Shown here: one piece after another, positions 1 through 64,000 of the stretch
How the letters are laid out: each line of letters begins with the position of its first letter
How positions within the stretch are numbered: position 1 is the first letter of the stretch
Assembly: GCA_964501905.1 (NCBI GenBank)
Contig: CAZCTW010000009.1
Location: 11,342 to 75,341 of the forward strand
Direction of reading: 5' to 3'
Origin: an uncultured Thermofilaceae archaeon
GTDB taxonomy: Archaea; Thermoproteota; Thermoprotei; Thermofilales; B69-G16
DNA: 64,000 nucleotides
Notes under the pieces: generated by a model
Databases searched by the model: none
What the model was told of the DNA's origin: nothing
Seen by the model: the letters and a program-made list of their open reading frames with translations, nothing else
Translations under genes and position numbers: made by a program

Positions 1-122
1 TTCAAGGTAGGTTTAAACATTTAACGCGAGAGCAAGTTGAGGAAATACAGCGTTTGATCGATGAAGAATGGAATCGCATTAAAAACCTAGTAGAGGGAGA
101 AACACAGGGGAAAACCTAGTAG
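1..122 (+). CDS. C-terminal fragment of an unidentified protein (gene continues left of window)
   Basis: Frame 3 is open from the window edge to TAG at 120-122 (...GRFKHLTREQVEEIQRLIDEEWNRIKNLVEGETQGKT*). Truncated, so absent from the ORF track. Converges on and overlaps the end of the next gene. Confidence 0.3.
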
Positions 123-1862
123 AAGACTAAAACATATTGCCGCCGCCAGAGCTTTTAGCGATTTAGAGGTTAAATCAAAGAGTTTTTCTATGGTTTTATC
201 CCCCAATACCGGTAGGTGAAAGTCCTTTACGCCAATCGTTATGCGACAATCGGACATTTTGTCCAAAGCTTTCTGTAGAGACGATATGGTGATTTCCTCA
301 AGGTCTCTTAAAGGGATTTTCTCCCCCAGCGGACTATAGCTTTTATTGGGGGCTATTCCAGCTACGGTATGCGTATCTGTTGTGGCTATTTCTCCGTCAT
401 GAAAGCCTAATTCCTCCTTTATTTTCTGTATAAGATGATCTCTTAACGGGTTTATCATGTTGTTTCCGTCAAATGTTATGAGGAAATAGCGTTTCCCGTC
501 GATATCCATAGCCGCGGCGGCAACTCCTCCGGCACCGATCCCGCTATCAGGAGCGATGTTATTTATCCGTGTGGAGTAAAAACCCGCCTTAATCTCGTCG
601 TATATAGGCAAGTCTGCCGTGGTATAAGATGTTTTTATCAGATCGATAAGTTCGCTGTAGAGGGAGGTTCCTGGTAGCGGCCTCGGATTTCCGCCTTTTA
701 AGTCTAGTCTGTTATGAGCGTCCACCAGCATTATTCTGTCTGGAATTTCGTGTGATAGACTAACTACTATTTCATAGGGGAGGTCTTCGATGCCGTTTTT
801 AATACTTGAGGCGAATGCGAGAAAATAAGAATCCATCCTAGTGAAGAAGAGAGTGAAGTTTTTGGAGTTTTTTCTATAAAAGCACGAAACTCTAACGTGT
901 TTTATTTCGTCAAAGGATCTAGAAAGTAGATGATTAGTTATCGTTTCCACGTGGGACTTGTATATGAGATCTCTTTCATGACTTGAAGGCCCATGGAAAA
1001 CCAGTGCCGGTATACCTCTTTCTCTAAAAGCTTCCATAATTCTTGAAGGTAACGCGCTACTGCCGAAGTCTCGGAAAGGACCTGGATGTATATACGGAAT
1101 TATGAGCACGCCTTTAAGCTCACCCTTTGTACTGGTAAACATTATCGAGTATACTCGTAGTTTTTCTTTTCCACCGGATACCTCCTCAAGTATTTTTTCG
1201 AGTCTTTCTGAACTATTGGCCAATATATAATCTAAAAAAGCTCTGAAAATTTGATATTTCTTACCTAGAATTTTAGATTCTAATATAGAAGTATATCTTA
1301 ACATAATTTCGAAGGTAGACATCGTTAACAGATTACATAACGTAATTAAGCGTAACTCCTCGCTCATAAATCCCGGGACTAAAATAGAAGAAACCAGTAA
1401 TGTGGTTCCTAGTCCGTTTTTGTCAAAAATTCGGCACGCTATGTAACTTAAGCCAGTAATTAGAGGTAGGAATAATAGAAAAGTGGGATGAGAGAATAAA
1501 GTTAAGGAGAAGAGAGCGCTCAATAGCAGAAGTATGTTGAACAGCGGAATAGGACCTAGGCTTCTTCGCACGTCCACCAGTGGACTTGTCGCAAATAGTG
1601 AAATGGGGAGTAGGAAGTTTACATATAAAAACGCGAAGAGGTCGCCGCGAGATGAAAAGTATCCAAATAAGAAAGTTAGAACGACGAGAATCATCGTCGT
1701 TAGATAGAGCACCGTGACCCATCCCATCGACGGGAACCATACTAGTAGCTTGTATTTCTCTGCTAGCTTTCGAGCGGCCATGGTCATGTATGCACACCTG
1801 GCTATGCGGCTACGATAGTATCCAAAATATAGCGGGCTTGTATAAAAATCGTACTCACACAA
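87..1862 (-). CDS. Polytopic membrane protein with large soluble C-terminal domain (DUF2070-like archaeal family, assignment from memory)
   Basis: 591-aa ORF. The first ~190 aa are consecutive hydrophobic helices. The soluble part carries HPGPFRDFG, VDAHN and TDTHT motifs. Confidence 0.55.
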   Translation of the reverse strand: MCEYDFYTSPLYFGYYRSRIARCAYMTMAARKLAEKYKLLVWFPSMGWVTVLYLTTMILVVLTFLFGYFSSRGDLFAFLYVNFLLPISLFATSPLVDVRRSLGPIPLFNILLLLSALFSLTLFSHPTFLLFLPLITGLSYIACRIFDKNGLGTTLLVSSILVPGFMSEELRLITLCNLLTMSTFEIMLRYTSILESKILGKKYQIFRAFLDYILANSSERLEKILEEVSGGKEKLRVYSIMFTSTKGELKGVLIIPYIHPGPFRDFGSSALPSRIMEAFRERGIPALVFHGPSSHERDLIYKSHVETITNHLLSRSFDEIKHVRVSCFYRKNSKNFTLFFTRMDSYFLAFASSIKNGIEDLPYEIVVSLSHEIPDRIMLVDAHNRLDLKGGNPRPLPGTSLYSELIDLIKTSYTTADLPIYDEIKAGFYSTRINNIAPDSGIGAGGVAAAAMDIDGKRYFLITFDGNNMINPLRDHLIQKIKEELGFHDGEIATTDTHTVAGIAPNKSYSPLGEKIPLRDLEEITISSLQKALDKMSDCRITIGVKDFHLPVLGDKTIEKLFDLTSKSLKALAAAICFSLLLGFPLCFSLY

Positions 1863-1927
1863 TTTGGCAGAAAAGCTTAAGTAGAGAATTGTATTAGCTA
1901 TTCGCTGAATCTAAATGAGGTGAAAGC

Positions 1928-2551
1928 TTGGGCGAGGTAGTTGAAGAGAAAGAACCAGAGCTCTTAGTGCCGCTTGAAGCCTATTTGGCAGCAGGTATAC
2001 GTATAGGAACTAATATGAAAAACCGTTTCATGGAACGCTTTATCTACAGCGTGAGACCCGATGGGCTTTACCTAATAGATGTGAGGAAAACTGACGAGCG
2101 AATACGCATAGCTGCTAAGTTTATCGCCCAATTTGAACCGCGGAAAGTTGTTGCAGTATCGGCTAGGCAGTATGGACAACAACCTGTTTTGAAGTTCTGC
2201 GCTCTGACCGGATGTATACCAATCGTGGGTAGATTCCTCCCCGGCACGTTTACCAATCCCTCGTTTGAGAATCATATAGAGCCGGATCTTCTAATAGTTT
2301 CTGATCCTAAGGCTGATCACCAGGCTGTAATGGAGGCGGTAAGCGTCGGTATTCCTATAATAGGTCTATGCAACACTGATAGCATATGTAGTTTTATAGA
2401 TTTAGTCATACCGACTAATAATAAGGGTAGGAAGGCGTTAGCGCTCATATACTGGCTTCTAGCCCGGCAGGTACTGAGAGAACGTGGCGAATTATCACCT
2501 GACAAAGACCTGCCAATTCCTCCTGAGGAATTCGAGAGTAAAGTAGTGTAA
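1928..2551 (+). CDS. rps2: 30S ribosomal protein uS2
   Basis: 207 aa with TTG start. [13 protein letters not shown]...[14 protein letters not shown]... is a typical archaeal S2 core. Confidence 0.95.
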
Positions 2552-2581
2552 AATTATATCTCTCTTCTGCGTTATGTAACC

Positions 2582-3436
2582 TTGATGGTTATGCGAGTGC
2601 GTAAACCCTACGTCGCCGGAATGTTTTATGAGGCAGATCCCAGACTATTGAAGAAGCAGATAGAGTTATGTTTTCTACACGAGCTAGGACCGGGTAGGCT
2701 TCCAGAGAGGAGAGAAGAGCGGGAAGTTTTCGGGTTGATAGCCCCGCACGCCGGCTATATGTACTCAGGTCCTGTAGCGGCGCATGGATATTATGTGCTT
2801 GGTCAAGCTAAGAAACCGTCTATCTTTATTATCTTAGGTCCTAATCATAGCGGTTTAGGGTCGCCTATAGCCACGACTGGCGAGGAGGTGTGGGAAACCC
2901 CGCTCGGGGAAGTAAAAGTTAGCTTCGATTGTGTTCGTTGTATAATTACCCGCTCGGGTATAGTATCTATAGATTCATTCGCGCACGCCCGCGAGCATTC
3001 GATAGAAGTTCAAATACCATTTTTACAGTACTTGTATGGAGATGAATTCGAAATAGTCCCTATAGCTATGCTATTACAAAACTATGAAGCCGCTAAAAAA
3101 GTCGGTGAGGCCGTAGCGGAATGTGTCAAAGAGTACAAAGACGTTGCAGTTATAGCTAGCACTGATTTCACTCATTATGAGCCAGACACTATTGCGCGTA
3201 AAAAGGATGAATTGGCGATACAGCGTATACTCGAGTTTGACTCACGGGGACTTTATGACGTAGTCATAGAAAATGAAATTACTATGTGCGGGTATGGTCC
3301 TGTAATGGTGCTACTTGAAGCCGCTAAAAAACTAGGATATCGTAAGATAGAGCTATTAAAGTATGCTACATCCGGGGACGTCACAGGCGATTACAGTAGC
3401 GTAGTAGCCTATGCCAGTTTTGTAGTTTTTAAGTGA
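2582..3436 (+). CDS. MEMO1-family protein (AmmeMemoRadiSam system protein B)
   Basis: 284 aa. Motifs APHAGYMYSG, GPNHSG, EHSIEVQIPFLQY and TDFTHY are characteristic of the Memo/AMMECR1-associated dioxygenase-like fold. Confidence 0.85.
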   Translation: MMVMRVRKPYVAGMFYEADPRLLKKQIELCFLHELGPGRLPERREEREVFGLIAPHAGYMYSGPVAAHGYYVLGQAKKPSIFIILGPNHSGLGSPIATTGEEVWETPLGEVKVSFDCVRCIITRSGIVSIDSFAHAREHSIEVQIPFLQYLYGDEFEIVPIAMLLQNYEAAKKVGEAVAECVKEYKDVAVIASTDFTHYEPDTIARKKDELAIQRILEFDSRGLYDVVIENEITMCGYGPVMVLLEAAKKLGYRKIELLKYATSGDVTGDYSSVVAYASFVVFK

Positions 3437-4518
3437 ATAATATGTCGATCGAAGATAGGAAAAAAGATCACGTGTTAATATCTATAGATGAGGACGTAGA
3501 AAGCGATATACCGGCGATGTTTCAGGACGTATATTTTGTGCACGATGCAGTGCCCGAGATAAATTTAGAGGACGTAGAATTGAAGACTGAGTTCCTCGGG
3601 CACGAGTTATCCGCACCTGTGATAGTAGCCGGAATGACAGGTGGGCATCCCTTAGCTAAAAAAATAAATGCGGTCATAGCCGAAGCCGTAGAAGAACTTA
3701 AGTTAGGTATGGGGGTTGGCAGCCAGAGAGCAGCTCTTCTAAATCCGAGTCTCGATGGGACATTTTCCGTTGTTAGGGAGAAGGCGCCTACCGCGTTTAT
3801 TATCGGTAATATAGGAGCTAGCCAGGTAGCTATGGGGTTATCGGAGAAGGAAGTGGAGAGGCTTATAGACATGGTACGGGCTGACGCTTTAGCGATTCAT
3901 TTAAATCCTCTTCAAGAAGCAGTCCAATTGGAAGGTGAACCGTTCTATAGAGGTTTTTTAAATAAGGCACGGGAAGTAATAGAATCCTGTGAAGTTCCAG
4001 TTATTGCTAAGGAAACTGGGGCGGGCATCTCTAAAGAAGCAGCGGAGAAGATAGTAAAAACCGGCTTTTCCGCTATAGATGTGGGAGGTTTAGGAGGTAC
4101 TTCTTTCTCAAAAATAGAATACTATAGAGCAGTAAACAATAAGGAAAAAGAGTTAGCGGCTATAAGCAAAACTTTCGGCAATTGGGGTATACCGACAGTT
4201 CTTAGTATACTGGAAGTAAGAACTGTAACTAATATACCCTTGATAGCTACGGGAGGAATACGGTCAGGGATAGATATTGCGAAAGCGTTAAGGCTAGGCG
4301 CGGATTTAGTTGCAGTTGGAAGACCAGTTATTCAGGCAGCGTATAAAGAGGGGAGTCTAGGAGTAAAAAGGTACTTAGAGAGATTGATTAAGGAATTGAG
4401 GATTACGCTCTTCCTCGTAGGAGCGAAAAACATAACAGAACTGCGGAAAAAACCTATAGTGCTCTCTCTAAGAATAATCGAATGGGCGAAACAGAGAAAA
4501 CTTAAAATTCCTATTTAG
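3433..4518 (+). CDS. fni: Isopentenyl-diphosphate delta-isomerase, type 2 (FMN-dependent)
   Basis: 361 aa. N-terminal RKKDHV, then AGMTGG, ETGAGIS, VGGLGGTSF, ATGGIRSG. 4-nt overlap with the upstream gene. Confidence 0.9.
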   Translation: MNNMSIEDRKKDHVLISIDEDVESDIPAMFQDVYFVHDAVPEINLEDVELKTEFLGHELSAPVIVAGMTGGHPLAKKINAVIAEAVEELKLGMGVGSQRAALLNPSLDGTFSVVREKAPTAFIIGNIGASQVAMGLSEKEVERLIDMVRADALAIHLNPLQEAVQLEGEPFYRGFLNKAREVIESCEVPVIAKETGAGISKEAAEKIVKTGFSAIDVGGLGGTSFSKIEYYRAVNNKEKELAAISKTFGNWGIPTVLSILEVRTVTNIPLIATGGIRSGIDIAKALRLGADLVAVGRPVIQAAYKEGSLGVKRYLERLIKELRITLFLVGAKNITELRKKPIVLSLRIIEWAKQRKLKIPI

Positions 4519-4591
4519 CGCTAGATCGAAAGTTTTAACGACGAATTATCAAAGTTACCATTATTCTATAGCAATAAAATAGCATGGAGAG

Positions 4592-4996
4592 TTATACTCT
4601 TCTACCTCTCCGTCCTCCTGGTTTACGGATAGTGTCCGTAGGCAACGGAGTTACATCCTCGATTCTATCCACCATCAGTCCAGCTCTTACCAAAGCTCTT
4701 ATAGCTGGTCCTGCTCCCGGCCCGGGTGTTTTAGGTCCATAGCCTCCCGGAGCTCTAACTTTTACATGAACTACCTTTATCCCTTTTTCCAGTGCTATTC
4801 TAGCGGCTATCATTGCCGCCTGCATTGCCGCCCATGGGCTAGGTTTGTCTCTATCGGCTTTTACTACCATCCCTCCGCTTACTCGTGCAATGGTTTCGGC
4901 GCCTGATAGGTCTGTTATGTGTATTATCGTGTTGTTGTAGCTTGCATATATGTGGGCTATTCCTACTCCCCCCCGCTTCTTTTTTTGTTGGCTCAT
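4592..4996 (-). CDS. rps11: 30S ribosomal protein uS11
   Basis: 134 aa. [18 protein letters not shown]...VRAPGG... 4-nt overlap with rps4. Confidence 0.95.
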
Positions 4997-5508
4997 TTAC
5001 TACCCCCCTCTGTTGATCTAGTAGCATAAGACGAGAGAGGATAAAACCTTACCTGTTCCTCTTCCTCCCGCGCGACTAAGTGTCCCGGGCTTGTAACTCT
5101 TCTATCTCCTATCGCTATATGCCCGTGTACTATTAGTTGTCGGGCATGGTATATTGAAGATGCTAAGCCTTTCTTATACACTATGTACTGGAGTCTTCTT
5201 TGCAGGATATCTTCTATCGTCAAGTTAAGCACATCATCTAAAGTGCAATCCTCACTGGGGAGTATACCCTGTTTTACTAAGCGGTTTATAAGCTCTCTCT
5301 CTAGTTTAGCGCGCTTCTTAGGAGGTAGTGCGAGTAGAGTTCTTGCTCTGGCTCTTATTCGTCTTAGGTATGTTCTCGCTATCCATAATTCTCTTTTATT
5401 TCTAAGTCCGTATTTTCCAACGAGTTCAATCTCTTGAAGGAGACGCTCCTTTATCCAGGGGTGACCCGGTGTATCGTATTTCCGCCTACTTCTTTTAGGA
5501 TCGCCCAT
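4993..5508 (-). CDS. rps4: 30S ribosomal protein uS4
   Basis: 171 aa. [18 protein letters not shown]... with an S4 RNA-binding domain ([30 protein letters not shown]). Confidence 0.95.
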
Positions 5509-5518
5509 TCTATCACCC

Positions 5519-5968
5519 CTACCTCTTTCTCCTTTTTACTCCAACAGTCACTCCGGTTCTTCCCGTGGTTCTAGTTCTCTGTCCTCTCACTTTTAAGCCA
5601 AACATGTGCCTTATACCGCGCCAACACCTTATATTTTTGAGGAACTCTATATCGCTTTTTACGGTGAATACTAAGTCAGAGGCTATAAGGTGTAAGTTTT
5701 GTCCGGTTCTAGGATCTTTAGGTCTGTTTAAGAACCATGGAGGGAAGCCTAATTTATGGGGTTCTCTGAGTATAGCATCGAGCTCCTTTAGTTGTGCTTC
5801 GCTTAGGGAGCCTAGTTTTGCGTGCGGGTCTATTCCCATTTTCCTGCATATTGCGTATGCTATGTTTATGCCTATACCTTTTATCAGTCTGAGGGAGTAG
5901 GCTACGGCTTTATCTCCTGGTAGGTCTACGCCTGCGAGCCTCACTATCTGCTTAAATTCGTCACTCAT
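5519..5968 (-). CDS. rps13: 30S ribosomal protein uS13
   Basis: 149 aa. IVRLAGVDLPGDKAVAYSLRLIKGIG...RGIRHMFGLKVRGQRTRTTGR. Confidence 0.95.
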   Translation of the reverse strand: MSDEFKQIVRLAGVDLPGDKAVAYSLRLIKGIGINIAYAICRKMGIDPHAKLGSLSEAQLKELDAILREPHKLGFPPWFLNRPKDPRTGQNLHLIASDLVFTVKSDIEFLKNIRCWRGIRHMFGLKVRGQRTRTTGRTGVTVGVKRRKR

Positions 5969-6108
5969 TTAATAGCCCCTAGGGGTAGAGGAATCTATCC
6001 GATTCTTATAAAACTTTCGTGCCCATTAAGCGGGGTTGCCTACCTTATCCAAGGTTTTGAAACCCTATACTTACCGTGGAGCCCATGCGTATGCATAAAT
6101 AGTTCTTT

Positions 6109-6462
6109 GTGTTATACTATACGGCTATGGGCTCTGTAAAGATTAGAGCGATACTAGTAGGGAAGAATCTCATTAAGAACCCGTGGGGAGAAAGGGTTAT
6201 AAAGCTCGAATTTGTAGAGGAGAGGGAGCTGCCCAGCCCTGTTATAATTCAGTCTTCCGAAGGAGAACTAGCGAAGGAGATTATGCCAATAATTACTCAG
6301 ATTATGAAGTCTATGCCTATGTTGAGCCAGGGTAGAGCTAGCGTGCCTCGATTGACGCTTTACTTGACCGAAGAGGAGTGGGATAGACTGGTAGAGAAAC
6401 CCGAAATTGGGGAAGAAGTAGTTATCGAAATTAAGGGTAAAACCATCTCCATTAGTAAATAA
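6109..6462 (+). CDS. Hypothetical protein
   Basis: 117-aa ORF with ordinary composition and no recognisable motif. The real start may be the internal MGSVKIRAIL. Confidence 0.4.
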   Translation: MLYYTAMGSVKIRAILVGKNLIKNPWGERVIKLEFVEERELPSPVIIQSSEGELAKEIMPIITQIMKSMPMLSQGRASVPRLTLYLTEEEWDRLVEKPEIGEEVVIEIKGKTISISK

Positions 6463-6465
6463 GGG

Positions 6466-6729
6466 TTAATTTAACAGGTATTTTAAGGGGATGTCCTGGT
6501 ATTTTCCTCCGGGAGTTTTTCTCCTTATAATTATGGGTAAAACTCCTAATTCGAGTTCTTTCTCGGCTATTACGAGAGGGTCAGGAGGGATGTTTTCCAA
6601 CTTTATTAAAACTGGAGCGCCTAGCGCTACTTGAAGAGCGCGCGCACCTATGATTCGCGCGCGCTCATATTTAGTAAGTCTAGGAGGTCCTATCTTTATT
6701 TTAAACCCAGTTTTTGTAGGCATAGGCAT
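6466..6729 (-). CDS. rpoK: DNA-directed RNA polymerase subunit K (Rpo6)
   Basis: 87 aa. [22 protein letters not shown]...[18 protein letters not shown] is the RpoK/Rpb6 signature. Confidence 0.85.
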
Positions 6730-6786
6730 GTAAAAATTCGGGTCGTTTATAATGTTTTCCTTTAGATTGCAAAGTGTGTAAAAAAG

Positions 6787-8418
6787 CTAGTATTCTCCGA
6801 ATGCAGGTTTTTCTTCCTTGCCCTTTTCCTTCTCTTTGGGCGGCGATGCCGCTATAATATCATCTATTCTTAAGATCATGGCTGCTGCTTCGGTAGCCGA
6901 TTTTAACACCTGCTTTTTAACCACAGCCGGCTCGATAACTCCCGTGTCTAACATATTCTCTATTTTGCCCGTGAATACATTTACGCCAGCCCACTTCTCT
7001 CCAGCTGCATGTTTCTTCCTTAGCTCTGCTATTATATCTACGGGTTCTAACCCGGCGTTTCGAGCTAGTACAGCTGGTAGGAACTCTAGGGCGTCAGCAT
7101 ATTTCATTACTGCTAGTTGTTCTTTGCTAGGTAGGGTCTTAGCGTATTCCCTTAACCTTTTAGCTATTTCCATTTCTATAGCTCCGCCGCCAGCGACGAT
7201 CTTAGGCTCTCTAATTATATTGCGTACAACCGATAATGCGTCATGTATTGCGCGTTCAGCTTCGTCTACCACGTGCTCGGCGCCGCCCCTAATTAGTATG
7301 GTTACCGCTTTGGGGTTGGGGCATCCTTCGATGAAGACCATCTTGTCTTCAGCTACTTTTCTCTCTTCTACTATCTTGGCATAGCCCAAGTCTTTTTCTG
7401 TTAAATCGTCGATGCTTGTTACTATCCTGGCTCCGGTTGCTCTGGCTAGTTTTTCCATGTCTGATTTCTTTACTCTTCTAACAGCTAGTATGCCTTTCTT
7501 AGCTAAGAAGTGTTGAGCCATGTCATCAATGCCTTTCTGCGTGATAACTACGTTGGCGCCGGTCGCGGCTATTTTATCCACCATTTTCTTAAGCATAAGG
7601 GCTTCTTGTTCTAGGAACATCTTTAGCTGTTCTGGACTCGTTATGTTTATCTTAGCTGACCACTCCGGCTTCTCTACTTCGAGGGGCGCGTTGAGTAGTG
7701 CTATTTTGGCATCCACTACTTTGCGGGGCATGCTCGGGTGTACAACTTCTTTATCTAGCACTATACCCTTTACGAGCTCGGTTTCCTCTAGGGATTCGCC
7801 TTTCTTTTTCTCGATCTTGACATTATCCAGTTTAAACTCGTACTTGCCATCTTTCTTTTCGACTACTTGGAGGGCAGCGTTTACCACTAGGTCTGCCAGA
7901 AATTCTTTATATTCGGCTACAGCTTTACTGCTGAGGGAAGTAATTGCTACCTTCTTTAAAACTTCTTTATCAAGGGGATCTACGGGCTCGGCTATTTCAT
8001 CTACAATCTTTAAGGCTTGCTCGAGAGCCTTTTCAAAACCTTCCGTTACCATAGTCGGGTGAATTTCTTCATCTAATAGCTCGTTAGCATTAGCTAGTAA
8101 TTGTCCGGCTAAGACGACGACTGTAGTTGTTCCATCTCCTACTTCATCGTCTTGCGCTTTTGCCACCTCTACCAGCATTTTAGCTGCTGGATGTTGCACG
8201 TCCATTTCCTTAAGTATAGTAGCGCCGTCGCCCGTTATCGTCGCGTTACCGAAGGAGTCTACTAGAAGCTTATCCATGCCTCTAGGACCTAGAGATGAAG
8301 CCAAGGCTTCTGAGATTACTCGAGCGGCGTAGATGTTCGATCGTCTGGCTTCTCTACCCACGGTTCTGCTGGTTCCTTCTTTTAATATTAGAACAGGTAT
8401 TGCCTGTTGAGCCTGCAT
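6787..8418 (-). CDS. ths: Thermosome subunit (group II chaperonin)
   Basis: 543 aa. [23 protein letters not shown]-like GAGGAGGTG upstream of the ATG. Confidence 0.97.
7418..7509. repeat. 92-nt tract, 91/92 identical (in inverted orientation) to 9521-9612 in the paralogous thermosome gene
   Basis: By-eye alignment of the reverse complement with 9521-9612 gives 79 consecutive identical nt plus 12 more after one K/E codon change. Flanking codons differ freely. Confidence 0.85.
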
Positions 8419-8451
8419 AATGCCTACACCTCCTCGGCTATCATCAAATAT

Positions 8452-8464
8452 TTTTCGCTTCTAT
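8452..8464 (-). promoter_or_regulatory. Shared promoter-proximal box (TATA-adjacent ATAGAAGCGAAAA) of the minus-strand thermosome gene
   Basis: TTTTCGCTTCTAT is the exact reverse complement of ATAGAAGCGAAAA at 8565-8577. It abuts an A/T-rich TATA-like run and ends 33 nt before the ATG. Confidence 0.45.
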
Positions 8465-8564
8465 ATATTTTTTACTCTATTTAATATCTTGAATTTCATG
8501 ATCTTCATGTAGATTTAAAGGAGTTAGCTAGCTTTGCGGTGTTCTCCTTTAGAGAAAATTTTAA

Positions 8565-8577
8565 ATAGAAGCGAAAA
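8565..8577 (+). promoter_or_regulatory. Shared promoter-proximal box (TATA-adjacent ATAGAAGCGAAAA) of the plus-strand thermosome gene
   Basis: TTTAAATAGAAGCGAAAA ends 28 nt upstream of the ATG at 8606. Same 13-mer, same orientation relative to its gene as 8452-8464. Confidence 0.45.
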
Positions 8578-8605
8578 GTGTAATGTCTGAAGTTGAGGTG
8601 ATAGT

Positions 8606-10255
8606 ATGGCTGTGGCTCAACTGGGAGGAGTACCTGTTCTAATATTAAAAGAAGGAACCAGCAGGACGACAGGTAAGGAAGCTCTCCGTAATAACATTAT
8701 GGTTGCTAAAGCTATAGCTGAAGCTGTGAAAACTACTCTCGGACCTAAAGGCATGGATAAAATGTTAATAGATAGTCTTGGGGATATTACGGTCACTAAT
8801 GACGGTGCTACAATCCTCGACGAAATAGATGTACAGCATCCTATTGCCAAGTTAATGGTTGAGATCTCTAAAGCGCAAGACGATGAAGTAGGAGATGGAA
8901 CAACGTCTACTGTAGTTATCGCTGGTGAACTGCTTAAAGAGGCAGAAAAACTTCTACTAAAGAATATTCATCCAACGGTCATTGTATCCGGCTATAAGAA
9001 AGGCTTAGAGAAGGCTAAGGAGATCATAAGGAAGATGGCGATCAAGGTTTCTCTTGACGACGAAGAGACGCTTAAGAAGGTCGCCATGACCGCGATGAGA
9101 GGAAAATCTGTGGCCGCTGTCAGGGAGTACCTTGCTGAACTATCTGTAAAAGCTGTAAAACAGGTCGCTGAGGAGAGAGATGGAGAGTTCGTGGTAGATC
9201 TGGACAATATACAGTTAATTAAGAAAAAGGGAGGCGCCATTTTAGATACTAAACTAGTTTATGGAGTGATTATAGATAAGGAAGTTGTGCACCCAGGAAT
9301 GCCTAAGCGCATCGAAAATGCCAAAATAGCGCTCTTAGACGCTCCTCTAGAAATTGAAAAAACGGAGATTGATGCCGAGATAAGAATTCACGACCCAGAG
9401 CAGATGCAGGCGTTCTTGAAAGAAGAAGAGCGCCTGTTGCAGGAGAAGGTTAAGAAGATTAAGGAAGTGGGAGCTAACGTAGTTTTCGTTCAGAAGGGAA
9501 TTGATGATGTAGCCCAGCATTTCTTAGCTAAGGAAGGCATACTAGCTGTTAGAAGAGTAAAGAAATCAGACATGGAAAAACTAGCCAGAGCAACCGGAGC
9601 CAGGATAGTAACTAAAATCGAGGATTTAACTCCTGAAGTCCTAGGCGAGGCGGGTCTTGTTGAAGAGCGTGAAGTTGCTGGAGACAAAATGGTGTTCGTA
9701 GAGCAGTGTAAAAACCCCAAAGCAGTTAGCATACTGATAAGAGGAGGACTAGAAAAAGTTGTAGACGAGGCAGAACGTTCTCTCATAGACGCTCTCAGCG
9801 TAGTAGCGGACGTAATTGAAGAGCCCTACATACTGCCAGGTGGAGGCGCGCCTGAAGCAGAGGTAGCTAAAGAGCTTAAAAACTACGCGGCTCAATTAGG
9901 AGGTAGAATTCAACTAGCCGTCGAAGCTTTCGCGAACGCTGTGGAGGTTATACCGAGAACCTTGGCCGAGAACGCTGGTCTAGATCCCATAGATATACTA
10001 GCTGAACTACGTGCAGCTCACGAGAAGGAGGACGGGTGGAAGTACGGGATCGACGTATTTGAAGGTAAAGTATCGGACATGCTTAAGCTAGGTGTCGTAG
10101 AACCGTTGATAGTGAAGGAGCAAGCGTTTAAGGCAGCTACTGAAGCCGCTACGCTGATACTAAGAATTGATGATATAATTGCTGCGTCCAAGTTGGAGAC
10201 TAAAGAAGGTAAAGAAAAAGAAGAGAAGGGAGAAAAAGAAAGCGAATTTGACTAA
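8606..10255 (+). CDS. ths: Thermosome subunit (group II chaperonin), paralog of 6787-8418
   Basis: 549 aa. [23 protein letters not shown]-like GAGGTGAT upstream. Divergent from the other subunit across a 187-bp spacer. Confidence 0.97.
9521..9612. repeat. 92-nt tract, 91/92 identical (inverted) to 7418-7509
   Basis: See 7418-7509. Encodes [31 protein letters not shown]. Confidence 0.85.
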
Positions 10256-10256
10256 A

Positions 10257-10538
10257 CTACCCCCCCGTTATTTGTCCAATTGTTGCGTTATAAATAGCGT
10301 CTAAATCCTCACCTAATACTTCCACTATGAACTTATCTAATGCCCCTTCTGAGCCTTGGTAAGCTAACTTTAACGTAGCTATAAGGTCGGATAGCAACGT
10401 GAGCAGGATTACCATAGCTATCAGGCTTAATCCCAAGAGCAAGCCTTCTTCTATCATTTGACTTCCCTTTTTCCCGTTTCTTTTTTCCTTGTTCAGCATT
10501 AGCTTAGTTATCATCTCCTGTACTATATGGACTATCAC
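10257..10538 (-). CDS. Flp/Epd-like type IV pilin candidate
   Basis: Likely start MLNKEKRNGKKG|SQMIEEGLLLGLSLIAMVILLTLL. Basic leader, Gly, Glu at +5, then a ~20-aa hydrophobic helix (pattern G/xxxxE[YE]GL as in Flp and EppA-dependent pilins). Last gene of the operon. Confidence 0.55.
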   Translation of the reverse strand: MIVHIVQEMITKLMLNKEKRNGKKGSQMIEEGLLLGLSLIAMVILLTLLSDLIATLKLAYQGSEGALDKFIVEVLGEDLDAIYNATIGQITGG

Positions 10539-10585
10539 ACTCCCCTACGAAGATGTGCACTAACCTATATAAGCTGGCTAACTCC

Positions 10586-11434
10586 TTATTCTTCGTCTAT
10601 TCTTTTATAGTAGAACTTTACCTTGGGGAAACGTATGCGGTCTATACTAGCTCCTGAATTCCTCGCGTAGAGGTCTACTAGGGAGAATTTAAGCGTGCAC
10701 TTGTAAAAGGTAGAATTTTCATCTTTCCGAATTGGCGTGCATGCAAGGTTATGCTCGGCTTTTATTCCATATTTTGCAATTCCGATGAACACTTTCCTTT
10801 CCATGTACTTCTCTGGCGTGAGAGAACTTACAATAGTTCTTTCTCTTAGTTTCTTTATAATCGCAAAGCCGATCTCATGTAGTTTGAAATAACGCAGAGA
10901 TATGCATACGACCAGCGTCTCATTTTTTCCATAAAATATTCCGTAACTTTGGTTTTCGTAGAAGTAATTCATGTTAGTAATGCCACATACAGATCTTGAG
11001 TTAATTTTTTTACCGTCCAAAAGCCTAAAGTTTACCTTTTGTTTTAAATCTCTATACTCGCAAATGGTTATATTAGAAGTAAAAAATGTTACAGTCTTAT
11101 TCTTAACTGTAAAGTAGCTTTTTAACTCTGAACTGCTCCATGCGTCCCTTAGCAAGGCATTATAGGCAACATTTATTCTCTTCTCTACTTCTCTTCTAGA
11201 AAAGCATTTTTTCGAAGCTAATTCCATTTGTTTAACGAAGATCTCGCTTAAGATATCTAGCTGGACGTAATTGACGTTTCTACATATTCTTTCCACCTGT
11301 TTTAAAGCGAGTACTTTCTCTTTGATAGTTATGTAAAACGCGTAAATTTCTAAGTAGACGTGCAACGTAGAAACCGCTGTAATACTTATGAGCAAAACTG
11401 CTATTGCTATTAAAATTCCCCTTCTATTCTTCAA
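10586..11434 (-). CDS. Secreted/pilin-like protein with class-III-like signal (MKNRRG|ILIAIAVLLISITAV)
   Basis: 282 aa. Basic N-terminus + Gly + hydrophobic helix, then a soluble domain. 11-nt overlap with the upstream gene. Confidence 0.45.
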   Translation of the reverse strand: MKNRRGILIAIAVLLISITAVSTLHVYLEIYAFYITIKEKVLALKQVERICRNVNYVQLDILSEIFVKQMELASKKCFSRREVEKRINVAYNALLRDAWSSSELKSYFTVKNKTVTFFTSNITICEYRDLKQKVNFRLLDGKKINSRSVCGITNMNYFYENQSYGIFYGKNETLVVCISLRYFKLHEIGFAIIKKLRERTIVSSLTPEKYMERKVFIGIAKYGIKAEHNLACTPIRKDENSTFYKCTLKFSLVDLYARNSGASIDRIRFPKVKFYYKRIDEE

Positions 11435-11867
11435 GCTTACACACCACGTAAATATGAATCATTTTCATTTTACCATTGTCATATGCTAACAAGGCAGAGT
11501 GCGCCGTAATGTTTGAGTAAGCTTTTTCAGGATATTTGCATAAAATTCTTCTAGCATTTTCCCAATGGCAGACATATCCGCTCTCAGTCACTAGTGTTTC
11601 ATTCTTTTCCAAGATTTTATCCATTAATTCCAAGGCTATTTCTTCACTCAGATATCTACATTTTTGCTTACTTTGAAAACTTACCAATTGAGCAAATCTA
11701 TTTTTAGAGTATAGAATGACTGAAAAAAGGAGAATGACTACAATGGCTGTGCATAGAATATCAATCAAATATCCTCTCATAATCCCCCTTCCAGTATATG
11801 TTCTGTGATTTGTTCTATAAGTGAGAAATTGACTATCCATGCTAGTAAAACTAGGAAAATCAAACAT
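11424..11867 (-). CDS. Pilin-like/minor subunit candidate (single N-terminal TM)
   Basis: 147-aa ORF. Probable start at MRGYLIDILCTAIVVILLFSVILY. Soluble domain follows. Confidence 0.4.
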   Translation of the reverse strand: MFDFPSFTSMDSQFLTYRTNHRTYTGRGIMRGYLIDILCTAIVVILLFSVILYSKNRFAQLVSFQSKQKCRYLSEEIALELMDKILEKNETLVTESGYVCHWENARRILCKYPEKAYSNITAHSALLAYDNGKMKMIHIYVVCKLEE

Positions 11868-11909
11868 ATAAATATGGCTACAGTTACCGATATCAATAAA
11901 ATAGACCCC

Positions 11910-12239
11910 TTACCCGCCATAAGGATAGACCTCTATTCGTCCATCGATTTTTTCAACTATGTAGGTCTCGCCTCCATGTATCGATATTAAGCTTCCAAAC
12001 TCCGTAAGATTCATAGTTAAGGTATAGTTTTGACCAAGCTCAGGAACTGTAAAAACCAAATAACCACCTTCGGGAATTTTTAAAAATACTCCCTGTAATA
12101 TTCTCTGCAGTAGGATTAGAGGACAGTCAAACGATACAGATGTTACTTCGTTTTGACATTTGACTAGGAGCCCTAGCACTAGCGTAAATAGGATGAACCA
12201 TACGAATACTGCGAGAAGCTCCTCGACAACTTTGCTCAT
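11910..12239 (-). CDS. Leaderless pilin-like protein
   Basis: 109 aa. MSKVVEELLAVFVWFILFTLVLGLLV has Glu at +5 after Met removal followed by a hydrophobic helix. ATGA start/stop overlap with the upstream 46-aa ORF. Confidence 0.45.
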   Translation of the reverse strand: MSKVVEELLAVFVWFILFTLVLGLLVKCQNEVTSVSFDCPLILLQRILQGVFLKIPEGGYLVFTVPELGQNYTLTMNLTEFGSLISIHGGETYIVEKIDGRIEVYPYGG

Positions 12240-12376
12240 ATACTCACCCTAATATTCAAGATTTTGATAATGTCTTGTAGAAATTTTCGAAGTAGGAGAA
12301 TGAAAAATGGCAAGGCGATAGTCGCTAGGATGAGTGAAATGGCTTCTATTAGGCTTTCCTCTATAATCCTCTTCAT
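12236..12376 (-). CDS. 46-aa leaderless pilin-like micro-protein (below ORF-track cutoff)
   Basis: Hand translation: MKRIIEESLIEAISLILATIALPFFILLLRKFLQDIIKILNIRVSI*. Its stop TGA overlaps the ATG of the next gene. Same xxxxEE-hydrophobic N-terminus as its neighbours. Confidence 0.4.
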   Translation of the reverse strand: MKRIIEESLIEAISLILATIALPFFILLLRKFLQDIIKILNIRVSI

Positions 12377-12423
12377 ATCCTCCAGATTTGTGAAAAAAAG
12401 GATATAAGGAAGCGAAAAACAAG

Positions 12424-13677
12424 CTATTCGAATGCCCAGGCGAAATTTTCTAAACAGAAATTTATTAAAAAGAACAAAACAATAAAGGCAATCACTTTCT
12501 TGAGAGCTTCATAACTCCTATGCCGGGTTAAGTCTAGACTTAGAGAGGAGATAAAGAGCGAGAATATATACCCCGCTAGGAAAAGAGTTAAATTGTTATT
12601 GGCTTTTTTAAATATAAAAATTAAAGCGAAAACTAAAGCTATTGTTGCGGAGGAAATATAGTATACGATGTCGGATTTATATTTTAAAATATGCATTTTA
12701 TCGCATAAATCTTTTAACGTTATTCTGCCTTTTCTTAAAACTATAATAAGATTTTCAATCTGTCTAATTCCTGTCTCAAGGCTGCTATTTTCCAGTATAG
12801 TGCTAATACCATTGAGGAAATGATCTGAGCTATTTAGGAGATGTCTTCGGGAGAAAAGCCATTCAGCAAATCTATCCTCGATTAACTCCTTTTTGTTATT
12901 TTTGAGGAACTCCTTCAGAGCATTTTCAAAATTCACACTCTTTTTCAGGCGTTCTAATGTCCACGAGAGCAATAGTTCGAAATTTAGATTTTCTTTTAAT
13001 AATTCTTTACATCTATCATCTCGTTCAGATTTTTTTAGATAAAGATAAAGGGTTAAGAGTATGAGAAAGAATAGAACTATGTAAGCAGGGTTTGAGTATT
13101 TACAATAGAATAAGAATTCAATTCCACCTAGCGTGGAAGTAAAAGCGGCCAATATTGCAACATTGAAATTTAACCGGTAATCACTTATTTTACTGGCTAG
13201 GAAGAAGTGCAGGATAATAGTAGAGAATGTTAAGAAGAGAAATGCTCTATAGAAATCCAGTATTCCGAAAAAAATAGAGAGAGAAAGGAATATCGGGATA
13301 AAAGCTGTTAAAGCTACAAAAAGCATTATTTTATCCTCTAATTTCTTAATGTAGCTCTTAAAGAGTAACTGTTCTTCATCAAATATTCTGAGGGGATACT
13401 CTTTTATTTCTCTTTGAGGTGGGGGTGAGAAGAAAAGCAATTTAATTAAGTATGGCAGGTGTTCATCTTTGAAATTTCCGTTATCTTCTTTTATGAAATT
13501 GCGTAAGTTGAAACTGATCTTCTTAAATAAATCTGACGAAGAGATTTTAGCTAAATCCCTTACTGCTTGATAAGTATTGCCTCTTCTAGAGAGATAAAGA
13601 ACTACAAAAATTATTGTATCTTGTACAGTGGATATGAAATCTTCAAATTTCACTTTTACACCTGGCCAGGAATTCAT
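12424..13677 (-). CDS. TadC/FlaJ-like polytopic platform protein of a type IV filament system
   Basis: 417 aa. Two blocks of hydrophobic helices, each preceded by a charged soluble segment. Overlaps the ATPase gene by 35 nt. Position and architecture fit the T2SSF family; no sequence search was done. Confidence 0.6.
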   Translation of the reverse strand: MNSWPGVKVKFEDFISTVQDTIIFVVLYLSRRGNTYQAVRDLAKISSSDLFKKISFNLRNFIKEDNGNFKDEHLPYLIKLLFFSPPPQREIKEYPLRIFDEEQLLFKSYIKKLEDKIMLFVALTAFIPIFLSLSIFFGILDFYRAFLFLTFSTIILHFFLASKISDYRLNFNVAILAAFTSTLGGIEFLFYCKYSNPAYIVLFFLILLTLYLYLKKSERDDRCKELLKENLNFELLLSWTLERLKKSVNFENALKEFLKNNKKELIEDRFAEWLFSRRHLLNSSDHFLNGISTILENSSLETGIRQIENLIIVLRKGRITLKDLCDKMHILKYKSDIVYYISSATIALVFALIFIFKKANNNLTLFLAGYIFSLFISSLSLDLTRHRSYEALKKVIAFIVLFFLINFCLENFAWAFE

Positions 13678-15514
13678 TAAGGCATAACCGTATACCCTTT
13701 AGGTTTTTACTGTTTAGTAGTTCTCTAATTCGCTTTATGAGGAGTATTACCTGCGTCTTTGAGAATCTATTTTCAATGGATATTTTTTCAATTAACCTAG
13801 AATTTTCATATGCAAGGGTTCTTTTAAGTACGTTATCGCTTTGTCTAATAAAGAGAGGATGAAACCAGCGAAGAGGATACTTTTCTTCAATGCTTGCAGC
13901 TCTCTCGAGAATCAGCGATACTTCCTTTTTATCTCTCCGATAAAGGTCTCTTCTCATGAAGACTATTAGATCGAGGCTTTTTAGAAGACTAGGCGAAATA
14001 GAGAAAACTTCGGTATACCTGTATATTAATTGTTCTAAACTAAGGGCGTGCGTAGTCTGCATACACCTTAAGCCAGCATTCATAGCGTGAAAAGCCGCCA
14101 CTACATGTTCCCTGCTCTGCAACTCTCCCAGAATTAAATAATCAGGTTTCCGATGTAACATTTTCACAATTTCAATAGCTTTACTCGAAGGCCCCCACTC
14201 CGATTCTTCAAAAGCACCAACTTTAAGCCTTAATTGATGCTTACCCTCTTTTAATTGGTTAACAGATTCAACCACATCTTCGATGTATACCTTTCTGAAA
14301 GTTCTAGGAAGTAGCATATCCAGAGCGTTAAGTAGCGTGGTCTTACCACTTCCGGGTTCGCCGCATATAAGTATATTAGACCGGAAAATAGCCGCTATTA
14401 GCAAGAAAGCCGCGGCATCTGCTGTAAGAGTGCCGCTATTTACTATGTCCACCAAGGTCATAGGTTTATTTCGGTATTTCCTGACGTCTAAAGCTACGCC
14501 GTCTACTGCAAGTGGAGGTACGTCTACAGCAACTCTAACTCTGAATAAGCAAGTTATGTAGTCTGTTTTTAGTGAGGGTGACGAAAATGAGATGAAACTT
14601 CCTGTATCAATTTTTATATGGGTTAGAAAGGCTTCTAACTCCCTCGGGGATAGCGCTATGTTAGATAGGCATCTTCCGTATTTTTCATGGTCCAAGTAGA
14701 TTTTCGTAGAGGGGGCATCTTGGAAAAATTCCTGCACATAGTCGTCTAAGAGAAATGGCATTACACGGGTTACCTTAATTGAACTAAAAAATGATAGGTA
14801 AGCCAATTTTTTCAATTCCCTCTTTGTGATTCTTGAGAGAACATCCGGACAGAAACTTTGCGCTATGCCATGGAATAGGCTAAGTCTGTGATCGAGAATA
14901 TCATCAAAGTGAGCTATTGCAATTTTCTTAAAGAAATATCTTCGGTCGTATTCCACTAACAAACTCCCTAAGGACATATATGAAAGCTTAACATCTACGC
15001 ACTCTGAGAAAATTCTCACTCGATAAAAACTTTCTAATGTTTTTGTATCTAATATATCGACATTATAACAGTAAACTTCGTATGAATCTCTGATGGAGTT
15101 TTTCCTTTTTCTTTTTCCAGGAATTTTCTCAAGATTAATATACCGTAGCAATTCTCTATTTTGATCAAAAGAGAAATTTTTAGGAAGTAAACGCATCTTT
15201 TTAATAAAGTCTAAATTTCCATTCAATAGATTCTCAAGGGCATCATAGGCTTTATTATTGAAAACCGCCGATACTCTAACTTTGTTAACAGCGTCTGCGA
15301 GAGGCGCGAGGATGCTGAAGATAGTTTTCTTATCTAGAATAGCACATTCTTTGCCATCATAAAGTATTAAACTGCTAAATGATTTCAGCAAACGCGCTCG
15401 AAGAGAGAATACCCTAACTAATTCATCTAGAATCTCCTCGCCTAGTCTTCCATTATTTGTAAAGCCGATTTTTTTAACTTTAGAGCTCTGTCTTGCGTAG
15501 ATTTCTATTCTCAT
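13643..15514 (-). CDS. Type II/IV secretion-family ATPase (FlaI/TadA/VirB11-like) with ~350-aa unique N-terminal region
   Basis: 623 aa. Walker A ILICGEPGSGKTTLLNAL, IEDVVE, Walker B-like PDYLILGELQSRE, His-box MQTTHA. Confidence 0.85.
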   Translation of the reverse strand: MRIEIYARQSSKVKKIGFTNNGRLGEEILDELVRVFSLRARLLKSFSSLILYDGKECAILDKKTIFSILAPLADAVNKVRVSAVFNNKAYDALENLLNGNLDFIKKMRLLPKNFSFDQNRELLRYINLEKIPGKRKRKNSIRDSYEVYCYNVDILDTKTLESFYRVRIFSECVDVKLSYMSLGSLLVEYDRRYFFKKIAIAHFDDILDHRLSLFHGIAQSFCPDVLSRITKRELKKLAYLSFFSSIKVTRVMPFLLDDYVQEFFQDAPSTKIYLDHEKYGRCLSNIALSPRELEAFLTHIKIDTGSFISFSSPSLKTDYITCLFRVRVAVDVPPLAVDGVALDVRKYRNKPMTLVDIVNSGTLTADAAAFLLIAAIFRSNILICGEPGSGKTTLLNALDMLLPRTFRKVYIEDVVESVNQLKEGKHQLRLKVGAFEESEWGPSSKAIEIVKMLHRKPDYLILGELQSREHVVAAFHAMNAGLRCMQTTHALSLEQLIYRYTEVFSISPSLLKSLDLIVFMRRDLYRRDKKEVSLILERAASIEEKYPLRWFHPLFIRQSDNVLKRTLAYENSRLIEKISIENRFSKTQVILLIKRIRELLNSKNLKGIRLCLNEFLARCKSEI

Positions 15515-15520
15515 GGTTAG

Positions 15521-16474
15521 CTAAAGGGCGCCTATGATAGAATATATGTATTTTACGTTGTTTCTGAAAGCGCTTAAAGAGCATCCGAATTTCTTAGATA
15601 TATATCCTTGACTAATCACTCTTTTGCCATATATCGCTATGAAAACTACGTAAAAAAGGGCAAGTGCTAAGATATGAGGATTTTTGCCCTGTAGTTTTCT
15701 TGGATCGACCTTATGTAGTAGAAACATAGCTTTTTGACAGATTTCTCTTTCAAGTAGGTACACATTTTTAGCCCCAACTTTACGTTTTACTCTTTCATCG
15801 GAAAGAATTCTCTTTGTAATAACTGGTATAATTCTTCTTATTCTATCAGCCACACTCGGCTTTTCATACATTTTAAAGGATTGAAGAAGAAAAATTGCCT
15901 CCATTAAGTTAGACTTAGTAACACGATGACCCAGGTCCTGATAGACTTTAAGGATATCACTAACTCGTATGCTAAACCCATGCTTTCTGGAGGACGCTAT
16001 TAAACAAGCGGCTGAAATTCTGTAATGGTTAAGTTTACCATTTAGGTTTTCGTCAATATTCCTTAAGAATTTCAGGTATAGTGCGTATGCGTACTCTACA
16101 ACGTATTTCGGCAATCCCACTTTTTGAGCTGCGATGTATAACGTCTTGTGTACTCTGTAATGCATTGACTTGTCTCCTGCAACCTTAGAAAAAAGGTTTA
16201 GCCTGCTCATTCTCTTTAATTTACTGTAAAAGTGGAAGTTAATTTTAAAATCGAGTTTTTTCGCACAAGCTGGAGATAGAAATGTGCCCAGCTCTAGCGG
16301 AGCTGGAGTATAACCTTGGGCAGTAATTCTATTGGCTAGAATGTAGGATTCTTCTCTAATTCTATTCTCTACGTGAACTAAACCGCACACGCTGCACACG
16401 AGCTCACCATTTTCGTTTAAGACCAGTTTTCCTCCACATTCCATGCAATACATAGTCCGTAAGCGACTCTCCAA
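15521..16474 (-). CDS. TFIIB (TFB) paralog
   Basis: 317 aa. N-terminal Zn ribbon CMECGGKL...CSVCG, then two cyclin-like repeats (RISAACLIASSRKHGFSIRVSDI; PHILALALFYVVFIAIYGKRVISQGYISKKFG). Stop lies 6 nt before the ATPase ATG. Confidence 0.8.
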   Translation of the reverse strand: MESRLRTMYCMECGGKLVLNENGELVCSVCGLVHVENRIREESYILANRITAQGYTPAPLELGTFLSPACAKKLDFKINFHFYSKLKRMSRLNLFSKVAGDKSMHYRVHKTLYIAAQKVGLPKYVVEYAYALYLKFLRNIDENLNGKLNHYRISAACLIASSRKHGFSIRVSDILKVYQDLGHRVTKSNLMEAIFLLQSFKMYEKPSVADRIRRIIPVITKRILSDERVKRKVGAKNVYLLEREICQKAMFLLHKVDPRKLQGKNPHILALALFYVVFIAIYGKRVISQGYISKKFGCSLSAFRNNVKYIYSIIGAL

Positions 16475-16557
16475 CTTTTGCTTTTAAATTATGAAGCCCG
16501 CAAGCGCCCCGGGGGGAGGGGAATATTTTTATCCTCAAACTATAGTAAGAATAAAGA

Positions 16558-16642
16558 GGGCCCGTCGTCTAGTGGCTAGGGTCTCTGGCTAAGACGCCAC
16601 CCTCACGAGGTGGAGGTCCGGGTTCGATTCCCGGCGGGCCCA
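16558..16642 (+). tRNA. tRNA-Val(CAC) with a ~13-nt insertion (probable non-canonical intron) in the D-loop
   Basis: Acceptor GGGCCCG/CGGGCCC, anticodon arm CCACC-CTCACGA-GGTGG, T-arm CCGGG-TTCGATT-CCCGG. D stem GTCT/AGAC encloses 21 nt (AGTGGCTAGGGTCTCTGGCTA) with TGGCTA duplicated. Confidence 0.85.
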
Positions 16643-16793
16643 TATTTCTATTAAAATTATCAAGTGTGTAATCTTCTTCTTAAATTTCATTTTTGTATGG
16701 TCATTTTAAGGTTATTAATACGGTGAGGCGAAATTTATATACGAAACCGTTAGAATCCGTAGTGATTGAAACTCAAGCTAACAGGGAAAATAG

Positions 16794-17750
16794 ATGGAAG
16801 TGTACTATGATGGCGGCGTAGTAGTTCAACAGGAGTCTTTTAAAATTTTATTAGATCCTAGGAGGATTCCTTCTTTCAAACCGGATGTAGTAGTGATCTC
16901 GCACGCCCATAGAGACCATTACAATCTTAAAGTACTTAGGAGTTTTCCCGAAGTACCTAAAATTATGAGCCACGCCACGCGTCACCTTATAGATAAAAGG
17001 AAAATCCTAAAGAATGTAATCGAGGTATCTCCAGGCGACCAAGTTGATTTTCACAATTTTAGCACCAAAGTTTACAATGCCGGACACGTACTTGGAAGTC
17101 TGCAAGTTGAGTTGGTCATAGGAAACAAGAGAGTAGTTTTCACCGGGGATTTTAACTTACAGGCAAGGATAATTCTCAGACCGGCGGAGATAATAAAGTC
17201 CGATATTTTGATAATAGAGGCGACCTATGGACATCCGCGTTATAAGTTTCCAAGTAGAGTGTCGGTGTATAGGCAAATTCTAGAGTTAATTAAAAATAAT
17301 TTAGAAGAAGCAACGATTTTTGGGCGACATTTAGGGACAGCGCAAGAATTAACGGCGCTTCTAGCTTTCTCTAAGATAGGGGTCTTGCCTATAGTTCACC
17401 CATATATAGCAAAGGTAAATAAAATTTACGAAATGTACGGCGAAAATCTAGGAACCTATAGGGTATATCAATACGAGAAATCTTCAAATAATGGACCGGT
17501 AATCATGCCGTTAACTGGTAAAATAATGAGAAGAGAACCTAATTCTCAAAGCGTAGTGTGTACAGGTTGGGCGGCCGGAATAGGCAAAAGAAATTACGTA
17601 CCTTTATCGAGTCACGCTGATTTCGAACAGATAATTCAATATATTATAGAAAGTTCAGCAGAGAAAATATACACCGTATATGGTTTTTCGGATTTTTTAG
17701 CCAATTTTCTTAAACACGAGTATGGCATAGATGCCGAAAGTATTCAATAA
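16794..17750 (+). CDS. Metallo-beta-lactamase/beta-CASP-type nuclease
   Basis: 318 aa. HxHxDH motif (VVISHAHRDHY), later GHVLGS and C-terminal LSSHAD. Confidence 0.75.
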   Translation: MEVYYDGGVVVQQESFKILLDPRRIPSFKPDVVVISHAHRDHYNLKVLRSFPEVPKIMSHATRHLIDKRKILKNVIEVSPGDQVDFHNFSTKVYNAGHVLGSLQVELVIGNKRVVFTGDFNLQARIILRPAEIIKSDILIIEATYGHPRYKFPSRVSVYRQILELIKNNLEEATIFGRHLGTAQELTALLAFSKIGVLPIVHPYIAKVNKIYEMYGENLGTYRVYQYEKSSNNGPVIMPLTGKIMRREPNSQSVVCTGWAAGIGKRNYVPLSSHADFEQIIQYIIESSAEKIYTVYGFSDFLANFLKHEYGIDAESIQ

Positions 17751-17794
17751 CAAAACCTAAAAGTCTTTGGTTTCTATTCTAAATTGGTGGGAAA

Positions 17795-18583
17795 ATGCCC
17801 GAAGCGGAGATAGGCATTATAGGCGGATCCGGACTATACGATGTCGCTTTTATAGAAAAAGCCGAAAAAATAAAGATATATACTCCTTATGGCTCGCCCT
17901 CCGATTTTATAACGGTCGGCGTTTTACGAGGAAGGAAAGTTGCTTTTCTAGCCAGGCATGGCCCTAAACACAGCATCCCTCCCCACAAGATAAATTATAG
18001 GGCGAACATTTGGGCTTTTAAAGAGTTAGGAGTAAAGAGGATAGTAGCTGTATCTGCAATAGGTAGTTTAAGAGAGGATTATAAGCCCGGGGATTTTGTA
18101 TGTCCTGATCAGTTCATAGATATGACTAAAAAGCGAGAATATACTTTTTACCAAGGGGGACAAGTAGCTCACGTTTCAATGGCAGATCCTTTCTGCCCTG
18201 AACTTAGGAGCATATGTATATCGACGGCGAAAGAACTAGGTATTTCCATACACGAGAAGGGAACCTATATCTGTATAGAGGGACCCCGTTTCTCTACAAG
18301 AGCTGAGTCTAAACTGTGGAGAATGTGGGGTGCAGACATAATAGGAATGACGTTAGTGCCGGAAGTTAACTTGGCGCGAGAAGCTAGAATGTGCTATTTA
18401 ACTATTGCCATGGTTACTGATTATGATGTGTGGGCCGAAAAGCCCGTAACAGCCCACGAAGTAGCTAAAGTCATGGCTGAAAATGTAGAAAAAGCCAAAA
18501 AACTTCTCTACGAGCTAATACCCAAAATACCTGAAACCAGGAGCTGTAATTGCCACAAGTATATGGACGAAGCTATTCTCTAA
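17795..18583 (+). CDS. mtnP: S-methyl-5'-thioadenosine phosphorylase
   Basis: 262 aa. [43 protein letters not shown]. Confidence 0.92.
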
Positions 18584-18641
18584 CAACCTCTTTTTTATAC
18601 AAGGTACATTTATAAGATCTTGTCGAATTAAATGAAAAGCC

Positions 18642-19952
18642 ATGGTCGAGTTTAAAGTTAAAGATCTATCACTTGCTGAGGAAGGAGAACTTAAAATATA
18701 CTGGGCAGAAAGACACATGCCCGTGCTTTCATTGTTAGGCGAAAAACTTCAGAAGAAAGAAATCTTTAAAGATATCGTAATAGGCGCTTGTCTACATGTA
18801 ACCAAGGAAACAGCCGTTTTAGTATCGATATTGAGGAGAGCCGGGGCTGAGGTCTATTTAGCTGCTTCAAACCCCTTATCAACTCAAGATGACGTAGCGG
18901 CAGCTCTGGTTGAGAGAGGAGTACATGTTTTCGCTTGGAGGGGGATGTCTAAAAAGGATTACTATGAGGCTATCGCGAACGTTATCAAGGCCGAACCCCA
19001 GCTAACCATGGACGACGGCGCCGACTTAACCGCATGTATCCATGGACTTTATTACGGAGAGAAGAGCGAGGAGATGGACATAGTTTCGTCGATAAGTGGG
19101 CGGAGGAAGGAAATTGCTGAAAACGTCATAGGAGGAACTGAGGAAACGACGACAGGAGTAATCAGGCTAAAAGCTTTAGAAGAACAGAAAATCCTCCTCT
19201 ACCCCATAATCGCCGTAAACGATAGCTATACTAAATTCTTGTTTGATAATAGGTATGGGACTGGGCAAAGCGCGTTAGACGGCATTATGAGAGCTACAAA
19301 TGTCTTATTCGCTGGAAAAACGGTAGTTGTTGCCGGATATGGTTGGGTCGGGAGGGGTATAGCTCTCAGGGCTAGAGGAATGGGTGCTAAAGTCGTAGTG
19401 GTGGAGGTGGATCCTATAAAGGCCCTTGAAGCCTTCTATGACGGCTTCTATGTAACGGACATGCGTGGAGCCGCTAAGATCGGCGACATATTCATCACGG
19501 CCACCGGCAACAAGTCGGTAATACGTGAAGAACATTTTCTCTTAATGAAAGATGGCGCAATTCTGGCAAATGCGGGACACTTCAATGTTGAGATAAATTT
19601 AGAAGACTTAGAGAAAGTTTCTGTAGGTAAAAGAGAGGTAAGGGAGAATATTACGGAGTACATCCTAAAAAGCGGCAAAAAACTTTACCTTTTATGTGAA
19701 GGACGCTTAGTAAACCTAGCTGCCGCCGAAGGACATTCCTCCGAAGTCATGGATATGAGCTTTACAAATCAAGCAATGGCGCTACGGTACCTTCTTAAAA
19801 ATAGGAAAAAATTGAAAAGACGGGTTTACAGGCTACCTTTAGCATTGGATAGAAAGATTGCAGAGATGAAGTTGAAAACTTTGGGAGTAAAAATAGAAAA
19901 ACTCACTAGGGAGCAAAGAGAGTACCTTCAATCGTGGAAGATAGGAACATAG
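18642..19952 (+). CDS. ahcY: Adenosylhomocysteinase
   Basis: 436 aa. EETTTGV, RYGTGQS, NAD site VVAGYGWVGRGIA, GHFNVEI. Confidence 0.95.
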   Translation: MVEFKVKDLSLAEEGELKIYWAERHMPVLSLLGEKLQKKEIFKDIVIGACLHVTKETAVLVSILRRAGAEVYLAASNPLSTQDDVAAALVERGVHVFAWRGMSKKDYYEAIANVIKAEPQLTMDDGADLTACIHGLYYGEKSEEMDIVSSISGRRKEIAENVIGGTEETTTGVIRLKALEEQKILLYPIIAVNDSYTKFLFDNRYGTGQSALDGIMRATNVLFAGKTVVVAGYGWVGRGIALRARGMGAKVVVVEVDPIKALEAFYDGFYVTDMRGAAKIGDIFITATGNKSVIREEHFLLMKDGAILANAGHFNVEINLEDLEKVSVGKREVRENITEYILKSGKKLYLLCEGRLVNLAAAEGHSSEVMDMSFTNQAMALRYLLKNRKKLKRRVYRLPLALDRKIAEMKLKTLGVKIEKLTREQREYLQSWKIGT

Positions 19953-20569
19953 GGCCTAAACGAATTTCCTAAATAAGAAACGAGGTTTTATTAAGGACAT
20001 TAATACCCTAAAGTCTTAAAATGGAGTTCGGGAATACTCCATGTGACGAAGAAATCTCTAACTCCTTTATATCCTAGAACTTCCTCCCATTTTTCAATAT
20101 CAGAAGCTATTTCCCCGATCAACTCTTTAAGGGTCCCATTCAGTATCTTAGAGAATGATATCTATGAAGGTTATATGGGATGAAGAAGGATTGATGTATA
20201 TACCTTTGAGTGAAGATGTTAAAAGAAAAGTTGAGTAACAGATTGCTGAAATAGATCCAAGTGAATTGGAAAAAGCTTAGAGAGTATAAAGTATATGAAA
20301 TAGTTCTTGAAGAATCAGACCCCATGGAAGGCCGATATGTGAAAGTAGTAAAACATGAAGGTAAGTTTATGCTGGTGGCAGGTTGAGTTTAGAGAAGAAT
20401 ACTACGTTGCTGAACTTAAATTTAAAACTTACAAGAAGTTTTGATAAAGTTGCGTATACTACAATGCTATTTTTGTTTTTCTAAAACATTTAATTAATAT
20501 TGCCTATTATGACCAAAAAATTCCTGACTTCTATACTTTTATGAAAAGTTTTGTTTAAAGCTTTATAAT

Positions 20570-20851
20570 TTAATGTTCATATCCCCACTTTACTAATTTA
20601 ATATCCCATACGTTTGTTGTTTCAAAAACAGTACCGCATTTAGGACACTTTCCTATCCATCCAGTATCAAATTTTTTTGTTTTCACTTGGTCGATCCATT
20701 GAACTCCAGTACGTAGGCTCCAACTAGTGCTATAACTGATATAAGAATAATCGCCCTTACTTCTTTCCACTTTTACAATTTCTCCACATTTAGGACATCT
20801 AGCAAGTGCTTTATAACGAAACACTAAACCTCCAAGCATATTTCTATACAC
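20570..20851 (-). CDS. Small zinc-ribbon protein (two CPKCG pairs)
   Basis: 93 aa. CPKCGEIV...CPKCGTVF. No known family recognised. Confidence 0.45.
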   Translation of the reverse strand: MYRNMLGGLVFRYKALARCPKCGEIVKVERSKGDYSYISYSTSWSLRTGVQWIDQVKTKKFDTGWIGKCPKCGTVFETTNVWDIKLVKWGYEH

Positions 20852-21054
20852 CTTTCATTTTAATAATATTGCAAGAAATTAAAATATTTTTCTAGTATTA
20901 CTATATAAAAGTGATCTTAAACCATCAAAAATTTTACTAAAGTTTAAAAATAATCAATCTCTTATCTTAAATTTAAGTTTATCTATTCTTATTCTTAAAT
21001 AATCAGCTTGTCTTTTGAGATCAAGGTCATATTTATTAGAAAACATTATAAATT

Positions 21055-21988
21055 CTATTGCTTTTTTAAATTCTTCAGTATTTCTTCAATAGAATAATAT
21101 ATTCTATTTTCTAGCTTTTTAAGAATTTTTGACATTCTTATTCTTTTATTTTCAGAGATATCGATTACTTTCCATCCGTGAAGCTTAATTAATTCTTCTT
21201 TGTTGACGGGGAATTTCGGATTTTCCAAAATAGCCATTCTCACCGCATTTATACCTCTGGTGGAGTAGTTTGGCAGGAAGTAATTATCCTCTATGTAAGT
21301 CTTTATCCTCATAACATCGTCATACATCCTGCAGCCGTGTCCCATCAAAAATACTTTGTTTTCTTCAGCGTATCTTCTAGCTGAGTCTGCAATATGTTTA
21401 ATTTCTTCATCGTCTAAAACCCAGAGTGTATGATATCCTTCCCGTATATCCGGCTATAAACAATATCTGTGTAGAAGACTGGCTCTTCTAGCTGGCGTCG
21501 AAAACGTGTGTAGCATTGAATTTTGATAAAATATTTTTCAAAACTAATCTTGGTCTCCTATTTCTCCAATCGGGTCCTCTAGCTTCAACACCTATATTCG
21601 CCTCGTAACTTTGAGCATAATCTAGGAATTTTACCAGATTTTTAAGAAACCTTGACGATGGTCTCTGTCTATAAGGAAACCTGTAGTATAATAGTTTCAG
21701 CTTTCAGTATTCTGCATATATCAACTATTTTTTCAAATTTTTCGATAACTTCTCTCTTTAGTTCAAATCTATAGGTATGAGATATATCTCTGTGTGCTTT
21801 TACTGTAAAATAAAATCCTTCTTGACTATTCTCCTCCAATTTTCAACTATTCTTAAACTTGGTATCCTGTAGAATGTTGAGTTTACCTCTACGGCGTCGA
21901 AGAGTTTCGAGTATTCTCTAAGCTTATGATACTTAACCGGGAAATAATCCCAGCCACAAGCACCAACAAATATCCTCTTCACGCTCAT
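21055..21988 (-). pseudogene. Frameshifted DUF72-family gene
   Basis: The N-terminal piece 21800-21988 (FVGACGWDYFPV...FDAVEVNSTFYRIPS) is the DUF72 signature. The continuation is readable only by switching frames several times, down to the 97-aa ORF at 21055-21348. Confidence 0.6.
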
Positions 21989-22188
21989 CTTTCCATGAAT
22001 AAAAAGTCTCTAATTCCTTCCTCAGTTTTTCTTAATCCTAATATGGCATTACCATGAAAGTGATTGTTAAATAACCATATACGGCTTTAGCCGAGGCTTC
22101 AGCCTCCCTAACCTTAGGAACCCATTTTTCAACTGGTCAATAGTATACTTGTAGTCATACCAAGTTCTTTTCCCTCTCCCATGCCATC

Positions 22189-22512
22189 TTATATATGCGC
22201 GCGTTTTCTTTTTATGTAAAGATCTAGAGAGCTATAAGGCACTATTAAAACCGTGTAATTTAATAAAATTTCGAGACTTTGTTCTCTAGGCTTATCTATA
22301 GCCAACCTTAAAATAGTGCTATTTGTGTAAAACTGCTCTCTAACTCTAATAGGACTATTCCTCTCAATAGCTTCCGAAATCTCTAAAGCTGCTCTCCGAA
22401 GATACAGGAGCTTATAGCTAAAAATAGCCTGGAAAGGGTTAAGAGCAATAATCAAAATACCAATCATAACCACTGTTCCAGTTGCTATAAGGATCTTAGA
22501 TTGAGTCTTCAT
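22189..22512 (-). CDS. Hypothetical protein with N-terminal TM helix
   Basis: 107 aa. MKTQSKILIATGTVVMIGILIIAL... No homology recognised. Lies in the decaying region. Confidence 0.3.
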   Translation of the reverse strand: MKTQSKILIATGTVVMIGILIIALNPFQAIFSYKLLYLRRAALEISEAIERNSPIRVREQFYTNSTILRLAIDKPREQSLEILLNYTVLIVPYSSLDLYIKRKRAHI

Positions 22513-22615
22513 GAGAATAAGGAAACAAAGCTTTTAAACAGATGCAAAGTTAAAACTCACTATAATAAGTCCAGTTGTAAAATAGAACTTTAAGATATAT
22601 TTGGTGCTGTCAAGT

Positions 22616-25378
22616 TTAGTCTTCACGTTTGAGGCTTGGGTGATTGCGAGTTTCCAAACTTAAAGCTCTTAAAATAATTTTATAAATCACAATTAAAGTT
22701 GTTACTAAGATTATTGTTGCTAGTATAAATATAGTTAGTCCTGTAACATTTTTGTTAGTCTCTGGATGTTTAACTTCTATTATTATAGATGCAATTGCAG
22801 AATTTCCGGCTTTATCCATTGCTATCGCCTTAATAACGTGATGCCCAATGGATATATTTTGAAATACAAATTCTCCTGGTAATGATTCATTATAAGCCAA
22901 TTTCTCGTCTAAGTATAGTGTCACAAGTTTTAGTCCTGATAACTCGTCGACTGCTTTAATTTTTACATTAAATGTTCTCCCTACTTCGCTGTTATTTGCC
23001 GGATAAATTATTTCAAGTCTAGGCGGTCTCATATCTATTATAATAGTCGATATAGGTGTTCTCCATTCCCCAAATTTATTTTTTATTAATATATTCCATT
23101 TATGAACTCCCTCAGAAAGCTTAACGGTTTCAACGTAGAATCCCGAAGTATAGTTTCTTTTCATGGCATAGGCTTTGTTATCGACTATTAGAGTAACTTC
23201 TTCCGCAGCATCCTCTATCAAAGCTTTGAATTCAACCTTTGATCTTGAAGTACAAGTATGATTAGCGGGATATATCTCTGTAACTTCGGGATTTTTATAC
23301 ACTATTCTAACTATGTCCCAGAGGTTGAGACTAGGAACTATAAACTCCAAGTAGCCATCTTTGACCGTATAGTTAACTAATACTTTTTCTATGTTAAAGT
23401 CGGGAGAGTAAACCTCTACCTGTTTAACGCTATACTCTTCTGGAAGCTTGACTCTTATAAAAATAGAATTTTTAGGCTCAACCCAATCTGTATCAGCATT
23501 GTAGTGATAGTCGAGATTTACCAGATATATCAATATGTCTCCCGAGCTTTTCATAATCCTGGTTGTAATGACAACATTATCTGAAGCATTGGTTAAAATT
23601 CTTCTATCGTATAAGTTTTTTTACAATTCTACGCATTTTACTCAAAGCAGCGTTATTTATAACCTTGTTCTCTAAGGCATTCTCAAAGCGTAAACCAATC
23701 CAGTTATCTATTACTGTGACACCAGCGCTAGATAGTAGTTTTTGTCTAACATCTTCGTCTCTTTTGTTACCTAAATCATCGTAAAGCCCGAATTTCTTGG
23801 TAACTATAAGCCTGCCACCGCTTTCAACATAGTTTAGCAGAGCGGTGAAATCTCTGTCAGATATATGTGTAACTTCGGGAGCGATGATGAGGTTGTATTT
23901 GGCAAGCATGTCTGAGGCGTTTGTAGCTAATATTTCTCTCATCCCCAGTAAGAGGACGTCGTAGTCGATGTGCATTCTCTCTAGAGCTCTAGCCCAGCCA
24001 TAAACCTCTTTTTGATAGTCATCGCTTTTATAATAGGCAAATGATGGATAGAAGTTCCAAACAGCAGTAGGCAGAGAGATGAGTAATGCAACATCTGCGA
24101 AGCTACTGGTGTTTTCAAAGAATATTCGGTGTTTGCTTATGAACTTATAATACTTAGCTACACTTTCCCTCTCTTTTCCGAATACTAATCTCTTCGGAGA
24201 CCCTCCTCCTAAACATGTTCCCGTGCCGAATGGTACGAGCATTATAGCGCCTGAACTGTAGACTTCTGCAACTAAAGTTCTAATTAAAGTTGAGGAATTA
24301 TTTGGTGGTTGATCTGGTTCAAACGGGTTTGAATTGCATAAAATCCATTCTCCTATCCATACTTTTTAGAATAATTGCCTGAGGCTTGAGCCATTTTGCT
24401 TACAACATAGTTTGTTTGATATGGAGGAGGTTTAAATTGGTTAACTTCCACGTAAATAACGTCCATATAGGGTGTCAAAGTTATATGCGGGATCCAAGCA
24501 AAATACTCGTTACTCGTAATGGCAACTTTCCGGCCTTTGCTAGACGCATAGGCTCGAATATTTTCAGAAACATTTTTAACAAAACTCAAAGCGGATTTAT
24601 ACCAATAAATGACAGCAGCTTTAAATATTGGATCATTTAAAACCTCTTCAACGTTCTCAAATTCAACGTTCTCAGTCGGCCAGCTTGCTTTAAACTTGCC
24701 TCGTAGATTAATATAGCTACCATGAATCTCTTTAATCCTATATTTTTTAGCTAGATACTCTCTAAGACAAAAGTTTTTAAGATCGTCTACCCCCAGTTGC
24801 TTAAGATCCTCCTTGCTGAAAGTCTTATTTAAGTACTGTATTAACCCACGACCTTCCCATGTATCGCTGCATCCCCAGCCTCCTCCCCCAAAAAACACGA
24901 ATATAGCATCAGGGCTATCGATGAATATAAAATCAGCACCGGTATCAACAGCCTTTCTCCCCCATTTTATTAGGAAGTCTTCCCAATATGGGTTTTGAGG
25001 TTGCATAATTGCGTAGAAATCGCGGCGTCCTAGTTGTTCTTCGCTTAGAACACTGATAACGAGAGCTCCAGTAAAGCTTCTGGAAACTCCTACTGTATAA
25101 GGGTCGCTAAATATTGTATGTATCTCCACTCTGAGGGATAACGCATCCAGCTCCTATAATCTATCCAAGCTGGAACCGTATTATGTAACGCCTCTAAAGA
25201 ATATTCAGACTTTAAATATCCAAGAAATTGAGAAAACTCCATTTGAAATGCATCGCCGATAACTATGTATTTATCCCAATCCGGTGAAGTCTGAGGTTTT
25301 GAAGTAGTAATATGTGATAATGAAGCAATTAATATAATAAAGAATTTCTAATAGTAATATTACTGTTCTTATTTGCAT
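22616..25378 (-). pseudogene. Disrupted gene for a large C-terminally anchored surface glycosidase-like protein
   Basis: Three consecutive ORFs (258, 212, 312 aa) plus an N-terminal piece join only across frameshifts (~25.13-25.3 kb, ~24.36 kb, and the T7 run at 23616-23622). The middle part resembles a GH42-type trimerisation/GATase-like domain (LIIAPEVTHISDRDFTALLNYVESGGRLIV). The end has Ig-like repeats and a TM anchor. Confidence 0.6.
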
Positions 25379-25596
25379 GGCAAATCATTAAAAATAAATG
25401 ATAAAAATTTTTATTTAATACTTTCTGCGCCGTCAAGCTAAGCATAATTCTATGCCATAGATCCTCCATAAAATCCTAACTTGACAACACCCCTTCACAA
25501 GTAGCAAAACATATATAATCCTACAACAATTAAAAAGATAGATGTTCCGTAAATTTTCAAGAAATTCCGATACAATATATAAATATCGGAAAAATT

Positions 25597-25651
25597 CGGA
25601 TGATGACCCATTGCAGCTCGGACTTATGAAGAAAAGGTTTCCGGCCTGACG
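25597..25651 (+). ncRNA. C/D-box sRNA candidate
   Basis: C box ATGATGA (25600-06), 12 nt, D' CGGA (25619-22), 3 nt, C' ATGAAGA (25626-32), 13 nt, D box CTGA (25646-49). TATA-like ATATATAAATA lies ~25 nt upstream. Confidence 0.55.
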
Positions 25652-25695
25652 TAACTATTTTAAAAACCATTTCTAAATATAGACGGGCGCAGTTC

Positions 25696-27366
25696 ATGTA
25701 CACGTTGGAGAAAGTGATCAACGACCTATCCTATGATGAGGTAGTATTCTACGAATCCCCGAGAAGCGAACTAGGCGATTTAACTACTAACGCGGCTTTT
25801 AAAATAGCGAAGAAAGAAAATCTAAAACCCGAAGCCGTAGCGGAGCGTATCAAAGCGCGTATTGAAAAATCTTCCTGGGTAGCCTCAGTTCAGATCATTA
25901 GAGGATACGTTAACGTATTTCTCGACAGAGGACTTTTTACGAGAATGGTGCTAGACGAAGCTATGCATGAAAATTATGGAGCCAGAGATGTAGGGAAGGG
26001 GAAGACCATTGTTATAGATTACTCGTCACCTAACGTCGCCAGGCCAATGCATGTAGGCCACCTAAGGAGCACGGTCATAGGAGGCTCGCTCTATAGAATA
26101 TATTCATTGCTGGGGTATAAAGTAGTGGGAATAAACTACCTGGGAGATGTCGGAACCCAGTTCGGCAAGCTCATCTACGCTTATAAAAAATGGGCAAACC
26201 CCAAAGCCCTTGAAGAAAACCCCGTAAGAGAGCTGTTTAGGCTATACGTGAAATTTCACAGCGAAGCGGAGAAATCCCCTGAGTTGGAAGAAGTAGCCAA
26301 GGCAGAATATAGAAAATTGGAAGAAGGCGAGGCGGAACACGTAGAGCTCTGGAGGAAGTTCAGAGCTTTAAGCATCAAAAGCTTCAAAAAAGTCTACAAT
26401 TTGTTCGGGATAGAATTCGATGAAATTTCAGGAGAAAGCTTCTACATAGAAGAGGCTAAAAAGCTAACTAAAGAATTGCTTGAGAGGGGTATAGCAAAAA
26501 TCGGGGAAAAGGGCGAGAAGAAAAACGCCGTAGTAGCAGACTTGGAGAAGTGGGGCTTAAATCACCCCGTACTCCTTAAGAGCGACGGGACGACTTTATA
26601 TCTTTCACGAGACTTAGCGGCGCTCGTAGATAGATGTCGAAAATACAGTTTCCATGCAGCGATATACGTCGTCGGCAGAGAGCAAATACTCCACTTCAAG
26701 CAATTGTTTAAAATAGCAGAACTCATGGAACTTCCCTGTAAAAACCTGCACCATCTATCCTTCGGGCATCTCAGACTACCCGAAGGCAAAATGTCGACGA
26801 GAAAGGGAAGAGTAGTTTTCGCCGAGGAAGTTTTAGAGCGGGCAATAAGTCTTGCTAGAGAAGAGATAAAGAAACGCTGGAATGAAGACAGGCCTGAAGA
26901 TGCTCTAAAAATAGGCGTAGCCGCCGTAGCTTACGCCATACTGAAGAGCGAGCCTGAGAAGGATATCATATTTAAATGGGAGAAAATACTGTCCTTCGAG
27001 GGGGAGACGGGCCCCTACCTACAGTATTCTCTAACGAGGGCTAAGAAGATACTGGAGAAAGCTGGCGTAGAGTCTTCTAAGCTTCCTGAAAACTTCACCG
27101 TCGACAGTTATGAATGGGAGTTAGTGAAAGCTATCGCCAGATTCCCCCGCATAACGTTACAAGCTGCGGAGAAAATGCGCCCCCACCTAGTAGCTAAATA
27201 CGCTTTTTCGCTCGCCGACGCCTTCAACAAATTCTATGAAAAGTGCCCCGTACTCAGAAGTCCTCCTGAAAAGCTGGGGCTGAGACTCTCCCTGGTAAAA
27301 GCATTCTACAATACTATGAAGCAAACCCTTTATCTCCTCCTAATACCTGAGCCAGAACGAATGTGA
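25696..27366 (+). CDS. argS: Arginine--tRNA ligase
   Basis: 556 aa. HIGH-type PMHVGHLRS, KMSKS-type GKMSTRKG, C-terminal DALR-like anticodon-binding region. Confidence 0.95.
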   Translation: MYTLEKVINDLSYDEVVFYESPRSELGDLTTNAAFKIAKKENLKPEAVAERIKARIEKSSWVASVQIIRGYVNVFLDRGLFTRMVLDEAMHENYGARDVGKGKTIVIDYSSPNVARPMHVGHLRSTVIGGSLYRIYSLLGYKVVGINYLGDVGTQFGKLIYAYKKWANPKALEENPVRELFRLYVKFHSEAEKSPELEEVAKAEYRKLEEGEAEHVELWRKFRALSIKSFKKVYNLFGIEFDEISGESFYIEEAKKLTKELLERGIAKIGEKGEKKNAVVADLEKWGLNHPVLLKSDGTTLYLSRDLAALVDRCRKYSFHAAIYVVGREQILHFKQLFKIAELMELPCKNLHHLSFGHLRLPEGKMSTRKGRVVFAEEVLERAISLAREEIKKRWNEDRPEDALKIGVAAVAYAILKSEPEKDIIFKWEKILSFEGETGPYLQYSLTRAKKILEKAGVESSKLPENFTVDSYEWELVKAIARFPRITLQAAEKMRPHLVAKYAFSLADAFNKFYEKCPVLRSPPEKLGLRLSLVKAFYNTMKQTLYLLLIPEPERM

Positions 27367-27373
27367 TGAAATC

Positions 27374-27964
27374 ATGCTAGTACTAGGCGTTGACCTCGCA
27401 GGGAGCGAGAAAAGAAACACTGGAATATGCATAATGGATGAAAAGCTGAACGTTTTAACGTTCATAGTACACACCGATGAGGAGATATTAGAAGTAATCA
27501 AAAGAGTAAAGCCTCGAATTGTAGCAATAGACGCCCCCCTTACCTTGCCCCACGGCAGGAAAAGCCTAAACCGAAGAGAAAGCATCCATCTAAGAGAGTG
27601 TGATAGAAAACTGCTAGAAATGGGCATAAAATTCTTTCCAATCACCTTAGGACCCATGCGAAAATTAACAGAAAGAGGAATAAAATTAAAAAAGAAAATA
27701 GAAAACATGGGCTATAAAGTGATAGAAGTATATCCAGGCGGAGCACAAGATCTCCTAGGCATTCCTAGGAAATCTAAAGGAGTAAAAGCCTTGAGAGATG
27801 GCTTGGTAAAACTAGGGATTAAAGGAATTGAGGAGAACGCGACCGCAGACGAACTAGACGCCGTAACCGCCGCTTATGTGGCCCTCCTCCACCTAAGAGG
27901 GAAGACCATAGAACTATCGGGAATAGACGGGACAATTGTAATGCCTAACCCCGCTCAGGCATAG
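27374..27964 (+). CDS. DUF429/COG2410-like predicted RNase H-fold nuclease
   Basis: 196 aa. MLVLGVDLAGSEKRNTGICIM...IVAIDAPLTLPHG...ELDAVTAA. Family call from memory. Confidence 0.5.
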   Translation: MLVLGVDLAGSEKRNTGICIMDEKLNVLTFIVHTDEEILEVIKRVKPRIVAIDAPLTLPHGRKSLNRRESIHLRECDRKLLEMGIKFFPITLGPMRKLTERGIKLKKKIENMGYKVIEVYPGGAQDLLGIPRKSKGVKALRDGLVKLGIKGIEENATADELDAVTAAYVALLHLRGKTIELSGIDGTIVMPNPAQA

Positions 27965-28000
27965 ACAATACTTATAAAATATTCATACACGTTTTACTAA

Positions 28001-29020
28001 TTGGTGGTATTCTTGTCCAAAATAGGAATAGGCGTAGTTGGTTTAGGCAGAATAGGACAACTACACGCTGAAATCTTCCACTCTAGAATACCAAATGCAA
28101 AACTAGTAGCCGTCTCTGACGTAGTGGAAAACCTAGCAAAAAGCATCGGTGCACAGCTAGGAGTAAAATACTATACCGATTACCAACAAATGCTCAAAGA
28201 TCCAGAAATAGACGCCGTAGTAATATGCACTCCCACATTCCTCCACAAAGAAATGATAATACTAGCCGCCGAACACGGCAAACACATACTCTGCGAAAAA
28301 CCCATAACCGTAACGGTGAAAGAAGCCGAAGAAGCATTATCTAAAGTAGCCAAGAGCGGAGTAACCCTACAAATAGGATACATGAGAAGATTCGACTACG
28401 CATACCAACAAGCCAAAGAAAAAATCAAAAAAGGAGAAATAGGAAAACCCATAACCTACATAGCCATAGCCAGAGACCCCGCACCCCCACCCGGATGGGC
28501 CGCAGATCCTAAGCTCAGCGGAGGAATATTCTTGGACATGCTCAGCCACGACTTCGACATGGCCAGATGGCTACTAGAAGCCGAAGTAGAAAGAGTACAC
28601 GTAGAAGGAGGGGCAATGATATACGAAGAAATAAAGGAAAAAGGAGATCTAGATGTAGTAACAATAAACATAAAATTCACCAACGGCGCAATAGGCCACA
28701 TACACGGAAGCAGAAAATCCGCCTTCGGATACGACCTAAGGACCGAAGTGTTAGGTACCGAAGGAACAGTATACGTAGGCTACAGACAGGACCCAATGTT
28801 CGCCATAGGAACCAAACAAGGACTAGTATACTGGGGCATAAAATGGTTCTTCAAAAGATTCTACGACGCCTACGTAGAAGAAGATAAACACTTCATACAA
28901 TGCCTACTAGAAGAGAAAACACCGTTGATAACTGGAGAAGACGGCAAAAAAGCAGTACAAATCGCAGAAGCAGCCTGGAAATCCTACAAAGAACAAAAAC
29001 CAATTCAAATAACCTATTAA
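28001..29020 (+). CDS. Gfo/Idh/MocA-family NAD(P)-dependent oxidoreductase
   Basis: 339 aa. Rossmann IGIGVVGLGRIGQLHAE, catalytic-region EKP. Coding strand is unusually T-poor. Confidence 0.85.
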   Translation: MVVFLSKIGIGVVGLGRIGQLHAEIFHSRIPNAKLVAVSDVVENLAKSIGAQLGVKYYTDYQQMLKDPEIDAVVICTPTFLHKEMIILAAEHGKHILCEKPITVTVKEAEEALSKVAKSGVTLQIGYMRRFDYAYQQAKEKIKKGEIGKPITYIAIARDPAPPPGWAADPKLSGGIFLDMLSHDFDMARWLLEAEVERVHVEGGAMIYEEIKEKGDLDVVTINIKFTNGAIGHIHGSRKSAFGYDLRTEVLGTEGTVYVGYRQDPMFAIGTKQGLVYWGIKWFFKRFYDAYVEEDKHFIQCLLEEKTPLITGEDGKKAVQIAEAAWKSYKEQKPIQITY

Positions 29021-29132
29021 CCATTTTTATTAAACCCGTATAACTAGCAACAAACACTTACTAGCCTATTGACTTATTTCTAGCCACCAACCATAAGCAC
29101 TGTTCACAACCTACGAGTCCACAACGTCAAAA

Positions 29133-29531
29133 TCAACGCCGAGCAAAAGGAGCGCGGTCCTCCCTACTAAAAACAACATACCTAAATCCCCTCTTATTCT
29201 CAAACCTAACGTCAAAATACCTCACCAACTCCTCCTTCACTCTCCTATAAAAATACCGATTAGCTATATAAGAGGGAGGCTCCACCCTCGAAACAAGCCC
29301 TCTAACTCTCCTAAAATCCAACGTACCAAAAACATAAGCAGCATAACCATACTTCACCAAACTCCTAACCTTAACCGACACCCTACGAGACCTAGCACCA
29401 GCAACAATACACTCCGCCACCCTCAACACACAACCCAAAACACTACCCTGAACTCTCCCAACCCAACCCGACACCATACCAGCCATACCCCACAACCACA
29501 CCATATAAAACAAACACACCCCCCATCCCAT
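29133..29531 (-). CDS. Doubtful ORF (only the C-terminal ~80 aa look protein-like)
   Basis: 132 aa. The N-terminal half is G/W/V-rich, as expected from reading the G/T-rich strand of a skewed region. No motif recognised. Confidence 0.2.
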   Translation of the reverse strand: MGWGVCLFYMVWLWGMAGMVSGWVGRVQGSVLGCVLRVAECIVAGARSRRVSVKVRSLVKYGYAAYVFGTLDFRRVRGLVSRVEPPSYIANRYFYRRVKEELVRYFDVRFENKRGFRYVVFSREDRAPFARR

Positions 29532-29814
29532 ATCACCAAACTATTACAATCAAAAAACCCACGTACATACACAAACGCCAACACACCTCCACAACCTCAA
29601 CCAAACAAAACCCATGAACCAAAATACCAAAGAAACGAATATCCAACAACAAACCCTAAAACACACTACGACAAACACCTAACAAGACAAAAAACCACAT
29701 AACACCCCCAACAACAAACACTTACAAAAAAACCAAACGGAAAACTTAAAAACATAACCATATAATATAACACAGATGCAGACCCAGGGTTACGGCCCGG
29801 GGTCCAAGCCCCAA

Positions 29815-29939
29815 AGCGGGGTGGGGAAGCCAGGTAATCCCGCGGGGCTCATAAACCTCTGTCGGACAAAAACGAAAAAAGAGCCCCGACAGAGAATTGA
29901 GAGACCCCGAGGTCCCCGGTTCAAATCCGGGCCCCGCTA
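29815..29939 (+). tRNA. Initiator tRNA-Met(CAT) with a ~50-nt anticodon-loop intron
   Basis: A1:U72 acceptor AGCGGGG/CCCCGCT, anticodon stem CGGGG/CCCCG with three G:C pairs, loop CTCATA|intron|A. The intron holds a 9-bp hairpin CTCTGTCGG/CCGACAGAG, and TGAG pairs with the anticodon region. T-arm CCCGG-TTCAAAT-CCGGG. T-rich run follows. Confidence 0.9.
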
Positions 29940-30074
29940 TAGCCACTATTTTTTTTCTTTTCTTTCGAAAAGGAAACGAAATTTTTCTTTAATTATCGGT
30001 AATGGGACTCTAAGAGTTTTTCAAAAGTTTATCGGGAGTCACCGCGGGATTTTAGGTAGGTGGGGGTGGTTTGT

Positions 30075-31094
30075 TTATTGTTTGGTCCATCGTCCGTTTA
30101 TTTTTTTGTATAGTTTTTTCCATTTTTCTGCTGCTGTTTTTGTGTCGTATTTTTGTAGTAGGGTTAGTGCGTCTTGGAGTTTTTGTTGTTTGCGTTTTAT
30201 TTCGAATCCTATTTGTTGGGTGTATTTTTTGATGTCGTTTTTTCGGTAGATTACTAGTTGGTATGTTTCTTTGACTTTTACTTTCATGTTTTTTATTATG
30301 ATTTCTTCGTTTTCTTTTCGTACTTTTCTCCAGTGGCAGTGTATGTTTTTTAGTTTCAATAAGTATTCTACGAATTTTAGGAATTCTATGGAGGAATTGC
30401 CTATAGTTATTGCAATGTAAAGTTTGCCTTTGCTCGGAGAAACGCACGGCCCTCCGTCTCCGTCGAATGCTCCTTTTAGGAATTCGTTGGGGTATATGTA
30501 TGCTATGATTTTCCAGAGGTTTATTTTGCAGATGTAGCGTATTGTTGTTCCGTTGTGGTAGACTACGTATCTTCCGTCTTTTGTTTTGGATATTTGGTAT
30601 TTTTTGCCTGTTATTTTTGATAGTTTTTGTGCGTATTTTTCTGCGTAGTCTCGGTCTTTTACTCTTAGTTTTGCTGTGGTGCTTCGGCAGGCGTCTGTGA
30701 GTGCTGTTCCTATTATGTAGCCTAGTTCTGGGGCTGTTTTTAGTGGTGTTGTTCCTGGTTTTGTTTTGCCGGTGATCCACCAGTATATGGTCATTGGTGG
30801 TATTTTGATGCCTAGTTTTTCTTGGAGTTTTTTGGCTATTTTTCTGCGTCCTAGTTTTTTCATGGTTAGGGCTAGTTTGTAGGCTTTGTTGTATAGTAGG
30901 GCTTTTTGTAGTGGTGTGGGTTTGTATGGTATTAGTTCGTTATGATAGATTTTCTCGATTTGGTCTTTGGGGATTTTAGAGCGGTAGATTTTTTGAATTA
31001 TTTTCACCGCGTCTTCTATTTTGTAGCCTGCGGTTTTGAGGAGGAGTACCGCGTCGAAGATTTCAATAGGAATTTTCCTACTCTCCATACTCAT
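30075..31094 (-). CDS. LAGLIDADG-type (double-motif) endonuclease-like protein with N-terminal HTH region
   Basis: 339 aa. Motif 1 LGYIIGTALTDA, motif 2 FLKGAFDGDGG. N-terminal GRRKIAKKLQEKLGIKIPPMTIYWW is HTH-like. Confidence 0.7.
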   Translation of the reverse strand: MSMESRKIPIEIFDAVLLLKTAGYKIEDAVKIIQKIYRSKIPKDQIEKIYHNELIPYKPTPLQKALLYNKAYKLALTMKKLGRRKIAKKLQEKLGIKIPPMTIYWWITGKTKPGTTPLKTAPELGYIIGTALTDACRSTTAKLRVKDRDYAEKYAQKLSKITGKKYQISKTKDGRYVVYHNGTTIRYICKINLWKIIAYIYPNEFLKGAFDGDGGPCVSPSKGKLYIAITIGNSSIEFLKFVEYLLKLKNIHCHWRKVRKENEEIIIKNMKVKVKETYQLVIYRKNDIKKYTQQIGFEIKRKQQKLQDALTLLQKYDTKTAAEKWKKLYKKINGRWTKQ

Positions 31095-31099
31095 CCCCC

Positions 31100-31460
31100 C
31101 TCGCTCTCCGTCTAACAGAGTAGCGGGGTCGTATGGAGAGTCGCTGCTAATCTCTGACGATTTTCAGCCTCCTCGTGTCATCAGAGGCTCGCTGTGGCAG
31201 GGCTCCGCGCCCGCTGGTATGCCGGCCTCCCCTCCGGAGCCCTTCGCGGAGGAGAGGTAGGGGCCGGGCTTTTTGCCCGCTTAAGGCATGGCCTACAAGC
31301 GGGCGTCCGCAAGGCATAGCCTACGCGGACCTGAACCCCCAACCCTTCTCCCTCAACATCGTGGAGGGTTGGGGGTAAAAAAGAGCCCGGCTTTCCCCTC
31401 TGTGATGCGGTGACCCCCTCATTGGCTCGGGGATCCTGCCCAAACCCCAAGGTTTGGGCA
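31100..31460. other. GC-rich, hairpin-dense non-coding block (candidate structured RNA or replication/packaging origin)
   Basis: No credible ORF, only skew-generated shadows. Contains a 10-bp stem CCCCCAACCC/GGGTTGGGGG (31336-75), twin hairpins at 31275-31330, stem GGGCTCCG/CGGAGCCC (31200-41), and a 9-bp hairpin GCCCAAACC-CCAA-GGTTTGGGC (31438-59) 3 nt past the ATPase stop. Confidence 0.4.
31275..31330. repeat. Two abutting hairpins with different stems but near-identical 14-nt loops AAGGCAT(G/A)GCCTAC
   Basis: GCCCGCTT-AAGGCATGGCCTAC-AAGCGGGC followed directly by GTCCGC-AAGGCATAGCCTAC-GCGGAC. Each loop can itself form AGGC/GCCT. Confidence 0.7.
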
Positions 31461-31461
31461 T

Positions 31462-33279
31462 TCATTGGTATATTTGGAGGAGTATGTGCGCTTTTTCTGT
31501 GAGTTTTCCTTTTTCGTTTATGTATCCGTGTTTTCTGAGGGTTTTTCTCTCTTGGAGGGTTGTTTGTCCTTTCTGGTATTTTCTGATTAGGTGTGCTATT
31601 TTCTCCCACTTGTCTACGCGTCTGTGTTTTCTCTGGGGCGGCGTCGGGGTGTATCTGGGTTTTACCTTTATGTGGGCTATTCTCCCTCTCTGGGATGTTA
31701 TGCATTCTCCTGTTTCGAGTTTTTCGATTTTCGCTGTTAGTTCTCTATGTCTGCTGGGGGATAGGGCTTTGGCGGCTATTTCCGCGTCTACTCCGGTGCA
31801 GTGGAAGACCGCTATTGTCTCGGCGTTGTTTATGATTGAGCTGTGGAGGGTGCTGGGGGTTTGGGTTGCGGCTATTATCTTTACTCCGTGCTTCCTCCCC
31901 TCGTCCATTAAACGCTCTAGGAAGGTTTTCGTTTTGAGGAATCTGGGAGCCAGCCTCTGCGCCTCGTCTAGGACCAGCACGGTTTCCATGCTTGGAGGAT
32001 CGTAGTACAGGTTTTGGAGGAGGAACCAGGTGAAGACTGTTTTCTCGTAGTCGGTTTTTAGGCTGGATAGGTCGATTGCATATATTCCCTTGTCCTCGGG
32101 CGGGGGTAGGTTTCTGTTGAAGCACCTACCCGTAAGCCTGGAGAGCCTCCTCTTGACGGCTGCGGCGGCGTTTCTCTCGTCTTCCCTCCTAATATCCATC
32201 GAGGACAGCGCTTCGTACAGGGTTAGGGGGGTTACGGGCAGTCCTAGCTTTTCCACTTGGAGGGCGGCTTTTCTAGCTACTTCATACTGGATTGGGCTGA
32301 ACTCGCTCCTCTGGGTGGTGTAGAAGAGTATCTCCTCTATGCTATCCCATCCGTGGTCGAAGCCTAGCCAGAAGGGGTTTACGTAAACGTCTACGCCGGG
32401 GATTAGCCTATAGCCTAGACCCGCGTATTCCCCGTATCAGTCCAAGATCAGCACTCTCTTCTCTCTGCCCAGCCCCTCCACCAGCCTGGCTATAAACGTG
32501 CTCTTGCCCGAGCCGCTCGCGCCAATCACTAACACGTGGGTCTCCACTTCTATACCGGTGATCCCATTCCTGGTGCAGCCTATTTCAACTCCTTTATCCT
32601 CGTGGTAGGTGGAGCCTCTGACCATAGCGCTGGCCGTCTCCCACACGTACTCGCAGGCCTTTAGCTTCGTCAACTCTTTCGCCCGCCTGCCCCCTAGGGG
32701 GTAGAGCCCGGTCTTTAACAAAACCTTCTTCCCCGTCTTCATCCCCTCTATTACGAGCACGGCGGCTCCCGGGTTTCCATAGGTTTTAATCCTAGAGCCC
32801 ACCTTCAGTTTAGGCAGCTCGGCTAGAGGCTTGAGCTTAAAGCCCATCTGCTCTAGCGCCCAGCGAGGGCTGTAGCCGTCATCTAGGATGAGGTAATGTT
32901 TCTCGAAGGCTATTAGACACCTGTTATCCAGGGTCCTTACGAAGTATAGCCTACACTTCTCGGGCACGTTAAGCTTTAACTCGAAATCCCCGGGAACCCC
33001 CGTTACGGCGTAGATTTCCAGCCGGCATCCCCACAGTCCGTGTGCTCCTCTAAAATACTCCCCGTTCCACCTGTAGCTCAGGTATAAGAGTTTGAGGATC
33101 TTGGGGACTAGGATTGACGAGAGTATGGAGATGATGACTGGCAGGAAGCTAAATCTTATCCACGGCAGGGCTATTATCGAGCCTATGTAGATTATCCAGG
33201 GCGGCATCCTGGTTTTTAAGCCGTTGAGTATTTGCGTTGTTATCTCCTTCAAAGCCTCGAGGGGCATATCCTCAGCCAT
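31462..33279 (-). pseudogene. Membrane-anchored HerA/VirB4-like (DUF87-type) ATPase interrupted by one in-frame TGA
   Basis: ORFs 32437-33279 and 31462-32256 are in the same frame, and 32257-32436 is open. The single stop at 32437-32439 sits in VLILD*YGEY (hhhhDxxGEY motif). Two N-terminal TM helices, Walker A GASGSGKST, Walker B VLVLDEAQ. Confidence 0.75.
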
Positions 33280-33281
33280 GT

Positions 33282-33350
33282 TAGATTTTATCTAAAATAT
33301 TAGAATTTTAATATTTAATATTAACGCTATGTGATCTAAATTTTTTAGAT
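33282..33350. promoter_or_regulatory. AT-only divergent control region with three palindromes
   Basis: TAGAT-TTT-ATCTA (33282-94), TTAATATT-T-AATATTAA (33308-24), ATCTAAA-TTT-TTTAGAT (33334-50). Lies between divergent starts at 33279 (ATPase) and 33381 (wHTH). Confidence 0.5.
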
Positions 33351-33380
33351 TTAAACATAAAATTTATTACTGTTTTCGGC

Positions 33381-33701
33381 GTGTCTGTTATTGTGAAGAC
33401 TTCGGATATAGTTGACGTAGTGGAGAAGATAGGGGATTTGGGGGGTAGGGTGTTTCCCTCCAGTATATCAACGAATACCAAGTATGCTATGGAGAAGATC
33501 GCGAAGTTGGAGGAGCTGGGGCTGGTGAGGAGGGTTAGGGTGGGGAAAAGGAGGGTTTACGAGTTGACCGAGAAGGGGTTGAGGGTTTACGGTTTGATTA
33601 GGGAGATACGCGGGATTGTACGGGGGGAGGGGCCGCCTAGAGGGGAGGAACCCGTTTTTATAAGGAGTAACCCGTGGCTTAAAGCTCTGGGGGAGGGTTA
33701 G
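33381..33701 (+). CDS. Winged-helix transcription regulator
   Basis: 106 aa, GTG start. KIAKLEELGLVRRVRVGKRRVYELTEKG is a wHTH recognition helix plus wing. Confidence 0.65.
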   Translation: MSVIVKTSDIVDVVEKIGDLGGRVFPSSISTNTKYAMEKIAKLEELGLVRRVRVGKRRVYELTEKGLRVYGLIREIRGIVRGEGPPRGEEPVFIRSNPWLKALGEG

Positions 33702-33702
33702 G

Positions 33703-34293
33703 TTGAGGTTGAAGTACGTTAAAATAGGCAGATACGAGTTCAGCAACGTCCACTTATCGTTAATGTACCCGAGCGAGGCGGCTCGGGTTTTCGGTGTTGG
33801 GAAAGACGAGGCTTTGGGGATTATCGAAGACGCTAGGAAGAGCCTCGCTGGTTGGATGCCGGAACCCCTCCCCGTCAAGATAGGCTTAATCGATTATTAT
33901 CTGCCCCCGGGGGTCCACTTGATAGTCGACAGGTATGGTTTATTAAAGGAGTCTATCAGCCCAGCCCCCCTTATAGTGCCCGATTATCTGGACGGGGAGT
34001 TCGTGAAGTACGTGTTTTTCGAGTTGCCGAAGCTCCTAGAGCGAGAGAGGCGCTGCGTGTTTATAGAGGATTTGGACGACCGCTTCACTAGGAGCGTAAG
34101 GCAGGGGTTGCTATATATCACCGATCTTTTAAAGAGGATTTCCGCCGCCTATAACGTTCAAGTGGTGGCGTCCGGCTCGTCCGTGCTCGAAGAGGTTTTT
34201 GAAGGTTGGACTAACGTCTTCACGGTTTACAGGAGAGGCGGGGGGATATACGTTCTAGTAAAGCCCGAAAACATAGTCCGTAAGATCGCGTGA
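33703..34293 (+). CDS. Hypothetical protein, possibly a degenerate RecA/KaiC-fold protein lacking Walker A
   Basis: 196 aa, TTG start, 1-nt gaps to both neighbours. GLIDYYLPPGVHLIVDRYG resembles the pre-P-loop segment of RadB/KaiC but without GxxGxGKT. CVFIEDLDD is Walker-B-like. Confidence 0.35.
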   Translation: MRLKYVKIGRYEFSNVHLSLMYPSEAARVFGVGKDEALGIIEDARKSLAGWMPEPLPVKIGLIDYYLPPGVHLIVDRYGLLKESISPAPLIVPDYLDGEFVKYVFFELPKLLERERRCVFIEDLDDRFTRSVRQGLLYITDLLKRISAAYNVQVVASGSSVLEEVFEGWTNVFTVYRRGGGIYVLVKPENIVRKIA

Positions 34294-34294
34294 G

Positions 34295-35257
34295 GTGGAA
34301 GGCTTGGATACTCCTATCGACGAGCTCCTTAAAGTGCCTGGGATTAGCAGGGTTTTAGTGGGGAAGTTGAAGAGTATTGGGCTGGAATACCTAGAGGACC
34401 TCGTCTTGTTCAATCCCGAGGAGCTGGTTGAAAGGGCTGAAATAGCGGATCTCCGTAAAGCCGAGTTCTTGATAAAATCGGCTAGGAAGATTTTAGGGAG
34501 GAAGAGGAGGAGCTTAACCGCTAGGGAATACCTTAGGTTGATGGAGTCCAGGGAGTTCTTCACGACGCTCGTAAAGGCTATAGACGGGCTTTTAGGCGGA
34601 GGCATTAGAGTTATTGACGTCTACGAGTTCGCCGGAGAGTTCGGAACGGGTAAAACCCAGCTGGCCCACCAGTTGAGCGTTACCGTTCAACTGCCGCCGA
34701 GCAGGGGAGGTCTTGGGGGTAAGACGGTCTATATCGATACCGAGGGGACCTTCAGCCCGGAGAGGATATATGATATAGCCGAGGGGCTCGGGTTAAGCGA
34801 TGCTTTAGACAACGTTTTCGTTGCGCGTCCCGTCAACGTGCTCGAGCTCGAAGACGTGGTTATAGAGGATCTGCCTTCTCTCATACGCAGAGGGGTTAGA
34901 CTCATAGTTATCGACAGCATTATAGCTCTATACAGGGCGGAGTTTAAGGGTTTGGAAATGCTGGCTTATCGCCAGCAGAGGATTAACTATCTCATAGATT
35001 GGTTGAAGAGGTATAGCTATAGGTACCAGTTGGCCGTCGTGTACACTAACCAAGTGTTAAGCCAGCCCGTGCCTTGGGGTTTTGCCTATAAAGTGCCAGC
35101 CGGAGGGAATATTATAGCGCACGCCGCTACCCACCGTTTTCTCTTGAAAAAGACTGGCTCCGAGTGGGTTATGGAGTGTTTAGATAGTCCTACGATTCCA
35201 AGAGGAAAAGCGGCGAGGTTCAGAATCACAAAGCATGGATTGAGGGATGTCGAGTAA
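34295..35257 (+). CDS. radA: RadA/Rad51-family recombinase (full architecture)
   Basis: 320 aa, GTG start. N-terminal HhH region (LLKVPGISRVLVGKLKSIGLEYLEDL), Walker A GEFGTGKTQ, TVYIDTEGTF, Walker B LIVIDSI, TNQV, GGNIIAHAATHR. Confidence 0.88.
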   Translation: MEGLDTPIDELLKVPGISRVLVGKLKSIGLEYLEDLVLFNPEELVERAEIADLRKAEFLIKSARKILGRKRRSLTAREYLRLMESREFFTTLVKAIDGLLGGGIRVIDVYEFAGEFGTGKTQLAHQLSVTVQLPPSRGGLGGKTVYIDTEGTFSPERIYDIAEGLGLSDALDNVFVARPVNVLELEDVVIEDLPSLIRRGVRLIVIDSIIALYRAEFKGLEMLAYRQQRINYLIDWLKRYSYRYQLAVVYTNQVLSQPVPWGFAYKVPAGGNIIAHAATHRFLLKKTGSEWVMECLDSPTIPRGKAARFRITKHGLRDVE

Positions 35258-35411
35258 GTCGATAAAGGCTTGACAGCCAAAATAGACCAATATTTGGCTC
35301 TAGGATACCGGTTATTTCTTGAAATGTAGTCTGGGCATTAATCTTGTGTAGAATTTGTTATGATTCTGTTAAACTTAAGGTCCTAGGTAATGAAATATTT
35401 TATGAGTCTTT

Positions 35412-35831
35412 GTGGGAGGAGCCTGTGGTATGGAGGGTAAGTGGAGAAAATTGAGAAATACGGCTTTTGTAGAGGAAGATAAAGTAAAAACTTTTAACGG
35501 CGTATTCTACATAATCTCACTCGGCAAACGACAACTCCTCCACATAAACCTAGTCTTCAACTTTGATAAAATGCATCCAGGAAAATTCAAATTCTACGAA
35601 GAATTTGGTGCCATGTGCGAGGAGAGTGGAGCTTTTAGAGGTTATTATACTATGTTTGTAAGATGTAAGTCTTATTTGAGGGAGTTGTCTAGTCTCGCAA
35701 GTAGGATATACGTCTTCGGCAACCCTAGGACTTTCTCTAGGGATCCCGGTGTTTATGTTGGTTTTGGGGAGTATAGGGGTGTTGTTAGGGTTTTATTCGA
35801 CGATTTTTCAAACTATACTGTTTGTTATTGA
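35412..35831 (+). CDS. Hypothetical protein
   Basis: 139-aa ORF in the island. No confident motif. Confidence 0.3.
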   Translation: MGGACGMEGKWRKLRNTAFVEEDKVKTFNGVFYIISLGKRQLLHINLVFNFDKMHPGKFKFYEEFGAMCEESGAFRGYYTMFVRCKSYLRELSSLASRIYVFGNPRTFSRDPGVYVGFGEYRGVVRVLFDDFSNYTVCY

Positions 35832-35853
35832 AGGTGAAGGGGGGAAGAAATCC

Positions 35854-36084
35854 ATGAAAAAGCACGAGGAGGAGGTTGCGGAGTTTGTCGAGTCTGAGAA
35901 GAGAGAGCCCGGCCCTGTGCGCGGTCCATTTACCTGCTATCTTTTGGATGAGGATTGGGTTGTCGATTTTTTAAACCGGTATATTAGATATGTTAGAGAA
36001 CATATAAACCCAAATGCTGTATTAGGCGCCGATAAGCCTACTCCACAGGGAACAATCCACGTAGGATTAGCGGAGATAAAGTAG
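35854..36084 (+). CDS. Hypothetical protein
   Basis: Internal ATG of ORF 35749-36084, preceded by SD-like GAAGGTGAAGGGGGG. 76 aa, acidic N-terminus. Confidence 0.3.
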   Translation: MKKHEEEVAEFVESEKREPGPVRGPFTCYLLDEDWVVDFLNRYIRYVREHINPNAVLGADKPTPQGTIHVGLAEIK

Positions 36085-36155
36085 GGTTTTAAGAAGGGGT
36101 GTGTCGTGTAGTTTCTGGGGATGGGGTTGTGAAGTCGATTTTCTGGATTTTATGT

Positions 36156-36617
36156 TTATAATTCTCTCCACTTGCCTAGAGGGTTTTCTAGTTTGGGTGC
36201 TTGGTTTTTAAGGGTTGGGTGGAGGAAGTTTTTGTCGTTGGTGTAGGCTATGTCGATTAGATTTTTTAATGGTAGGATGCATAGGTAGTCCCAGATGTGG
36301 ATTCCGGATAGGCTACTGAGCTTTAAAGCTTTTTTGTAGTATTTTTTTAACATTTATTATCACGGTTTTCGAATTGCCGGATATTTTCTCGAGGATTTCC
36401 AATGCATTTTTGTCCATTTTTATGCCTCTGAATATAGAACGTGGAGGAGTTCGGCTAGCTGATGCGTAGTCAGATATATAGTGTGATTGATAAGCGAGTT
36501 TTCTAGCCGTGTTGTACATTAAGACGGTTTCTTCATATGCTTTTTCATTCTCGAATTTCACGCGTAGAGGTTTTTAAATGAGTAAACCCATATCTGTGTA
36601 TCAATGAAAACGTTCAT
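36156..36617 (-). pseudogene. vapC: Frameshifted PIN-domain toxin (vapC)
   Basis: MNVFIDTQIWVYSF (PIN N-terminal Asp) stops after 19 aa. It continues in other frames as ORFs 36313-36561 and 36156-36353 (..IAYTNDKNF, C-terminal PIN Asp). Confidence 0.55.
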
Positions 36618-36626
36618 CTTATTCAC

Positions 36627-36863
36627 CTATATCATCGTAATCGTACTCTTCGAAGTAGTCTTCCTGGCCGCCGCTAGCCTTAACTCTCTAAGAATCCTTA
36701 ACAAACCTAGCGTGTTTTCACCAAGTTCTCTAACCGGTCTAATTACTAGTTCTCTTCCTCTAATCTTCAGCTCTACTTCGTCTTCATCTCTAACCCCCAA
36801 AGTCTGTAATAGTTCTTTCCCCAGGTAAACCTGTCCTGTGTGGATGCGCCTTCTAACGGGCAA
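36627..36863 (-). CDS. vapB: AbrB/SpoVT-type antitoxin (vapB)
   Basis: 78 aa. GQVYLGKELLQTLGVRDEDEVELKIRGRELVIRPV is a swapped-hairpin AbrB motif. Its stop lies 9 nt before the vapC ATG. Confidence 0.65.
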   Translation of the reverse strand: MPVRRRIHTGQVYLGKELLQTLGVRDEDEVELKIRGRELVIRPVRELGENTLGLLRILRELRLAAARKTTSKSTITMI

Positions 36864-37258
36864 AGTATCACCAACTACTACTAAATATTTACCTGTCTCC
36901 CAAAGCTTCTTTGACTCAAATATAGGTTTGGAAAATAAGTTTGAAAGGTGAGAGTGAGAGGTATCTAGTATTTGTAAGTGTAGTTCGTAGGTGGAGATTT
37001 AGAGGAGGTTGCTAAAGACTCTATAAACGAGTTGAAGATATGGCTTATAAACAACGGCTATGTAAAACCCGATGGCATAATGTTGATAGATGGCTCTACC
37101 CGTAGAGGTTTAAAAGGTGCTGTGGTCTATGTGGAACTTTATAATTAGTAACTTTGTTGATTACACTGAGATGGTGGTATAGATGCCTATGGGGTTCTGG
37201 TACGTGTAGGATGGAACAAACGTGTTACTACTTTCGAGCGCGCGTGGGGGTGTGAGTT

Positions 37259-37945
37259 ATGATTTGTCGTAGGAGAGGTCTTCTGGTCGTTGCGGTTTGG
37301 TTTTGGTCTTTTCTGGGGGTTCCTGTAGTGGCTTTGTTTATCGCTTGTATTGAGGGAGTGGCGCCTACTGTCAACGGGATTATGGGTATGCTGAGTAGGG
37401 AGCCCTATCTAGCTTCGTATATTGAGTTCGCTTGTTGTGGTGGGTTGCCATTAGCCGTAACTCTGCTATGTAGGGAGGATTTCGTAATTTATGGTTTAAG
37501 GAGGGAGGGTTTGGTGAAGAGCCTGCTATTATCGTCGATACTTGCTGTGTTCAAGATTACACTTAGACTTCTGAGTGGGGGATTTAGGTTTGTTAGTTTT
37601 AACCTACCATTTCCACTTAATCTATGGTATGCCTTTTTCGGAGTTTTCGCTTATGGACCTTTAGAAGTGTTTTTCGTCGTATGGCTTATCGTCAATACAG
37701 ATCGTATATTTGGAAGTTTAGAGAGGATGGTCTCGCCGGGCCTGATAATAACAGTGCTGGTCTTCGGATTGTCTCATGTAGTATTCTCACCAGGAGGCGG
37801 ACTGGTAAACGCTATCAGTGTAACGATAACCTTCTTTATTCTAGGATTGATATATAAGTACACGGGAAACTCGATAGGGCCGATGATTGCTTGGACGTTA
37901 ATGAACGGGTTCATACCATACCTAGTAATTGGTTGTCTAACGTAA
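37259..37945 (+). CDS. CPBP/CAAX-like intramembrane protease family protein (possibly degenerate)
   Basis: 228 aa, multi-TM. FGLSHV (FxxxH) is present, but the EExxxR and HxxxN motifs are imperfect (PLEVFF; AWTLMN). Confidence 0.45.
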   Translation: MICRRRGLLVVAVWFWSFLGVPVVALFIACIEGVAPTVNGIMGMLSREPYLASYIEFACCGGLPLAVTLLCREDFVIYGLRREGLVKSLLLSSILAVFKITLRLLSGGFRFVSFNLPFPLNLWYAFFGVFAYGPLEVFFVVWLIVNTDRIFGSLERMVSPGLIITVLVFGLSHVVFSPGGGLVNAISVTITFFILGLIYKYTGNSIGPMIAWTLMNGFIPYLVIGCLT

Positions 37946-38101
37946 CATTGGAAATCTACTACTTTTATCCCAAATAAACCTCTAAAAGGAGGGATGATAG
38001 CTTTTAATAGGCGTTATAGGAATTAGATAACTGATCACCTGTTTTAAAGATAATCTTGCCTCCAAGATAGAGGGGATTGTTTACGGAGGTTGGTGGAGAT
38101 A

Positions 38102-38129
38102 GGGTAGGTTGGGGGTTAGGGCGTGGGGG
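38102..38129 (+). other. Potential G-quadruplex motif
   Basis: GGGTAGGTTGGGGGTTAGGGCGTGGGGG: four G3+ runs with loops of 7 nt or fewer, inside a G/T-rich non-coding stretch. Confidence 0.4.
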
Positions 38130-38641
38130 TGGTGGTTAAGTCTTTGAGGGATGTCTGCTGTTGTTACTTTTAGAGAGGTGTATGCGGGCGCTTATCAGTT
38201 CGGCTTTCTACTTCCCCGCCATAAAATTGATGGTTTGGGCTTTTTGTGGATTATCACTTCTTGTCTTCTGATGAGCGGTCGAGGATTTGTAAGGAACTTT
38301 TGGCTAGGTGTTTGAAGAGTTTAAAGTATAGGATTTACAGTGTTTTATGTTTTAAATCTTGATATAGGGAGTTATTCGAGGTTGCCGATAGGGTATACGG
38401 CTATGGCAACTATAAGATTTTTGAAAAATACCTTAATATTTTGAACATAGTGGGATTTGGGGAAGATCGTAGAGGGACTAAAAGGGTTTTGTATGCTGAT
38501 TTGGAAGGCGTAATTCTTCGTGATTGAGAACGAGGAAGGAGGCAGATTGAGATAATTAAAAACTTGCCTGCAAGCGAGGAGGATAAAGAGAAAATACTCT
38601 GGAAGAATATACGCCAGTTGTTGAATCTTTAATTAGAAGCG

Positions 38642-39940
38642 CTATTTTGAGATCTCCTCTAGCTCTCTCTTTTTAGTTTCTTCTCCTAGAATTGTTACGG
38701 CGGTCGCCGAGATAAAGTGTACCGACGCGAATAGTATGAACGGATACAGGGGATCGCCCGTAGTCTGTATCAGTAGACCGGCTATATAGGGGCCCAGGAT
38801 TCCGCCTATTCTGCCTATGCTGTTGGCCCACCCGCTTGCAGTTGCTCTCAGCCTGGTCGGGTATAGCTCGGGGGTGTAGGCGTACGTTACACCCCACGCT
38901 CCAAGGTTAAAGAACGATATCATGGATGCCCATAGTAGTGCTTCGAAGTCGCTGGTTGCATTCCAGAATAGGATGCTTCCTAATCCTGCTAATGTCATGT
39001 AGGAGGCTAGTGTAAGTTTTCTTCCGAGTTTTTCGACAAGTATGGCGGCGCTCCAGTAGCCGGGGATTTGGGCCAGCGTTATTAGGAGGGCGTATTGGAG
39101 AGATTTGGTGTAGCTTATTCCCCTGGAGTAGAGAATGTGGGGTAGCCAGAGGAATATGCCCCAGTATGCGAGCACTATGCAGAACCAGTGAATCCATAGC
39201 ATTATGGTTCGTTTAAGGTAAATTCCTTTGAACAACTCTAATAATGAAACTTTTTCCTCTCTCGCAACCTTTGAAGTATTGAACGATATTCCCGTCTTCT
39301 TAAGTATTTTCTCAACTTCCCTTGTTCTGCCTTTTAGCATAAGGAAGCGGATTGATTCAGGTACTAAAATCAAAATGAGCGGGAGTAAAACTAAGGTTGC
39401 AAGACTAGCGTTGAACACGAATCGCCACCCTAGTGGTGGCGCTATAGCTCTAGCTAGTAGGAGCGCTATGAGCCAGCCGAACGCCCACGAGCTTTCGAGA
39501 AAGGTTATCAGGGCTCCTCTTACTTTGGCAGGGGAATATTCGGCTAGGAGTGTGCTGGCTACTACCATGTACCCCGCTGCTCCCATACCGGCTAGCAATC
39601 TACAGATGGAAAGGTCGAGCCATCCCGTAGTTGTAGATGAAGCCCAGGAGAATAAGCCCATTAGTGCTAAAGCTAGGATTAACGCTTTTTTCCTGCCTAT
39701 TTTGTCGCCGATTAAGCCGATTGTAAAAGCTCCTATTAACATTCCGAGGAGCCAGCTGCTGAGAACTCTGCCAGCTTCTTCGGGCGTCAACTCCAAATCC
39801 TTTATTATTAGTGTTAAAGTGCCTGAGATAAGTCCGGAATTCATAGAATCCAAAGCCCAACCGAGCATTAGAATAGCTAGCAGTACTAGGTGAAATTTAC
39901 CGATTTTCTCTATACGCTTCATCAAAGACGGAATTTTCAT
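38642..39940 (-). CDS. Major facilitator superfamily transporter (sugar-porter/SV2-like)
   Basis: 432 aa, ~12 hydrophobic helices. GDKIGRKK loop motif between TM2 and TM3, and AEYSPAKVRG. Confidence 0.85.
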   Translation of the reverse strand: MKIPSLMKRIEKIGKFHLVLLAILMLGWALDSMNSGLISGTLTLIIKDLELTPEEAGRVLSSWLLGMLIGAFTIGLIGDKIGRKKALILALALMGLFSWASSTTTGWLDLSICRLLAGMGAAGYMVVASTLLAEYSPAKVRGALITFLESSWAFGWLIALLLARAIAPPLGWRFVFNASLATLVLLPLILILVPESIRFLMLKGRTREVEKILKKTGISFNTSKVAREEKVSLLELFKGIYLKRTIMLWIHWFCIVLAYWGIFLWLPHILYSRGISYTKSLQYALLITLAQIPGYWSAAILVEKLGRKLTLASYMTLAGLGSILFWNATSDFEALLWASMISFFNLGAWGVTYAYTPELYPTRLRATASGWANSIGRIGGILGPYIAGLLIQTTGDPLYPFILFASVHFISATAVTILGEETKKRELEEISK

Positions 39941-40012
39941 TGGAATTATAGAAATTTATCGCTAATGATTTGCTCGAGTGACAGTTAATGTATCGAGAAC
40001 AGTGGTAGATTA

Positions 40013-40108
40013 TGGGCCCGGCGGGATTCGAACCCGCGACCCCCCGGTTGTGCCCTCGGCTACGAGCCGAAATGAGCCGGGTGCTCTACCTAGCTGAGCT
40101 ACGGGCCC
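40013..40108 (-). tRNA. tRNA(CAT) (elongator Met or Ile2) with a ~22-nt anticodon-loop intron
   Basis: Acceptor GGGCCCG/CGGGCCC, D-arm GCTC-AGCTAGGTA-GAGC, anticodon stem CCCGG/CCGGG enclosing CTCAT-[TTCGGCTCGTAGCCGAGGGCAC]-AA, T-arm GCGGG-TTCGAAT-CCCGC. Exact junctions are ambiguous. Confidence 0.85.
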
Positions 40109-40292
40109 CAGATTAAGGCTGTTTTCCATAAATATAAAGTTTACTGGTTTCGCCAATATCCGCATATGTCTTACTTTTACATATAGCGGGTTACCTGTAA
40201 CGGAAAAGCGATGTCGAGAAGTAGCTGACAAACTGGTAGAGAGTGGCTGGTATTAACGCAAATAGCAAGAGAAGAAATAGATAGTTTGGATT

Positions 40293-41269
40293 TTAAAGCT
40301 CGGTGTAGTTTCTTATCTTCTTGGCTCTTAAAGCCTTTAATAGTGAAACCGGCAAGTGCTTAACAACATACTTGTACATTTTCTCGGTGGCTCGGCGGTC
40401 GTAACGGTATGTCATAGCCGACATAAGCTTTACCGCTTTTTCATCCGCCATTAAGCCTCTAAACCTTAGCTCCTGTATCTTCGGCGAAGTGTATAGTAGT
40501 CTAGCTAGCTTGGCGCCGTAGACGAAGTAATCTCTCCCAAAGTTCTCCCACCATTTCTCCTTGTATCTTATTTAGTAGGCTCGGGTCATCCTTGTCTAAC
40601 GCCTCTTTAACCGTCTCCGCTGCGAATATGCCGCTTCGCATTGCCGGCGAGATTCCCTCTCCGAGGACGGGGTGTAGAAAGCCGGCTACGTCTCCTACCA
40701 GCAAAATTCTCTTTTCGACCGAGTAGGTCTTTTCTCTGGGTTTTGAAGGTATGAGCCATCCTCTGTCAATTTTAAAAGGTGAGATATCGTCAAGGATTCC
40801 GAGCTTTTTAGCTACTCGTAGCCCCTTCCTATAGCCTTCTAAGCGCAGTTTCCGTACTTCTTGGCCTCGGATAATATAGCCCCCATACCAACGTTCATGT
40901 AGCCTTTTTGGGGAATATCCAGAGGTAGCCGTACTTTATCCCCGTCACGCCGATGAATATGAATATGGGGTGATGCCGTATTCGCGCCTCCACTTCGCCA
41001 TCTGAGAATCCCCGTCATAGGGAGCCTCCGTCTCCCAGCATTGCCCTAGAGTACCCCGTGGAAGAGGTGGAAATCCGACATCAACTACGAGCTTTTCGTA
41101 CATGCCTGTGGCTAGCACTGCGTACCTAGCTCTATATTCAAATCCCCGTCTATCTCTAAGTACTACTCCATCCCTGTCTCTTCTTACTTTAATGATCTCG
41201 GTTTCGGTTTGAAATCGACGTCACGGGCCTAGGAGGTCCAGCTCCGACAATTGCAAGGTCATAGTTCAT
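40293..41269 (-). pseudogene. Multiply frameshifted geranylgeranyl-reductase-family flavoprotein
   Basis: N-terminal MNYDLAIVGAGPP.. (FAD GxGxxG, broken). Internal YGYLWIFPK in another frame. GDVAGFLHPVLGEGISPAMRSG in ORF 40501-40704. The C-terminal tail is readable down to the stop at 40293. Confidence 0.65.
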
Positions 41270-41558
41270 AAGTGTTATTTCACAGGCTAAAGTTTTAAAT
41301 TTTCGCAATATAAAATCGAATTTTAAAAACTTTAAAATAATTATTTCAGAATCTTGTGGAATGATACTTTATGAGAACCGGCGGAACTGATCTTTAGGAG
41401 GACGGCTATTTAGATCGTGAAGGATGTAGAGAACGAGGCAAGTCGCTGTTAATTTTAGAGTTGTCCTTGCTCATGTCTCCTTCTACAAGCACGAAGTTTA
41501 TCGAGTTTGCCTTGAGAAAGTATATTAGTGGGTTTACTTTTCTTTTGGTGGGGTTGAT

Positions 41559-41846
41559 ATGCCGAAGAAGAGGAAGAGCAGGGGTAGGCGTAAAGGCGGT
41601 AAGGGGAGAGAGGATCTAATTCAATGCGATGAGTGCGGCGCTCTTATTCCAAGGTCCAAGGCGGTTAGATATACTAAGATTATGAGCCCTGTAGATCCTC
41701 AACTTGCTAGAGAGCTTAGGGCTAAGGGGGCTATAATACCAACCTATAGAGTGACCAAGTATCTATGTATTAGGTGCGCGATCTTCAGGGGTATTATAAA
41801 GATTAGGCCTGAAGCGGAGAGAAAACGACGCGGACCAATAGGATAG
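41559..41846 (+). CDS. rps26e: 30S ribosomal protein eS26
   Basis: 95 aa. MPKKRKSRGRRKGGKG...IQCDECGALIPRSKAV...YLCIRCA. Confidence 0.9.
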   Translation: MPKKRKSRGRRKGGKGREDLIQCDECGALIPRSKAVRYTKIMSPVDPQLARELRAKGAIIPTYRVTKYLCIRCAIFRGIIKIRPEAERKRRGPIG

Positions 41847-41847
41847 G

Positions 41848-42435
41848 ATGAGGGTTTTTCTCGTCAAAGCTTCCAAAGCTTGCACTTCTTCGAATTTCAA
41901 CATAAAATCTTTCGCCGGATCTAGTGGTAGGCTTGACGTAGTGGCTAGGTCTATCCTCGCCGCCCTAAGGTTAGCGAGGGGGGTTAGGAGGAATGTTATC
42001 TTTCTCGGAGTTCTTGAAGGCCCTCCAAATCCTCCTAAGTTGCTTAAGGTTATTGGAAAGGAGCTTAGAAAGCTTCCGGAGAGCGAAGTAGAAATCGCTA
42101 GAATTTTTTTGAGATTATTTAAGGGCGAGAATGTGGAAGGTTTCTACTTGGAGAATAAGGGTTTTAGAGATGTTGTCTTAGAATTTGTTCAGAGCCCATG
42201 CACTGTTGTTTACTACTTGGAGAGGGATGGTGTGGATATTAGAGAGGTTATTTTCCCAAAGGATAAAGACCTAGTTTTCATCTTGGGGGATCATATAGGT
42301 TTGGATAGAGATAGCGAGCTTTTTTTAAGAAAACTAGGAGTGCGAGTTATTAGTCTAGGTCCAAAGGTTTACTTTACTAGTCATTGTATAACGATGGTAA
42401 ATGAGGAGTTAGATAGACGGGAGTTCCTTTCTTAG
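41848..42435 (+). CDS. trmY: tRNA (pseudouridine54-N1)-methyltransferase TrmY (SPOUT)
   Basis: 195 aa. SSGRLDVVARSILAAL, GPPNPP, C-terminal SHCITMVN. Matches my memory of the Mj1640 family. Confidence 0.8.
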   Translation: MRVFLVKASKACTSSNFNIKSFAGSSGRLDVVARSILAALRLARGVRRNVIFLGVLEGPPNPPKLLKVIGKELRKLPESEVEIARIFLRLFKGENVEGFYLENKGFRDVVLEFVQSPCTVVYYLERDGVDIREVIFPKDKDLVFILGDHIGLDRDSELFLRKLGVRVISLGPKVYFTSHCITMVNEELDRREFLS

Positions 42436-44508
42436 ATTTACGTCGTTTATTTTTACACGCCTCAAGTACTCGTCTCTCGCCGGCCTTGGAGCACGCTCTA
42501 AAGGGCGGTAGTCGATTATTATCTTGCCATAATGCACTATGTAGGGTTTAATTGAAAGGCAGTTCGGGCACATATCGGCGTAATAGGAAGTTCTATATCC
42601 GCAATATCCACACTCCGTGTAGTCGTAGGATAGGCTTATGATTTTTAAGTTTGAGTTTAGGAGTTTTTCCAAAAGCGTTTTAAAGCTTCCAGGGGTAGGA
42701 AATGGGTTGCCAAATTCTAAACTGAAGATACTCGGTATTCCAGTTTCTTCGAAAAGGAGTTTTTCTCCTAAAATTCTGGGCTTTATTGAACGAGACGCCT
42801 TAGAAAATGGGCTTAGTAGATTAAAGCTTTCAATCGTGGGGGGAGAGAGGTTTAGTTCTCTAGTTTTATATTCTAGGGCTCTATGGTTAACTTCATATAA
42901 ATTTATGTCAGAGGATGAATAACATACAGCTATTTTCTTTTCCAAAGATTCTTCAAGTTCGGCTTTAAGGTTTTTAAGCACTCTAACTACAGATTCATAA
43001 ACGTATTTTGTTTTCAAGTCTAATTTCTCCAACAGTATGCTAGTCGCTGTTTCTCCTCCTAAAATGGAAAGGATATTTATCAGCTTCACTGAGGCAGCAT
43101 TTACATGCCTCGTTAGACTCTGTATCTTCTGGAGGAATTTTTTCTTCTGGAGATACTCTCTCTTTCTCTCAATTAATTCGTTTAAATTCGGTATTAGGCT
43201 CTTTAGAAAATCCTCGGCTATCACTCTGTCCTTCTTGGAGTATATCGCTAACACTGGCAGTAGCAGGTTAAATGAGTTCTCTATCACAGTTATCTCTCCA
43301 CACTCGCTTTCCTTCAAAACATGGGCTAATGCGAGCACAAAACTATGTTTTTCAGCATTATTCACTAGTATTATCGGAATATGCCTCAGTATTAGGCTAT
43401 AAAGTAGCCCGTATAAATCCATCAAGACGTGTCTGTTTTTAACATTGAGAATTAAAGGAGGGCCGTGATATTTCTCGTTTAGGCTTATTTGTCTGAGTAT
43501 AATTTTTGTAAAATCATCAAGCTCGCTTTCTTCCCCGAGACAAATTTCGACGGCCAATTTTTCGTATTTTAAATTGTCCCATATTAAAGCTAAGGTTTTA
43601 ATGTTTTTAGCTATAAAATCTTCTAACTTTAAATTCCTCTGTTGGAGGTAGATGTTATATAACGTTTGATTATAACGTCTCAGAAATAGCGAATGTGTAA
43701 AACTTTTCACATGTAGAAGGGCATTGTAGAAGTCCAAGAGGCATGCTCCTTTGGTTATACAAGAGGTATCCAGGATAATTGTTTCGGTTTTAAACATCCA
43801 ACTATATAAGTCGGAGATATAGAAAACGCCTGCTTGAATTAGGGCTTTTGTGTTACTTGGTATTTCGCATAATAGGTTGTAGGAGGTTAAGATTCTGTGG
43901 TAAATATTTTCTTCAACTTCAGAAAAATTCTCGCATTGTTCCAAAATTTTCTTCAATTGATTTTTCTTAAATCCTATTAAAGCATTTTTAGAGAAGTATT
44001 CAGTCAAGTTGTTCTTTAAGAGAACTGAGAGAATTATATTATCTAATTCATGTTTTTCATAAGATACACGGTTTGACTCGATAAGGAATTTCTCTATATC
44101 ACTATATACCGCCCTTATATGTCTAGAATGCATATCATACTCCTTTTTTAAAATGTTGGTGAGGGCATATGTATCATATTTAAAGGCTAATCCTAACTCG
44201 TCAATTATGTGAAGTCCCAACTCCTGCTTTAAGAGTTCTCCTTCGAGTTGCTTGAGAAGTTCGACGGTTTTTTTGCCTAAAGCTGTTAATGTATAACGGC
44301 GTTGTCCATAGCTGTAATCTAAATCGATCATATTAGCGTTTTTTAAGAAAGATAGATGATAGTTTAGCTCACCTGAGCTTTCTATATTAAGTTTCTCCAT
44401 TAAGTCAGTATACCTAAGGGGGCCATGCGCGTCTATAGCGAAAAGTATTTTTATCCTCTTCTTAGAGGATAGGGCTTTAGCTAGGGTATCTATTTTAGTC
44501 TTTTTCAT
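42409..44508 (-). CDS. wHTH + ATP-cone-like + divergent class III ribonucleotide reductase (NrdD)-like protein
   Basis: 699 aa. ArsR-type wHTH (LRYTDLMEKLNIESSGELNYHLSFLKNANMI), ATP-cone-like segment, IQAGVFYISDL (cf. NrdD G.iHihDl), C-terminal Zn ribbon CGYCGY...CPNC followed by HYGKIIIDYRP...ARDEY. Confidence 0.5.
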   Translation of the reverse strand: MKKTKIDTLAKALSSKKRIKILFAIDAHGPLRYTDLMEKLNIESSGELNYHLSFLKNANMIDLDYSYGQRRYTLTALGKKTVELLKQLEGELLKQELGLHIIDELGLAFKYDTYALTNILKKEYDMHSRHIRAVYSDIEKFLIESNRVSYEKHELDNIILSVLLKNNLTEYFSKNALIGFKKNQLKKILEQCENFSEVEENIYHRILTSYNLLCEIPSNTKALIQAGVFYISDLYSWMFKTETIILDTSCITKGACLLDFYNALLHVKSFTHSLFLRRYNQTLYNIYLQQRNLKLEDFIAKNIKTLALIWDNLKYEKLAVEICLGEESELDDFTKIILRQISLNEKYHGPPLILNVKNRHVLMDLYGLLYSLILRHIPIILVNNAEKHSFVLALAHVLKESECGEITVIENSFNLLLPVLAIYSKKDRVIAEDFLKSLIPNLNELIERKREYLQKKKFLQKIQSLTRHVNAASVKLINILSILGGETATSILLEKLDLKTKYVYESVVRVLKNLKAELEESLEKKIAVCYSSSDINLYEVNHRALEYKTRELNLSPPTIESFNLLSPFSKASRSIKPRILGEKLLFEETGIPSIFSLEFGNPFPTPGSFKTLLEKLLNSNLKIISLSYDYTECGYCGYRTSYYADMCPNCLSIKPYIVHYGKIIIDYRPLERAPRPARDEYLRRVKINDVNLRKELPSI

Positions 44509-44627
44509 TATAATTCGTTATAGTTGATATGGTTAATAAAGTTGGCATTAATCACCTATGGAGAAATAGGAACCTGAAGAAATAGTTTTTAAACCTTCAG
44601 CTTACATGTTCATTATAGCTCAATGTC

Positions 44628-45362
44628 GTGCAGGGGATAGGGTTGAGGTTGGAAGATATAGCCATTGTGCTGGTTGAGCCTCTTTATGAGATAAATGTGG
44701 GCTACGTAGCGAGAGTTATGAAGAATTTTTGCCTTGAGAAGCTAATACTCGTTAATCCTCGCTGTATAATAGGGGATACCGCTTATAGGTATGCTATGCA
44801 TGGAAGAGACGTCTTGAGAAATGCTGAGACCATAGAATCCCTAGAGGAAGTATTTGATAATTTCGACTTCGTTGCTGCAACTTCTGGTAAGAGCCCTTTA
44901 GGTAGTGGATATCATAGAAGATCGCTAGCTCCCGAGGATTTTACAGATTTAATCTCTGGCATAAGGGGGAAAGTGGCTATTCTTTTTGGTAGAGAAGACA
45001 TAGGCTTAACTAATGAAATTATAAAAAAATCTGATTTTCTCATCTATATACCGGCTAACATAGAATACTCTACTTTAAATCTTTCACATGCAGTAGCCAT
45101 AATCACTTATATTATATTTAGAAAGCTCAAATATAAAAAGAAACCAGCGGCTATAGCTTCTAAAAAAGAGAGAGAACTTCTGCTAAGTTATATCCTTCTA
45201 GTTTTCGAAAAATCTCAAGTACCATCTCATAAAGTGAAGAAAGCCGAGCTTATACTCCGGAGGATGTTGAGCAGAGCCAAAGTATCGAAAGAGGAAGTAT
45301 ACTCCTTAATTACAGTATTTAGACGCGTGTCCTCTTTTATTGAAAAAAGCCTACAGGCTTAG
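44628..45362 (+). CDS. SpoU/TrmH-family RNA 2'-O-methyltransferase (TrmJ-like)
   Basis: 244 aa, GTG start. IAIVLVEPLYEINVGYVARVMKNF, ILFGREDIGL, NLSHAVAI. Confidence 0.8.
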   Translation: MQGIGLRLEDIAIVLVEPLYEINVGYVARVMKNFCLEKLILVNPRCIIGDTAYRYAMHGRDVLRNAETIESLEEVFDNFDFVAATSGKSPLGSGYHRRSLAPEDFTDLISGIRGKVAILFGREDIGLTNEIIKKSDFLIYIPANIEYSTLNLSHAVAIITYIIFRKLKYKKKPAAIASKKERELLLSYILLVFEKSQVPSHKVKKAELILRRMLSRAKVSKEEVYSLITVFRRVSSFIEKSLQA

Positions 45363-46064
45363 CTCTATTTTATCGATTTTCAAGACGTCGTTAACTTCTA
45401 CTTCGTCGGCTTTTAACACGTTAACGGCTATTTCTCTAACTAAGTTATCCGAGGGGGCGGCACGTGTTGCGTTAAGTTTTATACAGAGAGCGTGCTTCAG
45501 AGCCTCTTTTTCTAATCTATTTCTTATTTTTCCGACAGCAACGCCCTCCGCTATTCTAAACGCTATATAGAACTTCTTAAACCTTAAGAATCTCTTTCCA
45601 TACTGGGGGAATTTCTCCTCTAATCTTTCTAATAGCTTGACTAAATCCTTCTCGTTTCTGAAACCTAGTAAAGAGGCTGTAAAAACTAGCCTTATAACTC
45701 TGAAGATCATGTTCTCGTCCACTCGCCCCATATTATCCTTGATTACCTGCTCTGGGTCGGCGCCGTTTAGTATTCGATCGGCAGCGTCTTCACACTTAAG
45801 CTCCACGGTAAATATATTGTTGAAGATATCGCTGTAATCTTGGGGATCTAGCCCTAATCCGTATTTTCCCACTAGATAAAGAGTAGCCATCTCCTTATCG
45901 AAGATCTCTATCTTTGTTCTGCCCCTAATAGGCTCTACGTCATATTGCTTGTACACTTTCTCGAGAAACGCCACCACGTCTTTTCTTTTTCTAAAATGTT
46001 TTTTAAGCAGGGCACTCCAAATATATGTACATGCCTCTATGCGGCGCTTATGAACACTGCACAT
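45351..46064 (-). CDS. Conserved-looking hypothetical protein
   Basis: 237-aa ORF, helical composition, no motif recognised. 12-nt convergent overlap with the previous gene. Confidence 0.5.
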   Translation of the reverse strand: MCSVHKRRIEACTYIWSALLKKHFRKRKDVVAFLEKVYKQYDVEPIRGRTKIEIFDKEMATLYLVGKYGLGLDPQDYSDIFNNIFTVELKCEDAADRILNGADPEQVIKDNMGRVDENMIFRVIRLVFTASLLGFRNEKDLVKLLERLEEKFPQYGKRFLRFKKFYIAFRIAEGVAVGKIRNRLEKEALKHALCIKLNATRAAPSDNLVREIAVNVLKADEVEVNDVLKIDKIELSL

Positions 46065-46084
46065 AGCAGTCTACCCAGCAATTT

Positions 46085-46618
46085 TTAGCTAGCGCTTTCC
46101 TCCACAAATATCTTACACTTTAACGGGAGTTTAGAAGAAGCTCTCCTTAAAGCTTCTTTCACCACGTCTACTTGGCTTTTATCAGCTTTGACTATAATCA
46201 CTGTCTGTCCTTTCCTTACCCTAGCAGCTCTTCCTATAGGAGTGCCGAAGGATAGCCGCATTCCATCCTGTAGCCTATCTGCGCCGGCCATCGCCATCAT
46301 CTTGTTCTCTCTGATTATATGATGAGGGTAAACTACTATCTTCATGAGGAAGTTCTGTTCACCTAGTTTTCGCGTTAGATACTTATATGCTCCTAATCTC
46401 GCGGCTTCAAGGGCATTCTGGCTTATTTGTCCGGCCTCCATAACGACTAGTCGGTAGGTGGTATTGTATTTTCCGTGAATATTGCCTAGAGTAAACTTGG
46501 GTATCTGAATATGGGGTATGCTCTTTATGTACTCCTTCCTGGTGTACGGTGGTGTATCGAACCGCCTGTAGCAACGCCAAGGTCTTCTGGGCATATCACT
46601 CACCGAGTTCTCTATCAC
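46085..46618 (-). CDS. rpl10e: 50S ribosomal protein uL16 (L10e)
   Basis: MPRRPWRCYR... The likely true start is the internal Met at 46594. Confidence 0.92.
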   Translation of the reverse strand: MIENSVSDMPRRPWRCYRRFDTPPYTRKEYIKSIPHIQIPKFTLGNIHGKYNTTYRLVVMEAGQISQNALEAARLGAYKYLTRKLGEQNFLMKIVVYPHHIIRENKMMAMAGADRLQDGMRLSFGTPIGRAARVRKGQTVIIVKADKSQVDVVKEALRRASSKLPLKCKIFVEESAS

Positions 46619-46667
46619 TAATAAAGGTTTCCCTAATTAAATTTTCCTTAAGCACTCAAAAATTAGA

Positions 46668-47102
46668 TTAGAGGTCTAAAACCACCTTTACCTCGTAGTT
46701 GGAATTCACCTTATTTATCTCCATCAGAGAGTAGGTAACTGCTTTTACTTGACTTCTAGACTCATGTTTGGAAGAATCAAACTTTTCTCCTTTAACAATA
46801 GCTCTTAATACGTATTCTTCGTTGATTTTTTCAATTTTTTCGACGTGAAACTTTGAAAATACCAATTGTTCGCTGTCGGTGTAGAAGAGAAGCTCTTCCA
46901 GCCAGTTATACAGTAGGGAGTATACGTCAAAGCCTTTAACTTCTACGCGTATTTCTACACTAGGCGTTATTTTGCTAGTATCTGTCATAACTTCGTACAT
47001 CGCCAGCGCGGCGTTTTCAAAAGCTTCCTCTAGCGTTTTTCCATAAGCCGCGAAATAGGCGTCGGCAGTATGAGGCAGAAATTTGTATTTTTTCATAACC
47101 AC
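46668..47102 (-). CDS. Archease
   Basis: 144 aa. KFLPHTADAYFAAYGKTLEEAFENAALAM...VKAVTY. Confidence 0.9.
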   Translation of the reverse strand: MVMKKYKFLPHTADAYFAAYGKTLEEAFENAALAMYEVMTDTSKITPSVEIRVEVKGFDVYSLLYNWLEELLFYTDSEQLVFSKFHVEKIEKINEEYVLRAIVKGEKFDSSKHESRSQVKAVTYSLMEINKVNSNYEVKVVLDL

Positions 47103-47116
47103 ACCCCTCGATTTGA

Positions 47117-47219
47117 CGCCGGGGCCGGGATTCGAACCCGGGCGTCCCTAATGGGACACGGACTCTCACTGGGCGCCGTTAAGCTAGGCCCGCGCCTTAG
47201 TCCACTCGGCCACCCCGGC
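47117..47219 (-). tRNA. tRNA-Ser (anticodon most consistent with TGA) with a ~17-nt non-canonically placed intron
   Basis: Acceptor GCCGGGG/CCCCGGC with G73. Class II variable arm GTCCC-ATTA-GGGAC. Anticodon stem CGGGC/GTCCG encloses 24 nt CT[AGCTTAACGGCGCCCAG]TGAGA. T-arm CCGGG-TTCGAAT-CCCGG. Confidence 0.75.
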
Positions 47220-47258
47220 GCAGTATTTTACTCGCAGCCCTGGGTAATTAACGTTTCT

Positions 47259-47567
47259 CTACTTTAGCTCTATTTCTATTCTTACATTTGGAGGTACTCT
47301 AACTCTCATCAACTGCCTCATCGCACGTTCGTCCGCGTCCATATCGATTATTCTCTTATGTATTCTCATCTCCCAGTGATCGAAGGTGTGAGTTCCTTGG
47401 CCTGAAGGAGCCCTCCTAACAGTGACTACTAGCCTTTTAGTAGGCAGCGGTATTGGCCCCCTCATTTTTACTCCTGTTTTCCTCGCTATTCTTCTTATCT
47501 CTTCACATACTTCATTAAGGTCTTTTACCGAAGTGCTGACTAGCTTTATCCTGACTATCCTCGGCAT
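47259..47567 (-). CDS. rps10: 30S ribosomal protein uS10
   Basis: 102 aa. RIKL.S......[26 protein letters not shown]...HKRIIDM. Confidence 0.95.
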
Positions 47568-47608
47568 AAGAATACCTCTGTAAAATTAGGTTTAATCAAA
47601 AATTAGTT

Positions 47609-48904
47609 TTATTCGATTTTTTTAATGTCTACTACTGTTCCTGCGGCTATCGTTCTTCCCGAGTCTCTTATGGCGAATCTACCTAGTTGGGGTATCTCTG
47701 AATACTTTTCAATTACTACCGGCTTCAGCGGCTTAAACCTGACTAAGGCGGCGTCTCCTTGCTTTATAAATGCTGGATTGTCTTCTATAGTGGCGCCGGT
47801 TCTTGGATCTATCTTCTTCTCGAGAGCTAAGAACCTAACGGGGACAGTCGCCGTGTGGACGTGTAGAACCGGGGTATAACCCGCTGCTATTGCTGTCGGG
47901 TGGTAGAGGACGAAGATTCGCCCTACGAATTCATCAGCTACAGTTGGCGGTTTATCGGGGTGTCCTGCCACATCGCCTCTCCGGATTTGATCTCTGGATA
48001 CACCCTTTACGTTAAATCCTATATTGTCGCCGGGTATGGCTTGCTCTATTCTAACGTGGTGGGTTTCTATCGACTTAACCTCGCCGACTATCTTTGGAGG
48101 CATGAAGATTACTCTATCTCCCACTTTTAATACGCCAGTTTCAACTCTTCCCACGGGAACTGTGCCCACACCCTTTATGCTGTAGACGTCTTGAATGGGA
48201 ATTCTCAGTGGTTTGTCTATCGGTCTAACAGGTTCCTCGAATATGTCTAGGGCTTCAATTAGAGTGGGGCCTTTATACCAAGGCATCTTCTCGCTTCTCT
48301 TGATGATATTATCGCCGTAGAGGCCTGAAACAGGCACGAAGGGTATCTTCTCGACTTTATATCCTACCATCTTCAACAGTCTGGCGATGCCCTCTTTTAC
48401 TTCTTTGTAGCGTTCCTCGCTATAATTGACCGTATCCATTTTGTTGATAGCGACTACTATCTGGTTGATTCCCATCGTTTTGGCTAAGAATACGTGCTCT
48501 CTAGTTTGTCCGGCTGGGCTTATACCCGCTTCGTATTCACCCTCTTTAGCTGAGACTACCAGTAACGCGGCATCCGCTTGGCTAGCACCCGTAACCATGT
48601 TCTTAACGAAGTCTCTGTGACCAGGAGCGTCTATGATTGTGAATTCGTATTTATTCGTCTCGAATTTGTAGAATCCTAGATCTATAGTTAGTCCTCTTTC
48701 TCTCTCTTCCTTATATTTGTCTAGGATCCAAGCGAACTTCCACGTTTCTCGGCCTAGACGTTTAGCTTGCTCTTCGTACTCCTTTATAGTTCTTTCGTCT
48801 ACGAAGCCAGTAAGGTAAAGCACATGGCCCATTAATGTCGACTTTCCGTGATCTACGTGCCCTATTACCACCAGGTTAAGGTGCGGTTTTTTCTTCTGAG
48901 ACAT
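47609..48904 (-). CDS. tuf: Translation elongation factor aEF-1alpha
   Basis: 431 aa. [21 protein letters not shown]. Confidence 0.97.
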
Positions 48905-49005
48905 ACCTATCCCCTACGCGAGTCTGGTATGAGATATTCTCAGCATTATTTAAATCTTGCGTGTTAACAGCTAGAAAAAGGTTATTTCGGATTAAATATG
49001 ACCAG

Positions 49006-49098
49006 CGGGCCCGCCGGGATTCGAACCCGGGACCACCGGCTGTCTACAATTTGGTAATTACCGCAGGCCGGCACTCTATCCAGCTGAGCTACGGGCCC
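49006..49098 (-). tRNA. tRNA-Arg(GCG) with a 19-nt canonical (37/38) intron
   Basis: Acceptor GGGCCCG/CGGGCCC with G73. Anticodon stem CCGGC/GCCGG enclosing CTGCGG[TAATTACCAAATTGTAGAC]A. T-arm CCGGG-TTCGAAT-CCCGG. Confidence 0.9.
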
Positions 49099-49190
49099 AT
49101 GTCTACTTCCTCTATATAGTTTTTAAGACTTTCGTTTAATCGGTTCTGCTGAAACATAAGGTTGGCATTTGTGATATTGCAAAATATGGT

Positions 49191-50018
49191 ATGGAAAGTT
49201 TCAAAAAGAATAAAAGCTATTTTTTAATTTGGTGTTTTAGAATGGCAGAAGGATATGAGTATATGGTAAAAGGACAAAAAGAGGCTAGAATAGGTTTAGA
49301 CAGCGAAGAAGATATTATTCGTATGATAAATTTCAATGAAAAATTCCGTAATTTATTAAAGGAGTGTCTTATAACACTCGGTTTTAATCCCAAAGAAAGG
49401 ATAATAGCACGAAAGGATGGCGTGAAAACAGATATTCTCATACGAATCAATGAACAAGAAGAAATCGGTGTAAGTATAAAGTCAAGTACAAAAACTAGTT
49501 TTCATCAACTAGATAGAAGACGTCTTGAAGAGTGGAAAACGTTTCTGAACATGCCGGATGAAATTTTTGAAATAATAAAGGAAGCAATATTGCGAATTGC
49601 TAGAAATTCTAGAAATAAATTCATATTAGAAAAAAATCAAGATAAAATAAGAAATTTCCTTGCTAAACATCTTCGTGAAATAATAAATGAAATATTTAGA
49701 AAAGGAGAGCAAAAATTGAAATTATTCATGATAAATGATAAAAGGAAAAGAAGAATATATATCTTTCATATGGATGATGTTCTTAACTTTCTGTTTAAAA
49801 ATGCAAATAATAACATATCTTTTACAGAAAAAGGAATTATAAGACTTGGTAACTTTATGACGATTCAAAGAAAAGGTGGTGATGGAAAACACATCACTAT
49901 TCCCAAAACCGATTGGAGACATCCTGGCAATCAGCTGCAATTTAAGTTTTCTCCATTAAAATTTGCAGAATACATTGAATTAACAAAGGCAATTAAATTC
50001 TGTACTATAGATTACTGA
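49191..50018 (+). CDS. Type II restriction endonuclease candidate (PD-(D/E)xK-like)
   Basis: 275-aa ORF; likely start is MAEGYEY at 49242. KTDILIRINEQEEIGVSIKSS looks like a D...E.K / SxK catalytic strand. Converges on and overlaps the methylase gene by 14 nt. Confidence 0.55.
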   Translation: MESFKKNKSYFLIWCFRMAEGYEYMVKGQKEARIGLDSEEDIIRMINFNEKFRNLLKECLITLGFNPKERIIARKDGVKTDILIRINEQEEIGVSIKSSTKTSFHQLDRRRLEEWKTFLNMPDEIFEIIKEAILRIARNSRNKFILEKNQDKIRNFLAKHLREIINEIFRKGEQKLKLFMINDKRKRRIYIFHMDDVLNFLFKNANNNISFTEKGIIRLGNFMTIQRKGGDGKHITIPKTDWRHPGNQLQFKFSPLKFAEYIELTKAIKFCTIDY

Positions 50019-52074
50019 ATAATGCTTGATATAAGTCACTAATGATTTTTTCTGGGTTTTCAATACCGATAAGTTTGGCTATGGAGAGATCAAGTTTGTA
50101 TCTATATTCTTTGTTTAATTGTTCCCATAAAGGTGGAAGAGGTTTATTTAACACTTTGTTAACGTTTTCAATAACTTCTACCATTGCTTCTTTATTTATC
50201 GCATTTATATTGACTATAGGCAATTCAACATAGTCATTTTCTAGAAATCTAGTCCATGTTTCTGAAATTCTTCTACCCAGTAACATTAGAACTGAAATAA
50301 AAATTGTGCTATTAAACCAACCAATGAGAAGCTTTGAAAGAGTTTCATCATTGTTTCTAACAATGTAAAAATTCTTAGAAGCAGCTACCTTTTCTTTTGT
50401 GTAATTCGCAAATACACTTCTATTTTTGAATAGCAAATCTACTTTATCAGGAACAAAAACTTGTCCAAATGGTTTCTTAATTGTTATTTGTTTATGAACA
50501 TGACTATACCAGTATTTGCCGTAGGCATTTATAGCTGGTTTTGCTGTACCCGAACTAAAACCCCACCTAATATATTCACGAAGATCACTTGGCAGCTTAT
50601 TAATTTCAACTGGAGGAATTGAAAGCATGAACGTATTAACTTCGGCTTCAATTTTATGGCTATAAAGGCTTGGCTTACGAAGAGTTTTTACTAAAAATTT
50701 TTTATTTAAGGATAATTCAGTTTTAGTTTCTAAGTATTGGATTTTCACAAAATCACTTTCTTCTTTTGTGATTTTCCAGTATTTGTTTGGGATGAAAAAG
50801 AATTCAGGTCCGTACATCTCAACTCCTCTTATGATGCTACTCTTGCCAAGTATATCGTTCCAATACCCTAATGTTCTCTTTTTCAATCCTTGTTTAAATA
50901 TATTAACAATAATATTCCTGAGCTTACCCTCTCCGAATAAGGCTAGCCAATTAATGTCTAAGAATCGTGGCAAATTATGAAGATTTATCGTATTCGCATA
51001 TGGTTTTCTAACATCTCTTTTATTCATAATAATCTTAGCTACTTCTTCGATGTTATTATTCAACTCAATAAATACTGTTGATCTGTCTTTATTATCGCCT
51101 TTAACAGCTACTATGATCACTTCTTTAAATCCACTATCCTCTGAGAATGATGCTCTTGATTTGCACTCTACCATGGCATATATTCCATATTTCTTTCTTA
51201 GCAAGGATTTGTATCCTCTTCCATATATAGTATAAAATGTAGAAGCTGGAAGTACCGATATGAGCAAACCACCACTATTTAAAATATAATCACAAAGAAA
51301 CATAGACAAAGTTTGAAGACTCACTTCCCTTCGAGTTATGTACTTTTCATATCCTAATTTTTCTATAATTGTAAGAAGATAGTTTCGATACTTCTTTTCT
51401 AAATATTTCCATCGAGTAAAGGGAGGGTTCGTTAGGATAACATCTGCCTTTGGCAATTCGCATTGTATAACAAATGGTGAAGAAACCTTGGATATTTCTT
51501 TGAATGCATCTCCAACTATTACAGTAACAATATCCTTTTTCCCCTTCGTTACATGTAATAGCGATGCATAAGCAACTAGAGCTGGTAAGGGTAATGGTTC
51601 TATACCCCATGCTTTCTGTACTTTTTCTACTCCTATTTTTTTAATGGCAGTTGTTAATGTGGAGCCAGAACCAAGAAATGGATCCGCAAGAACGACTTTT
51701 TCGTTTCTTGAGCGTTTTAGAAATTCTTCAACAACTAGTGCCATAAGATTCGTTCCCTGTTGTATAGTATAATATGCTGCAAATTTCTTCCTCTTTTCTT
51801 GGGGGATTAACTTTTGGACTCTTACTTGACATTCCTCAATTGAAAGATTTATTTTCTGTATTTCCGATTTGATAAATCTAATTTCAGTAGAGTCTAATTT
51901 TCTTAAATTTGGTAATATTGGAGCATTCCATGATGCTAATGACTCTATGTCATCTTCATCACTGTATTTTAATATAGTAGCTAGGGCAGTGATAAAAATT
52001 CTGAAACTTTCTTTGCTAACAGGCTCTATTCCTAACTTTTCTAGTATTTTATTAGCTCTCATCTTTCTTTTCAC
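50005..52074 (-). CDS. N6-adenine DNA methyltransferase (gamma-class) with large C-terminal target-recognition region
   Basis: 689 aa. Motif I LADPFLGSGST, motif IV ILTNPPFTRW. Confidence 0.85.
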   Translation of the reverse strand: MKRKMRANKILEKLGIEPVSKESFRIFITALATILKYSDEDDIESLASWNAPILPNLRKLDSTEIRFIKSEIQKINLSIEECQVRVQKLIPQEKRKKFAAYYTIQQGTNLMALVVEEFLKRSRNEKVVLADPFLGSGSTLTTAIKKIGVEKVQKAWGIEPLPLPALVAYASLLHVTKGKKDIVTVIVGDAFKEISKVSSPFVIQCELPKADVILTNPPFTRWKYLEKKYRNYLLTIIEKLGYEKYITRREVSLQTLSMFLCDYILNSGGLLISVLPASTFYTIYGRGYKSLLRKKYGIYAMVECKSRASFSEDSGFKEVIIVAVKGDNKDRSTVFIELNNNIEEVAKIIMNKRDVRKPYANTINLHNLPRFLDINWLALFGEGKLRNIIVNIFKQGLKKRTLGYWNDILGKSSIIRGVEMYGPEFFFIPNKYWKITKEESDFVKIQYLETKTELSLNKKFLVKTLRKPSLYSHKIEAEVNTFMLSIPPVEINKLPSDLREYIRWGFSSGTAKPAINAYGKYWYSHVHKQITIKKPFGQVFVPDKVDLLFKNRSVFANYTKEKVAASKNFYIVRNNDETLSKLLIGWFNSTIFISVLMLLGRRISETWTRFLENDYVELPIVNINAINKEAMVEVIENVNKVLNKPLPPLWEQLNKEYRYKLDLSIAKLIGIENPEKIISDLYQALFSNL

Positions 52075-52246
52075 CTTTCTTCAACGGTTTTACAACAATT
52101 ATAAGCTCTCCGCCTTCGGCTCTGATTTCCCAGCTAAGTTTGTCTCCCTTTGAAAGGTTAAACTGTTTAACGATTCCCATAGGAATAGTTGTTCTTAAAG
52201 ACTTGCTTTTTGATGTAGCCTTAGTAAGCACGGTGATCTCTCCCAT
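52052..52246 (-). CDS. AbrB/SpoVT-like small DNA-binding protein (candidate R-M controller)
   Basis: 64 aa. RTTIPMGIVKQFNLSKGDKLSWEIRAEGGELIIVVKP. Overlaps the methylase start by 23 nt. Confidence 0.6.
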   Translation of the reverse strand: MGEITVLTKATSKSKSLRTTIPMGIVKQFNLSKGDKLSWEIRAEGGELIIVVKPLKKGEKKDES

Positions 52247-52268
52247 TGTTAATAACCCATCATAATTA

Positions 52269-52337
52269 TAGGTAAAACTATTTATAAAGATTTTGATATA
52301 AGATTTTACCTAATAATAGGTAAAATACTAGGTAAAG
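52269..52337. promoter_or_regulatory. Four 9-nt TAGGTAAA(A/G) boxes upstream of the AbrB-methylase operon
   Basis: TAGGTAAAA at 52269-77, its complement TTTTACCTA at 52304-12, TAGGTAAAA at 52317-25, TAGGTAAAG at 52329-37. The middle pair forms the palindrome TTTTACCTAATAATAGGTAAAA. Confidence 0.5.
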
Positions 52338-52539
52338 TGGTTGGCATAGAGATTACGCCGATATTAGGGAAACCTAAAAATAAAAGAGCAATAAGTGGTT
52401 AGGCCTGCTAAAGGAAGGTCTAGATCCCCAAATATAACCCCGCTTGCAAAAACCTTAGTGTTTTAATAGAACCTGTCTAGTCGGCGTCGCCTATAGTGTT
52501 CTGAGTTAAGTAACCGTTTGAACTTAGGTTATTGCTCGG

Positions 52540-53577
52540 CTAAGACTTTACCGCTACTATAATGAAGGACGTTATCCCACCGTGTTTTACGGTATACGTT
52601 TTCCTTAAAGCAAAACCATGTTTATTCAAGATACTTGTTAAGAGTTTTTTACGAGGAGTTAAGACACATAGAACTCCATTTTTTCTTAAGAGTTTATGTG
52701 ATTTTTTGGTTAAAAGATGGTAAAGAAGCGATATATCGTATATAGATTTCTCACGTATACCGAAGGGAGGATTCGTAATTATCACGTCGAAAAATGAGGA
52801 GGGGAAATGGCTATCCGCCTCTGCTATATCTAAAATTTCAAAGTTAACCTTTACTCCTGCATGGTCAGCGTTTATAGTCGCGCCGGCTATATGTTGTGGG
52901 TTTATATCCGAGCCCCATGCTTCCACATCTGGATTAAGGTATTTACATTCAATTAGGATTGTGCCGCTTCCACACATGGGGTCTAGGATTCTCTGCGCTT
53001 TTTCCACATCGGCAACCTTGCACATACAATATGCTATTAGAGGATTAAGTGAGGACGGATGTACATATACTTTATATCTCCTCTTGTGGAGGGCATTTAG
53101 ACCTGTTAAATCAATTCCTAGACGATACTTATCTTCTATTACTTCAAGGTAAAAGATTATGTCAGGGTCGCTGAGAGATACCTCAGGTGTTGCTCCGACT
53201 AATTCTGACATTGTTCGTTGGATATTTTCGCCTAAGAAAGCCGCTAAATCGACAGAGGAGAAGCAGTGCTCTCCAATACGTAAACTTCTAACCATAAAGG
53301 TCATTCGCGGACCAAGGAAATCGTAGAGTGTTTTACCGTCTACCCTGATAGCGATTTTATCCTTCGTCGTTTTGCCCTTTTGAAACAGAAGTATTACACG
53401 TTCAATGCATCTAAGCTCGTGCATTTCTTGAAGAATAGAGTAGTCATCTTCAAGAAACACATAAACTCTACCGCTGAGCCTTCTATAATAGACGTCCTTA
53501 ATCGATCTTATTTTCCTCATTAGTTCATCTTCGACAATTTCCTCTAAGCCGGGTATGGTAGTTAATAGAACCAGCAT
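52540..53577 (-). CDS. THUMP-domain tRNA (guanine-N2)-methyltransferase (Trm14/Trm11-like)
   Basis: 345 aa. N-terminal THUMP-like region, SAM motif I DPMCGSGTILIE, motif IV ITNPPFG. Confidence 0.85.
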   Translation of the reverse strand: MLVLLTTIPGLEEIVEDELMRKIRSIKDVYYRRLSGRVYVFLEDDYSILQEMHELRCIERVILLFQKGKTTKDKIAIRVDGKTLYDFLGPRMTFMVRSLRIGEHCFSSVDLAAFLGENIQRTMSELVGATPEVSLSDPDIIFYLEVIEDKYRLGIDLTGLNALHKRRYKVYVHPSSLNPLIAYCMCKVADVEKAQRILDPMCGSGTILIECKYLNPDVEAWGSDINPQHIAGATINADHAGVKVNFEILDIAEADSHFPSSFFDVIITNPPFGIREKSIYDISLLYHLLTKKSHKLLRKNGVLCVLTPRKKLLTSILNKHGFALRKTYTVKHGGITSFIIVAVKS

Positions 53578-53966
53578 TATTTTCTTCCGTATATCAACGA
53601 AAGGAAATACAAAAATTTTTCCCTTAGGAAGTTTCGTGCAAAGCTCGTGTCGTAAGCGAGGAATGTGTTGTAGTGGAAAGCGGTCATAAGACCTAGGAAT
53701 ATCTTTTCTAGTAGTTTTATTGGAAGAAAGGAACCCTTTATGACGACACGGTGCCCATCATCTACAAGTACTCCATCATCTATTTCTACCATGTGTTTGC
53801 TATTTTTTAACATTTTATTGTATTCCTTGTCTTCTACAAAAAGGACTAATATGTATTCGGGTACTTGATAGCCGTTTTCTTCCGCGACGGCTCTCGCAAT
53901 AGTAATAACTTGTTCTGCCTCTTTCAGTGTTAAAGATGTCTTTTCAAGTCCGCATATTTCGAACAA
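53577..53966 (-). CDS. Hypothetical protein
   Basis: 129-aa ORF. Its stop overlaps the next gene's start by 1 nt. No motif recognised. Confidence 0.4.
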   Translation of the reverse strand: MFEICGLEKTSLTLKEAEQVITIARAVAEENGYQVPEYILVLFVEDKEYNKMLKNSKHMVEIDDGVLVDDGHRVVIKGSFLPIKLLEKIFLGLMTAFHYNTFLAYDTSFARNFLREKFLYFLSLIYGRK

Positions 53967-54011
53967 TTTTATCGTTATTCTTATAGGCTAACCATATTTT
54001 ATTTGTTATCC

Positions 54012-54404
54012 TCACAGGTTTTTGTGCTTGGTTATTATGGGAATTATCGCTTTTAAGTAAGAGCTTTTTAAGGGTTTTTTCCTCTTTCCTTTAGCTATTA
54101 GCCATAGAGCACTAGTTTTCGTTATCATATACTTTACGCCATGGCTAGTCCGGCTATACACGTCAATTAATCCTTCCCTGTGTAAATTTTCTAGAATATC
54201 CTTAACTAAAGTCAGTATAACTGGCTGTGCTGGGAGTCCGGCTGATACAGCTATTTTCTTGGCGGTAAACGTTATCGCGCTACCTTTGGTTTTGCGTATA
54301 AAGGAGATTATGGTTAGGACCACAAGAGCTTTAACTTCTTCATAGCTCCTATAGAGTATGTCGGCTCTCTTGAATCTAGCCGTCATGAAGCTATTCTCAA
54401 TCAT
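54012..54404 (-). CDS. Hypothetical protein, wHTH-like
   Basis: 130 aa. ILENLHREGLIDVYSRTSHGVKYMITK resembles a winged-helix recognition helix plus wing. Confidence 0.45.
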   Translation of the reverse strand: MIENSFMTARFKRADILYRSYEEVKALVVLTIISFIRKTKGSAITFTAKKIAVSAGLPAQPVILTLVKDILENLHREGLIDVYSRTSHGVKYMITKTSALWLIAKGKRKKPLKSSYLKAIIPIITKHKNL

Positions 54405-54937
54405 TATTTTAAAATATTAGCGGCTTTTTCCGCGACAAATATATATAGATATTATCATATGCAAGAGGTCTGCATTATGAAAGTGAATACTTTAGGTTGT
54501 TTTAGTGATAGAGAATGATAGCTATGGAGCTTGACACCCACAACATAATGCCGCCGCGGGAATTCCTGCCAAGAATATCAACGTGTCAAAAATATTAAAA
54601 CTATCGTTAAAAATTTGTTAGTATCGTCAACGTCTTGTAGAATCCGCTGCTGAAATTTTACTTTACAGACTTGCTTGTACTTTGCCGCAAACTGGTTAAT
54701 GCGTAATAAATCGCTTGACTTGCTAAAGGTTTTGCGGTTTATATAGGGAGTGTTTAAGCGTGGCAGCTAAACTTGACATGTTAATTTGCCGAGACCCTAC
54801 TCTACTTCTGTAAAGGCAGAGAAGTAAAGGTCAGGTTGCAGAAATGTAGTGGTGGGAACTAACGGCGTTCTGCTCGATAACTATCCGACTAAGTCGAGGA
54901 AACCCCTAGAACTAAGGGAAAAATATTAAAGAGTGTT

Positions 54938-55180
54938 GTGGAAGGTTGTCTCGGTGGTATCTTGGGGAAAGTAAGACCTTTGTACATAAAGAGGGCTGCA
55001 AGGAAGTTGCTCGAAAGCTATCGAGATAAGTTCACAGACGATTTTGAGCATAACAAGCGAATGGTTACAGAGTTGACGGATATAAAATCTAAGACTTTAA
55101 GGAATCGCGTAGCAGGCTATATTACACGACTAGTCAAAATTGAAAAGCGAAGACAAGAGCAGAAAGCCATAGTCGAGTAG
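54938..55180 (+). CDS. rps17e: 30S ribosomal protein eS17
   Basis: [34 protein letters not shown]... The true start is probably the TTG at 54962 ((M)GKVRP). Confidence 0.88.
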
Positions 55181-55237
55181 TAAAGCACTATTACCTTAGT
55201 AGAATAGGTATATAAGCTTCTCTCAAAATTAAATATA

Positions 55238-55290
55238 CGATGAGGAAACTGACCTGCACTGACGCGTGATGATGTGTACCTCCACTGATT
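55238..55290 (+). ncRNA. C/D-box sRNA candidate
   Basis: C ATGAGGA (55240-46), 12 nt, D' CTGA (55259-62), 3 nt, C' GTGATGA (55266-72), 12 nt, D CTGA (55285-88). TATATAAG lies ~25 nt upstream. Ends against the trmI stop codon. Confidence 0.6.
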
Positions 55291-56052
55291 CTATGGTTTT
55301 CTGGCGAAAGTTATATACCCTGTATGACCTACCATGAAGGTTTCAGGTCTGGTTTTCCCCGGTCTAACTTTATAAGTTCTTAGCATTACTTCGAATGTGC
55401 TGCAGTCGATGAAACCTCTTGTTTCGAGTGTTTCAACTGTTTTTTCAACTTGATTTATAGTAGGGGAGAAACTTACGAAAACTCCACCATGGCGCAATGC
55501 GTTATATGAATTCTCTACGGCTAGCCAAGGGTCCGGGATATCCAGAAATACGGCATCGATTTCTTTCTCTTCTATCTCTTGGGTCACATCACCTAACTTC
55601 AGCACGACCCATTTATCCAGACCAGACATCTTTAAATTCTTTTTTGCGTTTTCCAAGTTCTTTCTAGATACATCGTAGCTAAAAACTACCCCGGTTGGTT
55701 TGACAAAATGAGCGAGTAAAGCGGTTAAAGCCCCAGTCCCCGTACCAGCTTCAACTACTCGAGAACCAGGCCCTATCCCCGAGATAATTATCATTATAGC
55801 TGCATCTTTAGGGTATATTACTTGGGTGCCTCTCCTAAAGTTTCTTACAAAATCTAGCGGCAAAGGTTTTAAAATTCTGAAGTTGATTCCTAGATGGGTC
55901 TTAATGGAATCTCCGTAGTTTTTGCCTTCTAAATCGCCTAGTCGGATTATCCCCTTGTGGGTGTGAAACTCCTTTTTGGAATCTACTTTTACCAAGTATC
56001 TTCTTCTCTTATCAAGGTATAGTAGCACGTAGTCTCCCTGTTTTATTTTCAT
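55291..56052 (-). CDS. trmI: tRNA (adenine57/58-N1)-methyltransferase TrmI
   Basis: 253 aa. N-terminal beta-domain GDYVLLYLDKRRRYLVKV, QVIYPKDAA, SAM motif VVEAGTGTGALT. Confidence 0.88.
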   Translation of the reverse strand: MKIKQGDYVLLYLDKRRRYLVKVDSKKEFHTHKGIIRLGDLEGKNYGDSIKTHLGINFRILKPLPLDFVRNFRRGTQVIYPKDAAIMIIISGIGPGSRVVEAGTGTGALTALLAHFVKPTGVVFSYDVSRKNLENAKKNLKMSGLDKWVVLKLGDVTQEIEEKEIDAVFLDIPDPWLAVENSYNALRHGGVFVSFSPTINQVEKTVETLETRGFIDCSTFEVMLRTYKVRPGKTRPETFMVGHTGYITFARKP

Positions 56053-56099
56053 GAATCCCCCCTGATAGCATTATAGTAACCAGACGCAACACTTAAATA

Positions 56100-57713
56100 G
56101 TGTTACTTGCTGTCGAGATTAGGTTTAAAAAGGTTATGGACATGCTGGAAGAGATATACATACCGGACACAGATGCAATATTGAGAGGGGTAGTTAGGAG
56201 ATTAATCGAAAGAAACGAGATAAGGGGAAAGATACTGGTCCACATGCTAGCAGTCGATTTCTTCGAGAAAATGGCTAGGGAGGGCGGTAGCCAGGGGTTA
56301 GTGGGTCTGCAGGAGCTAACGATGTTGAGGGAAGCCGTTAATGCAAACCCTAAAGTTGACATAGAATATACCCGGGAACTGCCTGAAGGTCATAAATTCA
56401 GAGGGGATCTGGACATTAATGATATAATAAGAGACTTAGCTCTGGAGTTAAACGCGGTTTTAATAACTTCAAGTCCGTTAAGAGCTCAGAGCGCTAAGGC
56501 CCTAGGTATTCAAGTTATATTTGTTGGTGGAAAAGATTCGAAGCGGTTAATTTTAGATGAATTCTTCGATAATAACACTATGTCTGTTCACCTCAAGGAA
56601 AACGTCTGCCCATACGCTAAAAAAGGCACGCCTGGTAAGTGGCGTTTCGTACCGCTTCGCGATACTCCAATGACTCGAGTTGAAATAGAGGAGATAGTTA
56701 GAGAGATAATAGAGGCTGCCAAAACATCACAAAGAGCTTTTATAGAAGTTGAGAGATCAGGATCGACGATTATTCAGTTAGAGAACTATAGGATAGTCAT
56801 TACTAGGCCACCGTTTTCCGACGGCATCGAGGTCACGGCTGTGAGACCTATTGCTAAGTTATCTCTGGAAGATTACAACCTACCGGCTAAGCTTATTCGT
56901 AGACTTGAGAAGCAGGCCGAGGGGATATTGATAGCAGGTGCTCCCGGAATGGGTAAGACCACGTTTGCCCAAGCCTTAGCCGAATATTACCACAGGAAGG
57001 GGAGAATAATAAAAACAATAGAGTCCCCCAGAGATATGCAGTTGCCGGACGAGATTACTCAGTACTCCAAGAGTCACGGTACGTCAGAAGAAGTTCATGA
57101 TGTGCTCTTACTGTCTAGGCCTGATTACACATTCTTTGATGAAATGAGGGATACTAAAGACTTTGAGCTCTACGCCGACCTCAGATTAGCTGGCGTGGGT
57201 ATGGTGGGAGTGGTGCATGCTACGAGCCCGATAGATGCTATTCAACGGTTTGTAGGCAGGGTAGAGTTAGGTATGATACCTTCCATAATAGATACTGTCA
57301 TCTTCATAGAGAACGGAGAGGTAAGGAAGGTATACGAGCTAGAGACTGTAGTGAAAATACCGCATGGTTTAAGGGAGGCTGACTTAGCTAGACCCGTAGT
57401 GGTTGTCAAAAACTTCCTCACAGGCGAGCCTGAGTATGAACTTTACGTCTTCGGAGAAAGGACTTTCGTCGTCCCCGTGAAGCGGACTAAAACGGCTAGG
57501 GAGAGGAGAGTAGAGACAGCGATATACGCTGCACTCAGGAAATACATACCTGATGAAGACATCGAGATAGAAATTTCCCAAAATGGTAACGTGACGATAC
57601 ACGTAGATCCCGAGTACTACAACGTGTTGTTAACTAGTAAAGTACGCAGAAAAATAGAAAGAATCGGTAAAAAACTTGGAGTGAGCATAACGTTTAAACC
57701 TAAGTTCAGATAA
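56100..57713 (+). CDS. PIN-domain + PilT/PhoH-like P-loop ATPase + KH-like tail (COG1855-type)
   Basis: 537-aa ORF; probable start is MDMLEEIYIPDTDAIL. Walker A GAPGMGKTTFAQAL, FFDEMRD. Confidence 0.8.
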   Translation: MLLAVEIRFKKVMDMLEEIYIPDTDAILRGVVRRLIERNEIRGKILVHMLAVDFFEKMAREGGSQGLVGLQELTMLREAVNANPKVDIEYTRELPEGHKFRGDLDINDIIRDLALELNAVLITSSPLRAQSAKALGIQVIFVGGKDSKRLILDEFFDNNTMSVHLKENVCPYAKKGTPGKWRFVPLRDTPMTRVEIEEIVREIIEAAKTSQRAFIEVERSGSTIIQLENYRIVITRPPFSDGIEVTAVRPIAKLSLEDYNLPAKLIRRLEKQAEGILIAGAPGMGKTTFAQALAEYYHRKGRIIKTIESPRDMQLPDEITQYSKSHGTSEEVHDVLLLSRPDYTFFDEMRDTKDFELYADLRLAGVGMVGVVHATSPIDAIQRFVGRVELGMIPSIIDTVIFIENGEVRKVYELETVVKIPHGLREADLARPVVVVKNFLTGEPEYELYVFGERTFVVPVKRTKTARERRVETAIYAALRKYIPDEDIEIEISQNGNVTIHVDPEYYNVLLTSKVRRKIERIGKKLGVSITFKPKFR

Positions 57714-57805
57714 GTAGTTAGCATAACAATAGAGCAAAGAGATAATCTAAAGATGAGTTTAATTATGAGAACTCCACTTCTAATAAATAGAATCGAGGTC
57801 TAAAC

Positions 57806-58930
57806 ATGGCGATCAGATCCTGTAGAAGATGCATCTACTATACACCGAGCAGGAGTTACTGTCTAAAGCTGATGAAAAAAATCGAAAATCCCGACGAGCC
57901 TCCATGCATGCAGATAAGTTCACCCCAGAATCAGAGCCGTAAGGGATCTATAGTAGCAAAGCCGGTTTTACCAAAGAGCGAGAAGATTCAAATTGAAGAA
58001 GAGAAAAGGTTGAACAATAATAGTTTCAGAGATGAAGATACTCAAATGGAAGCACTAGCATATAATCCGACTCTTGAGGAAACAGCTAGATCTCAGACAG
58101 TGATCTCATATCCGCCTCAACAATATCAATTAAATGAGAAAGTTCTAAGCTCTTTCTCTACACTTGTGTCTTATAAGTTGCCGTCTGAGTTTAGAGATTA
58201 CTATACCTCTACCGGGATACCATACCTAGATGAAATCCTGGGTGGGGGTTTTCTAAGAGGGAAAACATATCTAGTAGCTGGCGAAACTGGTTGCGGAAAG
58301 ACAATTTTTTCATTGCAATTTCTAATTTATGGAGCATTACATGGAGAACCTGGAGTTTACATAGCTATAGACGAGCCTACTGATCAACTTATAAAGGGTA
58401 TTAAGCAGTTTGGTTGGGATGTAACACCGCTTATAAAAGCGAGAAAGCTCCTCTTCCTTGACATGAGGACTCACTTCAGCAAGATATACTTGAGAGATGA
58501 AAGGAAGAAAATAGAGCCCAAATACATCATTGAATCTATAATAAAAAACGCTAAAGAAGTGAGAGCTAGAAGGCTAGTCATAGACCCTATAGCGCCGCTA
58601 ATATATGGCGGAACTAAGGATGACGTGTTGTATGCGAGGGAGTTTCTAAGAGAGATGGTTTTTGCTATCGAAAAAACGGGGAAACTGACTACAGTGATGA
58701 CGAGTGAGATCCCCACAGGGAGTAAACAGCTAAGTCGCTTTGGTGTGGAGGAGTTTCTAGCTTCGGGAATAATTGTTCTAGGCTTAGAAGAAATAGGGGG
58801 GAGAATTGAACGAGTTATGTACATTAGGAAAGCTAGGTGGTCCCCCGTAAGACCTGGTAAGTTTATTTTTGATATAATCCCCGGCACGGGTATTGTTATT
58901 AAGGGTCCATTGGAGAAGTTTAAAAGCTAG
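57806..58930 (+). CDS. KaiC/RadB-like RecA-superfamily ATPase with Cys-rich N-terminus
   Basis: 374 aa. CRRCIYY...YC...PPC, then GIPYLDEILGGGFLRGKTYLVAGETGCGKT and RLVIDPI. Confidence 0.8.
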   Translation: MAIRSCRRCIYYTPSRSYCLKLMKKIENPDEPPCMQISSPQNQSRKGSIVAKPVLPKSEKIQIEEEKRLNNNSFRDEDTQMEALAYNPTLEETARSQTVISYPPQQYQLNEKVLSSFSTLVSYKLPSEFRDYYTSTGIPYLDEILGGGFLRGKTYLVAGETGCGKTIFSLQFLIYGALHGEPGVYIAIDEPTDQLIKGIKQFGWDVTPLIKARKLLFLDMRTHFSKIYLRDERKKIEPKYIIESIIKNAKEVRARRLVIDPIAPLIYGGTKDDVLYAREFLREMVFAIEKTGKLTTVMTSEIPTGSKQLSRFGVEEFLASGIIVLGLEEIGGRIERVMYIRKARWSPVRPGKFIFDIIPGTGIVIKGPLEKFKS

Positions 58931-58948
58931 ATAATTATTAAGTGAATT

Positions 58949-60262
58949 ATGGAAAGCCTTAAGGAAAGACTACGACTAGTAGTTAGCAAGATAAGGCGCG
59001 CGCCGCTGATAGACGAGAAAACTCTCAACGAAATTCTCAGAGATATTCAGAGAGCGTTACTATATGCTGACGTCAGCGTCGACATCGTTCTCCAAATCAC
59101 TGAAAATATAAAAGAAAGAATTAAGAAAGAGAAGCTGCCTCCAGGTTTCTCTAAAAGGGAATTATTATTAAAAATAGTTTACGAAGAATTAATCAAAATG
59201 CTAGGCGGAGAAACGAAGTATAAGCCCTTAACTAAGAGAGGGCGACCATATACGATTTTGCTTGTGGGGATAGAAGGCTCAGGGAAAACCACGACTGCTG
59301 CAAAGCTTGCATACTTCTACAAAAAACGGGGGTTTAAGGTGGGTCTAGTATGCGCAGACAACTATAGACCGGGGGCTCTACATCAGTTAAAGCAGTTAGG
59401 CGCGCAAGCGGGCGTTGAGGTCTATGGCGAGGAAGACGGTAATAGCTTAGACATAGCTCTTCATGGAGTTAACTTCTTCAAGAAACAAAATTATGACTTA
59501 ATAATTGTAGATACAGCGGGCAGACACAAAGACGAAAAGAACCTAATGAATGAAATGACCGAATTGGCCTCAGCTATTCAACCGGACGAAATCATCCTAG
59601 TGCTCGATGCTACAATAGGACGGCAAGCGGAGAAACAAGCTGAGGCTTTTAACAAAGCCGCGAAAGTAGGGTCTATAATAGTCACTAAACTCGATGGCGC
59701 TGCCAGAGGAGGAGGCGCCCTAGCAGCCGTCGTGAAGACTGGTGCTAGGATATCTTTTATAGGCGTTGGAGAAAAGATTGACGAGCTAGAAGTTTTCGAT
59801 CCTCCAAGTTTCGTTAATAGATTGCTAGGTTTTGGAGATATAAAGGCTATCGTAGAGAGGTTTAAAGCATATGAAGAGTTAGATAAGAAGAGGCTACGTG
59901 CTGTAGCGAAAGGAGACTTCACGCTCTTAGATCTTTTGGATCAATTAATGACATTGAGGAGAATGGGTCCTTTGAGAAAGATAGTAGAATTGTTGCCGGG
60001 AGGTTATTCTTTACCGGCGAATTTTGAGGAAATGGGTGAAGAAAATATTAGAAAGTGGATAGCTATAATGCAATCCATGACTAGAAGGGAACTTCTCCAC
60101 CCCGAGATTATTGATAGGGAGAGAATGTTAAGAATAGCTAAGGGCTCGGGGACGAGTATTCGAGATGTTAAAGCACTACTTAAATCCTATAGGATGGCGA
60201 AGAGCTATATTAAGAAGCTTTCTAAGCAACGCTTTAAAAAAATACCGTACTACGGCATGTAA
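58949..60262 (+). CDS. srp54: Signal recognition particle protein SRP54
   Basis: 437 aa. GIEGSGKTTT, DTAGR, TKLDG, Met-rich M domain. Confidence 0.95.
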   Translation: MESLKERLRLVVSKIRRAPLIDEKTLNEILRDIQRALLYADVSVDIVLQITENIKERIKKEKLPPGFSKRELLLKIVYEELIKMLGGETKYKPLTKRGRPYTILLVGIEGSGKTTTAAKLAYFYKKRGFKVGLVCADNYRPGALHQLKQLGAQAGVEVYGEEDGNSLDIALHGVNFFKKQNYDLIIVDTAGRHKDEKNLMNEMTELASAIQPDEIILVLDATIGRQAEKQAEAFNKAAKVGSIIVTKLDGAARGGGALAAVVKTGARISFIGVGEKIDELEVFDPPSFVNRLLGFGDIKAIVERFKAYEELDKKRLRAVAKGDFTLLDLLDQLMTLRRMGPLRKIVELLPGGYSLPANFEEMGEENIRKWIAIMQSMTRRELLHPEIIDRERMLRIAKGSGTSIRDVKALLKSYRMAKSYIKKLSKQRFKKIPYYGM

Positions 60263-60273
60263 CGCGATAAGAT

Positions 60274-60828
60274 ATGAGATATATAACGTTAATACTTGAC
60301 GACGCGGAAACGCTTGTGCAGAGAAAGGGTTTTGTTGCTCGATGTATAGCGGCCGCTATTCTTCTATCTCATGATATTAGGAAAGATGTCGTGTTTAGGA
60401 TTTACATAAGGAAAGGAAGTTTTCTTGTATCTTTTAAAACTGCGAGACTCCGGAATATAAGGTCGGACGAGCAGTCAGTGGGAGGCATACTAGAGAAAGT
60501 TTATAAAAAGCTTTCATGGGGTAAGAGCCTAAAGCGAGTTCATTCCGGGGTAGTTTTGTCGAAGAAGACTCTATCTGAGGTGTTTAAAAGGATGCCTGGT
60601 ACCTTAGCGTTATATGAAAGTATAGGCGGGAAGGATTTAAGACGAATGGATTTTTTAAAAGTTCAACATGTAATGTACGTAATTAGTGAAAAAATAGTTT
60701 ACACGGAAAATGAAATAGAATACTTTAAATCACACGACTTTATACCCATTACCGTCTCGCGTTCACAGATATGTGTTGACGCTAGGATAGTGCTCTTTAA
60801 CAACGAAATGGACAGGAGGGGGCTATAA
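60274..60828 (+). CDS. Divergent TrmY-like (SPOUT) paralog
   Basis: 184 aa. ARCIAAAILLSHDIRKDVVFRIY closely recalls the TrmY block FLSHDIRRDVVF, but the GRLD and PNPP motifs are missing. Ends 4 nt before the pus10 start at 60833. Confidence 0.5.
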   Translation: MRYITLILDDAETLVQRKGFVARCIAAAILLSHDIRKDVVFRIYIRKGSFLVSFKTARLRNIRSDEQSVGGILEKVYKKLSWGKSLKRVHSGVVLSKKTLSEVFKRMPGTLALYESIGGKDLRRMDFLKVQHVMYVISEKIVYTENEIEYFKSHDFIPITVSRSQICVDARIVLFNNEMDRRGL

Positions 60829-60832
60829 GGCT

Positions 60833-62191
60833 ATGCTCGAGGAAGATATAATAAACAAGGCCATAGATATCTTAAAGAAATACAGTCTTTGTGACTCATG
60901 TCTGGGAAGACAATTTGCTCTCTTAGGAAGTGGTTTAACTAATCGAGAGCGGGGCAGAGCGATAAAAACGATAATACTAATGAAGGCTTTTTCTCCAAGT
61001 GGTCCAAGGGATGAGGAGTTATTGAGGATTTTGTGTGAGAGTAATTTTAAGCCGGCCTTAAAACTCCTTTCTTCATATAAAATCCTAACAGATTGCAAAA
61101 TTAAACCGTGTTTCTTATGTGAAGGATTTTTAGAAAATGAGATTTTAGAAAAATGGATTAGAAAAATTCTAGAAAAAGTAGAAAATATAGAGTTTGAAAC
61201 TTTTCAAATAGGATGTCGTTTAGATCCGGCTTTACTTGTGCGTGAAGAAGATCTACGCACGCGTTTTAAGTTGAGGTACGGAGAATCTTTGAAAACGGAA
61301 ATAAACAGAGAATTAGGTAAAAAAATCCAAGGGAGAACTGGTAAGCAGTATAGCGCTAAATCTCCAGACCTTCTAATAATAGTAGATTTAATAGCGAATG
61401 ATGTAACTCTCGAAGTAAAGCCTCTCTATGTATACGGCAGGTATAGAAAGCTTGTAAGAGGGATTCCTCAAAACATCTGGCTATGTCCTCGTTGCCGCGG
61501 AAGAGGTTGCGAAGAGTGCAAGGGGACGGGCAGGCTATATCCGGAATCTATAGAGGAGTACATATCTATACCTATAGTGAAGGCTGCCGAAGGAGATGGA
61601 TATAAATTTCATGGAGCTGGAAGAGAAGATGTCGATGTACGGACTTTGGGCAGCGGAAGACCTTTTGTTGTAGAAGTAAAAAATCCGCGTAAGAGAAAAA
61701 TAGACTTAGACGAAGTTTTAAAACAGATAAATAAAGAGGCCCAGGGAAAAGTTGAGGTCTTGTTTCTAAAATTTTCTGATAAGAGAACTGTTAGACGTAT
61801 CAAGAGACTTGCTGAAATTTCGGCAAAAACATATAGGGCTGTAGTCACGTTTAACGAGGAGGTAAATTCGGAAAAGCTGAAAGAGCTGGAGATTTTCTTT
61901 AGAAATAGAGTAATTAGCCAACGCACGCCGAGGAGAGTTCTTCATAGACGTCCTGATAAAATCAGAAGGAAGACGGTTTTTGATGTAAAGGCTAAAAAGT
62001 TAAGTGATAGAACAGTGGAGTTTCTAGTAAAGTGCCAGGGAGGGCTCTATGTAAAAGAGTTGATAACAGGCGATGATGGAAGAACTGAGCCTAACTTTTC
62101 TGAATTTCTCGGTCTAAAGGCAAAATCCATTATCTTAGACGTAGTTGGAGTGGAGGACTCGGGGGACTTTAAGAGCTTATCTGAGGTTTAA
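60833..62191 (+). CDS. pus10: tRNA pseudouridine(54/55) synthase Pus10
   Basis: 452 aa. N-terminal CDSCLGRQFA, Zn cluster CPRCRGRGCEECKGTG, catalytic-region GREDVDVRTLGSGRPFV, YVKELITGD. Confidence 0.88.
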   Translation: MLEEDIINKAIDILKKYSLCDSCLGRQFALLGSGLTNRERGRAIKTIILMKAFSPSGPRDEELLRILCESNFKPALKLLSSYKILTDCKIKPCFLCEGFLENEILEKWIRKILEKVENIEFETFQIGCRLDPALLVREEDLRTRFKLRYGESLKTEINRELGKKIQGRTGKQYSAKSPDLLIIVDLIANDVTLEVKPLYVYGRYRKLVRGIPQNIWLCPRCRGRGCEECKGTGRLYPESIEEYISIPIVKAAEGDGYKFHGAGREDVDVRTLGSGRPFVVEVKNPRKRKIDLDEVLKQINKEAQGKVEVLFLKFSDKRTVRRIKRLAEISAKTYRAVVTFNEEVNSEKLKELEIFFRNRVISQRTPRRVLHRRPDKIRRKTVFDVKAKKLSDRTVEFLVKCQGGLYVKELITGDDGRTEPNFSEFLGLKAKSIILDVVGVEDSGDFKSLSEV

Positions 62192-62492
62192 TGTGTTCAG
62201 GTGTCGTGATTACGATTTTTTCCTTTTTACCGATCTTCACTTTGATTAAATAAGCTCTTCCTCTCGTACCGATGATTACGCCAGTCTTCCCCTGAAACCT
62301 CCTATGGGGGGCGGTCTCTATATTACTAGGTGAAATGTCAATATTCACTTTATCGCCTATCTTGTACTTGTATAGGAGTCTGCTTAATCCTTGCTTTCCT
62401 CTTTCTCTGGGATGTTTCCTTAAGAGTTTCCGTCCTCTGCTTCTATACCCTCTTGAATGTCTCATATGACCACCAGCTACTACTTTAAACAA
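62169..62492 (-). CDS. rpl21e: 50S ribosomal protein eL21
   Basis: MRHSRGYRSRGRKLL...FQGKTGVIIG. The likely true start is the internal Met at 62465. Confidence 0.9.
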   Translation of the reverse strand: MFKVVAGGHMRHSRGYRSRGRKLLRKHPRERGKQGLSRLLYKYKIGDKVNIDISPSNIETAPHRRFQGKTGVIIGTRGRAYLIKVKIGKKEKIVITTPEHIKPQISS

Positions 62493-62573
62493 TAGAGGCT
62501 ATTTAAACTTAGCTTTACTTTCTTTAGCAAAAGCTTTATTGGGCATATCGCCGTTTCCTTCGTAGGGGTATGT

Positions 62574-62792
62574 ATGGGCAGAATTAAAAAAGGAGTATTG
62601 TGTAGTGTCAAGGGTTGTGATAAAAAAGCTGTAAAAGCAGTTTCATATGATGCGTTCTCTTCAGCTAATACTTCTCTTCCTTTAAAAGAGAAAAGTAGGA
62701 GAATTTATTTATGTAAAAAACATTATAAAATTTTCAAAAAGAATTCTAAAAAACAACGAATATATGAGAAGTGGAGGATATGGCAGAGATAA
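62574..62792 (+). CDS. Small basic Cys-containing protein, unknown function
   Basis: 72 aa. CSVKGCDKK...YLCKKHY. Overlaps the polB start by 13 nt. Confidence 0.4.
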   Translation: MGRIKKGVLCSVKGCDKKAVKAVSYDAFSSANTSLPLKEKSRRIYLCKKHYKIFKKNSKKQRIYEKWRIWQR

Positions 62793-64000
62793 GCAGAGGT
62801 AATTTTTTTGATGGAAAAACTTACATTTTATTAACGGTTAGATACTGTGGAAATCGCCACAAAGCGGCATTAATATTCTACAATCCAGCTACGGGTGAAA
62901 TAAAGAAGATCTATGATCCATACAACCATAAACCCTATTTTCTGACGGATTTATCTCCTGAAGAAATCGTGGAGAAGTACCCAGACATTATAACGCATAA
63001 AGGTTTTGATCATCTAGAAGTCGTTGAAAAATATCATGCTTTACTAGATAAAAAAATCTCCATGACTAAGATTGTAGCACGTGACCCTCTCTCTGTGGGA
63101 GGATCTAGAAAATCCATGCGCGATATACTACGCGAACACGCATGGGAAGCACGTATCAAATATCACAATTGCTACATATACGATATAGGTTTAATACCGG
63201 GCATGCCATACACAGTGGAGAATGGGCAGATATGCTTAAAAGAAGTAGAAGTTCCCGAAGAACTCGTTAATAAGATTGTGCTTGCAGGACCGCGGCGTGA
63301 AGCATTTACTGACGAAATAAGAAAATGGCTGCAACTCCTACAAGCACCTATACCGAGCTTCAAACGTCTCGCATTGGATATAGAGGTTTTTTCTCCAATG
63401 CCCGATAGGATACCGAGTCCCTCCGAGGCCAAATATGAGGTGATAGCTGTCTCACTTGCTTCTAGTGATGGATTAAAGAAAGTTCTTCTACTTGAGCGAG
63501 AGAGCATAAAGGACGAGAAAATACATAAGCTAAATGGAGGCATAGAGATAGAATACTTTAAAAATGAGCGTGAACTCATAAAGAGAACTTTCTACTACCT
63601 GAAGAAATACCCGATTATACTGACTTTTAATGGAGATAACTTCGATCTCCCCTATTTAAAACATCGCGCACTAAAGCTTGGTATTAAAGAAGATGAAGTA
63701 CCCATAGTTCTAGGTAGAGATGAAGCCTATGTGATAGATAGAGTACACTTAGACTTATATAGGTTCTTTAACAATAAGGCGATGCAAGTATACGCATTCG
63801 ATAATAGGTATAGGGAAGCGCGGACACTAGATACCATATCTAAAGCTCTATTGGGCGAGGGAAAGGTAGAACACATTAAATCCATATCCGAGATGTCATA
63901 TAAAGAGCTAGCAGAATACTCATTTAAAGACGCTGAGCTTACCTTAAAACTTACGACTTTCAATGATAGCCTTGTCATGAAGCTTATAATCCTGTTAATG
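62780..64000 (+). CDS. polB: Family B DNA polymerase, N-terminal/exonuclease part (runs off the right edge)
   Basis: Hand-translated open frame of 407 codons from ATG 62780 to the window end. ExoI LALDIEV, ExoII FNGDNFDLPYL, ExoIII YSFKDAELT. Missing from the ORF track because it is unterminated. Confidence 0.9.
   Translation, partial: MAEISRGNFFDGKTYILLTVRYCGNRHKAALIFYNPATGEIKKIYDPYNHKPYFLTDLSPEEIVEKYPDIITHKGFDHLEVVEKYHALLDKKISMTKIVARDPLSVGGSRKSMRDILREHAWEARIKYHNCYIYDIGLIPGMPYTVENGQICLKEVEVPEELVNKIVLAGPRREAFTDEIRKWLQLLQAPIPSFKRLALDIEVFSPMPDRIPSPSEAKYEVIAVSLASSDGLKKVLLLERESIKDEKIHKLNGGIEIEYFKNERELIKRTFYYLKKYPIILTFNGDNFDLPYLKHRALKLGIKEDEVPIVLGRDEAYVIDRVHLDLYRFFNNKAMQVYAFDNRYREARTLDTISKALLGEGKVEHIKSISEMSYKELAEYSFKDAELTLKLTTFNDSLVMKLIILLM

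Follow-up and report, generated by a model that had tools for sequence, protein, structure and literature searches.

Gene content of the locus

Positions 10257–16474 of the window (the whole 64,000-nt stretch of DNA analysed, from a Thermofilaceae-like archaeon) carry nine closely packed genes on the minus strand. They encode a type IV pilus-like assembly machine, along with six small proteins that resemble pilins and a copy of the general transcription factor TFB/TFIIB that has diverged strongly. The initial annotation had listed eight genes; all of those are present on the minus strand where it placed them, and the count is nine. The same gene set was found again in dozens of genomes, which is more than chance, and we surveyed 80 species-representative loci of the ATPase family from Thermoproteota and Asgard archaea. 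Two relatives, L003 and L004 (ATPase identity 61% and 52%, respectively), helped to settle the gene calls.

The first gene (15521–16453, minus strand) encodes a diverged TFB/TFIIB paralog of about 310 amino acids (aa). Its start is most likely the ATG at 16453 (MYCMECGG), and the open reading frame (ORF) reaches further, to a TTG at 16474. After a gap of 6 nt (15521 versus 15514), as annotated, follows the gene for a 623-aa archaeal-type secretion/assembly ATPase (13643–15514, minus strand). This protein matches Pfam T2SSE at 1.1e-19 and, by sequence against the PDB, AfGspE (8.9e-28), FlaI (5e-20) and CpaF (5.8e-17). Its AlphaFold2 model (pLDDT 89) aligns with 2OAP (AfGspE) and 4II7 (FlaI) in Foldseek at about 1e-25 over about 490–517 columns, so that the roughly 350 N-terminal residues once called unassignable are largely accounted for; the lineage-specific part in the model would be only an N-terminal alpha/beta domain (residues ~1–107) and a disordered linker (109–135). 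By homology, the protein is a hexameric ATPase of the AfGspE/FlaI type.

The ATPase gene overlaps that of the platform (12424–13677, minus strand) by 35 nt, in agreement with the annotation, or by 11 nt should the platform begin at the GTG corresponding to the start in L003. The platform is a polytopic protein of 417 aa with about seven transmembrane segments, and neither it nor any other block gene apart from the TFB-like and ATPase genes has a direct match in Pfam. Profile alignment with hhalign relates residues 208–413 to the MEM2 family (97.6% probability, E 3.9e-12) and residues 14–130 to the MEM1 family (93.8%). Pfam T2SSF is matched by 10 of 25 MEM1 and 8 of 32 MEM2 members, and the MEM2 profile matches PilC at 9e-4. 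The platform thus consists of two TadB/TadC (T2SSF)-like repeats fused into one protein.

The small proteins were described as five, each with one hydrophobic helix; the N-terminal helix stands, and their number is six. Their genes, all on the minus strand, are linked by ATGA and 11-nt overlaps in an operon-like packing. The first (12236–12376) encodes a 46-aa pilin-like protein with an N-terminal helix (MKRIIEESLIEAISLILATIAL...) and hardly any leader; its stop and the start that follows share an ATGA, and L003 and L004 have homologous small ORFs at this position. A 57-aa TTG ORF called here (12249–12422) was rejected as lying in the wrong frame; the real product begins MKRIIEES. Next comes a 109-aa protein (11910–12239) in which MSKVVEE precedes the hydrophobic helix, a minor-pilin-like accessory component whose family was found by iterated HMM searches in 14 loci of Thermoprotei, Bathyarchaeia, Nitrososphaerota and Brockarchaeota. 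An apparent 129-nt gap is occupied by an extra gene (11777–11920), read in the frame that ends in a TGA overlapping the following ATG; the gene overlaps both neighbours. It encodes a mini-pilin-like protein of 47 aa whose N-terminus, MAGKG/SILLISVTVAIF... (the slash marks the cleavage position), resembles a canonical class III signal and is conserved as KDKG/SSLII... in L003 and TNRG/STIAI... in L004. The 118-aa minor-pilin-like protein that follows (MRG/YLIDILCTAIVVILLF..., 11424–11780) replaces a rejected 147-aa ORF; it starts MRGYLIDIL, and its 116-aa orthologues in L003 and L004 start MRGYMIDIL and MRAYLVDMV. A 282-aa protein (MKNRRG/ILIAIAVLLISITAV..., 10586–11434), which may be a large minor pilin or adhesin, shares its N-terminus with orthologues in L003 and L004 and has positional analogues in L007, L009, L018 and L019.

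The last gene (10257–10514) encodes the candidate major pilin, a short Flp-like protein with an 85-aa precursor, a basic leader of 17 aa (MITKLMLNKEKRNGKKG), the cleavage region KKG/SQMIEEGLLLG and the mature N-terminus SQMIEEGLLLGLSL, with Glu at +5. Alignment of its family (A6) gives the consensus [KR][AG]/[SAG][PQ]L[IV]EEGLLIG, and the family HMM has matches in 53 of the 80 loci and none in Pfam or the PDB. Three of the five other small proteins have [KR]G/-type class III signal-like ends; the 46-aa and 109-aa proteins are without a canonical G/A at −1. A GxGD-motif scan gave no polytopic prepilin peptidase candidate among all genes of the window, nor in any of the 80 loci, and Pfam detected no archaellin or FlaH/KaiC domain among the block genes, as the initial annotation had noted of all three. 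The window encodes two further polytopic proteins, one of them Rce1-like.

The TFB-like gene and its linkage to the ATPase

In the TFB-like protein a Zn ribbon is followed by a poorly conserved linker and two cyclin folds. Pfam recognises Zn_Ribbon_TF (29.2 bits, cut-off 29) and, below threshold, the TFIIB repeat (21 bits). Its family profile (A1) matches TFIIB in the PDB at 7e-12 in two stretches, one covering the ribbon and first cyclin fold and the other the second, and the AlphaFold2 model comprises a ribbon and two five-helix repeats whose best Foldseek matches are TFIIB/TFB. On the NCBIfam TFB model it scores only 19 bits where the cut-off is 384; the system-linked copies span 19–77 bits. 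Moreover, the L014 contig carries a 188-bit TFB 4 kb upstream, besides the 19-bit copy that adjoins the ATPase. Because of this low score and the more canonical TFB in L014, we read the first gene, on sequence and fold, as a TFIIB/TFB paralog and not the housekeeping factor, which bears out the claim that such a paralog heads the operon. The paralog evolves fast: it retains the Zn ribbon, both cyclin folds and the ..S.S..RN.. recognition-helix motif, and the copy in L009 has lost the ribbon. The B-reader/linker is unconserved and predicted to be disordered (residues 36–100), so normal initiation activity is uncertain.

A TFB-like gene lies nearby in 62 of the 80 loci, and in 50 of the 55 that have at least 4.5 kb of upstream DNA. 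It directly adjoins the ATPase gene (same strand, gap within 150 nt) in 23 loci; in 20 the gap is at most 30 nt, overlaps included, and seven of these overlap. By BLAST clustering, it ranks second in conservation within the module, behind the ATPase, with which it stays where the flanks differ (L005, L007, L025 and the Borrarchaeota loci). The pairing of TFB with a pilus machine is genuine, and its conservation extends from Thermoproteota to Asgard archaea. It had been described as an unknown arrangement, yet TFIIB homologues were reported in many archaeal type IV pilus loci (arCOG01981) by Makarova, Koonin and Albers (2016, PMC4858521). The same authors described a TFIIB homologue (arCOG05559) beside Rpb8, within the operon of the 'pilin-less' Thermoproteales subclade 4D, and suggested a 'transcription-related pathway' for that subclade. 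The window locus does not show the defining features of 4D but shares its synteny through relatives.

Near-universal linkage and frequent overlap with the ATPase gene are to be expected of a stoichiometric partner no less than of a regulator. The TFB-like protein might be chiefly a physical partner of the machine, with promoter-specific initiation not its main task. It would dock on, or be sequestered by, the platform or the ATPase, for instance at the extra N-terminal domain of the latter; this would couple assembly state to transcription, as in the FlgM/sigma-28 checkpoint, or serve the 'transcription-related pathway'. Beyond the conservation rank and tight spacing, this idea draws on the 4D loci of Pyrobaculum and Thermoproteus, which are reduced to an ATPase, a membrane protein and TFIIB beside Rpb8, without pilins (PMC4858521), and on Rpb8 lying directly upstream in 12 of the surveyed loci. 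However, most members keep all TFB domains needed for contact with TBP/DNA and RNA polymerase, and among the same-strand loci, about half have the gene 150–4000 nt away with other genes between. We consider such a partnership unlikely as the main role.

Genomic setting and relation to known systems

A tRNA-Val(CAC) gene lies on the plus strand at 16573–16642 (ARAGORN; 16558–16642 by Rfam), about 100 nt from the start of the block, which is somewhat AT-richer than the thermosome genes. From these features the block had been read as acquired, that is, as a recent genomic island integrated beside the tRNA gene. The AT-richness is mild, and other window genes are more extreme: GC is 0.325–0.408 for the block genes against a window mean of 0.415 (s.d. 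0.05), GC3 is 0.31–0.46 against 0.414 (s.d. 0.087) and thus within 1.2 s.d. of the mean, and the adjacent metallo-beta-lactamase (MBL) gene is as AT-rich. Elements integrated by tRNA-targeting integrases normally adjoin the 3′ end of the tRNA gene, whereas the operon lies 5′ of tRNA-Val, the two being transcribed divergently; the genes on either side of the block showed no integrase. The position is kept in L003, with the same thermosome flank (the contig breaks off within its TFB-like gene), and in L004, with the same MBL and thermosome flanks and no tRNA at the site. Thermosome adjacency occurs in 16 loci across lineages, and thermosome, Rpb8, LsmC and TGT flanks recur across phyla, S17e being a further conserved housekeeping flank. 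The island reading is already contradicted and we rate it as very improbable; the operon is chromosomal and vertically inherited.

Homology of the ATPase and platform, together with the pilin-like small proteins, upholds the assignment to type IV filaments. The label 'Tad/Epd-like' holds in part: the pilin is short and Flp-like, and relatives' loci carry two single-repeat platform genes, a hallmark of the Epd/Tad clade (Denise et al. 2019). By contrast, the window platform is a single fused gene, the ATPase is closer to AfGspE and FlaI than to CpaF, the gene order differs and TadZ/FlaH is missing from the locus. An ordinary archaellum (FlaI/FlaJ), with its partners elsewhere and the genome's housekeeping TFB beside it, would explain why FlaI is the best NCBIfam match (1.5e-30) and among the best structural ones, but that match reaches 106 bits where the equivalog cut-off is 550, and the ATPase family is sharply bounded (its members have E below 1e-45, and the next matches come only at 1e-25), which leaves 20 orders of E-value between it and all other T2SSE ATPases. 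With no archaellin or FlaF/G/H/X genes, and given the TFB scores above, this explanation is already contradicted and extremely improbable.

Proposed function and candidate promoters

The reading that we favour, with moderate confidence, is a type IV filament machine headed by a gene for an initiation factor that would be dedicated to the promoters of this operon. Judging from sequence motifs, the ATPase and platform would extract the Flp-like pilin from the membrane and polymerise it, and the five other N-terminal-helix proteins may act as minor pilins or as priming or tip subunits; the prepilin peptidase is presumably encoded elsewhere in the genome. The filament most likely serves adhesion or cell–cell contact.

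More speculatively, a HerA/VirB4-like ATPase in the same operon of many relatives hints at transfer of DNA or macromolecules. The module could be primarily an apparatus for such transfer or uptake, combining a short-pilin filament with a membrane HerA/VirB4-like translocase, by a logic comparable to that of competence pili, Ced/Ted and thaumarchaeal ICE conjugation modules with TFIIB homologues. In 33 of the 80 loci the next gene after the pilin, in the same orientation, is that of a membrane-anchored DUF87/HerA-like ATPase, the window has a HerA-like gene of 605 aa at a distance of 16 kb (70.7 bits with the family HMM), and thaumarchaeal ICEs join VirB4, TadC, FlaI, pilins and TFIIB (PMC6563490). 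However, the window operon itself is without a HerA-like gene, the distant copy has an in-frame TGA, no relaxase, VirD4 or ParB was seen, and the housekeeping flanks argue against a mobile element. Transfer as the primary function is, in our judgement, quite unlikely.

For the favoured filament machine, the TFB-like protein is most likely a dedicated transcription initiation factor, a role read only from the domains that it has kept and from the gene order. At three putative promoters (P1–P3) it would take the place of the general TFB or assist it, much like an alternative sigma factor encoded with its own regulon, and its place as first gene would make the operon self-reinforcing. In Sulfolobus, the TFB paralog TFB3 is an activator of both the ced genes and the ups operon for type IV pili (PMC6101594). 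The candidate promoters all lie on the minus strand. P1, of the TFB-like gene (16481–16521), combines a TATA-like ATAATTTAAAAG (16481–16492), about 30 nt before the ATG, with a C-tract, CCCCTCCCCCC (16511–16521). P2 (CCTTATATC, 12401–12409) would be an internal promoter upstream of the minor-pilin gene chain, and TTCC(C)TTATAT is kept at its position in L003 and L004. P3 (CTTATATAGG, 10564–10573) precedes the Flp-like pilin gene and is conserved with L003 (TTTATATAG...TGCAC). Among the handful of sequences compared, P1–P3 are without the purine-rich BRE of housekeeping promoters in the window: those of thermosome, EF1a and S13 are AGAAAA/CGAAAG-type, and the BRE position reads CTTC in P1 and P2 and AGCCAGC in P3. 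The TATA boxes of P1–P3 are conserved with L003, L004 and L012, and in L004, L005, L007, L012 and L025 the TFB-like gene is likewise preceded by the C-tract and TATA arrangement.

Gene content of the minus-strand block

The compact run of minus-strand genes at 10257–16474 described in the initial annotation is present, with corrections to its gene list, and the interpretation placed on it is borne out in part. The run begins with a TFB-like gene (15521–16453, −; the open reading frame reaches back to a TTG at 16474), the product of which matches Pfam Zn_Ribbon_TF at the gathering threshold. After the reported gap of 6 nt follows the gene for a 623-aa ATPase (13643–15514, −; Pfam T2SSE, 1.1e-19), which overlaps, as also reported, the gene for a 417-aa platform protein with about seven hydrophobic segments (12424–13677, −). 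Five small genes had been counted downstream of these three; there are six, which we name by protein length in residues where no family name applies: s46 (12236–12376, −; MKRIIEES...), s109 (11910–12239, −), s47 (11777–11920, −; MAGKG|SILLIS..., conserved in two relatives), s118 (11424–11780, −), s282 (10586–11434, −) and an 85-aa Flp-like protein (10257–10514, −). The added gene, s47, fills an apparent 129-nt gap, and s46 supersedes a 57-aa TTG-initiated frame (12249–12422) that proved to be the wrong one. From s46 to s282 the genes are joined throughout by start/stop overlaps (ATGA, 11 nt).

The ATPase scores 70.8 bits against a Pfam T2SSE gathering score of 24.9, which places it in the T2SSE/VirB11 family of hexameric ATPases. 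Sequence and structure searches agree in ranking AfGspE and FlaI over CpaF: by sequence, the matches in the PDB are AfGspE (8.9e-28), FlaI (5e-20) and CpaF (5.8e-17), and Foldseek aligns the AF2 model (pLDDT 89) with AfGspE (2OAP) and FlaI (4II7) over about 490–517 columns, ahead of CpaF, with an E value of about 1e-25 to the best structures. The best NCBIfam model is also FlaI (1.5e-30), with TadA at 8.8e-19. The FlaI score of 106.5 bits lies far below the cut-off of 550, and the block holds no archaellin or FlaH/KaiC domain, so the system is not an archaellum. Alignment of the model to AfGspE and FlaI also shrinks the roughly 350 N-terminal residues previously called unassignable to about 135, and the lineage-specific part comprises only residues 1–107, a small alpha/beta domain, and a disordered linker. 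The C-terminal region (547–622) is helical, and the protein has no Cys cluster. A second, unrelated T2SSE-domain ATPase of 537 aa is encoded at 56100–57713 (+; Pfam T2SSE, 1.8e-08), with no platform or pilin genes among its neighbours; it may be of the archaeal PilT-like/PIN-KH type named by Makarova et al.

The platform protein had no direct match in Pfam, NCBIfam or, as a five-sequence profile, the PDB, and a word-based homologue search returned only two matches. Its identity emerges through two families of single-repeat platform proteins encoded beside homologous ATPases, MEM1 and MEM2. The C-terminal half matches MEM2, whose members have about 235 aa (hhalign 97.6%, E 3.9e-12), and the N-terminal half matches MEM1 in a profile–profile comparison (hhalign 93.8%). 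Because 10 of 25 MEM1 and 8 of 32 MEM2 members match Pfam T2SSF, the window protein is a fused TadB/TadC-like platform of the T2SSF/TadC/FlaJ type; the MEM2 profile additionally matches PilC and GspF.

The last gene encodes a candidate short pilin, identified from motif and architecture: the Flp-like protein reads KKG|SQMIEEGLLLG, with Glu at +5 and +6, Gly at +7 and a mature part of about 68 aa. The alignment of its family gives the consensus ...[KR][AG]|[SAG][PQ]L[IV]EEGLLIG..., in its simplest form A|SPLVEEGLLIG, and mature lengths of 40–68 aa, and the family matches nothing in Pfam, Flp_Fap included, or in the PDB. All six small proteins are encoded 3′ of the platform gene and have an N-terminal helix. 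Candidate class III signals, defined as a short basic leader with G or A at −1 followed by a hydrophobic helix, were read by eye in the Flp-like protein (KKG|SQMIEE), s47 (KG|S), s282 (RRG|I) and s118 (MRG|Y); those of s46 and s109 are non-canonical. Pfam and NCBIfam searches with the small proteins returned no match, and iterated HMM searches with the s282 and s118 families reached only the three closest genomes.

We propose that the ATPase and platform would assemble a filament from the Flp-like pilin after an unlinked class III peptidase had removed its 17-aa leader, the five other small proteins being putative minor pilins. The block had been said to lack archaellin, FlaH/KaiC and prepilin-peptidase genes, and Pfam searches and a GxGD scan indeed found none there. 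An A24 prepilin peptidase was likewise missing from the window (Pfam on the block genes; GxGD motif in polytopic proteins, of which one other is Rce1-like), and the motif scan found no polytopic GxGD protein across 80 loci of relatives, which weakens the filament proposal. Class III signal peptidases are often unlinked in archaea.

Relatives and chromosomal setting

The ATPase family is sharply bounded, with about 43 archaeal proteins below an E value of 1e-45 and the next match at 1e-25. A scan of 185,579 species-representative genomes yielded 247 relatives, from which the best 80 loci, all from metagenome-assembled genomes, were taken; all close relatives are uncultivated. These best 80 of 247 come from Thermofilaceae, other Thermoprotei, Bathyarchaeia, Nitrososphaerota, Nezhaarchaeales, Brockarchaeota, Methanomethylicota and most Asgard lineages, with Asgard genomes contributing 32 of the 80. 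HMM searches of six-frame open reading frames in these loci found the TFB-like gene in 62 of 80 (50 of the 55 with at least 4.5 kb upstream), the Flp-like pilin in 53 (47 of the 64 with at least 4.5 kb downstream), MEM1 in 37, MEM2 in 50 and a membrane-anchored DUF87/HerA-like ATPase in 33 (31 of the same 64). Fifty of 61 clustered TFB-like genes share the strand of the ATPase gene; 20 of these 50 lie within 30 nt of it, overlaps counted, and 7 of the 20 overlap it. The ATPase, platform and TFB-like protein are homologous to proteins of their named families, their genes are linked in a conserved manner, and the packing is operon-like.

Many loci follow the order TGT-LsmC-Rpb8-[TFB-like ... ATPase-MEM1-MEM2-Flp-HerA-like]-AAA18-thermosome-S17e. 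In 16 loci a thermosome gene is a direct neighbour; 12 have Rpb8 next to the module (for example L009, L018, L019, L041 and L077), the window not being among the latter. Two contiguous single-repeat platform genes occur, for example, in L009, L029, L034 and L060. Several loci carry further genes: four small genes for N-terminal-helix proteins lie between the TFB-like and ATPase genes, on the opposite strand, in L009, L018, L019 and L029; and in L009, L018, L019 and L041 the gene directly ahead of the ATPase gene encodes a conserved cytoplasmic coiled-coil protein of some 150 aa. The HerA-like gene is present in seven of eight Thor loci (for example L077 and L080), where it encodes about 1250 aa or, in L079, consists of two adjacent frames.

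The initial annotation had taken proximity to a tRNA-Val(CAC) gene, which lies about 100 nt upstream of the block on the opposite strand (+) and divergent from it, together with AT-richness, as a sign of acquisition. The locus of the relative L004 (ATPase identity 52%) keeps the gene order between the same metallo-beta-lactamase and thermosome genes and has no tRNA at the site; that of L003 ('Thermoprotei archaeon'; 61%) keeps the gene order and the thermosome flank up to the end of its contig inside the TFB-like gene. This synteny, the missing tRNA in L004, the orientation of the operon and its GC3 all speak against an island at tRNA-Val. The AT-richness is mild, with a GC content of 0.33–0.41 against 0.415 ± 0.05 and GC3 within about 1.2 sd. 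The pilus locus is an ancient part of the chromosome that has been inherited vertically, and not an island. In the more distant L005, L007 and L009 (42–50% identity over the best-matching segments), the TFB-like/ATPase pair is kept in other contexts.

Other parts of the window deviate in composition. Two very low-GC genes at 49191–52074 (GC 0.29–0.32, GC3 0.23–0.25) form its most AT-rich coding region and are more plausible as an island than the pilus operon. A GC-rich block at 31462–35257 (GC 0.50–0.53, GC3 0.59–0.70, against a window mean of 0.41), far more deviant in composition than the pilus operon, contains a HerA-like gene, a small wHTH-like frame, an unknown frame and RadA (Rad51, 8e-59); just downstream lies a LAGLIDADG-domain frame (30075–31094, GC 0.38). 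The HerA-like gene (31462–33279, −) encodes a membrane-anchored HerA/DUF87/FtsK-like ATPase of 605 aa in one frame interrupted by a single in-frame TGA, which aligns with a Trp of the L009 homologue (VLILD*YGEY versus VLILDWHNEY); a nonsense mutation, recoding or an error in sequencing could each account for it. With the stop read through, the protein reaches 70.7 bits on the HerA-like family found in the relatives' pilus operons.

Among the tRNA genes, tRNA-Val (16558–16642, +) reaches 15 nt further 5′ in Rfam than in ARAGORN; the additional nucleotides resemble either a duplicated piece of the D-arm or a short intron of non-canonical type. A 93-nt tRNA at 49006–49098 (−) is found by Rfam but was missed by ARAGORN, probably owing to an intron. 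At the other end of the pilus block, the Flp-like gene converges on the second of two thermosome paralogs, the two genes ending 1 nt apart; the paralogs (6787–8418, −; 8606–10255, +) diverge from an intergenic spacer of 187 nt in which the promoter boxes are nearly identical (...AAATAGAAGCGAAAA...).

Comparison with known filament systems

A TFIIB homologue in such a locus had been presented as an arrangement not known from described systems. That is wrong: TFIIB homologues are listed among the predicted regulators of archaeal type IV pili, and arCOG01981, with a Zn finger and two cyclins, is 'found in many T4P loci' (Makarova, Koonin and Albers 2016, PMC4858521). The same study describes the subclade 4D operon of Thermoproteales, in which a short ATPase and a 4–5-TM protein accompany the TFIIB homologue arCOG05559, with Rpb8 adjacent; its authors found no pilins and suggested a repurposed, 'transcription-related' function (PMC4858521). 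Their tree places Korarchaeum, Vulcanisaeta, Pyrobaculum and Thermoproteus in 4D, with a Thermofilum-specific long branch apart (PMC4858521, supplement). This view of 4D is repeated in a 2026 preprint by Sivabalasarma and Albers, which also calls TFF systems rare in Asgard archaea.

The window locus resembles 4D in that a single predicted operon encodes a TFIIB homologue along with the secretion ATPase and a membrane protein of diverged TadC-like type. Both occur in Thermoproteota and evolve fast, and neither has an assigned function; the resemblance extends to Rpb8 adjacency in the 12 related loci. It nevertheless lacks the features that define 4D, judged by published lengths and descriptions. 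The 4D ATPase (arCOG05558) has 335–343 aa, a Cys-rich N-terminal region and no C-terminal domain, whereas the window protein of 623 aa has the full AfGspE/FlaI architecture and an extra N-terminal domain, which sets it apart from the published description. The 4D membrane protein has 4–5 TM segments, against about seven and a double T2SSF repeat here; the 4D TFIIB homologue has a Zn finger and one cyclin domain, against two cyclin folds here; and six pilin-like genes stand against none. Given the synteny of Rpb8, TFIIB, ATPase and platform genes shared in relatives, a common origin with 4D is likely.

TFIIB homologues also occur beside FlaI, TadC and pilin genes in thaumarchaeal integrative-conjugative elements (ICEs; Krupovic et al. 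2019, PMC6563490). There the TFIIB gene is coupled to ParB and VirB4/VirD4 on mobile elements (PMC6563490), whereas the window locus is chromosomal and syntenic. An association of this arCOG01981/ICE type is likewise present in our Nitrososphaerota loci, but both published reports are at census level, without a defined conserved module, a Flp-like family or an Asgard distribution (PMC4858521, PMC6563490). The kind of system is already known, and the window holds a distinct pilin-bearing, long-ATPase variant, of a family much wider than the literature we found describes.

The label 'Tad/Epd-like' given initially may hold for the pilins and holds for the platforms of relatives. The Epd-like clade unites Methanococcus Epd with bacterial Tad/Flp and is marked by platform genes that come as a separate pair, each with a single T2SSF repeat (TadB and TadC; Denise et al. 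2019, PMC6668835). The candidate major pilin of the window is likewise very short and carries the G|xxxxE(E/Y)G motif, several putative minor pilins accompany it, and relatives have a contiguous single-T2SSF platform pair comparable to TadB/TadC and EpdJ/K. The label fails for the ATPase, which resembles AfGspE and FlaI more closely than CpaF/TadA and has a long archaeal N-terminal region, and for the platform, which is a single fused gene in the window lineage and follows the ATPase gene. The block also differs in having a TFB paralog and in lacking TadZ/FlaH, an EppA/TadV peptidase and a secretin.

The TFB-like protein and the predicted promoters

A nine-sequence profile of the TFB-like protein matches human TFIIB (7e-12) and Pyrococcus TFB (6e-11) in the PDB, in two stretches that cover the ribbon with the first cyclin fold and then the second. 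Its AF2 model (pLDDT 67) has a Zn ribbon, a disordered segment at residues 36–100 and two five-helix repeats, and its best PDB matches by Foldseek are TFIIB/TFB. The Pfam TFIIB repeat falls just under threshold in the window protein and is found in 41 of 49 family members, Zn_Ribbon_TF in 30 of 49, so that the family combines a Zn ribbon with two cyclin folds. Residues 36–100, which correspond to the B-reader/linker region, are poorly conserved. The possibility that this is simply the genome's housekeeping TFB was ruled out: judged by its score of 19 bits on NCBIfam PRK00423 against a cut-off of 384, the protein is not a housekeeping TFB. Other copies linked to the system score 19–77 bits, and L014 carries a 188-bit full-length TFB 4 kb upstream in addition to a 19-bit copy abutting the ATPase gene.

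Three TATA-like boxes conserved with relatives mark predicted promoters ahead of the TFB-like gene (P1, 16481–16492, −), the chain of putative minor-pilin genes (P2, 12401–12409, −) and the Flp-like gene (P3, 10564–10573, −). CTTC precedes P1 and P2, and AGCCAGC precedes P3, unlike the purine-rich BRE at the thermosome, EF1a and S13 promoters of the window, a tiny promoter sample. We infer that the TFB paralog would most likely serve as a dedicated initiation factor for its own operon, given that it retains the ribbon, both cyclin folds and a recognition-helix motif, that P1–P3 are conserved and preceded by sequences other than a purine-rich BRE, and that TFB3 offers a precedent. The poorly conserved B-reader region and the small promoter sample weaken this proposal. 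The tightness of the TFB/ATPase linkage would agree just as well with the protein being a physical partner of the machine. The HerA-like gene in the operons of relatives would also be compatible with a role in DNA transfer.

Sulfolobus TFB3 is reported to activate the ups pilus operon and the ced genes through its Zn ribbon and a coiled-coil motif, together with other transcription factors at the promoter (Feng et al. 2018, PMC6101594). As a TFB paralog devoted to inducing the operon of a type IV pilus along with genes for DNA exchange, TFB3 is the best functional precedent for control of a pilus by such a paralog. TFB3 is reportedly truncated, lacking the cyclin/DNA-binding core, and its gene is said to be unlinked to the ups operon, whereas the window protein is full-length and encoded first in its operon. 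Sigma-28 (FliA) is an alternative initiation factor encoded within the bacterial flagellar regulon, and it offers a works-like analogy only: the factor is encoded with, and dedicated to, a surface-filament regulon, but is not homologous to the TFB-like protein, and no anti-factor was identified at the window locus.

A bolder reading, which we hold to be improbable as a whole, joins three claims. The locus would belong to an ancient module, not described as such, that spans Thermoproteota (Thermofilaceae, other Thermoprotei, Bathyarchaeia, Nitrososphaerota, Nezha-, Brock- and Methanomethylicota) and most Asgard lineages, and that consists of a TFB paralog, an AfGspE/FlaI-type ATPase, TadB/TadC-like platforms, a Flp-like pilin and often a membrane HerA/VirB4-like ATPase. 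The 'pilin-less' 4D of Pyrobaculum and Thermoproteus would be its reduced descendant. The TFB paralog would be integral to the machine: co-evolving with it, the paralog could read a non-standard BRE as an archaeal 'alternative sigma', or could link transcription to the state of assembly of the machine.

It is still debated if TFB paralogs of archaea work in the manner of alternative sigma factors in bacteria. The paralog described here is physically tied to a single regulon, small and recognisable, in over 60 genomes of two superphyla, which offers a natural factor–promoter pair. The interest would be high only if the paralog proved to be a machine-specific initiation factor or a machine subunit. 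The Flp-like pilins and the Asgard share of the 80 loci bear on the 'pilin-less', possibly repurposed view of 4D and on the rarity or near absence in Asgard archaea stated in the 2026 preprint. Short pilins with split platforms may also be relevant to how the bacterial Tad pilus arose from archaea (Denise et al. 2019, PMC6668835).

A C-tract (CCCCTCCCCCC or C7–C11) precedes the TATA-like box ahead of the TFB-like gene by 13–25 nt in six related loci: the window (16511–16521, −), L004, L005, L007, L012 and L025. The flanking genes differ among them, and in some the tract is trailed by a G-run or a palindrome. At least nine C in 11 nt occur in 10 of 57 regions upstream of TFB-like genes, against 20 of 1015 background regions of other genes. 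The exact 11-mer CCCCTCCCCCC has a second copy in the window, within a GC-rich coding region (33622–33632); at least two matches arose in 12 of 100 shuffles, and we took this copy as a chance occurrence rather than as a sign of a shared regulon. An apparent cross-phylum motif, TACTTTCGGTCAT, upstream of Asgard TFB-like genes proved to be the reverse complement of ATGACCGAAAGTA, the start of a divergent LsmC gene.

Follow-up and report, generated by a model that had tools for sequence, protein, structure and literature searches.

Leaderless pilin-like genes beside a predicted Flp-sized pilin in a TFB-linked ATPase locus of an uncultured archaeon

The 64-kb stretch of DNA analysed here (the window) is from an uncultured heat-loving archaeon. 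Six co-oriented small genes occupy positions 10257–12376 on its minus strand; upstream of them lie genes for a TFB-like protein, an ATPase of the T2SSE family and a six-helix membrane protein. Genes and features are listed in their order on that strand; a slash marks the predicted processing site.

15521–16474, minus strand: TFB/TFIIB-like gene, 317 aa, first in the conserved module (Pfam Zn_Ribbon_TF, E=6.5e-7; TFIIB repeat, E=3e-4)
13643–15514, minus strand: assembly ATPase, 623 aa, T2SSE/FlaI/TadA-CpaF superfamily (Pfam T2SSE, E=1.1e-19)
12424–13677, minus strand: polytopic membrane protein, 417 aa, about six predicted helices; in the TadC/FlaJ position, kept in all close loci
12236–12376, minus strand: p46, small membrane protein, MKRIIEES and one hydrophobic helix; leaderless, start conserved
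11910–12239, minus strand: p109, pilin-like protein, MSKVVEEL, helix and small beta domain; leaderless, start conserved
11777–11920, minus strand: p47, tiny membrane protein, MAGKG/SILL; very short class III-like leader
11424–11780, minus strand: p118, minor-pilin-like protein, MRG/YLIDIL...; very short class III-like leader
10586–11434, minus strand: p282, largest pilin-like protein, MKNRRG/ILIAIAVLL; very short class III-like leader
10566–10572, minus strand: TATA-like box TTATATA in the p282–p93 intergenic region, 28 nt 5' of the p93 start; conserved
10464–10538, minus strand: p93 leader, 25 aa, basic, ending in KKG; varies among relatives, with the mature part nearly invariant
10257–10463, minus strand: p93 mature part, 68 aa, SQMIEEGLLLGL... 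and stop; predicted major pilin

A preliminary description of this DNA had recognised a pilin-like set of three ORFs (p93, p46 and p109), all of which are present on the minus strand at the coordinates listed; the set really comprises six, p47, p118 and p282 having been overlooked. The order TFB, ATPase, membrane protein, p46, p109, p47, p118, p282, p93 is syntenic in four related loci (L001, L002, L003 and L096). The five-gene cassette from p46 to p282 recurs in a second lineage (L090, L112, L119 and L139), placed between the TFB-like and ATPase genes and transcribed divergently. The TFB-like gene lies immediately upstream of the ATPase gene in L001–L008, L089 and L092, and close by in L090, L112, L119, L122, L131 and L139; RpbG/Rpb8 adjoins it in L090 and L091. 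A scan of the genome collection with the single ATPase sequence gave no match; with an ATPase alignment, generic Walker-A patterns were chosen and mostly unrelated Tad and T4P loci were returned, only L009 and L010 being useful.

The ATPase is a member of the PilB/GspE/TadA/FlaI family, as expected of a type IV filament system. Its top PDB sequence matches are archaeal GspE 2OAP (8.9e-28), FlaI (5e-20) and CpaF (6e-17), matches to NCBIfam FlaI, TadA and BasE are all under cut-off, and orthologues at 61% identity are held by Thermoprotei MAGs; some ATPases of sister loci have a Cys-rich N-terminal extension. The 417-aa membrane protein is a candidate platform protein. Sequence and profile searches revealed no Pfam, NCBIfam or PDB similarity for it, and a T2SSF domain (PilC/GspF/TadB-C/FlaJ) was not detected (best E 0.2, in one of nine homologues). 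A prepilin peptidase (A24: PibD/FlaK/EppA/TadV) was sought as a multi-TM ORF with GxGD: none was found within the 64-kb window, where Pfam assigns each of the three multi-TM ORFs checked as candidates elsewhere, and the same search gave no credible candidate adjoining the related archaeal loci. The absence of a peptidase had been tied to pilins that need none. This link does not hold for the locus as a whole: with the 25-residue leader of p93 and the [KR]G/ sites of p47, p118 and p282 to be cut, a prepilin peptidase encoded elsewhere would still be needed. Archaeal prepilin peptidases are usually encoded away from the pilus locus (PMC4858521).

p93 (10257–10538) reads MIVHIVQEMITKLMLNKEKRNGKKG/SQMIEEGLLLGLSLIAMVILL, as had been described. 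Its signal is of class III type (Gly at −1, Glu at +5), its leader is long and its size Flp-like. Such a signal is defined by a hydrophilic leader of 6–26 aa with Gly (or Ala) as its last residue, followed by a stretch of about 21 hydrophobic residues, often with Glu5 (PMC4471445); p93 and about 40 distinct relatives agree with this definition by motif only, without HMM support. The pattern [KR][GA]/S[QP][LM][IV]EEG is kept in these relatives and the leaders differ; S+1, E+5, E+6 and G+7 vary little or not at all, Ser being found at +1 in nearly all and Gln or Pro at +2. With 68 mature residues behind 25 of leader, and no predicted beta domain, p93 has the build of a very small, Flp-like pilin. 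The GTG start, preceded by GGGGAG, matches an ATG in L001 and L003. The TATA-like box reads TTATATA in the same two loci and TTTAAATA in L090, L112 and L119, and from its sequence would act as a promoter. pN of p93 is 0.13–0.17, below that of the ATPase and the lowest in the operon, and over 15 loci have a p93 relative adjoining the TFB/ATPase module.

An AF2 model of p93 is all-alpha at low confidence (pLDDT 64) and gave no Foldseek match. Pfam, NCBIfam and PDB sequence searches with p93 were likewise negative, and a word-based homologue search found seven close relatives. The proposed placement of p93 with the Flp or Epd pilins was not borne out: 17 diverse members, p93 included, gave no match to Pfam Class_IIIsignal/DUF361 (PF04021) or to Flp_Fap (PF04964; p93 and 16 diverse relatives, E up to 5). 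The motif also departs from both families, since the Flp motif has Glu at +5 and Tyr at +6 and EppA substrates (DUF361) have Gln at +1 (PMC3875500), whereas p93 has Ser at +1 and an invariant Glu at +6. The gene after p93 in the sister lineage encodes a membrane-anchored DUF87/HerA/TraG-like ATPase, and some p93-type N-termini are fused to a T4SS-pilin-like domain. A VirB2/Ced-type pilin was considered for p93 and rejected: p93 has a single hydrophobic helix, and T4SS_pilin is matched by the 150-aa fusion variants only.

The [KR]G/S site of p47 is kept in L001, L003 and L008, and the p47 stop overlaps the p118 start. A profile search detects p118 in 11 locus copies (about seven distinct loci), all of which begin with M-R-[GAF]-Y-x-[IV]-D or MYVID; the protein has two N-x-S/T sequons. 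A 147-aa form of p118 was rejected, as homologues begin with MRGY and the ATGA overlap with the p47 stop supports the Met30 start. p282 keeps [KR]G/[FIV] ahead of a hydrophobic helix in both lineages, has a positive N-terminal flank and carries 1.42 sequons per 100 aa (0.34 in the ATPase); it is a candidate tip or adhesin subunit.

The starts of p46 and p109 are each the first ATG, GTG or TTG past an in-frame stop. Only three codons separate the upstream stop of p109 from its ATG, and in p109 homologues the stop lies 3–9 codons upstream; these stops, with the conserved starts, leave no room for a leader on p109. GGAGG is found 3 nt ahead of the p46 ATG, a GGTGA SD-like motif is found ahead of p109, such motifs being suitably spaced from the starts, and the p46 stop and p109 start overlap (ATGA). 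The start M[KR]R[IV]xEE[SQ] of p46 is common to L001, L002, L003 and L004, the last of which uses GTG/TTG starts at the same position (GTG for the p46 homologue). Non-synonymous divergence of p46 and p109 is similar to that of the ATPase; for p46, pN is 0.21–0.25 among the window, L001 and L003 and as high as 0.46 with L002, which is more distant, synonymous sites being saturated. The preliminary description had allowed for small ORFs that are not conserved or have mis-called starts. Instead they are conserved under purifying selection, and the p109 family, represented five times among 1.84 billion proteins, aligns from the first residue in every case. A word-based homologue search with p109 found only p109 itself, and the exact sequence of p46, noted earlier as missing from the ORF list, is absent from a collection of 15 billion proteins. 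Of the window's 265 ORFs that reach 40 aa or more, only p46 and p109 have ^M-x(1,2)-[ILVM][ILVM]-E-E followed by a hydrophobic stretch (0 of 200 shuffles), a pattern set post hoc with the data already seen.

That the leaderless look is an artefact, the small ORFs not being genes or their true starts lying upstream, is largely refuted and most improbable. It would account for p46 being uncalled in the source genome, for the longer 61-aa form taken by the gene caller in L002, and for the 13-residue N-terminal extension of the first cassette gene in L006 and L007, where the p109 homologue may also carry an extension of 6–7 residues. However, the L002 extension is missing from every other locus, p46 has no canonical start upstream in the window, the in-frame stops allow p109 at most 3–9 extra codons, pN is far under pS, and both the SD-like motifs with their stop-start overlaps and the consistent p109 gene calls in five representatives favour the starts as called. 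Judged by their sequences, p46 and p109 are genuine genes with leaderless starts, and they seem independent of a processing enzyme. Glu had been placed at +5 after removal of Met. Met-Ser is a substrate of methionine aminopeptidase and Met-Lys is not; the assignment stands for p109 and is doubtful for p46, in which Glu would be at positions 6 and 7. A literature search of limited coverage found no precedent for leaderless or unprocessed type IV pilins.

Both proteins have the acidic residue near position 5 and the hydrophobic N-terminal helix of a pilin alpha-1, with 19 hydrophobic residues after MSKVVEE in p109 and about 21 after MKRIIEES in p46; a leader to be removed, another mark of a type IV pilin, is missing from both. 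By hhalign, p46 aligns on p109 with 69% probability. S2..E6E7 of p109 falls on S+1..E+5E+6 of p93 (S-R-I-I-E-E on S-Q-L-V-E-E) in a weak alignment (33%), which could reflect generic TM-helix similarity. No Pfam or NCBIfam match to a known pilin family was found for p46, p109, p47, p118, p282 or p93. The AF2 model of p109 (pLDDT 75.5) has a TM helix at 3–27, a second helix at 41–53 and a five-stranded sheet, and Foldseek gave nothing significant for it (best E=0.5). In the strict sense of a filament subunit, p46 and p109 are putative pilins.

The bacterial Tad (type IVc) pili resemble this locus in several respects. Flp pilins, like p93, have a long leader (26 aa in Flp1, PMC4471445), Gly at −1, Glu at +5 followed by Gly-Leu, and a small mature part; Tad pilins lack a globular domain (PMC11067988), and p93 is likewise predicted to be all-helical without a beta domain. 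After archaeal relatives, CpaF/TadA are the nearest homologues of the ATPase. The archaeal host, the missing Flp_Fap match and the Glu in place of Tyr at +6 set p93 apart from Flp, and TadV, secretin and TadZ are absent from the present locus, whose minor set differs; TadE and TadF are reported to be processed by TadV (work cited in PMC4471445), whereas p46 and p109 have no leader. Among archaea, Methanococcus maripaludis has small pilins in its Epd set, with Gly at −1, a conserved Glu at +5 and 54–63 mature residues, alongside several essential minor pilins (PMC3875500). The Epd pilins differ from p93 in Gln instead of Ser at +1, in the DUF361 match and in leaders of 5–13 aa instead of 25 aa; every Epd minor pilin has a leader, and the EppA gene is absent here.

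The five-gene cassette also invites comparison with the minor (pseudo)pilin priming complexes of T2SS (GspH-I-J-K) and T4aP (FimU-PilV-W-X). These comprise four to five co-transcribed low-abundance pilin-like proteins of graded size, encoded beside the genes of the machine, with one large member and varying use of an acidic residue near position 5. The bacterial members all have a cleavable leader, and no sequence or fold similarity between T2SS/T4aP minor pseudopilins and the cassette proteins was detected. ArlF and ArlG (FlaF/FlaG) of the archaellum belong to the machine of a type IV filament, are left unprocessed and have an N-terminal helix resembling that of pilins; they differ from p109 in having a beta-sandwich fold and in anchoring the motor to the S-layer, and no similarity to them appears among the Foldseek matches listed. 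CedA1 of the archaeal Ced DNA-import system provides a precedent for a pilus subunit assembled without N-terminal processing (PMC9905601), but it is a VirB2-type two-helix pilin of a VirB4/VirB6-like machine and not a type IV pilin.

The operon of a TFIIB homologue and a divergent secretion ATPase is shared with the TFIIB-linked systems of Thermoproteales clade 4D, and with Desulfurococcales clade 4A, whose extra components are untraceable (Makarova, Koonin, Albers 2016, PMC4858521). The likeness extends to a membrane protein similar to nothing detectable (about six helices here, 4–5 TM there), to the RPB8 neighbourhood in sister loci and to the Cys-rich N-terminal extension of some sister ATPases. 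Clade 4D is described as never occurring with pilins or secreted proteins, whereas six pilin-like genes adjoin here. The comparison made here is with the published description, in which the ATPase belongs to arCOG05558, rather than with loci of Pyrobaculum or Thermoproteus (clade 4D).

We lean, by a modest degree, towards reading the six small genes as the pilin-gene half of a Tad/Epd-like archaeal pilus operon, with a Flp-sized major pilin and five minor genes, the first two unprocessed. p93 would be the major pilin, made with its 25-residue basic leader from its own promoter and cleaved after Gly25 by a prepilin peptidase encoded elsewhere, leaving a Flp-sized, all-helical subunit of 68 residues that has Glu at +5 and at +6. 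p46, p109, p47, p118 and p282 would form a conserved minor-pilin or priming cassette, of which p47, p118 and p282 retain very short class III-type leaders. In p46 and p109 the initiator Met would stand at the position of the peptidase cut, so these proteins would reach the membrane already resembling a "mature pilin" and would not require the peptidase; docked on the platform, they would most likely serve to nucleate the filament or to cap it. The reality of the genes, their leaderless starts, the agreement of motif registers and the conserved linkage of cassette and ATPase are observed; cleavage of p93 and incorporation of p46 and p109 into a filament, with the role given to them, are what we infer.

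p46 and p109 might instead be membrane-resident accessory parts (anchor, stator or alignment) with a pilin-like helix that is never extracted and an acidic N-terminus that contacts the platform or ATPase. This is the less likely reading. The N-terminal flanks of p46 and p109 are neutral or acidic (net 0 to −2), and subtracting the charge of the C-terminal flank mostly gives zero or a negative value, so that the positive-inside rule does not predict a pilin-like N-in orientation. p46 consists of one helix only, and the Met-Lys-Arg it would retain fits poorly into the core of a filament. The long homologues of the first cassette gene have 0.24 sequons per 100 aa, a cytoplasm-like value, and Foldseek detects no similarity of p109 to solved pilins. 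ArlF/ArlG and TadG of Tad systems are precedents for unprocessed pilin-like anchors. The 2016 survey mentions TadG as a hypothesised pilus anchor (PMC4858521). Against accessory parts stand the register, albeit in a weak alignment, of the p109 N-terminus with that of mature p93, the position of p46 and p109 at the head of a cassette with three cleavable-signal members, as in T2SS and T4P minor-pilin sets, and the absence of ArlF/ArlG structures among the Foldseek matches listed for p109. The C-terminal domain of p109 has 1.0 sequons per 100 aa, resembling other outside-facing cassette proteins, compared with 0.34–0.35 in the ATPase and the TFB-like protein, which are cytoplasmic; by sequon density an outside position is favoured for the p109 domain, not for p46-type proteins.

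It is improbable, on present evidence, that the module is not a pilus at all and that the small proteins are membrane components of a secretion, DNA-transfer or transcription-linked process. Makarova et al. speculated on a non-pilus function for clade 4D, and the TFIIB-linked systems with an ATPase and a 4–5-TM protein but without recognisable pilins have a link to RPB8 (PMC4858521), in line with RpbG/Rpb8 beside the TFB-like gene in two loci here. The unrecognisable 417-aa membrane protein, the DUF87/HerA/TraG-like ATPase that follows p93 in the sister lineage, and the fusions of p93-type N-termini to a T4SS-pilin-like domain point the same way. On the other hand, p93 has every element of a class III signal sequence (PMC4471445), no protein of the operon is better conserved and a promoter-like element of its own precedes it, as is typical of a major structural subunit, the ATPase clusters with filament-assembly ATPases, and TFIIB homologues commonly neighbour ordinary archaeal T4P loci (PMC4858521).

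Beyond the pilus-operon reading, a bolder proposal is offered tentatively, at rather less than even chances. Two conserved subunits born "mature" would bypass the peptidase and prime or cap a filament of a processed Flp-sized pilin of an undescribed family; p93 and the cassette would be the "missing pilins" of clade 4D-like TFIIB-linked systems of Thermoproteota, coupled in the sister lineage to a CedB/VirB4-like ATPase.

Leader cleavage is regarded as a defining step for the type IV pilin superfamily, and to our knowledge all described type IV pilins, pseudopilins and archaellins have their leader removed by a dedicated peptidase. A conserved pilin-like pair that starts at the mature position, as p46 and p109 appear to, would make the leader dispensable for some subunits at least, and would offer a natural experiment on its purpose, be it membrane orientation, assembly timing or recognition. 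For the TFB-linked ATPase modules of uncultured Thermoproteota, the p93 family offers a concrete candidate major pilin; its about 40 distinct sequences are covered by neither a Pfam nor an NCBIfam model. TFIIB-linked systems were listed without pilins in the 2016 census (PMC4858521); if the p93-linked modules are these pilin-less systems, the function of the latter becomes directly testable.

A co-oriented string of genes on the minus strand runs from 16474 to 10257. Its small membrane proteins are named by residue count, with p46, p109, p47, p118 and p282 together referred to as the cassette; the six small proteins downstream of the large membrane protein have one N-terminal hydrophobic helix each.

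15521-16474, minus: TFB/TFIIB-like protein
13643-15514, minus: T2SSE-family ATPase, 623 aa
12424-13677, minus: membrane protein, 417 aa, ~6 predicted helices
12236-12376, minus: p46
11910-12239, minus: p109
11777-11920, minus: p47
11424-11780, minus: p118
10586-11434, minus: p282
10257-10538, minus: p93

The preliminary description had reported one Flp/Epd-type prepilin (p93) and two apparently leaderless pilins (p46 and p109); these three ORFs were located exactly where it had placed them, and the three genes between them (p47, p118 and p282) had been missed. Neighbouring genes overlap by ATGA or by a few bases (p46/p109, p47/p118, p118/p282). A 47-nt spacer containing a TATA-like box separates p93 from the cassette, and the box is conserved 27-40 nt upstream of p93 both in close, syntenic relatives (L001, L003) and in a sister lineage (L090, L112, L119). 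The host is archaeal, as indicated by two thermosome genes flanking the region, archaeal-type tRNAs and closest protein relatives in 'Thermoprotei archaeon' MAGs.

A thermosome gene borders the pilus locus in both lineages (window 6787-10255; L001, L002, L090, L091, L112, L119, L122, L131), often accompanied by an AAA_18 kinase-like gene; this linkage is an old conserved synteny without obvious functional reason. In the related locus L004, the cassette (p46, p109, p118 and p282 homologues; L004:2408-4034) is detached from the TFB-ATPase-membrane protein module (L004:7088-10960), 3 kb away and on the opposite strand; cassette and machine can therefore be unlinked. No p93 homologue was found on the 14-kb stretch of L004. 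A ThermoDBP-RP-type (PF10015) gene lies downstream of the pilus module in three relatives (L008:13216-13695, L092:13358-13930, L004:11030-11506).

The leaderless starts of p46 and p109 are real and conserved. In L001, L002 and L003 (ATPase identity 52-61%), p46 homologues begin M-[KR]-R-[IV]-x-E-E-[SQ] and p109 homologues M-S-[KR]-[IV]-x-E-E; in L004 (43% ATPase identity), GTG and TTG starts at the same positions give M-ARVMEES and M-KGVVEES. In every close locus, stop-to-stop reading left only 3-9 codons ahead of the p109 start, so no class III leader can be encoded for p109. In both lineages, p46 and p109 each have an SD-like GGTGA or GGAGG sequence a few bases 5' of the called start. Five representatives of the p109 family were recovered when 1.84 billion representative proteins were scanned in full with HMMER, and in every case the alignment begins at residue 1 of both sequences. 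Among the window, L001 and L003, pN was 0.21-0.25 for p46, 0.21-0.39 for p109 and 0.20-0.26 for the ATPase, with synonymous sites saturated; purifying selection thus acts on both small ORFs. The two observations named beforehand as contrary to leaderless pilins were looked for and neither was made: the small ORFs are conserved and selected, and their homologues are without longer leaders. A partial exception is L006/L007, in which the first cassette gene is extended at its N-terminus by 13 non-basic residues and the p109 homologue may be longer by 6-7 residues.

The starts are further supported by the more distant loci L090, L112, L119 and L139, which share the five-gene cassette in identical internal order. 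There the first gene starts MHLVLEK, MKTLER or MELLTER and the second MKEVLEEH, MTEES or MPSESLAEQ; these are followed in turn by a tiny membrane protein, a ~140-aa protein with K-[KR]-K-G/ (the slash marking the predicted cut) and a ~280-300-aa protein with [KR]-G/.

A p93 alignment used to search metagenome contigs yielded 48 loci, and a profile then gathered ~40 distinct sequences. All of these have [KR][GA] followed by S-[QP]-[LM]-[IV]-E-E-G-[LM]-L and ~20 hydrophobic residues; ahead of this motif lies a basic, unconserved stretch of 10-25 residues, and close p93 relatives are nearly invariant after the predicted cut. A leader that is cleaved off and a structural subunit under constraint would be expected to show such a pattern. 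By sequence, the family fits the class III signal peptide as defined in PMC4471445: Glu5, a run of ~21 hydrophobic residues and, before it, a hydrophilic leader of 6-26 residues whose last residue is Gly. p93 is the most conserved protein of the operon (pN 0.13-0.17 versus 0.20-0.34 for the ATPase), and its relatives adjoin the TFB/ATPase module in >15 loci. The AF2 model is all-helical, at low confidence (pLDDT 64). Among 17 diverse family members, no match was obtained to Pfam Flp_Fap or Class_IIIsignal/DUF361, and none above noise to NCBIfam pilin models. EppA substrates have Gln at +1 and Flp has Tyr at +6 (PMC3875500), whereas the p93 family has Ser and Glu, respectively. To call p93 Flp-like in its design is fair, but membership of Flp or Epd is unsupported, and the p93 family is best regarded as an undescribed, predicted class III-signal family apart from both.

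Proteins of 150 aa with a p93-type N-terminus (..G/SPM[IV]EEGLLI..) are encoded at L115:2781-3233, L125:5607-6059 and L135:7995-8440. The C-terminal two-helix part of these fusions matches Pfam T4SS_pilin (E=4.6e-4) and TrbC/VirB2 (E=0.02). In L115 and L125 the next ORF encodes a multi-TM protein of ~205 aa, and in L135 the p93-type and T4SS_pilin-type halves are separate ORFs. A conjugative-type pilin bearing a type IV-style signal would be a chimera of an unusual kind. In the sister lineage, p93 is followed by a gene for a ~620-aa P-loop protein with an N-terminal membrane-helix anchor (L090:12031-13920, L112:8256-10230, L113:3992-5857, L117:8222-10084, L119:8228-10108, L139:8210-9929); in L112 and L139 it is divided between two ORFs. 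The L090 protein matches DUF87, HerA_C and TraG P-loop and is therefore CedB/VirB4-like. The lineage of the window is without this gene, and the thermosome gene directly follows p93.

The ATPase matches Pfam T2SSE (E=1.1e-19); its nearest solved structures are Archaeoglobus GspE, FlaI and the Tad ATPase CpaF, and in a search of 5.8 billion proteins its next relatives outside its own archaeal family were bacterial CpaF/TadA. The membrane protein is conserved in position across loci. Searches of Pfam, NCBIfam and the PDB sequences gave no match to it, and its sister-lineage counterparts (split into two genes) had none in Pfam; by position and topology it is a candidate platform protein. Within 56100-58930 on the plus strand, another ATPase of the T2SSE family (537 aa, Pfam E=1.8e-8) is encoded, with the gene for a KaiC-like ATPase (374 aa, E=3.7e-66) directly after it and SRP54 next; it has no adjacent pilin set. 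In archaea, T4P-associated regulators have been reported to include KaiC-type ATPases (PMC4858521).

Three described systems come closest: bacterial Tad/Flp pili, in the design of the pilin and the affinity of the ATPase; the Epd pili of Methanococcus, which combine small Glu5 pilins with several minor pilins; and the archaeal T4P loci with associated TFIIB that Makarova, Koonin and Albers catalogued. In clade 4D of that catalogue, which is RPB8-linked, a TFIIB homologue occurs with a divergent ATPase and a 4-5-TM protein of no recognisable family, and 'no potential pilins ... ever found' is stated for the clade (PMC4858521). The present module resembles clade 4D, a candidate relationship and a lead: RpbG/Rpb8 likewise adjoins the TFB-like gene in sister loci (L090:3543-4989, L091:2025-3527), and some sister ATPases carry Cys-rich N-terminal extensions. 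Such extensions (CxxC ... C ... C) occur in hot-spring contigs (L122:5017-6738, L131:4945-6687, L139:5075-6814), where p93 lies downstream at ~1.2 kb, beyond two short ORFs (169-211 aa); those of L122 had no Pfam match.

Profile-profile alignment placed p109 S-R-I-I-E-E on p93 S-Q-L-V-E-E, Ser2 on Ser+1 (probability 33%), and p46 R-I-x-E-E on p109 R-I-I-E-E (probability 69%). Low probabilities are expected for 25-40 aligned hydrophobic residues, and the register match is supportive, not proof. Methionine aminopeptidase trims Met-Ser and does not trim Met-Lys. Trimmed p109 would thus present Ser1 and Glu5/Glu6 in the register of processed p93, and p46 would keep Lys-Arg at its tip with Glu at positions 6 and 7; Glu at +5 after Met removal, as proposed for both, is right for p109 and doubtful for p46. 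The absence of a peptidase gene from the locus had been seen as fitting leaderless pilins. No A24-type peptidase gene was found within the 64-kb window or beside any related locus, but the 25-residue leader of p93 and the [KR]G/ sites of p47, p118 and p282 mean that a peptidase is still required, and this argument does not hold. Archaeal PibD genes are commonly unlinked (PMC4858521).

Whether p46 and p109 are pilins or membrane-resident accessory proteins was judged from several lines of evidence. They lead a cassette whose other members have predicted cleavable pilin-type signals, which favours pilins, and the p109 model (pLDDT 75.5) has the general pilin layout of membrane helix, second helix and five-stranded sheet; a Foldseek search with it returned no solved pilin and no other match, which counts against. 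N-x-S/T sequons are three times as frequent in the C-terminal domains of p109, p118 and p282 (1.00, 1.23 and 1.42 per 100 aa) as in the ATPase and the TFB-like protein, which are cytoplasmic (0.34-0.35 per 100 aa); this fits outside-facing, glycosylated domains and favours pilins. Where the first cassette gene is long, its product has a cytoplasm-like density (0.24 per 100 aa), again counting against a pilin. Also against, both leaderless families have N flanks with a net charge of 0 to -2, and their N-minus-C charge difference over the helix is in most cases zero or negative, so the positive-inside rule alone does not predict a pilin orientation. The other cassette members differ: the N-minus-C difference is mostly positive in p282 and p47 and mixed in p118. 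On this evidence p109 is probably an unprocessed minor pilin, and for p46-type proteins the pilin and accessory readings are about equally likely. The literature that was searched described no type IV pilin-like protein without a leader. The nearest precedents include ArlF and ArlG of the archaellum, which are unprocessed. Another is CedA1, an unprocessed VirB2-type pilin (PMC9905601).

The observation made in the preliminary description is hence confirmed and extended, and its interpretation is supported in part. The locus is read as joining a major pilin of an undescribed family to a conserved minor cassette, the first two members of which have dispensed with the leader peptide; we lean slightly towards this explanation of the locus as a whole. 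p46 and p109 would then be subunits that need no peptidase and serve to prime or cap the filament.

Follow-up and report, generated by a model that had tools for sequence, protein, structure and literature searches.

In a 64-kb stretch of DNA from an uncultured hot-spring archaeon of the Thermofilaceae (hereafter the window), strand composition reverses abruptly at an initiator tRNA-Met (tRNA-iMet) gene: on both sides, over about 2.4 kb, the strand that runs 5' to 3' away from the gene is rich in G and T. This bias is tied to the DNA strand whatever the sense strand, depends on position, has mirror symmetry, occurs in one clade only, and has persisted over time. We tentatively favor an in-place mutational footprint on resident DNA, produced by recurrent outward DNA synthesis starting at or beside the tRNA gene. 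We found no described equivalent of a mirror-image footprint around a tRNA-iMet gene.

Extent and polarity of the keto skew

The keto skew, defined as (G+T-A-C)/N, was computed in 500-nt bins. In the rest of the window it has a mean of +0.041 (sd 0.074, range -0.14 to +0.30), against values of -0.26, -0.21, -0.45, and -0.42 in the bins starting at 28001, 28501, 29001, and 29501, and of +0.39, +0.49, and +0.34 in those starting at 30001, 30501, and 31501 (z up to 6.6). Scanned as a 2-kb right-minus-left jump, the skew has its maximum, 0.66, at position 30000; more than 4 kb from the peak, the largest jump is 0.18. The amplitude is thus peculiar to this locus within the window. At the tRNA-iMet point the cumulative skews do not change sign on a chromosome scale, and the three other tRNA genes of the window have no comparable footprint. 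Third codon positions are more extreme (50-codon bins): from -0.60 to -0.88 between 28075 and 29531, and from +0.60 to +1.00 between 30078 and 30975, where five of six bins reach at least +0.84. On the + strand, third positions are 80–94% A/C at 28.1–29.5 kb and 80–100% G/T at 30.1–31.0 kb.

The skew forms a plateau near saturation over the first 1–1.7 kb on each side, and fades in a symmetric gradient by ~2.4 kb, which corresponds to ~27.3 kb on the left and ~32.4 kb on the right. The sign reversal falls inside the tRNA-iMet unit (29772-29939), the switch occurring within ~170–280 bp. Purine skew is normal throughout the window and tracks gene orientation, which leaves the keto axis as the sole anomaly. 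Four-fold sites are mirror images in the two arms (left: A.52–.59, C.34–.35, G.03–.05, T.03–.08; right, in the LAGLIDADG gene: A.05, C.05, G.31, T.59; background: A.28, C.17, G.21, T.33). They agree with the C-to-T and A-to-G chemistry on one strand that an earlier note on this DNA had proposed, the relative increase of A-to-G exceeding that of C-to-T. Runs of at least five T number 30 in the 2.36 kb of the right outward strand, including a T8 directly 3' of tRNA-iMet, and the first 1.05 kb alone holds 24; the left outward strand has 15, for a background of ~3 per kb.

Beyond 32.4 kb, third-position skew is ~0 in the N-terminal half of the ATPase gene and lies between +0.04 and +0.24 for most genes, a weak tail due in part to ordinary G-rich sense strands. 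The strong bias described in the earlier note, reaching 38.2 kb across genes of either orientation, therefore holds for 27.4–32.4 kb but not for the remainder, where skews are mostly ~0 to +0.24, with +0.57 in a short wHTH gene. The same note was right about low-complexity shadow ORFs (e.g., 30052-30780 on the - strand and 28567-28887 on the + strand) and about a GC-richer right arm (48–55% G+C at 31–35 kb vs. about 40%).

Genes of the two arms and their relatives

The switch unit consists of a conserved, GC-rich leader of 43 nt (29772-29814, + strand) and the tRNA gene (29815-29939, + strand), which contains an intron of ~50 nt after the anticodon. Missed by ARAGORN and by the Rfam gathering scan, this gene was located by Rfam in E-value mode (48.7 bits, E=1.6e-8), and its CAU anticodon, A1:U72 pair, and G-C-rich anticodon stem confirm that an initiator tRNA-Met lies at the center, as the earlier note had it. 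The unit is nearly identical in the window and in the related locus L088, and the homology between the two stops at the tRNA 3' end.

The left arm begins with resident genes on an A/C-rich + strand (27374..29020), a DUF429 gene (27374-27964, +; third-position skew -0.39) and a GFO/IDH/MocA oxidoreductase gene (28001-29020, +; -0.70), both identified by Pfam. The ArgRS-DUF429-oxidoreductase synteny is kept in five related contigs, including the outgroup L087, which lacks the tRNA block and whose oxidoreductase has a third-position skew of only -0.27. Four-fold sites of this gene are A.52, C.35, G.05, T.08 in the window and A.42, C.22, G.11, T.26 in the outgroup. Related Thermofilaceae display the same skew pattern as the window, as do in particular the oxidoreductase orthologs of L085 and L086.

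Next comes ORF132 (29133..29531, - strand), which encodes a small basic protein and has 91% G/T at third positions with a clear period-3 structure. Its G/T-rich sense strand lies on the opposite strand, and both ORF132 and the adjoining non-coding spacer are biased in the same direction as the neighboring + strand genes; the bias is thus linked to the DNA strand. ORF132 is kept in L085, L088, L097, and L102, and its homologs elsewhere are unskewed (62–67% identity in L099–L101; 54%, partial, in L103). In the AF2 model (pLDDT 79.5), a long N-terminal helix precedes elements arranged in a winged-helix-like order, which weakly suggests that ORF132 is possibly a winged-helix DNA-binding protein; every Foldseek match of the model had E>0.1. 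The spacer (29532..29771, + strand) is the most skewed segment, and we could verify the previously reported A/C-rich stretch before the tRNA: positions 29532-29742 are 87% A/C and hold no ORF. A TATA-like CTTAAAAAC at ~29743-29751 (+) marks the tRNA promoter region at its right end. The L088 spacer, 81% A/C, is 36% diverged from it, with indels, the commonest difference being A<->C transversions. Across taxa only the last ~100 nt are conserved, and no conserved repeat architecture was found in the spacer. Because the ArgRS genes of the window and its relatives agree at only ~50% of third positions whereas the skew is equal in all, and because so diverged a spacer is still 81–87% A/C, the bias must have been maintained over the long term.

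On the right, the strongest skew is found in a variable cassette (29940..31164, - strand) that includes a LAGLIDADG endonuclease gene (30075-31094, -; Pfam LAGLIDADG_3), which is free-standing and has 90% G/T at third positions of the + strand. Its homologs P0009 and P0010 have no skew. In L088 the same slot is occupied by a TnpB-like gene, supported by TnpB model matches, with a third-position skew of +0.68, which indicates that the skew is set by position and not by the gene. The cassette is followed by an unskewed, GC-rich (about 60%) structured element of ~300 nt (31165..31460), which has ~95% identity between the window and L088 and was seen only in these two among the fetched loci. Its fold z-scores (-8.25 on the + strand, -6.8 on the - strand) and substitutions that preserve base pairs on either strand go with no Rfam family match; probably it either encodes a non-coding RNA or acts in cis as DNA. 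The skew of the right arm dies away within an interrupted gene for a Ced/HerA/FtsK-like membrane ATPase (31462..33279, -; Pfam and NCBIfam), with third-position skews of +0.50 in its C-terminal half and +0.05 in its N-terminal half. Straight-through translation reveals a single W-to-stop change (in-frame TGA at 32437-32439), a C-to-T change on the + strand; in L088, the gene has decayed independently. The block ORF132-tRNA-element-ATPase is limited to one clade. Farther right, a wHTH-ORF196-RadA operon (33381..35257, +) has third-position skews of +0.57, +0.04, and +0.14 and G+C-rich third positions; RadA scores 266.8 bits, above the equivalog cutoff of 259. The operon also occurs, without skew, in L107 and in Thermofilum pendens and is a conserved core operon of Thermofilaceae outside any island, with at most a weak skew tail.

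Taken together, the skewed relatives, the unskewed outgroup that lacks the linkage, the skewed replacement gene, the unskewed homologs elsewhere, and the diverged spacer that is still A/C-rich in two lineages indicate that the skew arose in place.

Possible causes of the footprint

On both sides of tRNA-iMet, the outward strand would have gained G for A and T for C over the long term. Synthesis may start repeatedly at or beside the tRNA and proceed for a few kilobases outward both ways. The outward strand could then be displaced and, single-stranded at high temperature, have its A and C deaminated, or else it could be remade with G.T-type misincorporations; either route would yield A-to-G and C-to-T on that strand. 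The trigger would most likely be a replication-linked event, occurring about once per cell cycle, either at a non-canonical initiation site in the ORF132-spacer-tRNA-structured element block or where forks fuse at the tRNA and over-run each other. The amplitude and uniqueness of the skew within the window, its mirror-image four-fold frequencies, and its symmetric gradient argue for outward synthesis, as does the outgroup, which has neither the tRNA block nor a strong skew; the possible winged-helix nature of ORF132, next to the spacer, counts weakly in its favor. The bidirectional origin that the earlier note placed at 29.8–30.0 kb agrees with the polarity and position of the skew, but canonical marks are missing: no Orc1/Cdc6 or RFC homolog was detected in the 64 kb and no Sulfolobus-type ORB box or conserved spacer repeat at the locus. 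Most of the spacer is poorly conserved, unlike a sequence-specific origin, and the lack of a chromosome-scale sign change at the tRNA is also unfavorable. The genes of both arms are oriented toward the center, as expected for converging forks and atypical for an origin. Polarity alone fits initiation, fork fusion, nick or break repair, and outward transcription alike, and cannot separate them.

Transcription-associated mutagenesis, unlikely in our view, would act through the strong rightward tRNA-iMet promoter and the leftward ORF132 promoter, the exposed non-template strand being deaminated in bubbles or R-loops. Both genes do point outward and their non-template strand is the keto-rich one; an excess of G+T on that strand is reportedly a known signature in mammalian genes, the larger relative increase of A-to-G is in line with this explanation, and rightward transcription across the cassette would follow if the 31165-31460 element were co-transcribed with the tRNA. 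However, archaeal RNA polymerase terminates at oligo-T, and the outward strands are rich in T runs, with T8 right after the tRNA, so that transcripts should end within a few hundred bases, yet the plateau extends over 1–1.7 kb. The other tRNA genes lack a footprint, the spacer is skewed up to the tRNA promoter, which would require a back-to-back leftward start, and the conserved, evidently functional oxidoreductase gene would bear heavy antisense transcription. It is rather improbable that the footprint stems from repeated breakage or nicking where the tRNA adjoins the cassette, caused by the LAGLIDADG or TnpB proteins or by transcription-replication conflict, followed by resection and error-prone resynthesis. 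Resection from 5' ends would remove exactly the outward strands, and G.T misincorporation during their remaking would make them keto-rich, a polarity that fits if new-strand errors dominate. Genes for two different DNA endonucleases occupy one slot beside the tRNA in two taxa, sequence variation starts exactly at the tRNA 3' end, and the symmetric graded arms of ~2.4 kb may resemble resection or co-conversion tracts. Yet an allele that already bears the cassette normally resists cutting by its own homing enzyme or TnpB, so that cutting should end at fixation; classical homing copies the cassette from either side, whereas its observed polarity is uniformly that of the right arm. Deamination of surviving 3' overhangs, expected to be strong when hot, predicts the opposite polarity, the one reportedly seen in strand-coordinated clusters of yeast, and neutral sites at equilibrium would need very many events per lineage. 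As for the contig breaks at the tRNA, their simplest cause is that co-occurring taxa share an identical 170-nt tRNA unit.

Selection instead of mutation, for A/C-ending codons or for oligo-T terminators insulating neighboring genes from the tRNA promoter, is very improbable. Some probably highly expressed genes of the window do lean toward A/C at third positions (sense-strand skew down to -0.39), and the outward strands carry many terminator-like T runs. But ORF132 has the opposite sense bias, the most skewed segment is non-coding, the homing endonuclease gene, the TnpB gene, and the pseudogene are as skewed as the enzyme gene, and selection for terminators leaves unexplained both the loss of C and the G/T depletion of the left + strand. 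The least credible source is the one suggested in the earlier note, a genomic island whose composition was inherited from an element replicating through single-stranded DNA (a rolling-circle plasmid or ssDNA virus) integrated at the tRNA. Next to the tRNA gene there are indeed a variable cassette and the decayed gene of a Ced/HerA-like translocase, and the ORF132-tRNA-element-ATPase block is restricted to one clade. But the left arm, syntenic in the five contigs, and the RadA operon are core genes, the outgroup orthologs are unskewed, and different genes at the same position have the same skew. A single element should give one polarity and not two mirror-image arms, and the skew has outlasted near-saturating neutral divergence. 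We found no att repeat at the locus, no Rep or integrase domain among the scanned proteins, no related sequence in viral contig scans, and nothing, or only distant HerA-like matches, in phage and plasmid searches. Core synteny, positional skew, and mirror arms contradict this ancestry, which we reject.

Comparison with known systems

Skew jumps at bacterial oriC and at human origins or bidirectional promoters have the same sign, from A/C-rich to G/T-rich left to right. The amplitude in the window is roughly an order of magnitude larger, and its effect covers about +/-2.4 kb instead of a replichore or domain, with no initiator gene or ORB element; we know of no archaeal origin or terminus described with a kilobase-scale skew of such size. 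The Sulfolobus/Aeropyrum oriC3, with WhiP, is said to be an extrachromosomal element captured as an origin. The window resembles it in having a clade-specific block by a tRNA, a small, possibly winged-helix gene beside a spacer, and mobile-element remnants, but we detected no homology between ORF132 and WhiP/Cdt1 or Orc1. To our knowledge, oriC3 has not been reported to show such a skew.

Mutation clusters at double-strand breaks or from break-induced replication (yeast, cancer kataegis) are also kilobase-scale, strand-specific transitions that switch at a fixed point. However, each arises in a single somatic event and consists mostly of C-to-T changes on the 3' overhang that survives, the opposite polarity, whereas the footprint in the window reflects an evolutionary equilibrium across several species. 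Transcription-associated mutagenesis in tRNA flanks is likewise centered on a highly transcribed tRNA gene; it reportedly spans tens of bases without mirror-image strand asymmetry, and the other tRNA genes of the window show nothing similar.

In vertebrate mitochondria, the asymmetry between H and L strands results from strand-displacement replication and its gradient follows the time spent single-stranded; one strand has roughly A.4–.5, C.35, and low G and T at four-fold sites, similar to the window arms. Although the window feature belongs to a cellular chromosome, covers ~5 kb in two arms of opposite polarity, and has strand displacement as a proposed cause only, it shares with the mitochondrial asymmetry the same transitions (C-to-T and A-to-G on the exposed strand) and a gradient that depends on how far sites lie from where synthesis begins or, in the window, is proposed to begin.

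A strand-composition switch at the initiator tRNA gene

The window has a G+C content of 41% and a purine skew that tracks gene orientation, as is usual. Its keto skew, calculated as (G+T−A−C)/N on the + strand, has a background mean of +0.041 (sd 0.074, range −0.14 to +0.30 over 116 bins of 500 nt). Close to 30 kb, it takes values of −0.26, −0.21, −0.45, and −0.42 in the 500-nt bins starting at 28001, 28501, 29001, and 29501, and then of +0.39, +0.49, and +0.34 in those starting at 30001, 30501, and 31501. The difference between the 2 kb to the right and the 2 kb to the left of each position has its maximum, 0.66, at position 30000, versus at most 0.18 beyond 4 kb, which bears out the claim of an earlier note that strand composition switches at the initiator tRNA-Met gene (tRNA-iMet). 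Plotted across the window, the jump is local to about 30 kb, and no chromosome-scale change in the sign of the skew is visible.

The tRNA-iMet gene at the centre (29815-29939, +) carries a CAU anticodon and an A1:U72 pair and is interrupted by an intron of about 50 nt. It is preceded by a conserved leader of 43 nt and directly followed by a T8 run, with an AT-rich stretch of about 110 bp also on its 3' side. Both ARAGORN and an Rfam gathering scan overlooked this gene, which was found by Rfam in E-value mode. ARAGORN overlooked two of the four tRNA genes of the window, the other being located at 49006-49098 (−); the Rfam gathering scan did recover the latter, which at 93 nt is rather long and probably contains an intron as well.

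From the left toward the centre, the third-position keto skew of successive genes, always read on the + strand, goes from −0.18 in ArgRS (25696-27366, +) to −0.39 in DUF429 (27374-27964, +), −0.70 in a GFO/IDH/MocA oxidoreductase (28001-29020, +), and −0.82 in ORF132, which encodes a small basic protein (29133-29531, −). On the other side of the tRNA, it is +0.79 in a LAGLIDADG gene (30075-31094, −), then +0.50 and +0.05 in the C-terminal (31462-32256, −) and N-terminal (32437-33279, −) halves of an ATPase gene. In bins of 50 codons, a left plateau extends from 28075 to 29531 (−0.60 to −0.88) and a right plateau from 30078 to 30975, where five of six bins lie between +0.84 and +1.00, the remaining one is at +0.60, and one bin has G or T at every one of its 50 third positions. 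The skew remains at +0.56 to +0.72 up to about 31.9 kb and is close to zero past 32.4 kb; of the G/T-rich right arm that the earlier note extended to about 38.2 kb, only the part up to about 31.9 kb is thus strongly skewed. The long shadow ORFs that it attributed to the skew are indeed produced by this pattern and, along with the mimicry of an island, call for caution from annotators.

Period-3 structure is clear in ORF132 on the − strand, and its sense strand is G/T-rich whereas those of its neighbors are A/C-rich; because this bias is opposite to that of the neighbors, it is a property of the DNA strand rather than of the mRNA. The noncoding spacer at 29532-29742 is 87% A/C. At four-fold sites on the + strand, background frequencies are A.28, C.17, G.21, T.33; they become A.52, C.35, G.05, T.08 in the oxidoreductase and A.59, C.34, G.03, T.03 in ORF132 (left arm), and A.05, C.05, G.31, T.59 in LAGLIDADG (right arm). 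The two arms are mirror images of each other, and in both of them the G- and T-rich strand is the one running 5'→3' away from the tRNA, referred to below as the outward strand. This composition is the product that would be expected of an excess of A-to-G and C-to-T changes on the outward strand or, equivalently, of T-to-C and G-to-A changes on the complementary one; the A/G ratio departs further from background than the C/T ratio does. The footprint is thus near-saturating and mirror-imaged, with arms of about 2.4 kb each, some 5 kb in all.

Comparison of the footprint among related taxa

The nearest species representative of the host has an ArgRS 84% identical in protein. The same contig was found, identical, in four independent assemblies and is therefore no assembly artefact. 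Contig breaks at the tRNA were also considered as a sign of population heterogeneity, a reading that we set aside because an identical 170-nt tRNA unit in co-occurring taxa would by itself break de Bruijn assemblies. Related loci were assigned to taxon B (L086, L097, L088, and L098, identical where they overlap), taxon C (L085, with L005 close to it), taxon D (L102), and an outgroup (L087).

The gene order ArgRS-DUF429-oxidoreductase-ORF132 is common to taxa B, C, and D. Third-position skew is −0.65 and −0.73 in the oxidoreductase, and −0.89 and −0.76 in ORF132, of taxa B and C, respectively, and the taxon D contig is equally strongly skewed in 250-nt bins. The outgroup oxidoreductase shares 79% protein identity and the same upstream synteny with the window, but the genes that follow it are not ORF132 and the tRNA, and at third positions its skew is only −0.27, inside the normal range of the window. 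In L088 of taxon B, homology to the window ends at the tRNA 3' end and restarts at window position 31165; in between, a TnpB-like gene replaces LAGLIDADG and has a third-position skew of +0.68. Members of the ORF132 family in other contexts (L099-L101 and L103) are unskewed, as are two LAGLIDADG homologs found elsewhere (P0009 and P0010). Even protein composition is affected, as residues from G/T-rich codons make up 45% of ORF132 versus 32% of an unskewed homolog, and those from A/C-rich codons 37% of the LAGLIDADG protein versus 27-28% in unskewed homologs. Together, these five observations show that the bias was generated in its present location. The footprint is common to several uncultured Thermofilaceae taxa and shows that codon usage, and the amino-acid content of proteins as well, can be remodeled by a local mutation pressure.

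Between the window and taxa B and C, ArgRS has diverged to an identity of only about 50% at third positions, close to saturation, and yet the skew is equal in all of them. Between the window and L088, the spacer is 36% diverged, plus indels, with A<->C transversions the commonest differences (33/76), and despite this divergence its A/C content is 87% and 81%, respectively. A pressure that ceased long ago would have allowed G and T back; the bias has thus been maintained. In the left core, polarized singletons of taxa B, C, and D comprise 44 C-to-T versus 15 T-to-C changes (+ strand), an asymmetry that resembles relaxation but that, according to a two-state calculation, is also expected at stationarity under strong bias. 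Transfer of the central region from one lineage to another was rejected, as L086, L097, L088, and L098 represent a single taxon and the neutral spacer has diverged strongly from taxon to taxon.

Several other differences between the loci were observed. In taxon C (L085 4380-6348), the skewed oxidoreductase and ORF132 are followed not by the spacer and tRNA but by unrelated sequence that lacks skew and looks decayed, reflecting either a recent rearrangement or a chimeric contig. In L086, tRNA-Thr (window 40013-40144) and the 41.5-45.3 kb region lie directly upstream of the equivalent of window position 16783, and a segment of about 23 kb, from tRNA-Val (+) to tRNA-Thr (−) (window 16.7-40.0 kb), has therefore been inverted in one lineage. 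The 5.6 kb upstream of ArgRS (19952-25584; a Big_7 gene, a GH42M-like gene, and small ORFs) form a variable region, missing between flanking homologous blocks in L086 and L087 and arranged otherwise in L097. Beyond the 84% Thermofilaceae match, the best matches of ArgRS in the species-representative collection are from Clostridia (38-43%) and a Parvarchaeota metagenome-assembled genome (MAG) (43%); ArgRS may be a bacterial-type enzyme obtained by horizontal transfer.

Genes of the block and the question of an island

The earlier note had read the skewed region as a genomic island at the tRNA, descended from an element replicating via single-stranded DNA. Comparison with relatives contradicts the first part of this reading, as the left-arm genes and the wHTH-ORF196-RadA operon past 33.4 kb are syntenic core genes and variation among taxa is limited to the 1.2-kb cassette at 29940-31164. 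RadA (34295-35257) scores above its NCBIfam equivalog cutoff. Its closest database homologs are 62-63% identical, whereas ArgRS has relatives at 84%, and a search aimed at the right arm of the outgroup via RadA homologs led to a Thermofilaceae MAG (L107) and to Thermofilum pendens (L109). Both contain the three-gene operon, with an Rce1-like protease gene near RadA in the former and an oxidoreductase ortholog in the latter; neither skew nor a tRNA was found near RadA in these two genomes. The block confined to one clade, 29133-33279, comprises ORF132, the spacer, tRNA-iMet with its leader, the nuclease cassette, a 300-nt element, and the ATPase gene. Between 31.5 and 35.3 kb, a region covering the ATPase pseudogene and the core RadA operon, third-position G+C is 59-70% versus about 40% elsewhere, a feature also present in L088. 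Further right (36156-36863, −) lie small ORFs whose translations, judged by eye, recall an antitoxin of the AbrB/VapB type and a PIN-like toxin that is split.

Marks of mobility were not detected either. With up to 3 mismatches allowed, the 31-nt 3' portion of the tRNA has a single occurrence, and no flanking direct repeats that could serve as attL/attR were found. Scans of the ORFs between 27.4 and 38 kb against Pfam, NCBIfam, and PHROGs, less exhaustive for short or degraded fragments, revealed no integrase domain. The single-stranded ancestry fares no better: the same databases gave no Rep (HUH) domain among the proteins scanned, and a rolling-circle or ssDNA replicon is expected to leave a uniform strand bias, whereas the two arms observed here have opposite polarities. 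Viral contigs gave no match in exact-pattern scans, one with the 300-nt element and one with the tRNA intron region. Searches of the element against plasmids, and of the ATPase against plasmids and phages, returned nothing from phages and only distant HerA-like matches from plasmids.

The 300-nt element (31165-31460) is an unskewed patch of about 60% G+C within the skewed arm. It is about 95% identical between the window and L088, versus about 85% for the flanking genes, and folds far more stably than its shuffled controls (z-scores of −8.25 and −6.8 for the + and − strands, respectively). Compensatory changes favor neither strand, five pairs being kept and none broken on each. Rfam, in gathering and E-value modes, assigned it to no family, tRNAs being the only matches. 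This element is probably an undescribed noncoding RNA or cis-acting element.

Unrelated endonuclease genes, a free-standing LAGLIDADG in the window (29940-31164) and a TnpB-like gene in L088 (1376-2695), share one slot that extends from the tRNA 3' end to the structured element, both being antisense to the tRNA. ORF132 matches no family in Pfam, NCBIfam, or PHROG; its AF2 model (pLDDT 79.5) shows sub-threshold winged-helix resemblances, all structural matches having E>0.1. It may be a winged-helix DNA-binding protein, which might, as a weak suggestion from the model, suit an initiator or barrier protein. In other genomes, its homologs have RHH and ParE-like genes in their neighborhoods. The Ced/HerA-like membrane ATPase gene is degenerate in both the window and L088. 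The window copy contains a lone in-frame TGA (32437-32439), derived from TGG by a C-to-T change on the + strand, whereas the N-terminal part of the L088 gene (~4061-4900) has several stops and frameshifts, indicating that the ATPase was lost independently in the two taxa. The pressure that shaped the arms may help to inactivate neighbors, such as this stop-containing ATPase.

Candidate mechanisms and known systems

Strand asymmetries are the main clue that sequence alone offers to the sites and modes of DNA copying, and are usually weak and ambiguous in archaea; the present one is anything but weak. Its polarity means that the outward strands are the altered ones, which would fit any process starting at tRNA-iMet and running outward. 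One candidate is a local initiation site whose leading strands extend outward while the displaced or lagging-template strand stays single-stranded; forks meeting at the tRNA and each over-running the other could act likewise, as could nick translation, the remaking of resected strands after a break, or outward transcription exposing the nontemplate strand. Given that several processes fit the outward polarity, we commit only to a class, that is, recurrent short-range outward synthesis or strand displacement with a fixed starting point at tRNA-iMet.

The local origin at about 29.8-30.0 kb that the earlier note had kept as a fallback fits the polarity, as the change from A/C-rich to G/T-rich across the site is that seen at oriC, if only locally. 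The evidence is nonetheless against a canonical archaeal oriC: tblastn with the L107 Cdc6 and RFC proteins gave no hit, and so no Orc1/Cdc6 gene, in the 64-kb window, Pfam and NCBIfam detected no Orc/Cdc6 domain in the ORFs around the centre, and no ORB box was found near the centre at up to 3 mismatches from the Sulfolobus-type consensus, which may not be that of the host (the one match, far away at 1163-1179, is at chance level). The repeats near the centre reflect low sequence complexity. Moreover, most of the spacer is unconserved and the flanking genes point toward the centre. Transcription running outward would account for keto-rich nontemplate strands at the tRNA (+) and ORF132 (−), which both face outward, but it should be interrupted by the oligo-T runs (five T or more) that number 30 and 15 on the outward strands, versus one each on the inward sense strands, and that include the T8 run after the tRNA. 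The skew extends at least 2 kb beyond such runs and is apparently not confined to a transcribed unit, and no keto footprint was seen at the other three tRNA genes of the window, all of which argues against transcription-associated asymmetry.

A nuclease gene, LAGLIDADG_3 (30075-31094) in the window or TnpB-like in L088, adjoins the centre, as co-conversion by a homing endonuclease or the repair of double-strand breaks would predict. However, the interior of the cassette has uniform polarity, reaching equilibrium would take very many events, and deamination of surviving 3' overhangs predicts the opposite sign. In established homing biology, an allele carrying a homing enzyme is normally immune to it, so that occupied alleles would not be cut; the evidence is thus against this explanation as well.

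Within the class of outward synthesis or strand displacement, we lean toward a replication-linked trigger acting about once in each cell cycle, since at 85-90 °C DNA would mutate heavily even if it were single-stranded for only a short time. A tentative reading, possible rather than probable, is that the tRNA-iMet block (ORF132, spacer, tRNA, and 300-nt element) is a fixed replication site of a kind so far undescribed in Thermofilaceae, either an Orc1-independent strand-displacement initiation zone or a programmed fork-fusion site, with a saturating footprint written over about 5 kb at about 85-90 °C. If it does mark a fixed start or meeting point of synthesis, such sites could be found in uncultured hyperthermophiles by sequence alone, and the locus would represent a natural experiment on the effects of single-strandedness or repair synthesis on hot DNA.

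The feature is a form of mutational strand asymmetry, a phenomenon itself known, and is real and surprising; literature searches for a described equivalent of the mirror-image footprint returned nothing relevant within the collection searched. In chemistry and gradient, vertebrate mitochondrial DNA with its H/L strand asymmetry is the nearest analog; in sign, the switch at bacterial oriC and the skew jumps in human DNA come nearest; and in genomic setting, it is oriC3, the captured-element origin of Sulfolobales. None of these unites, as the present footprint does, a cellular chromosome, mirror arms of about 2.4 kb, near-saturated synonymous sites, and conservation across species.
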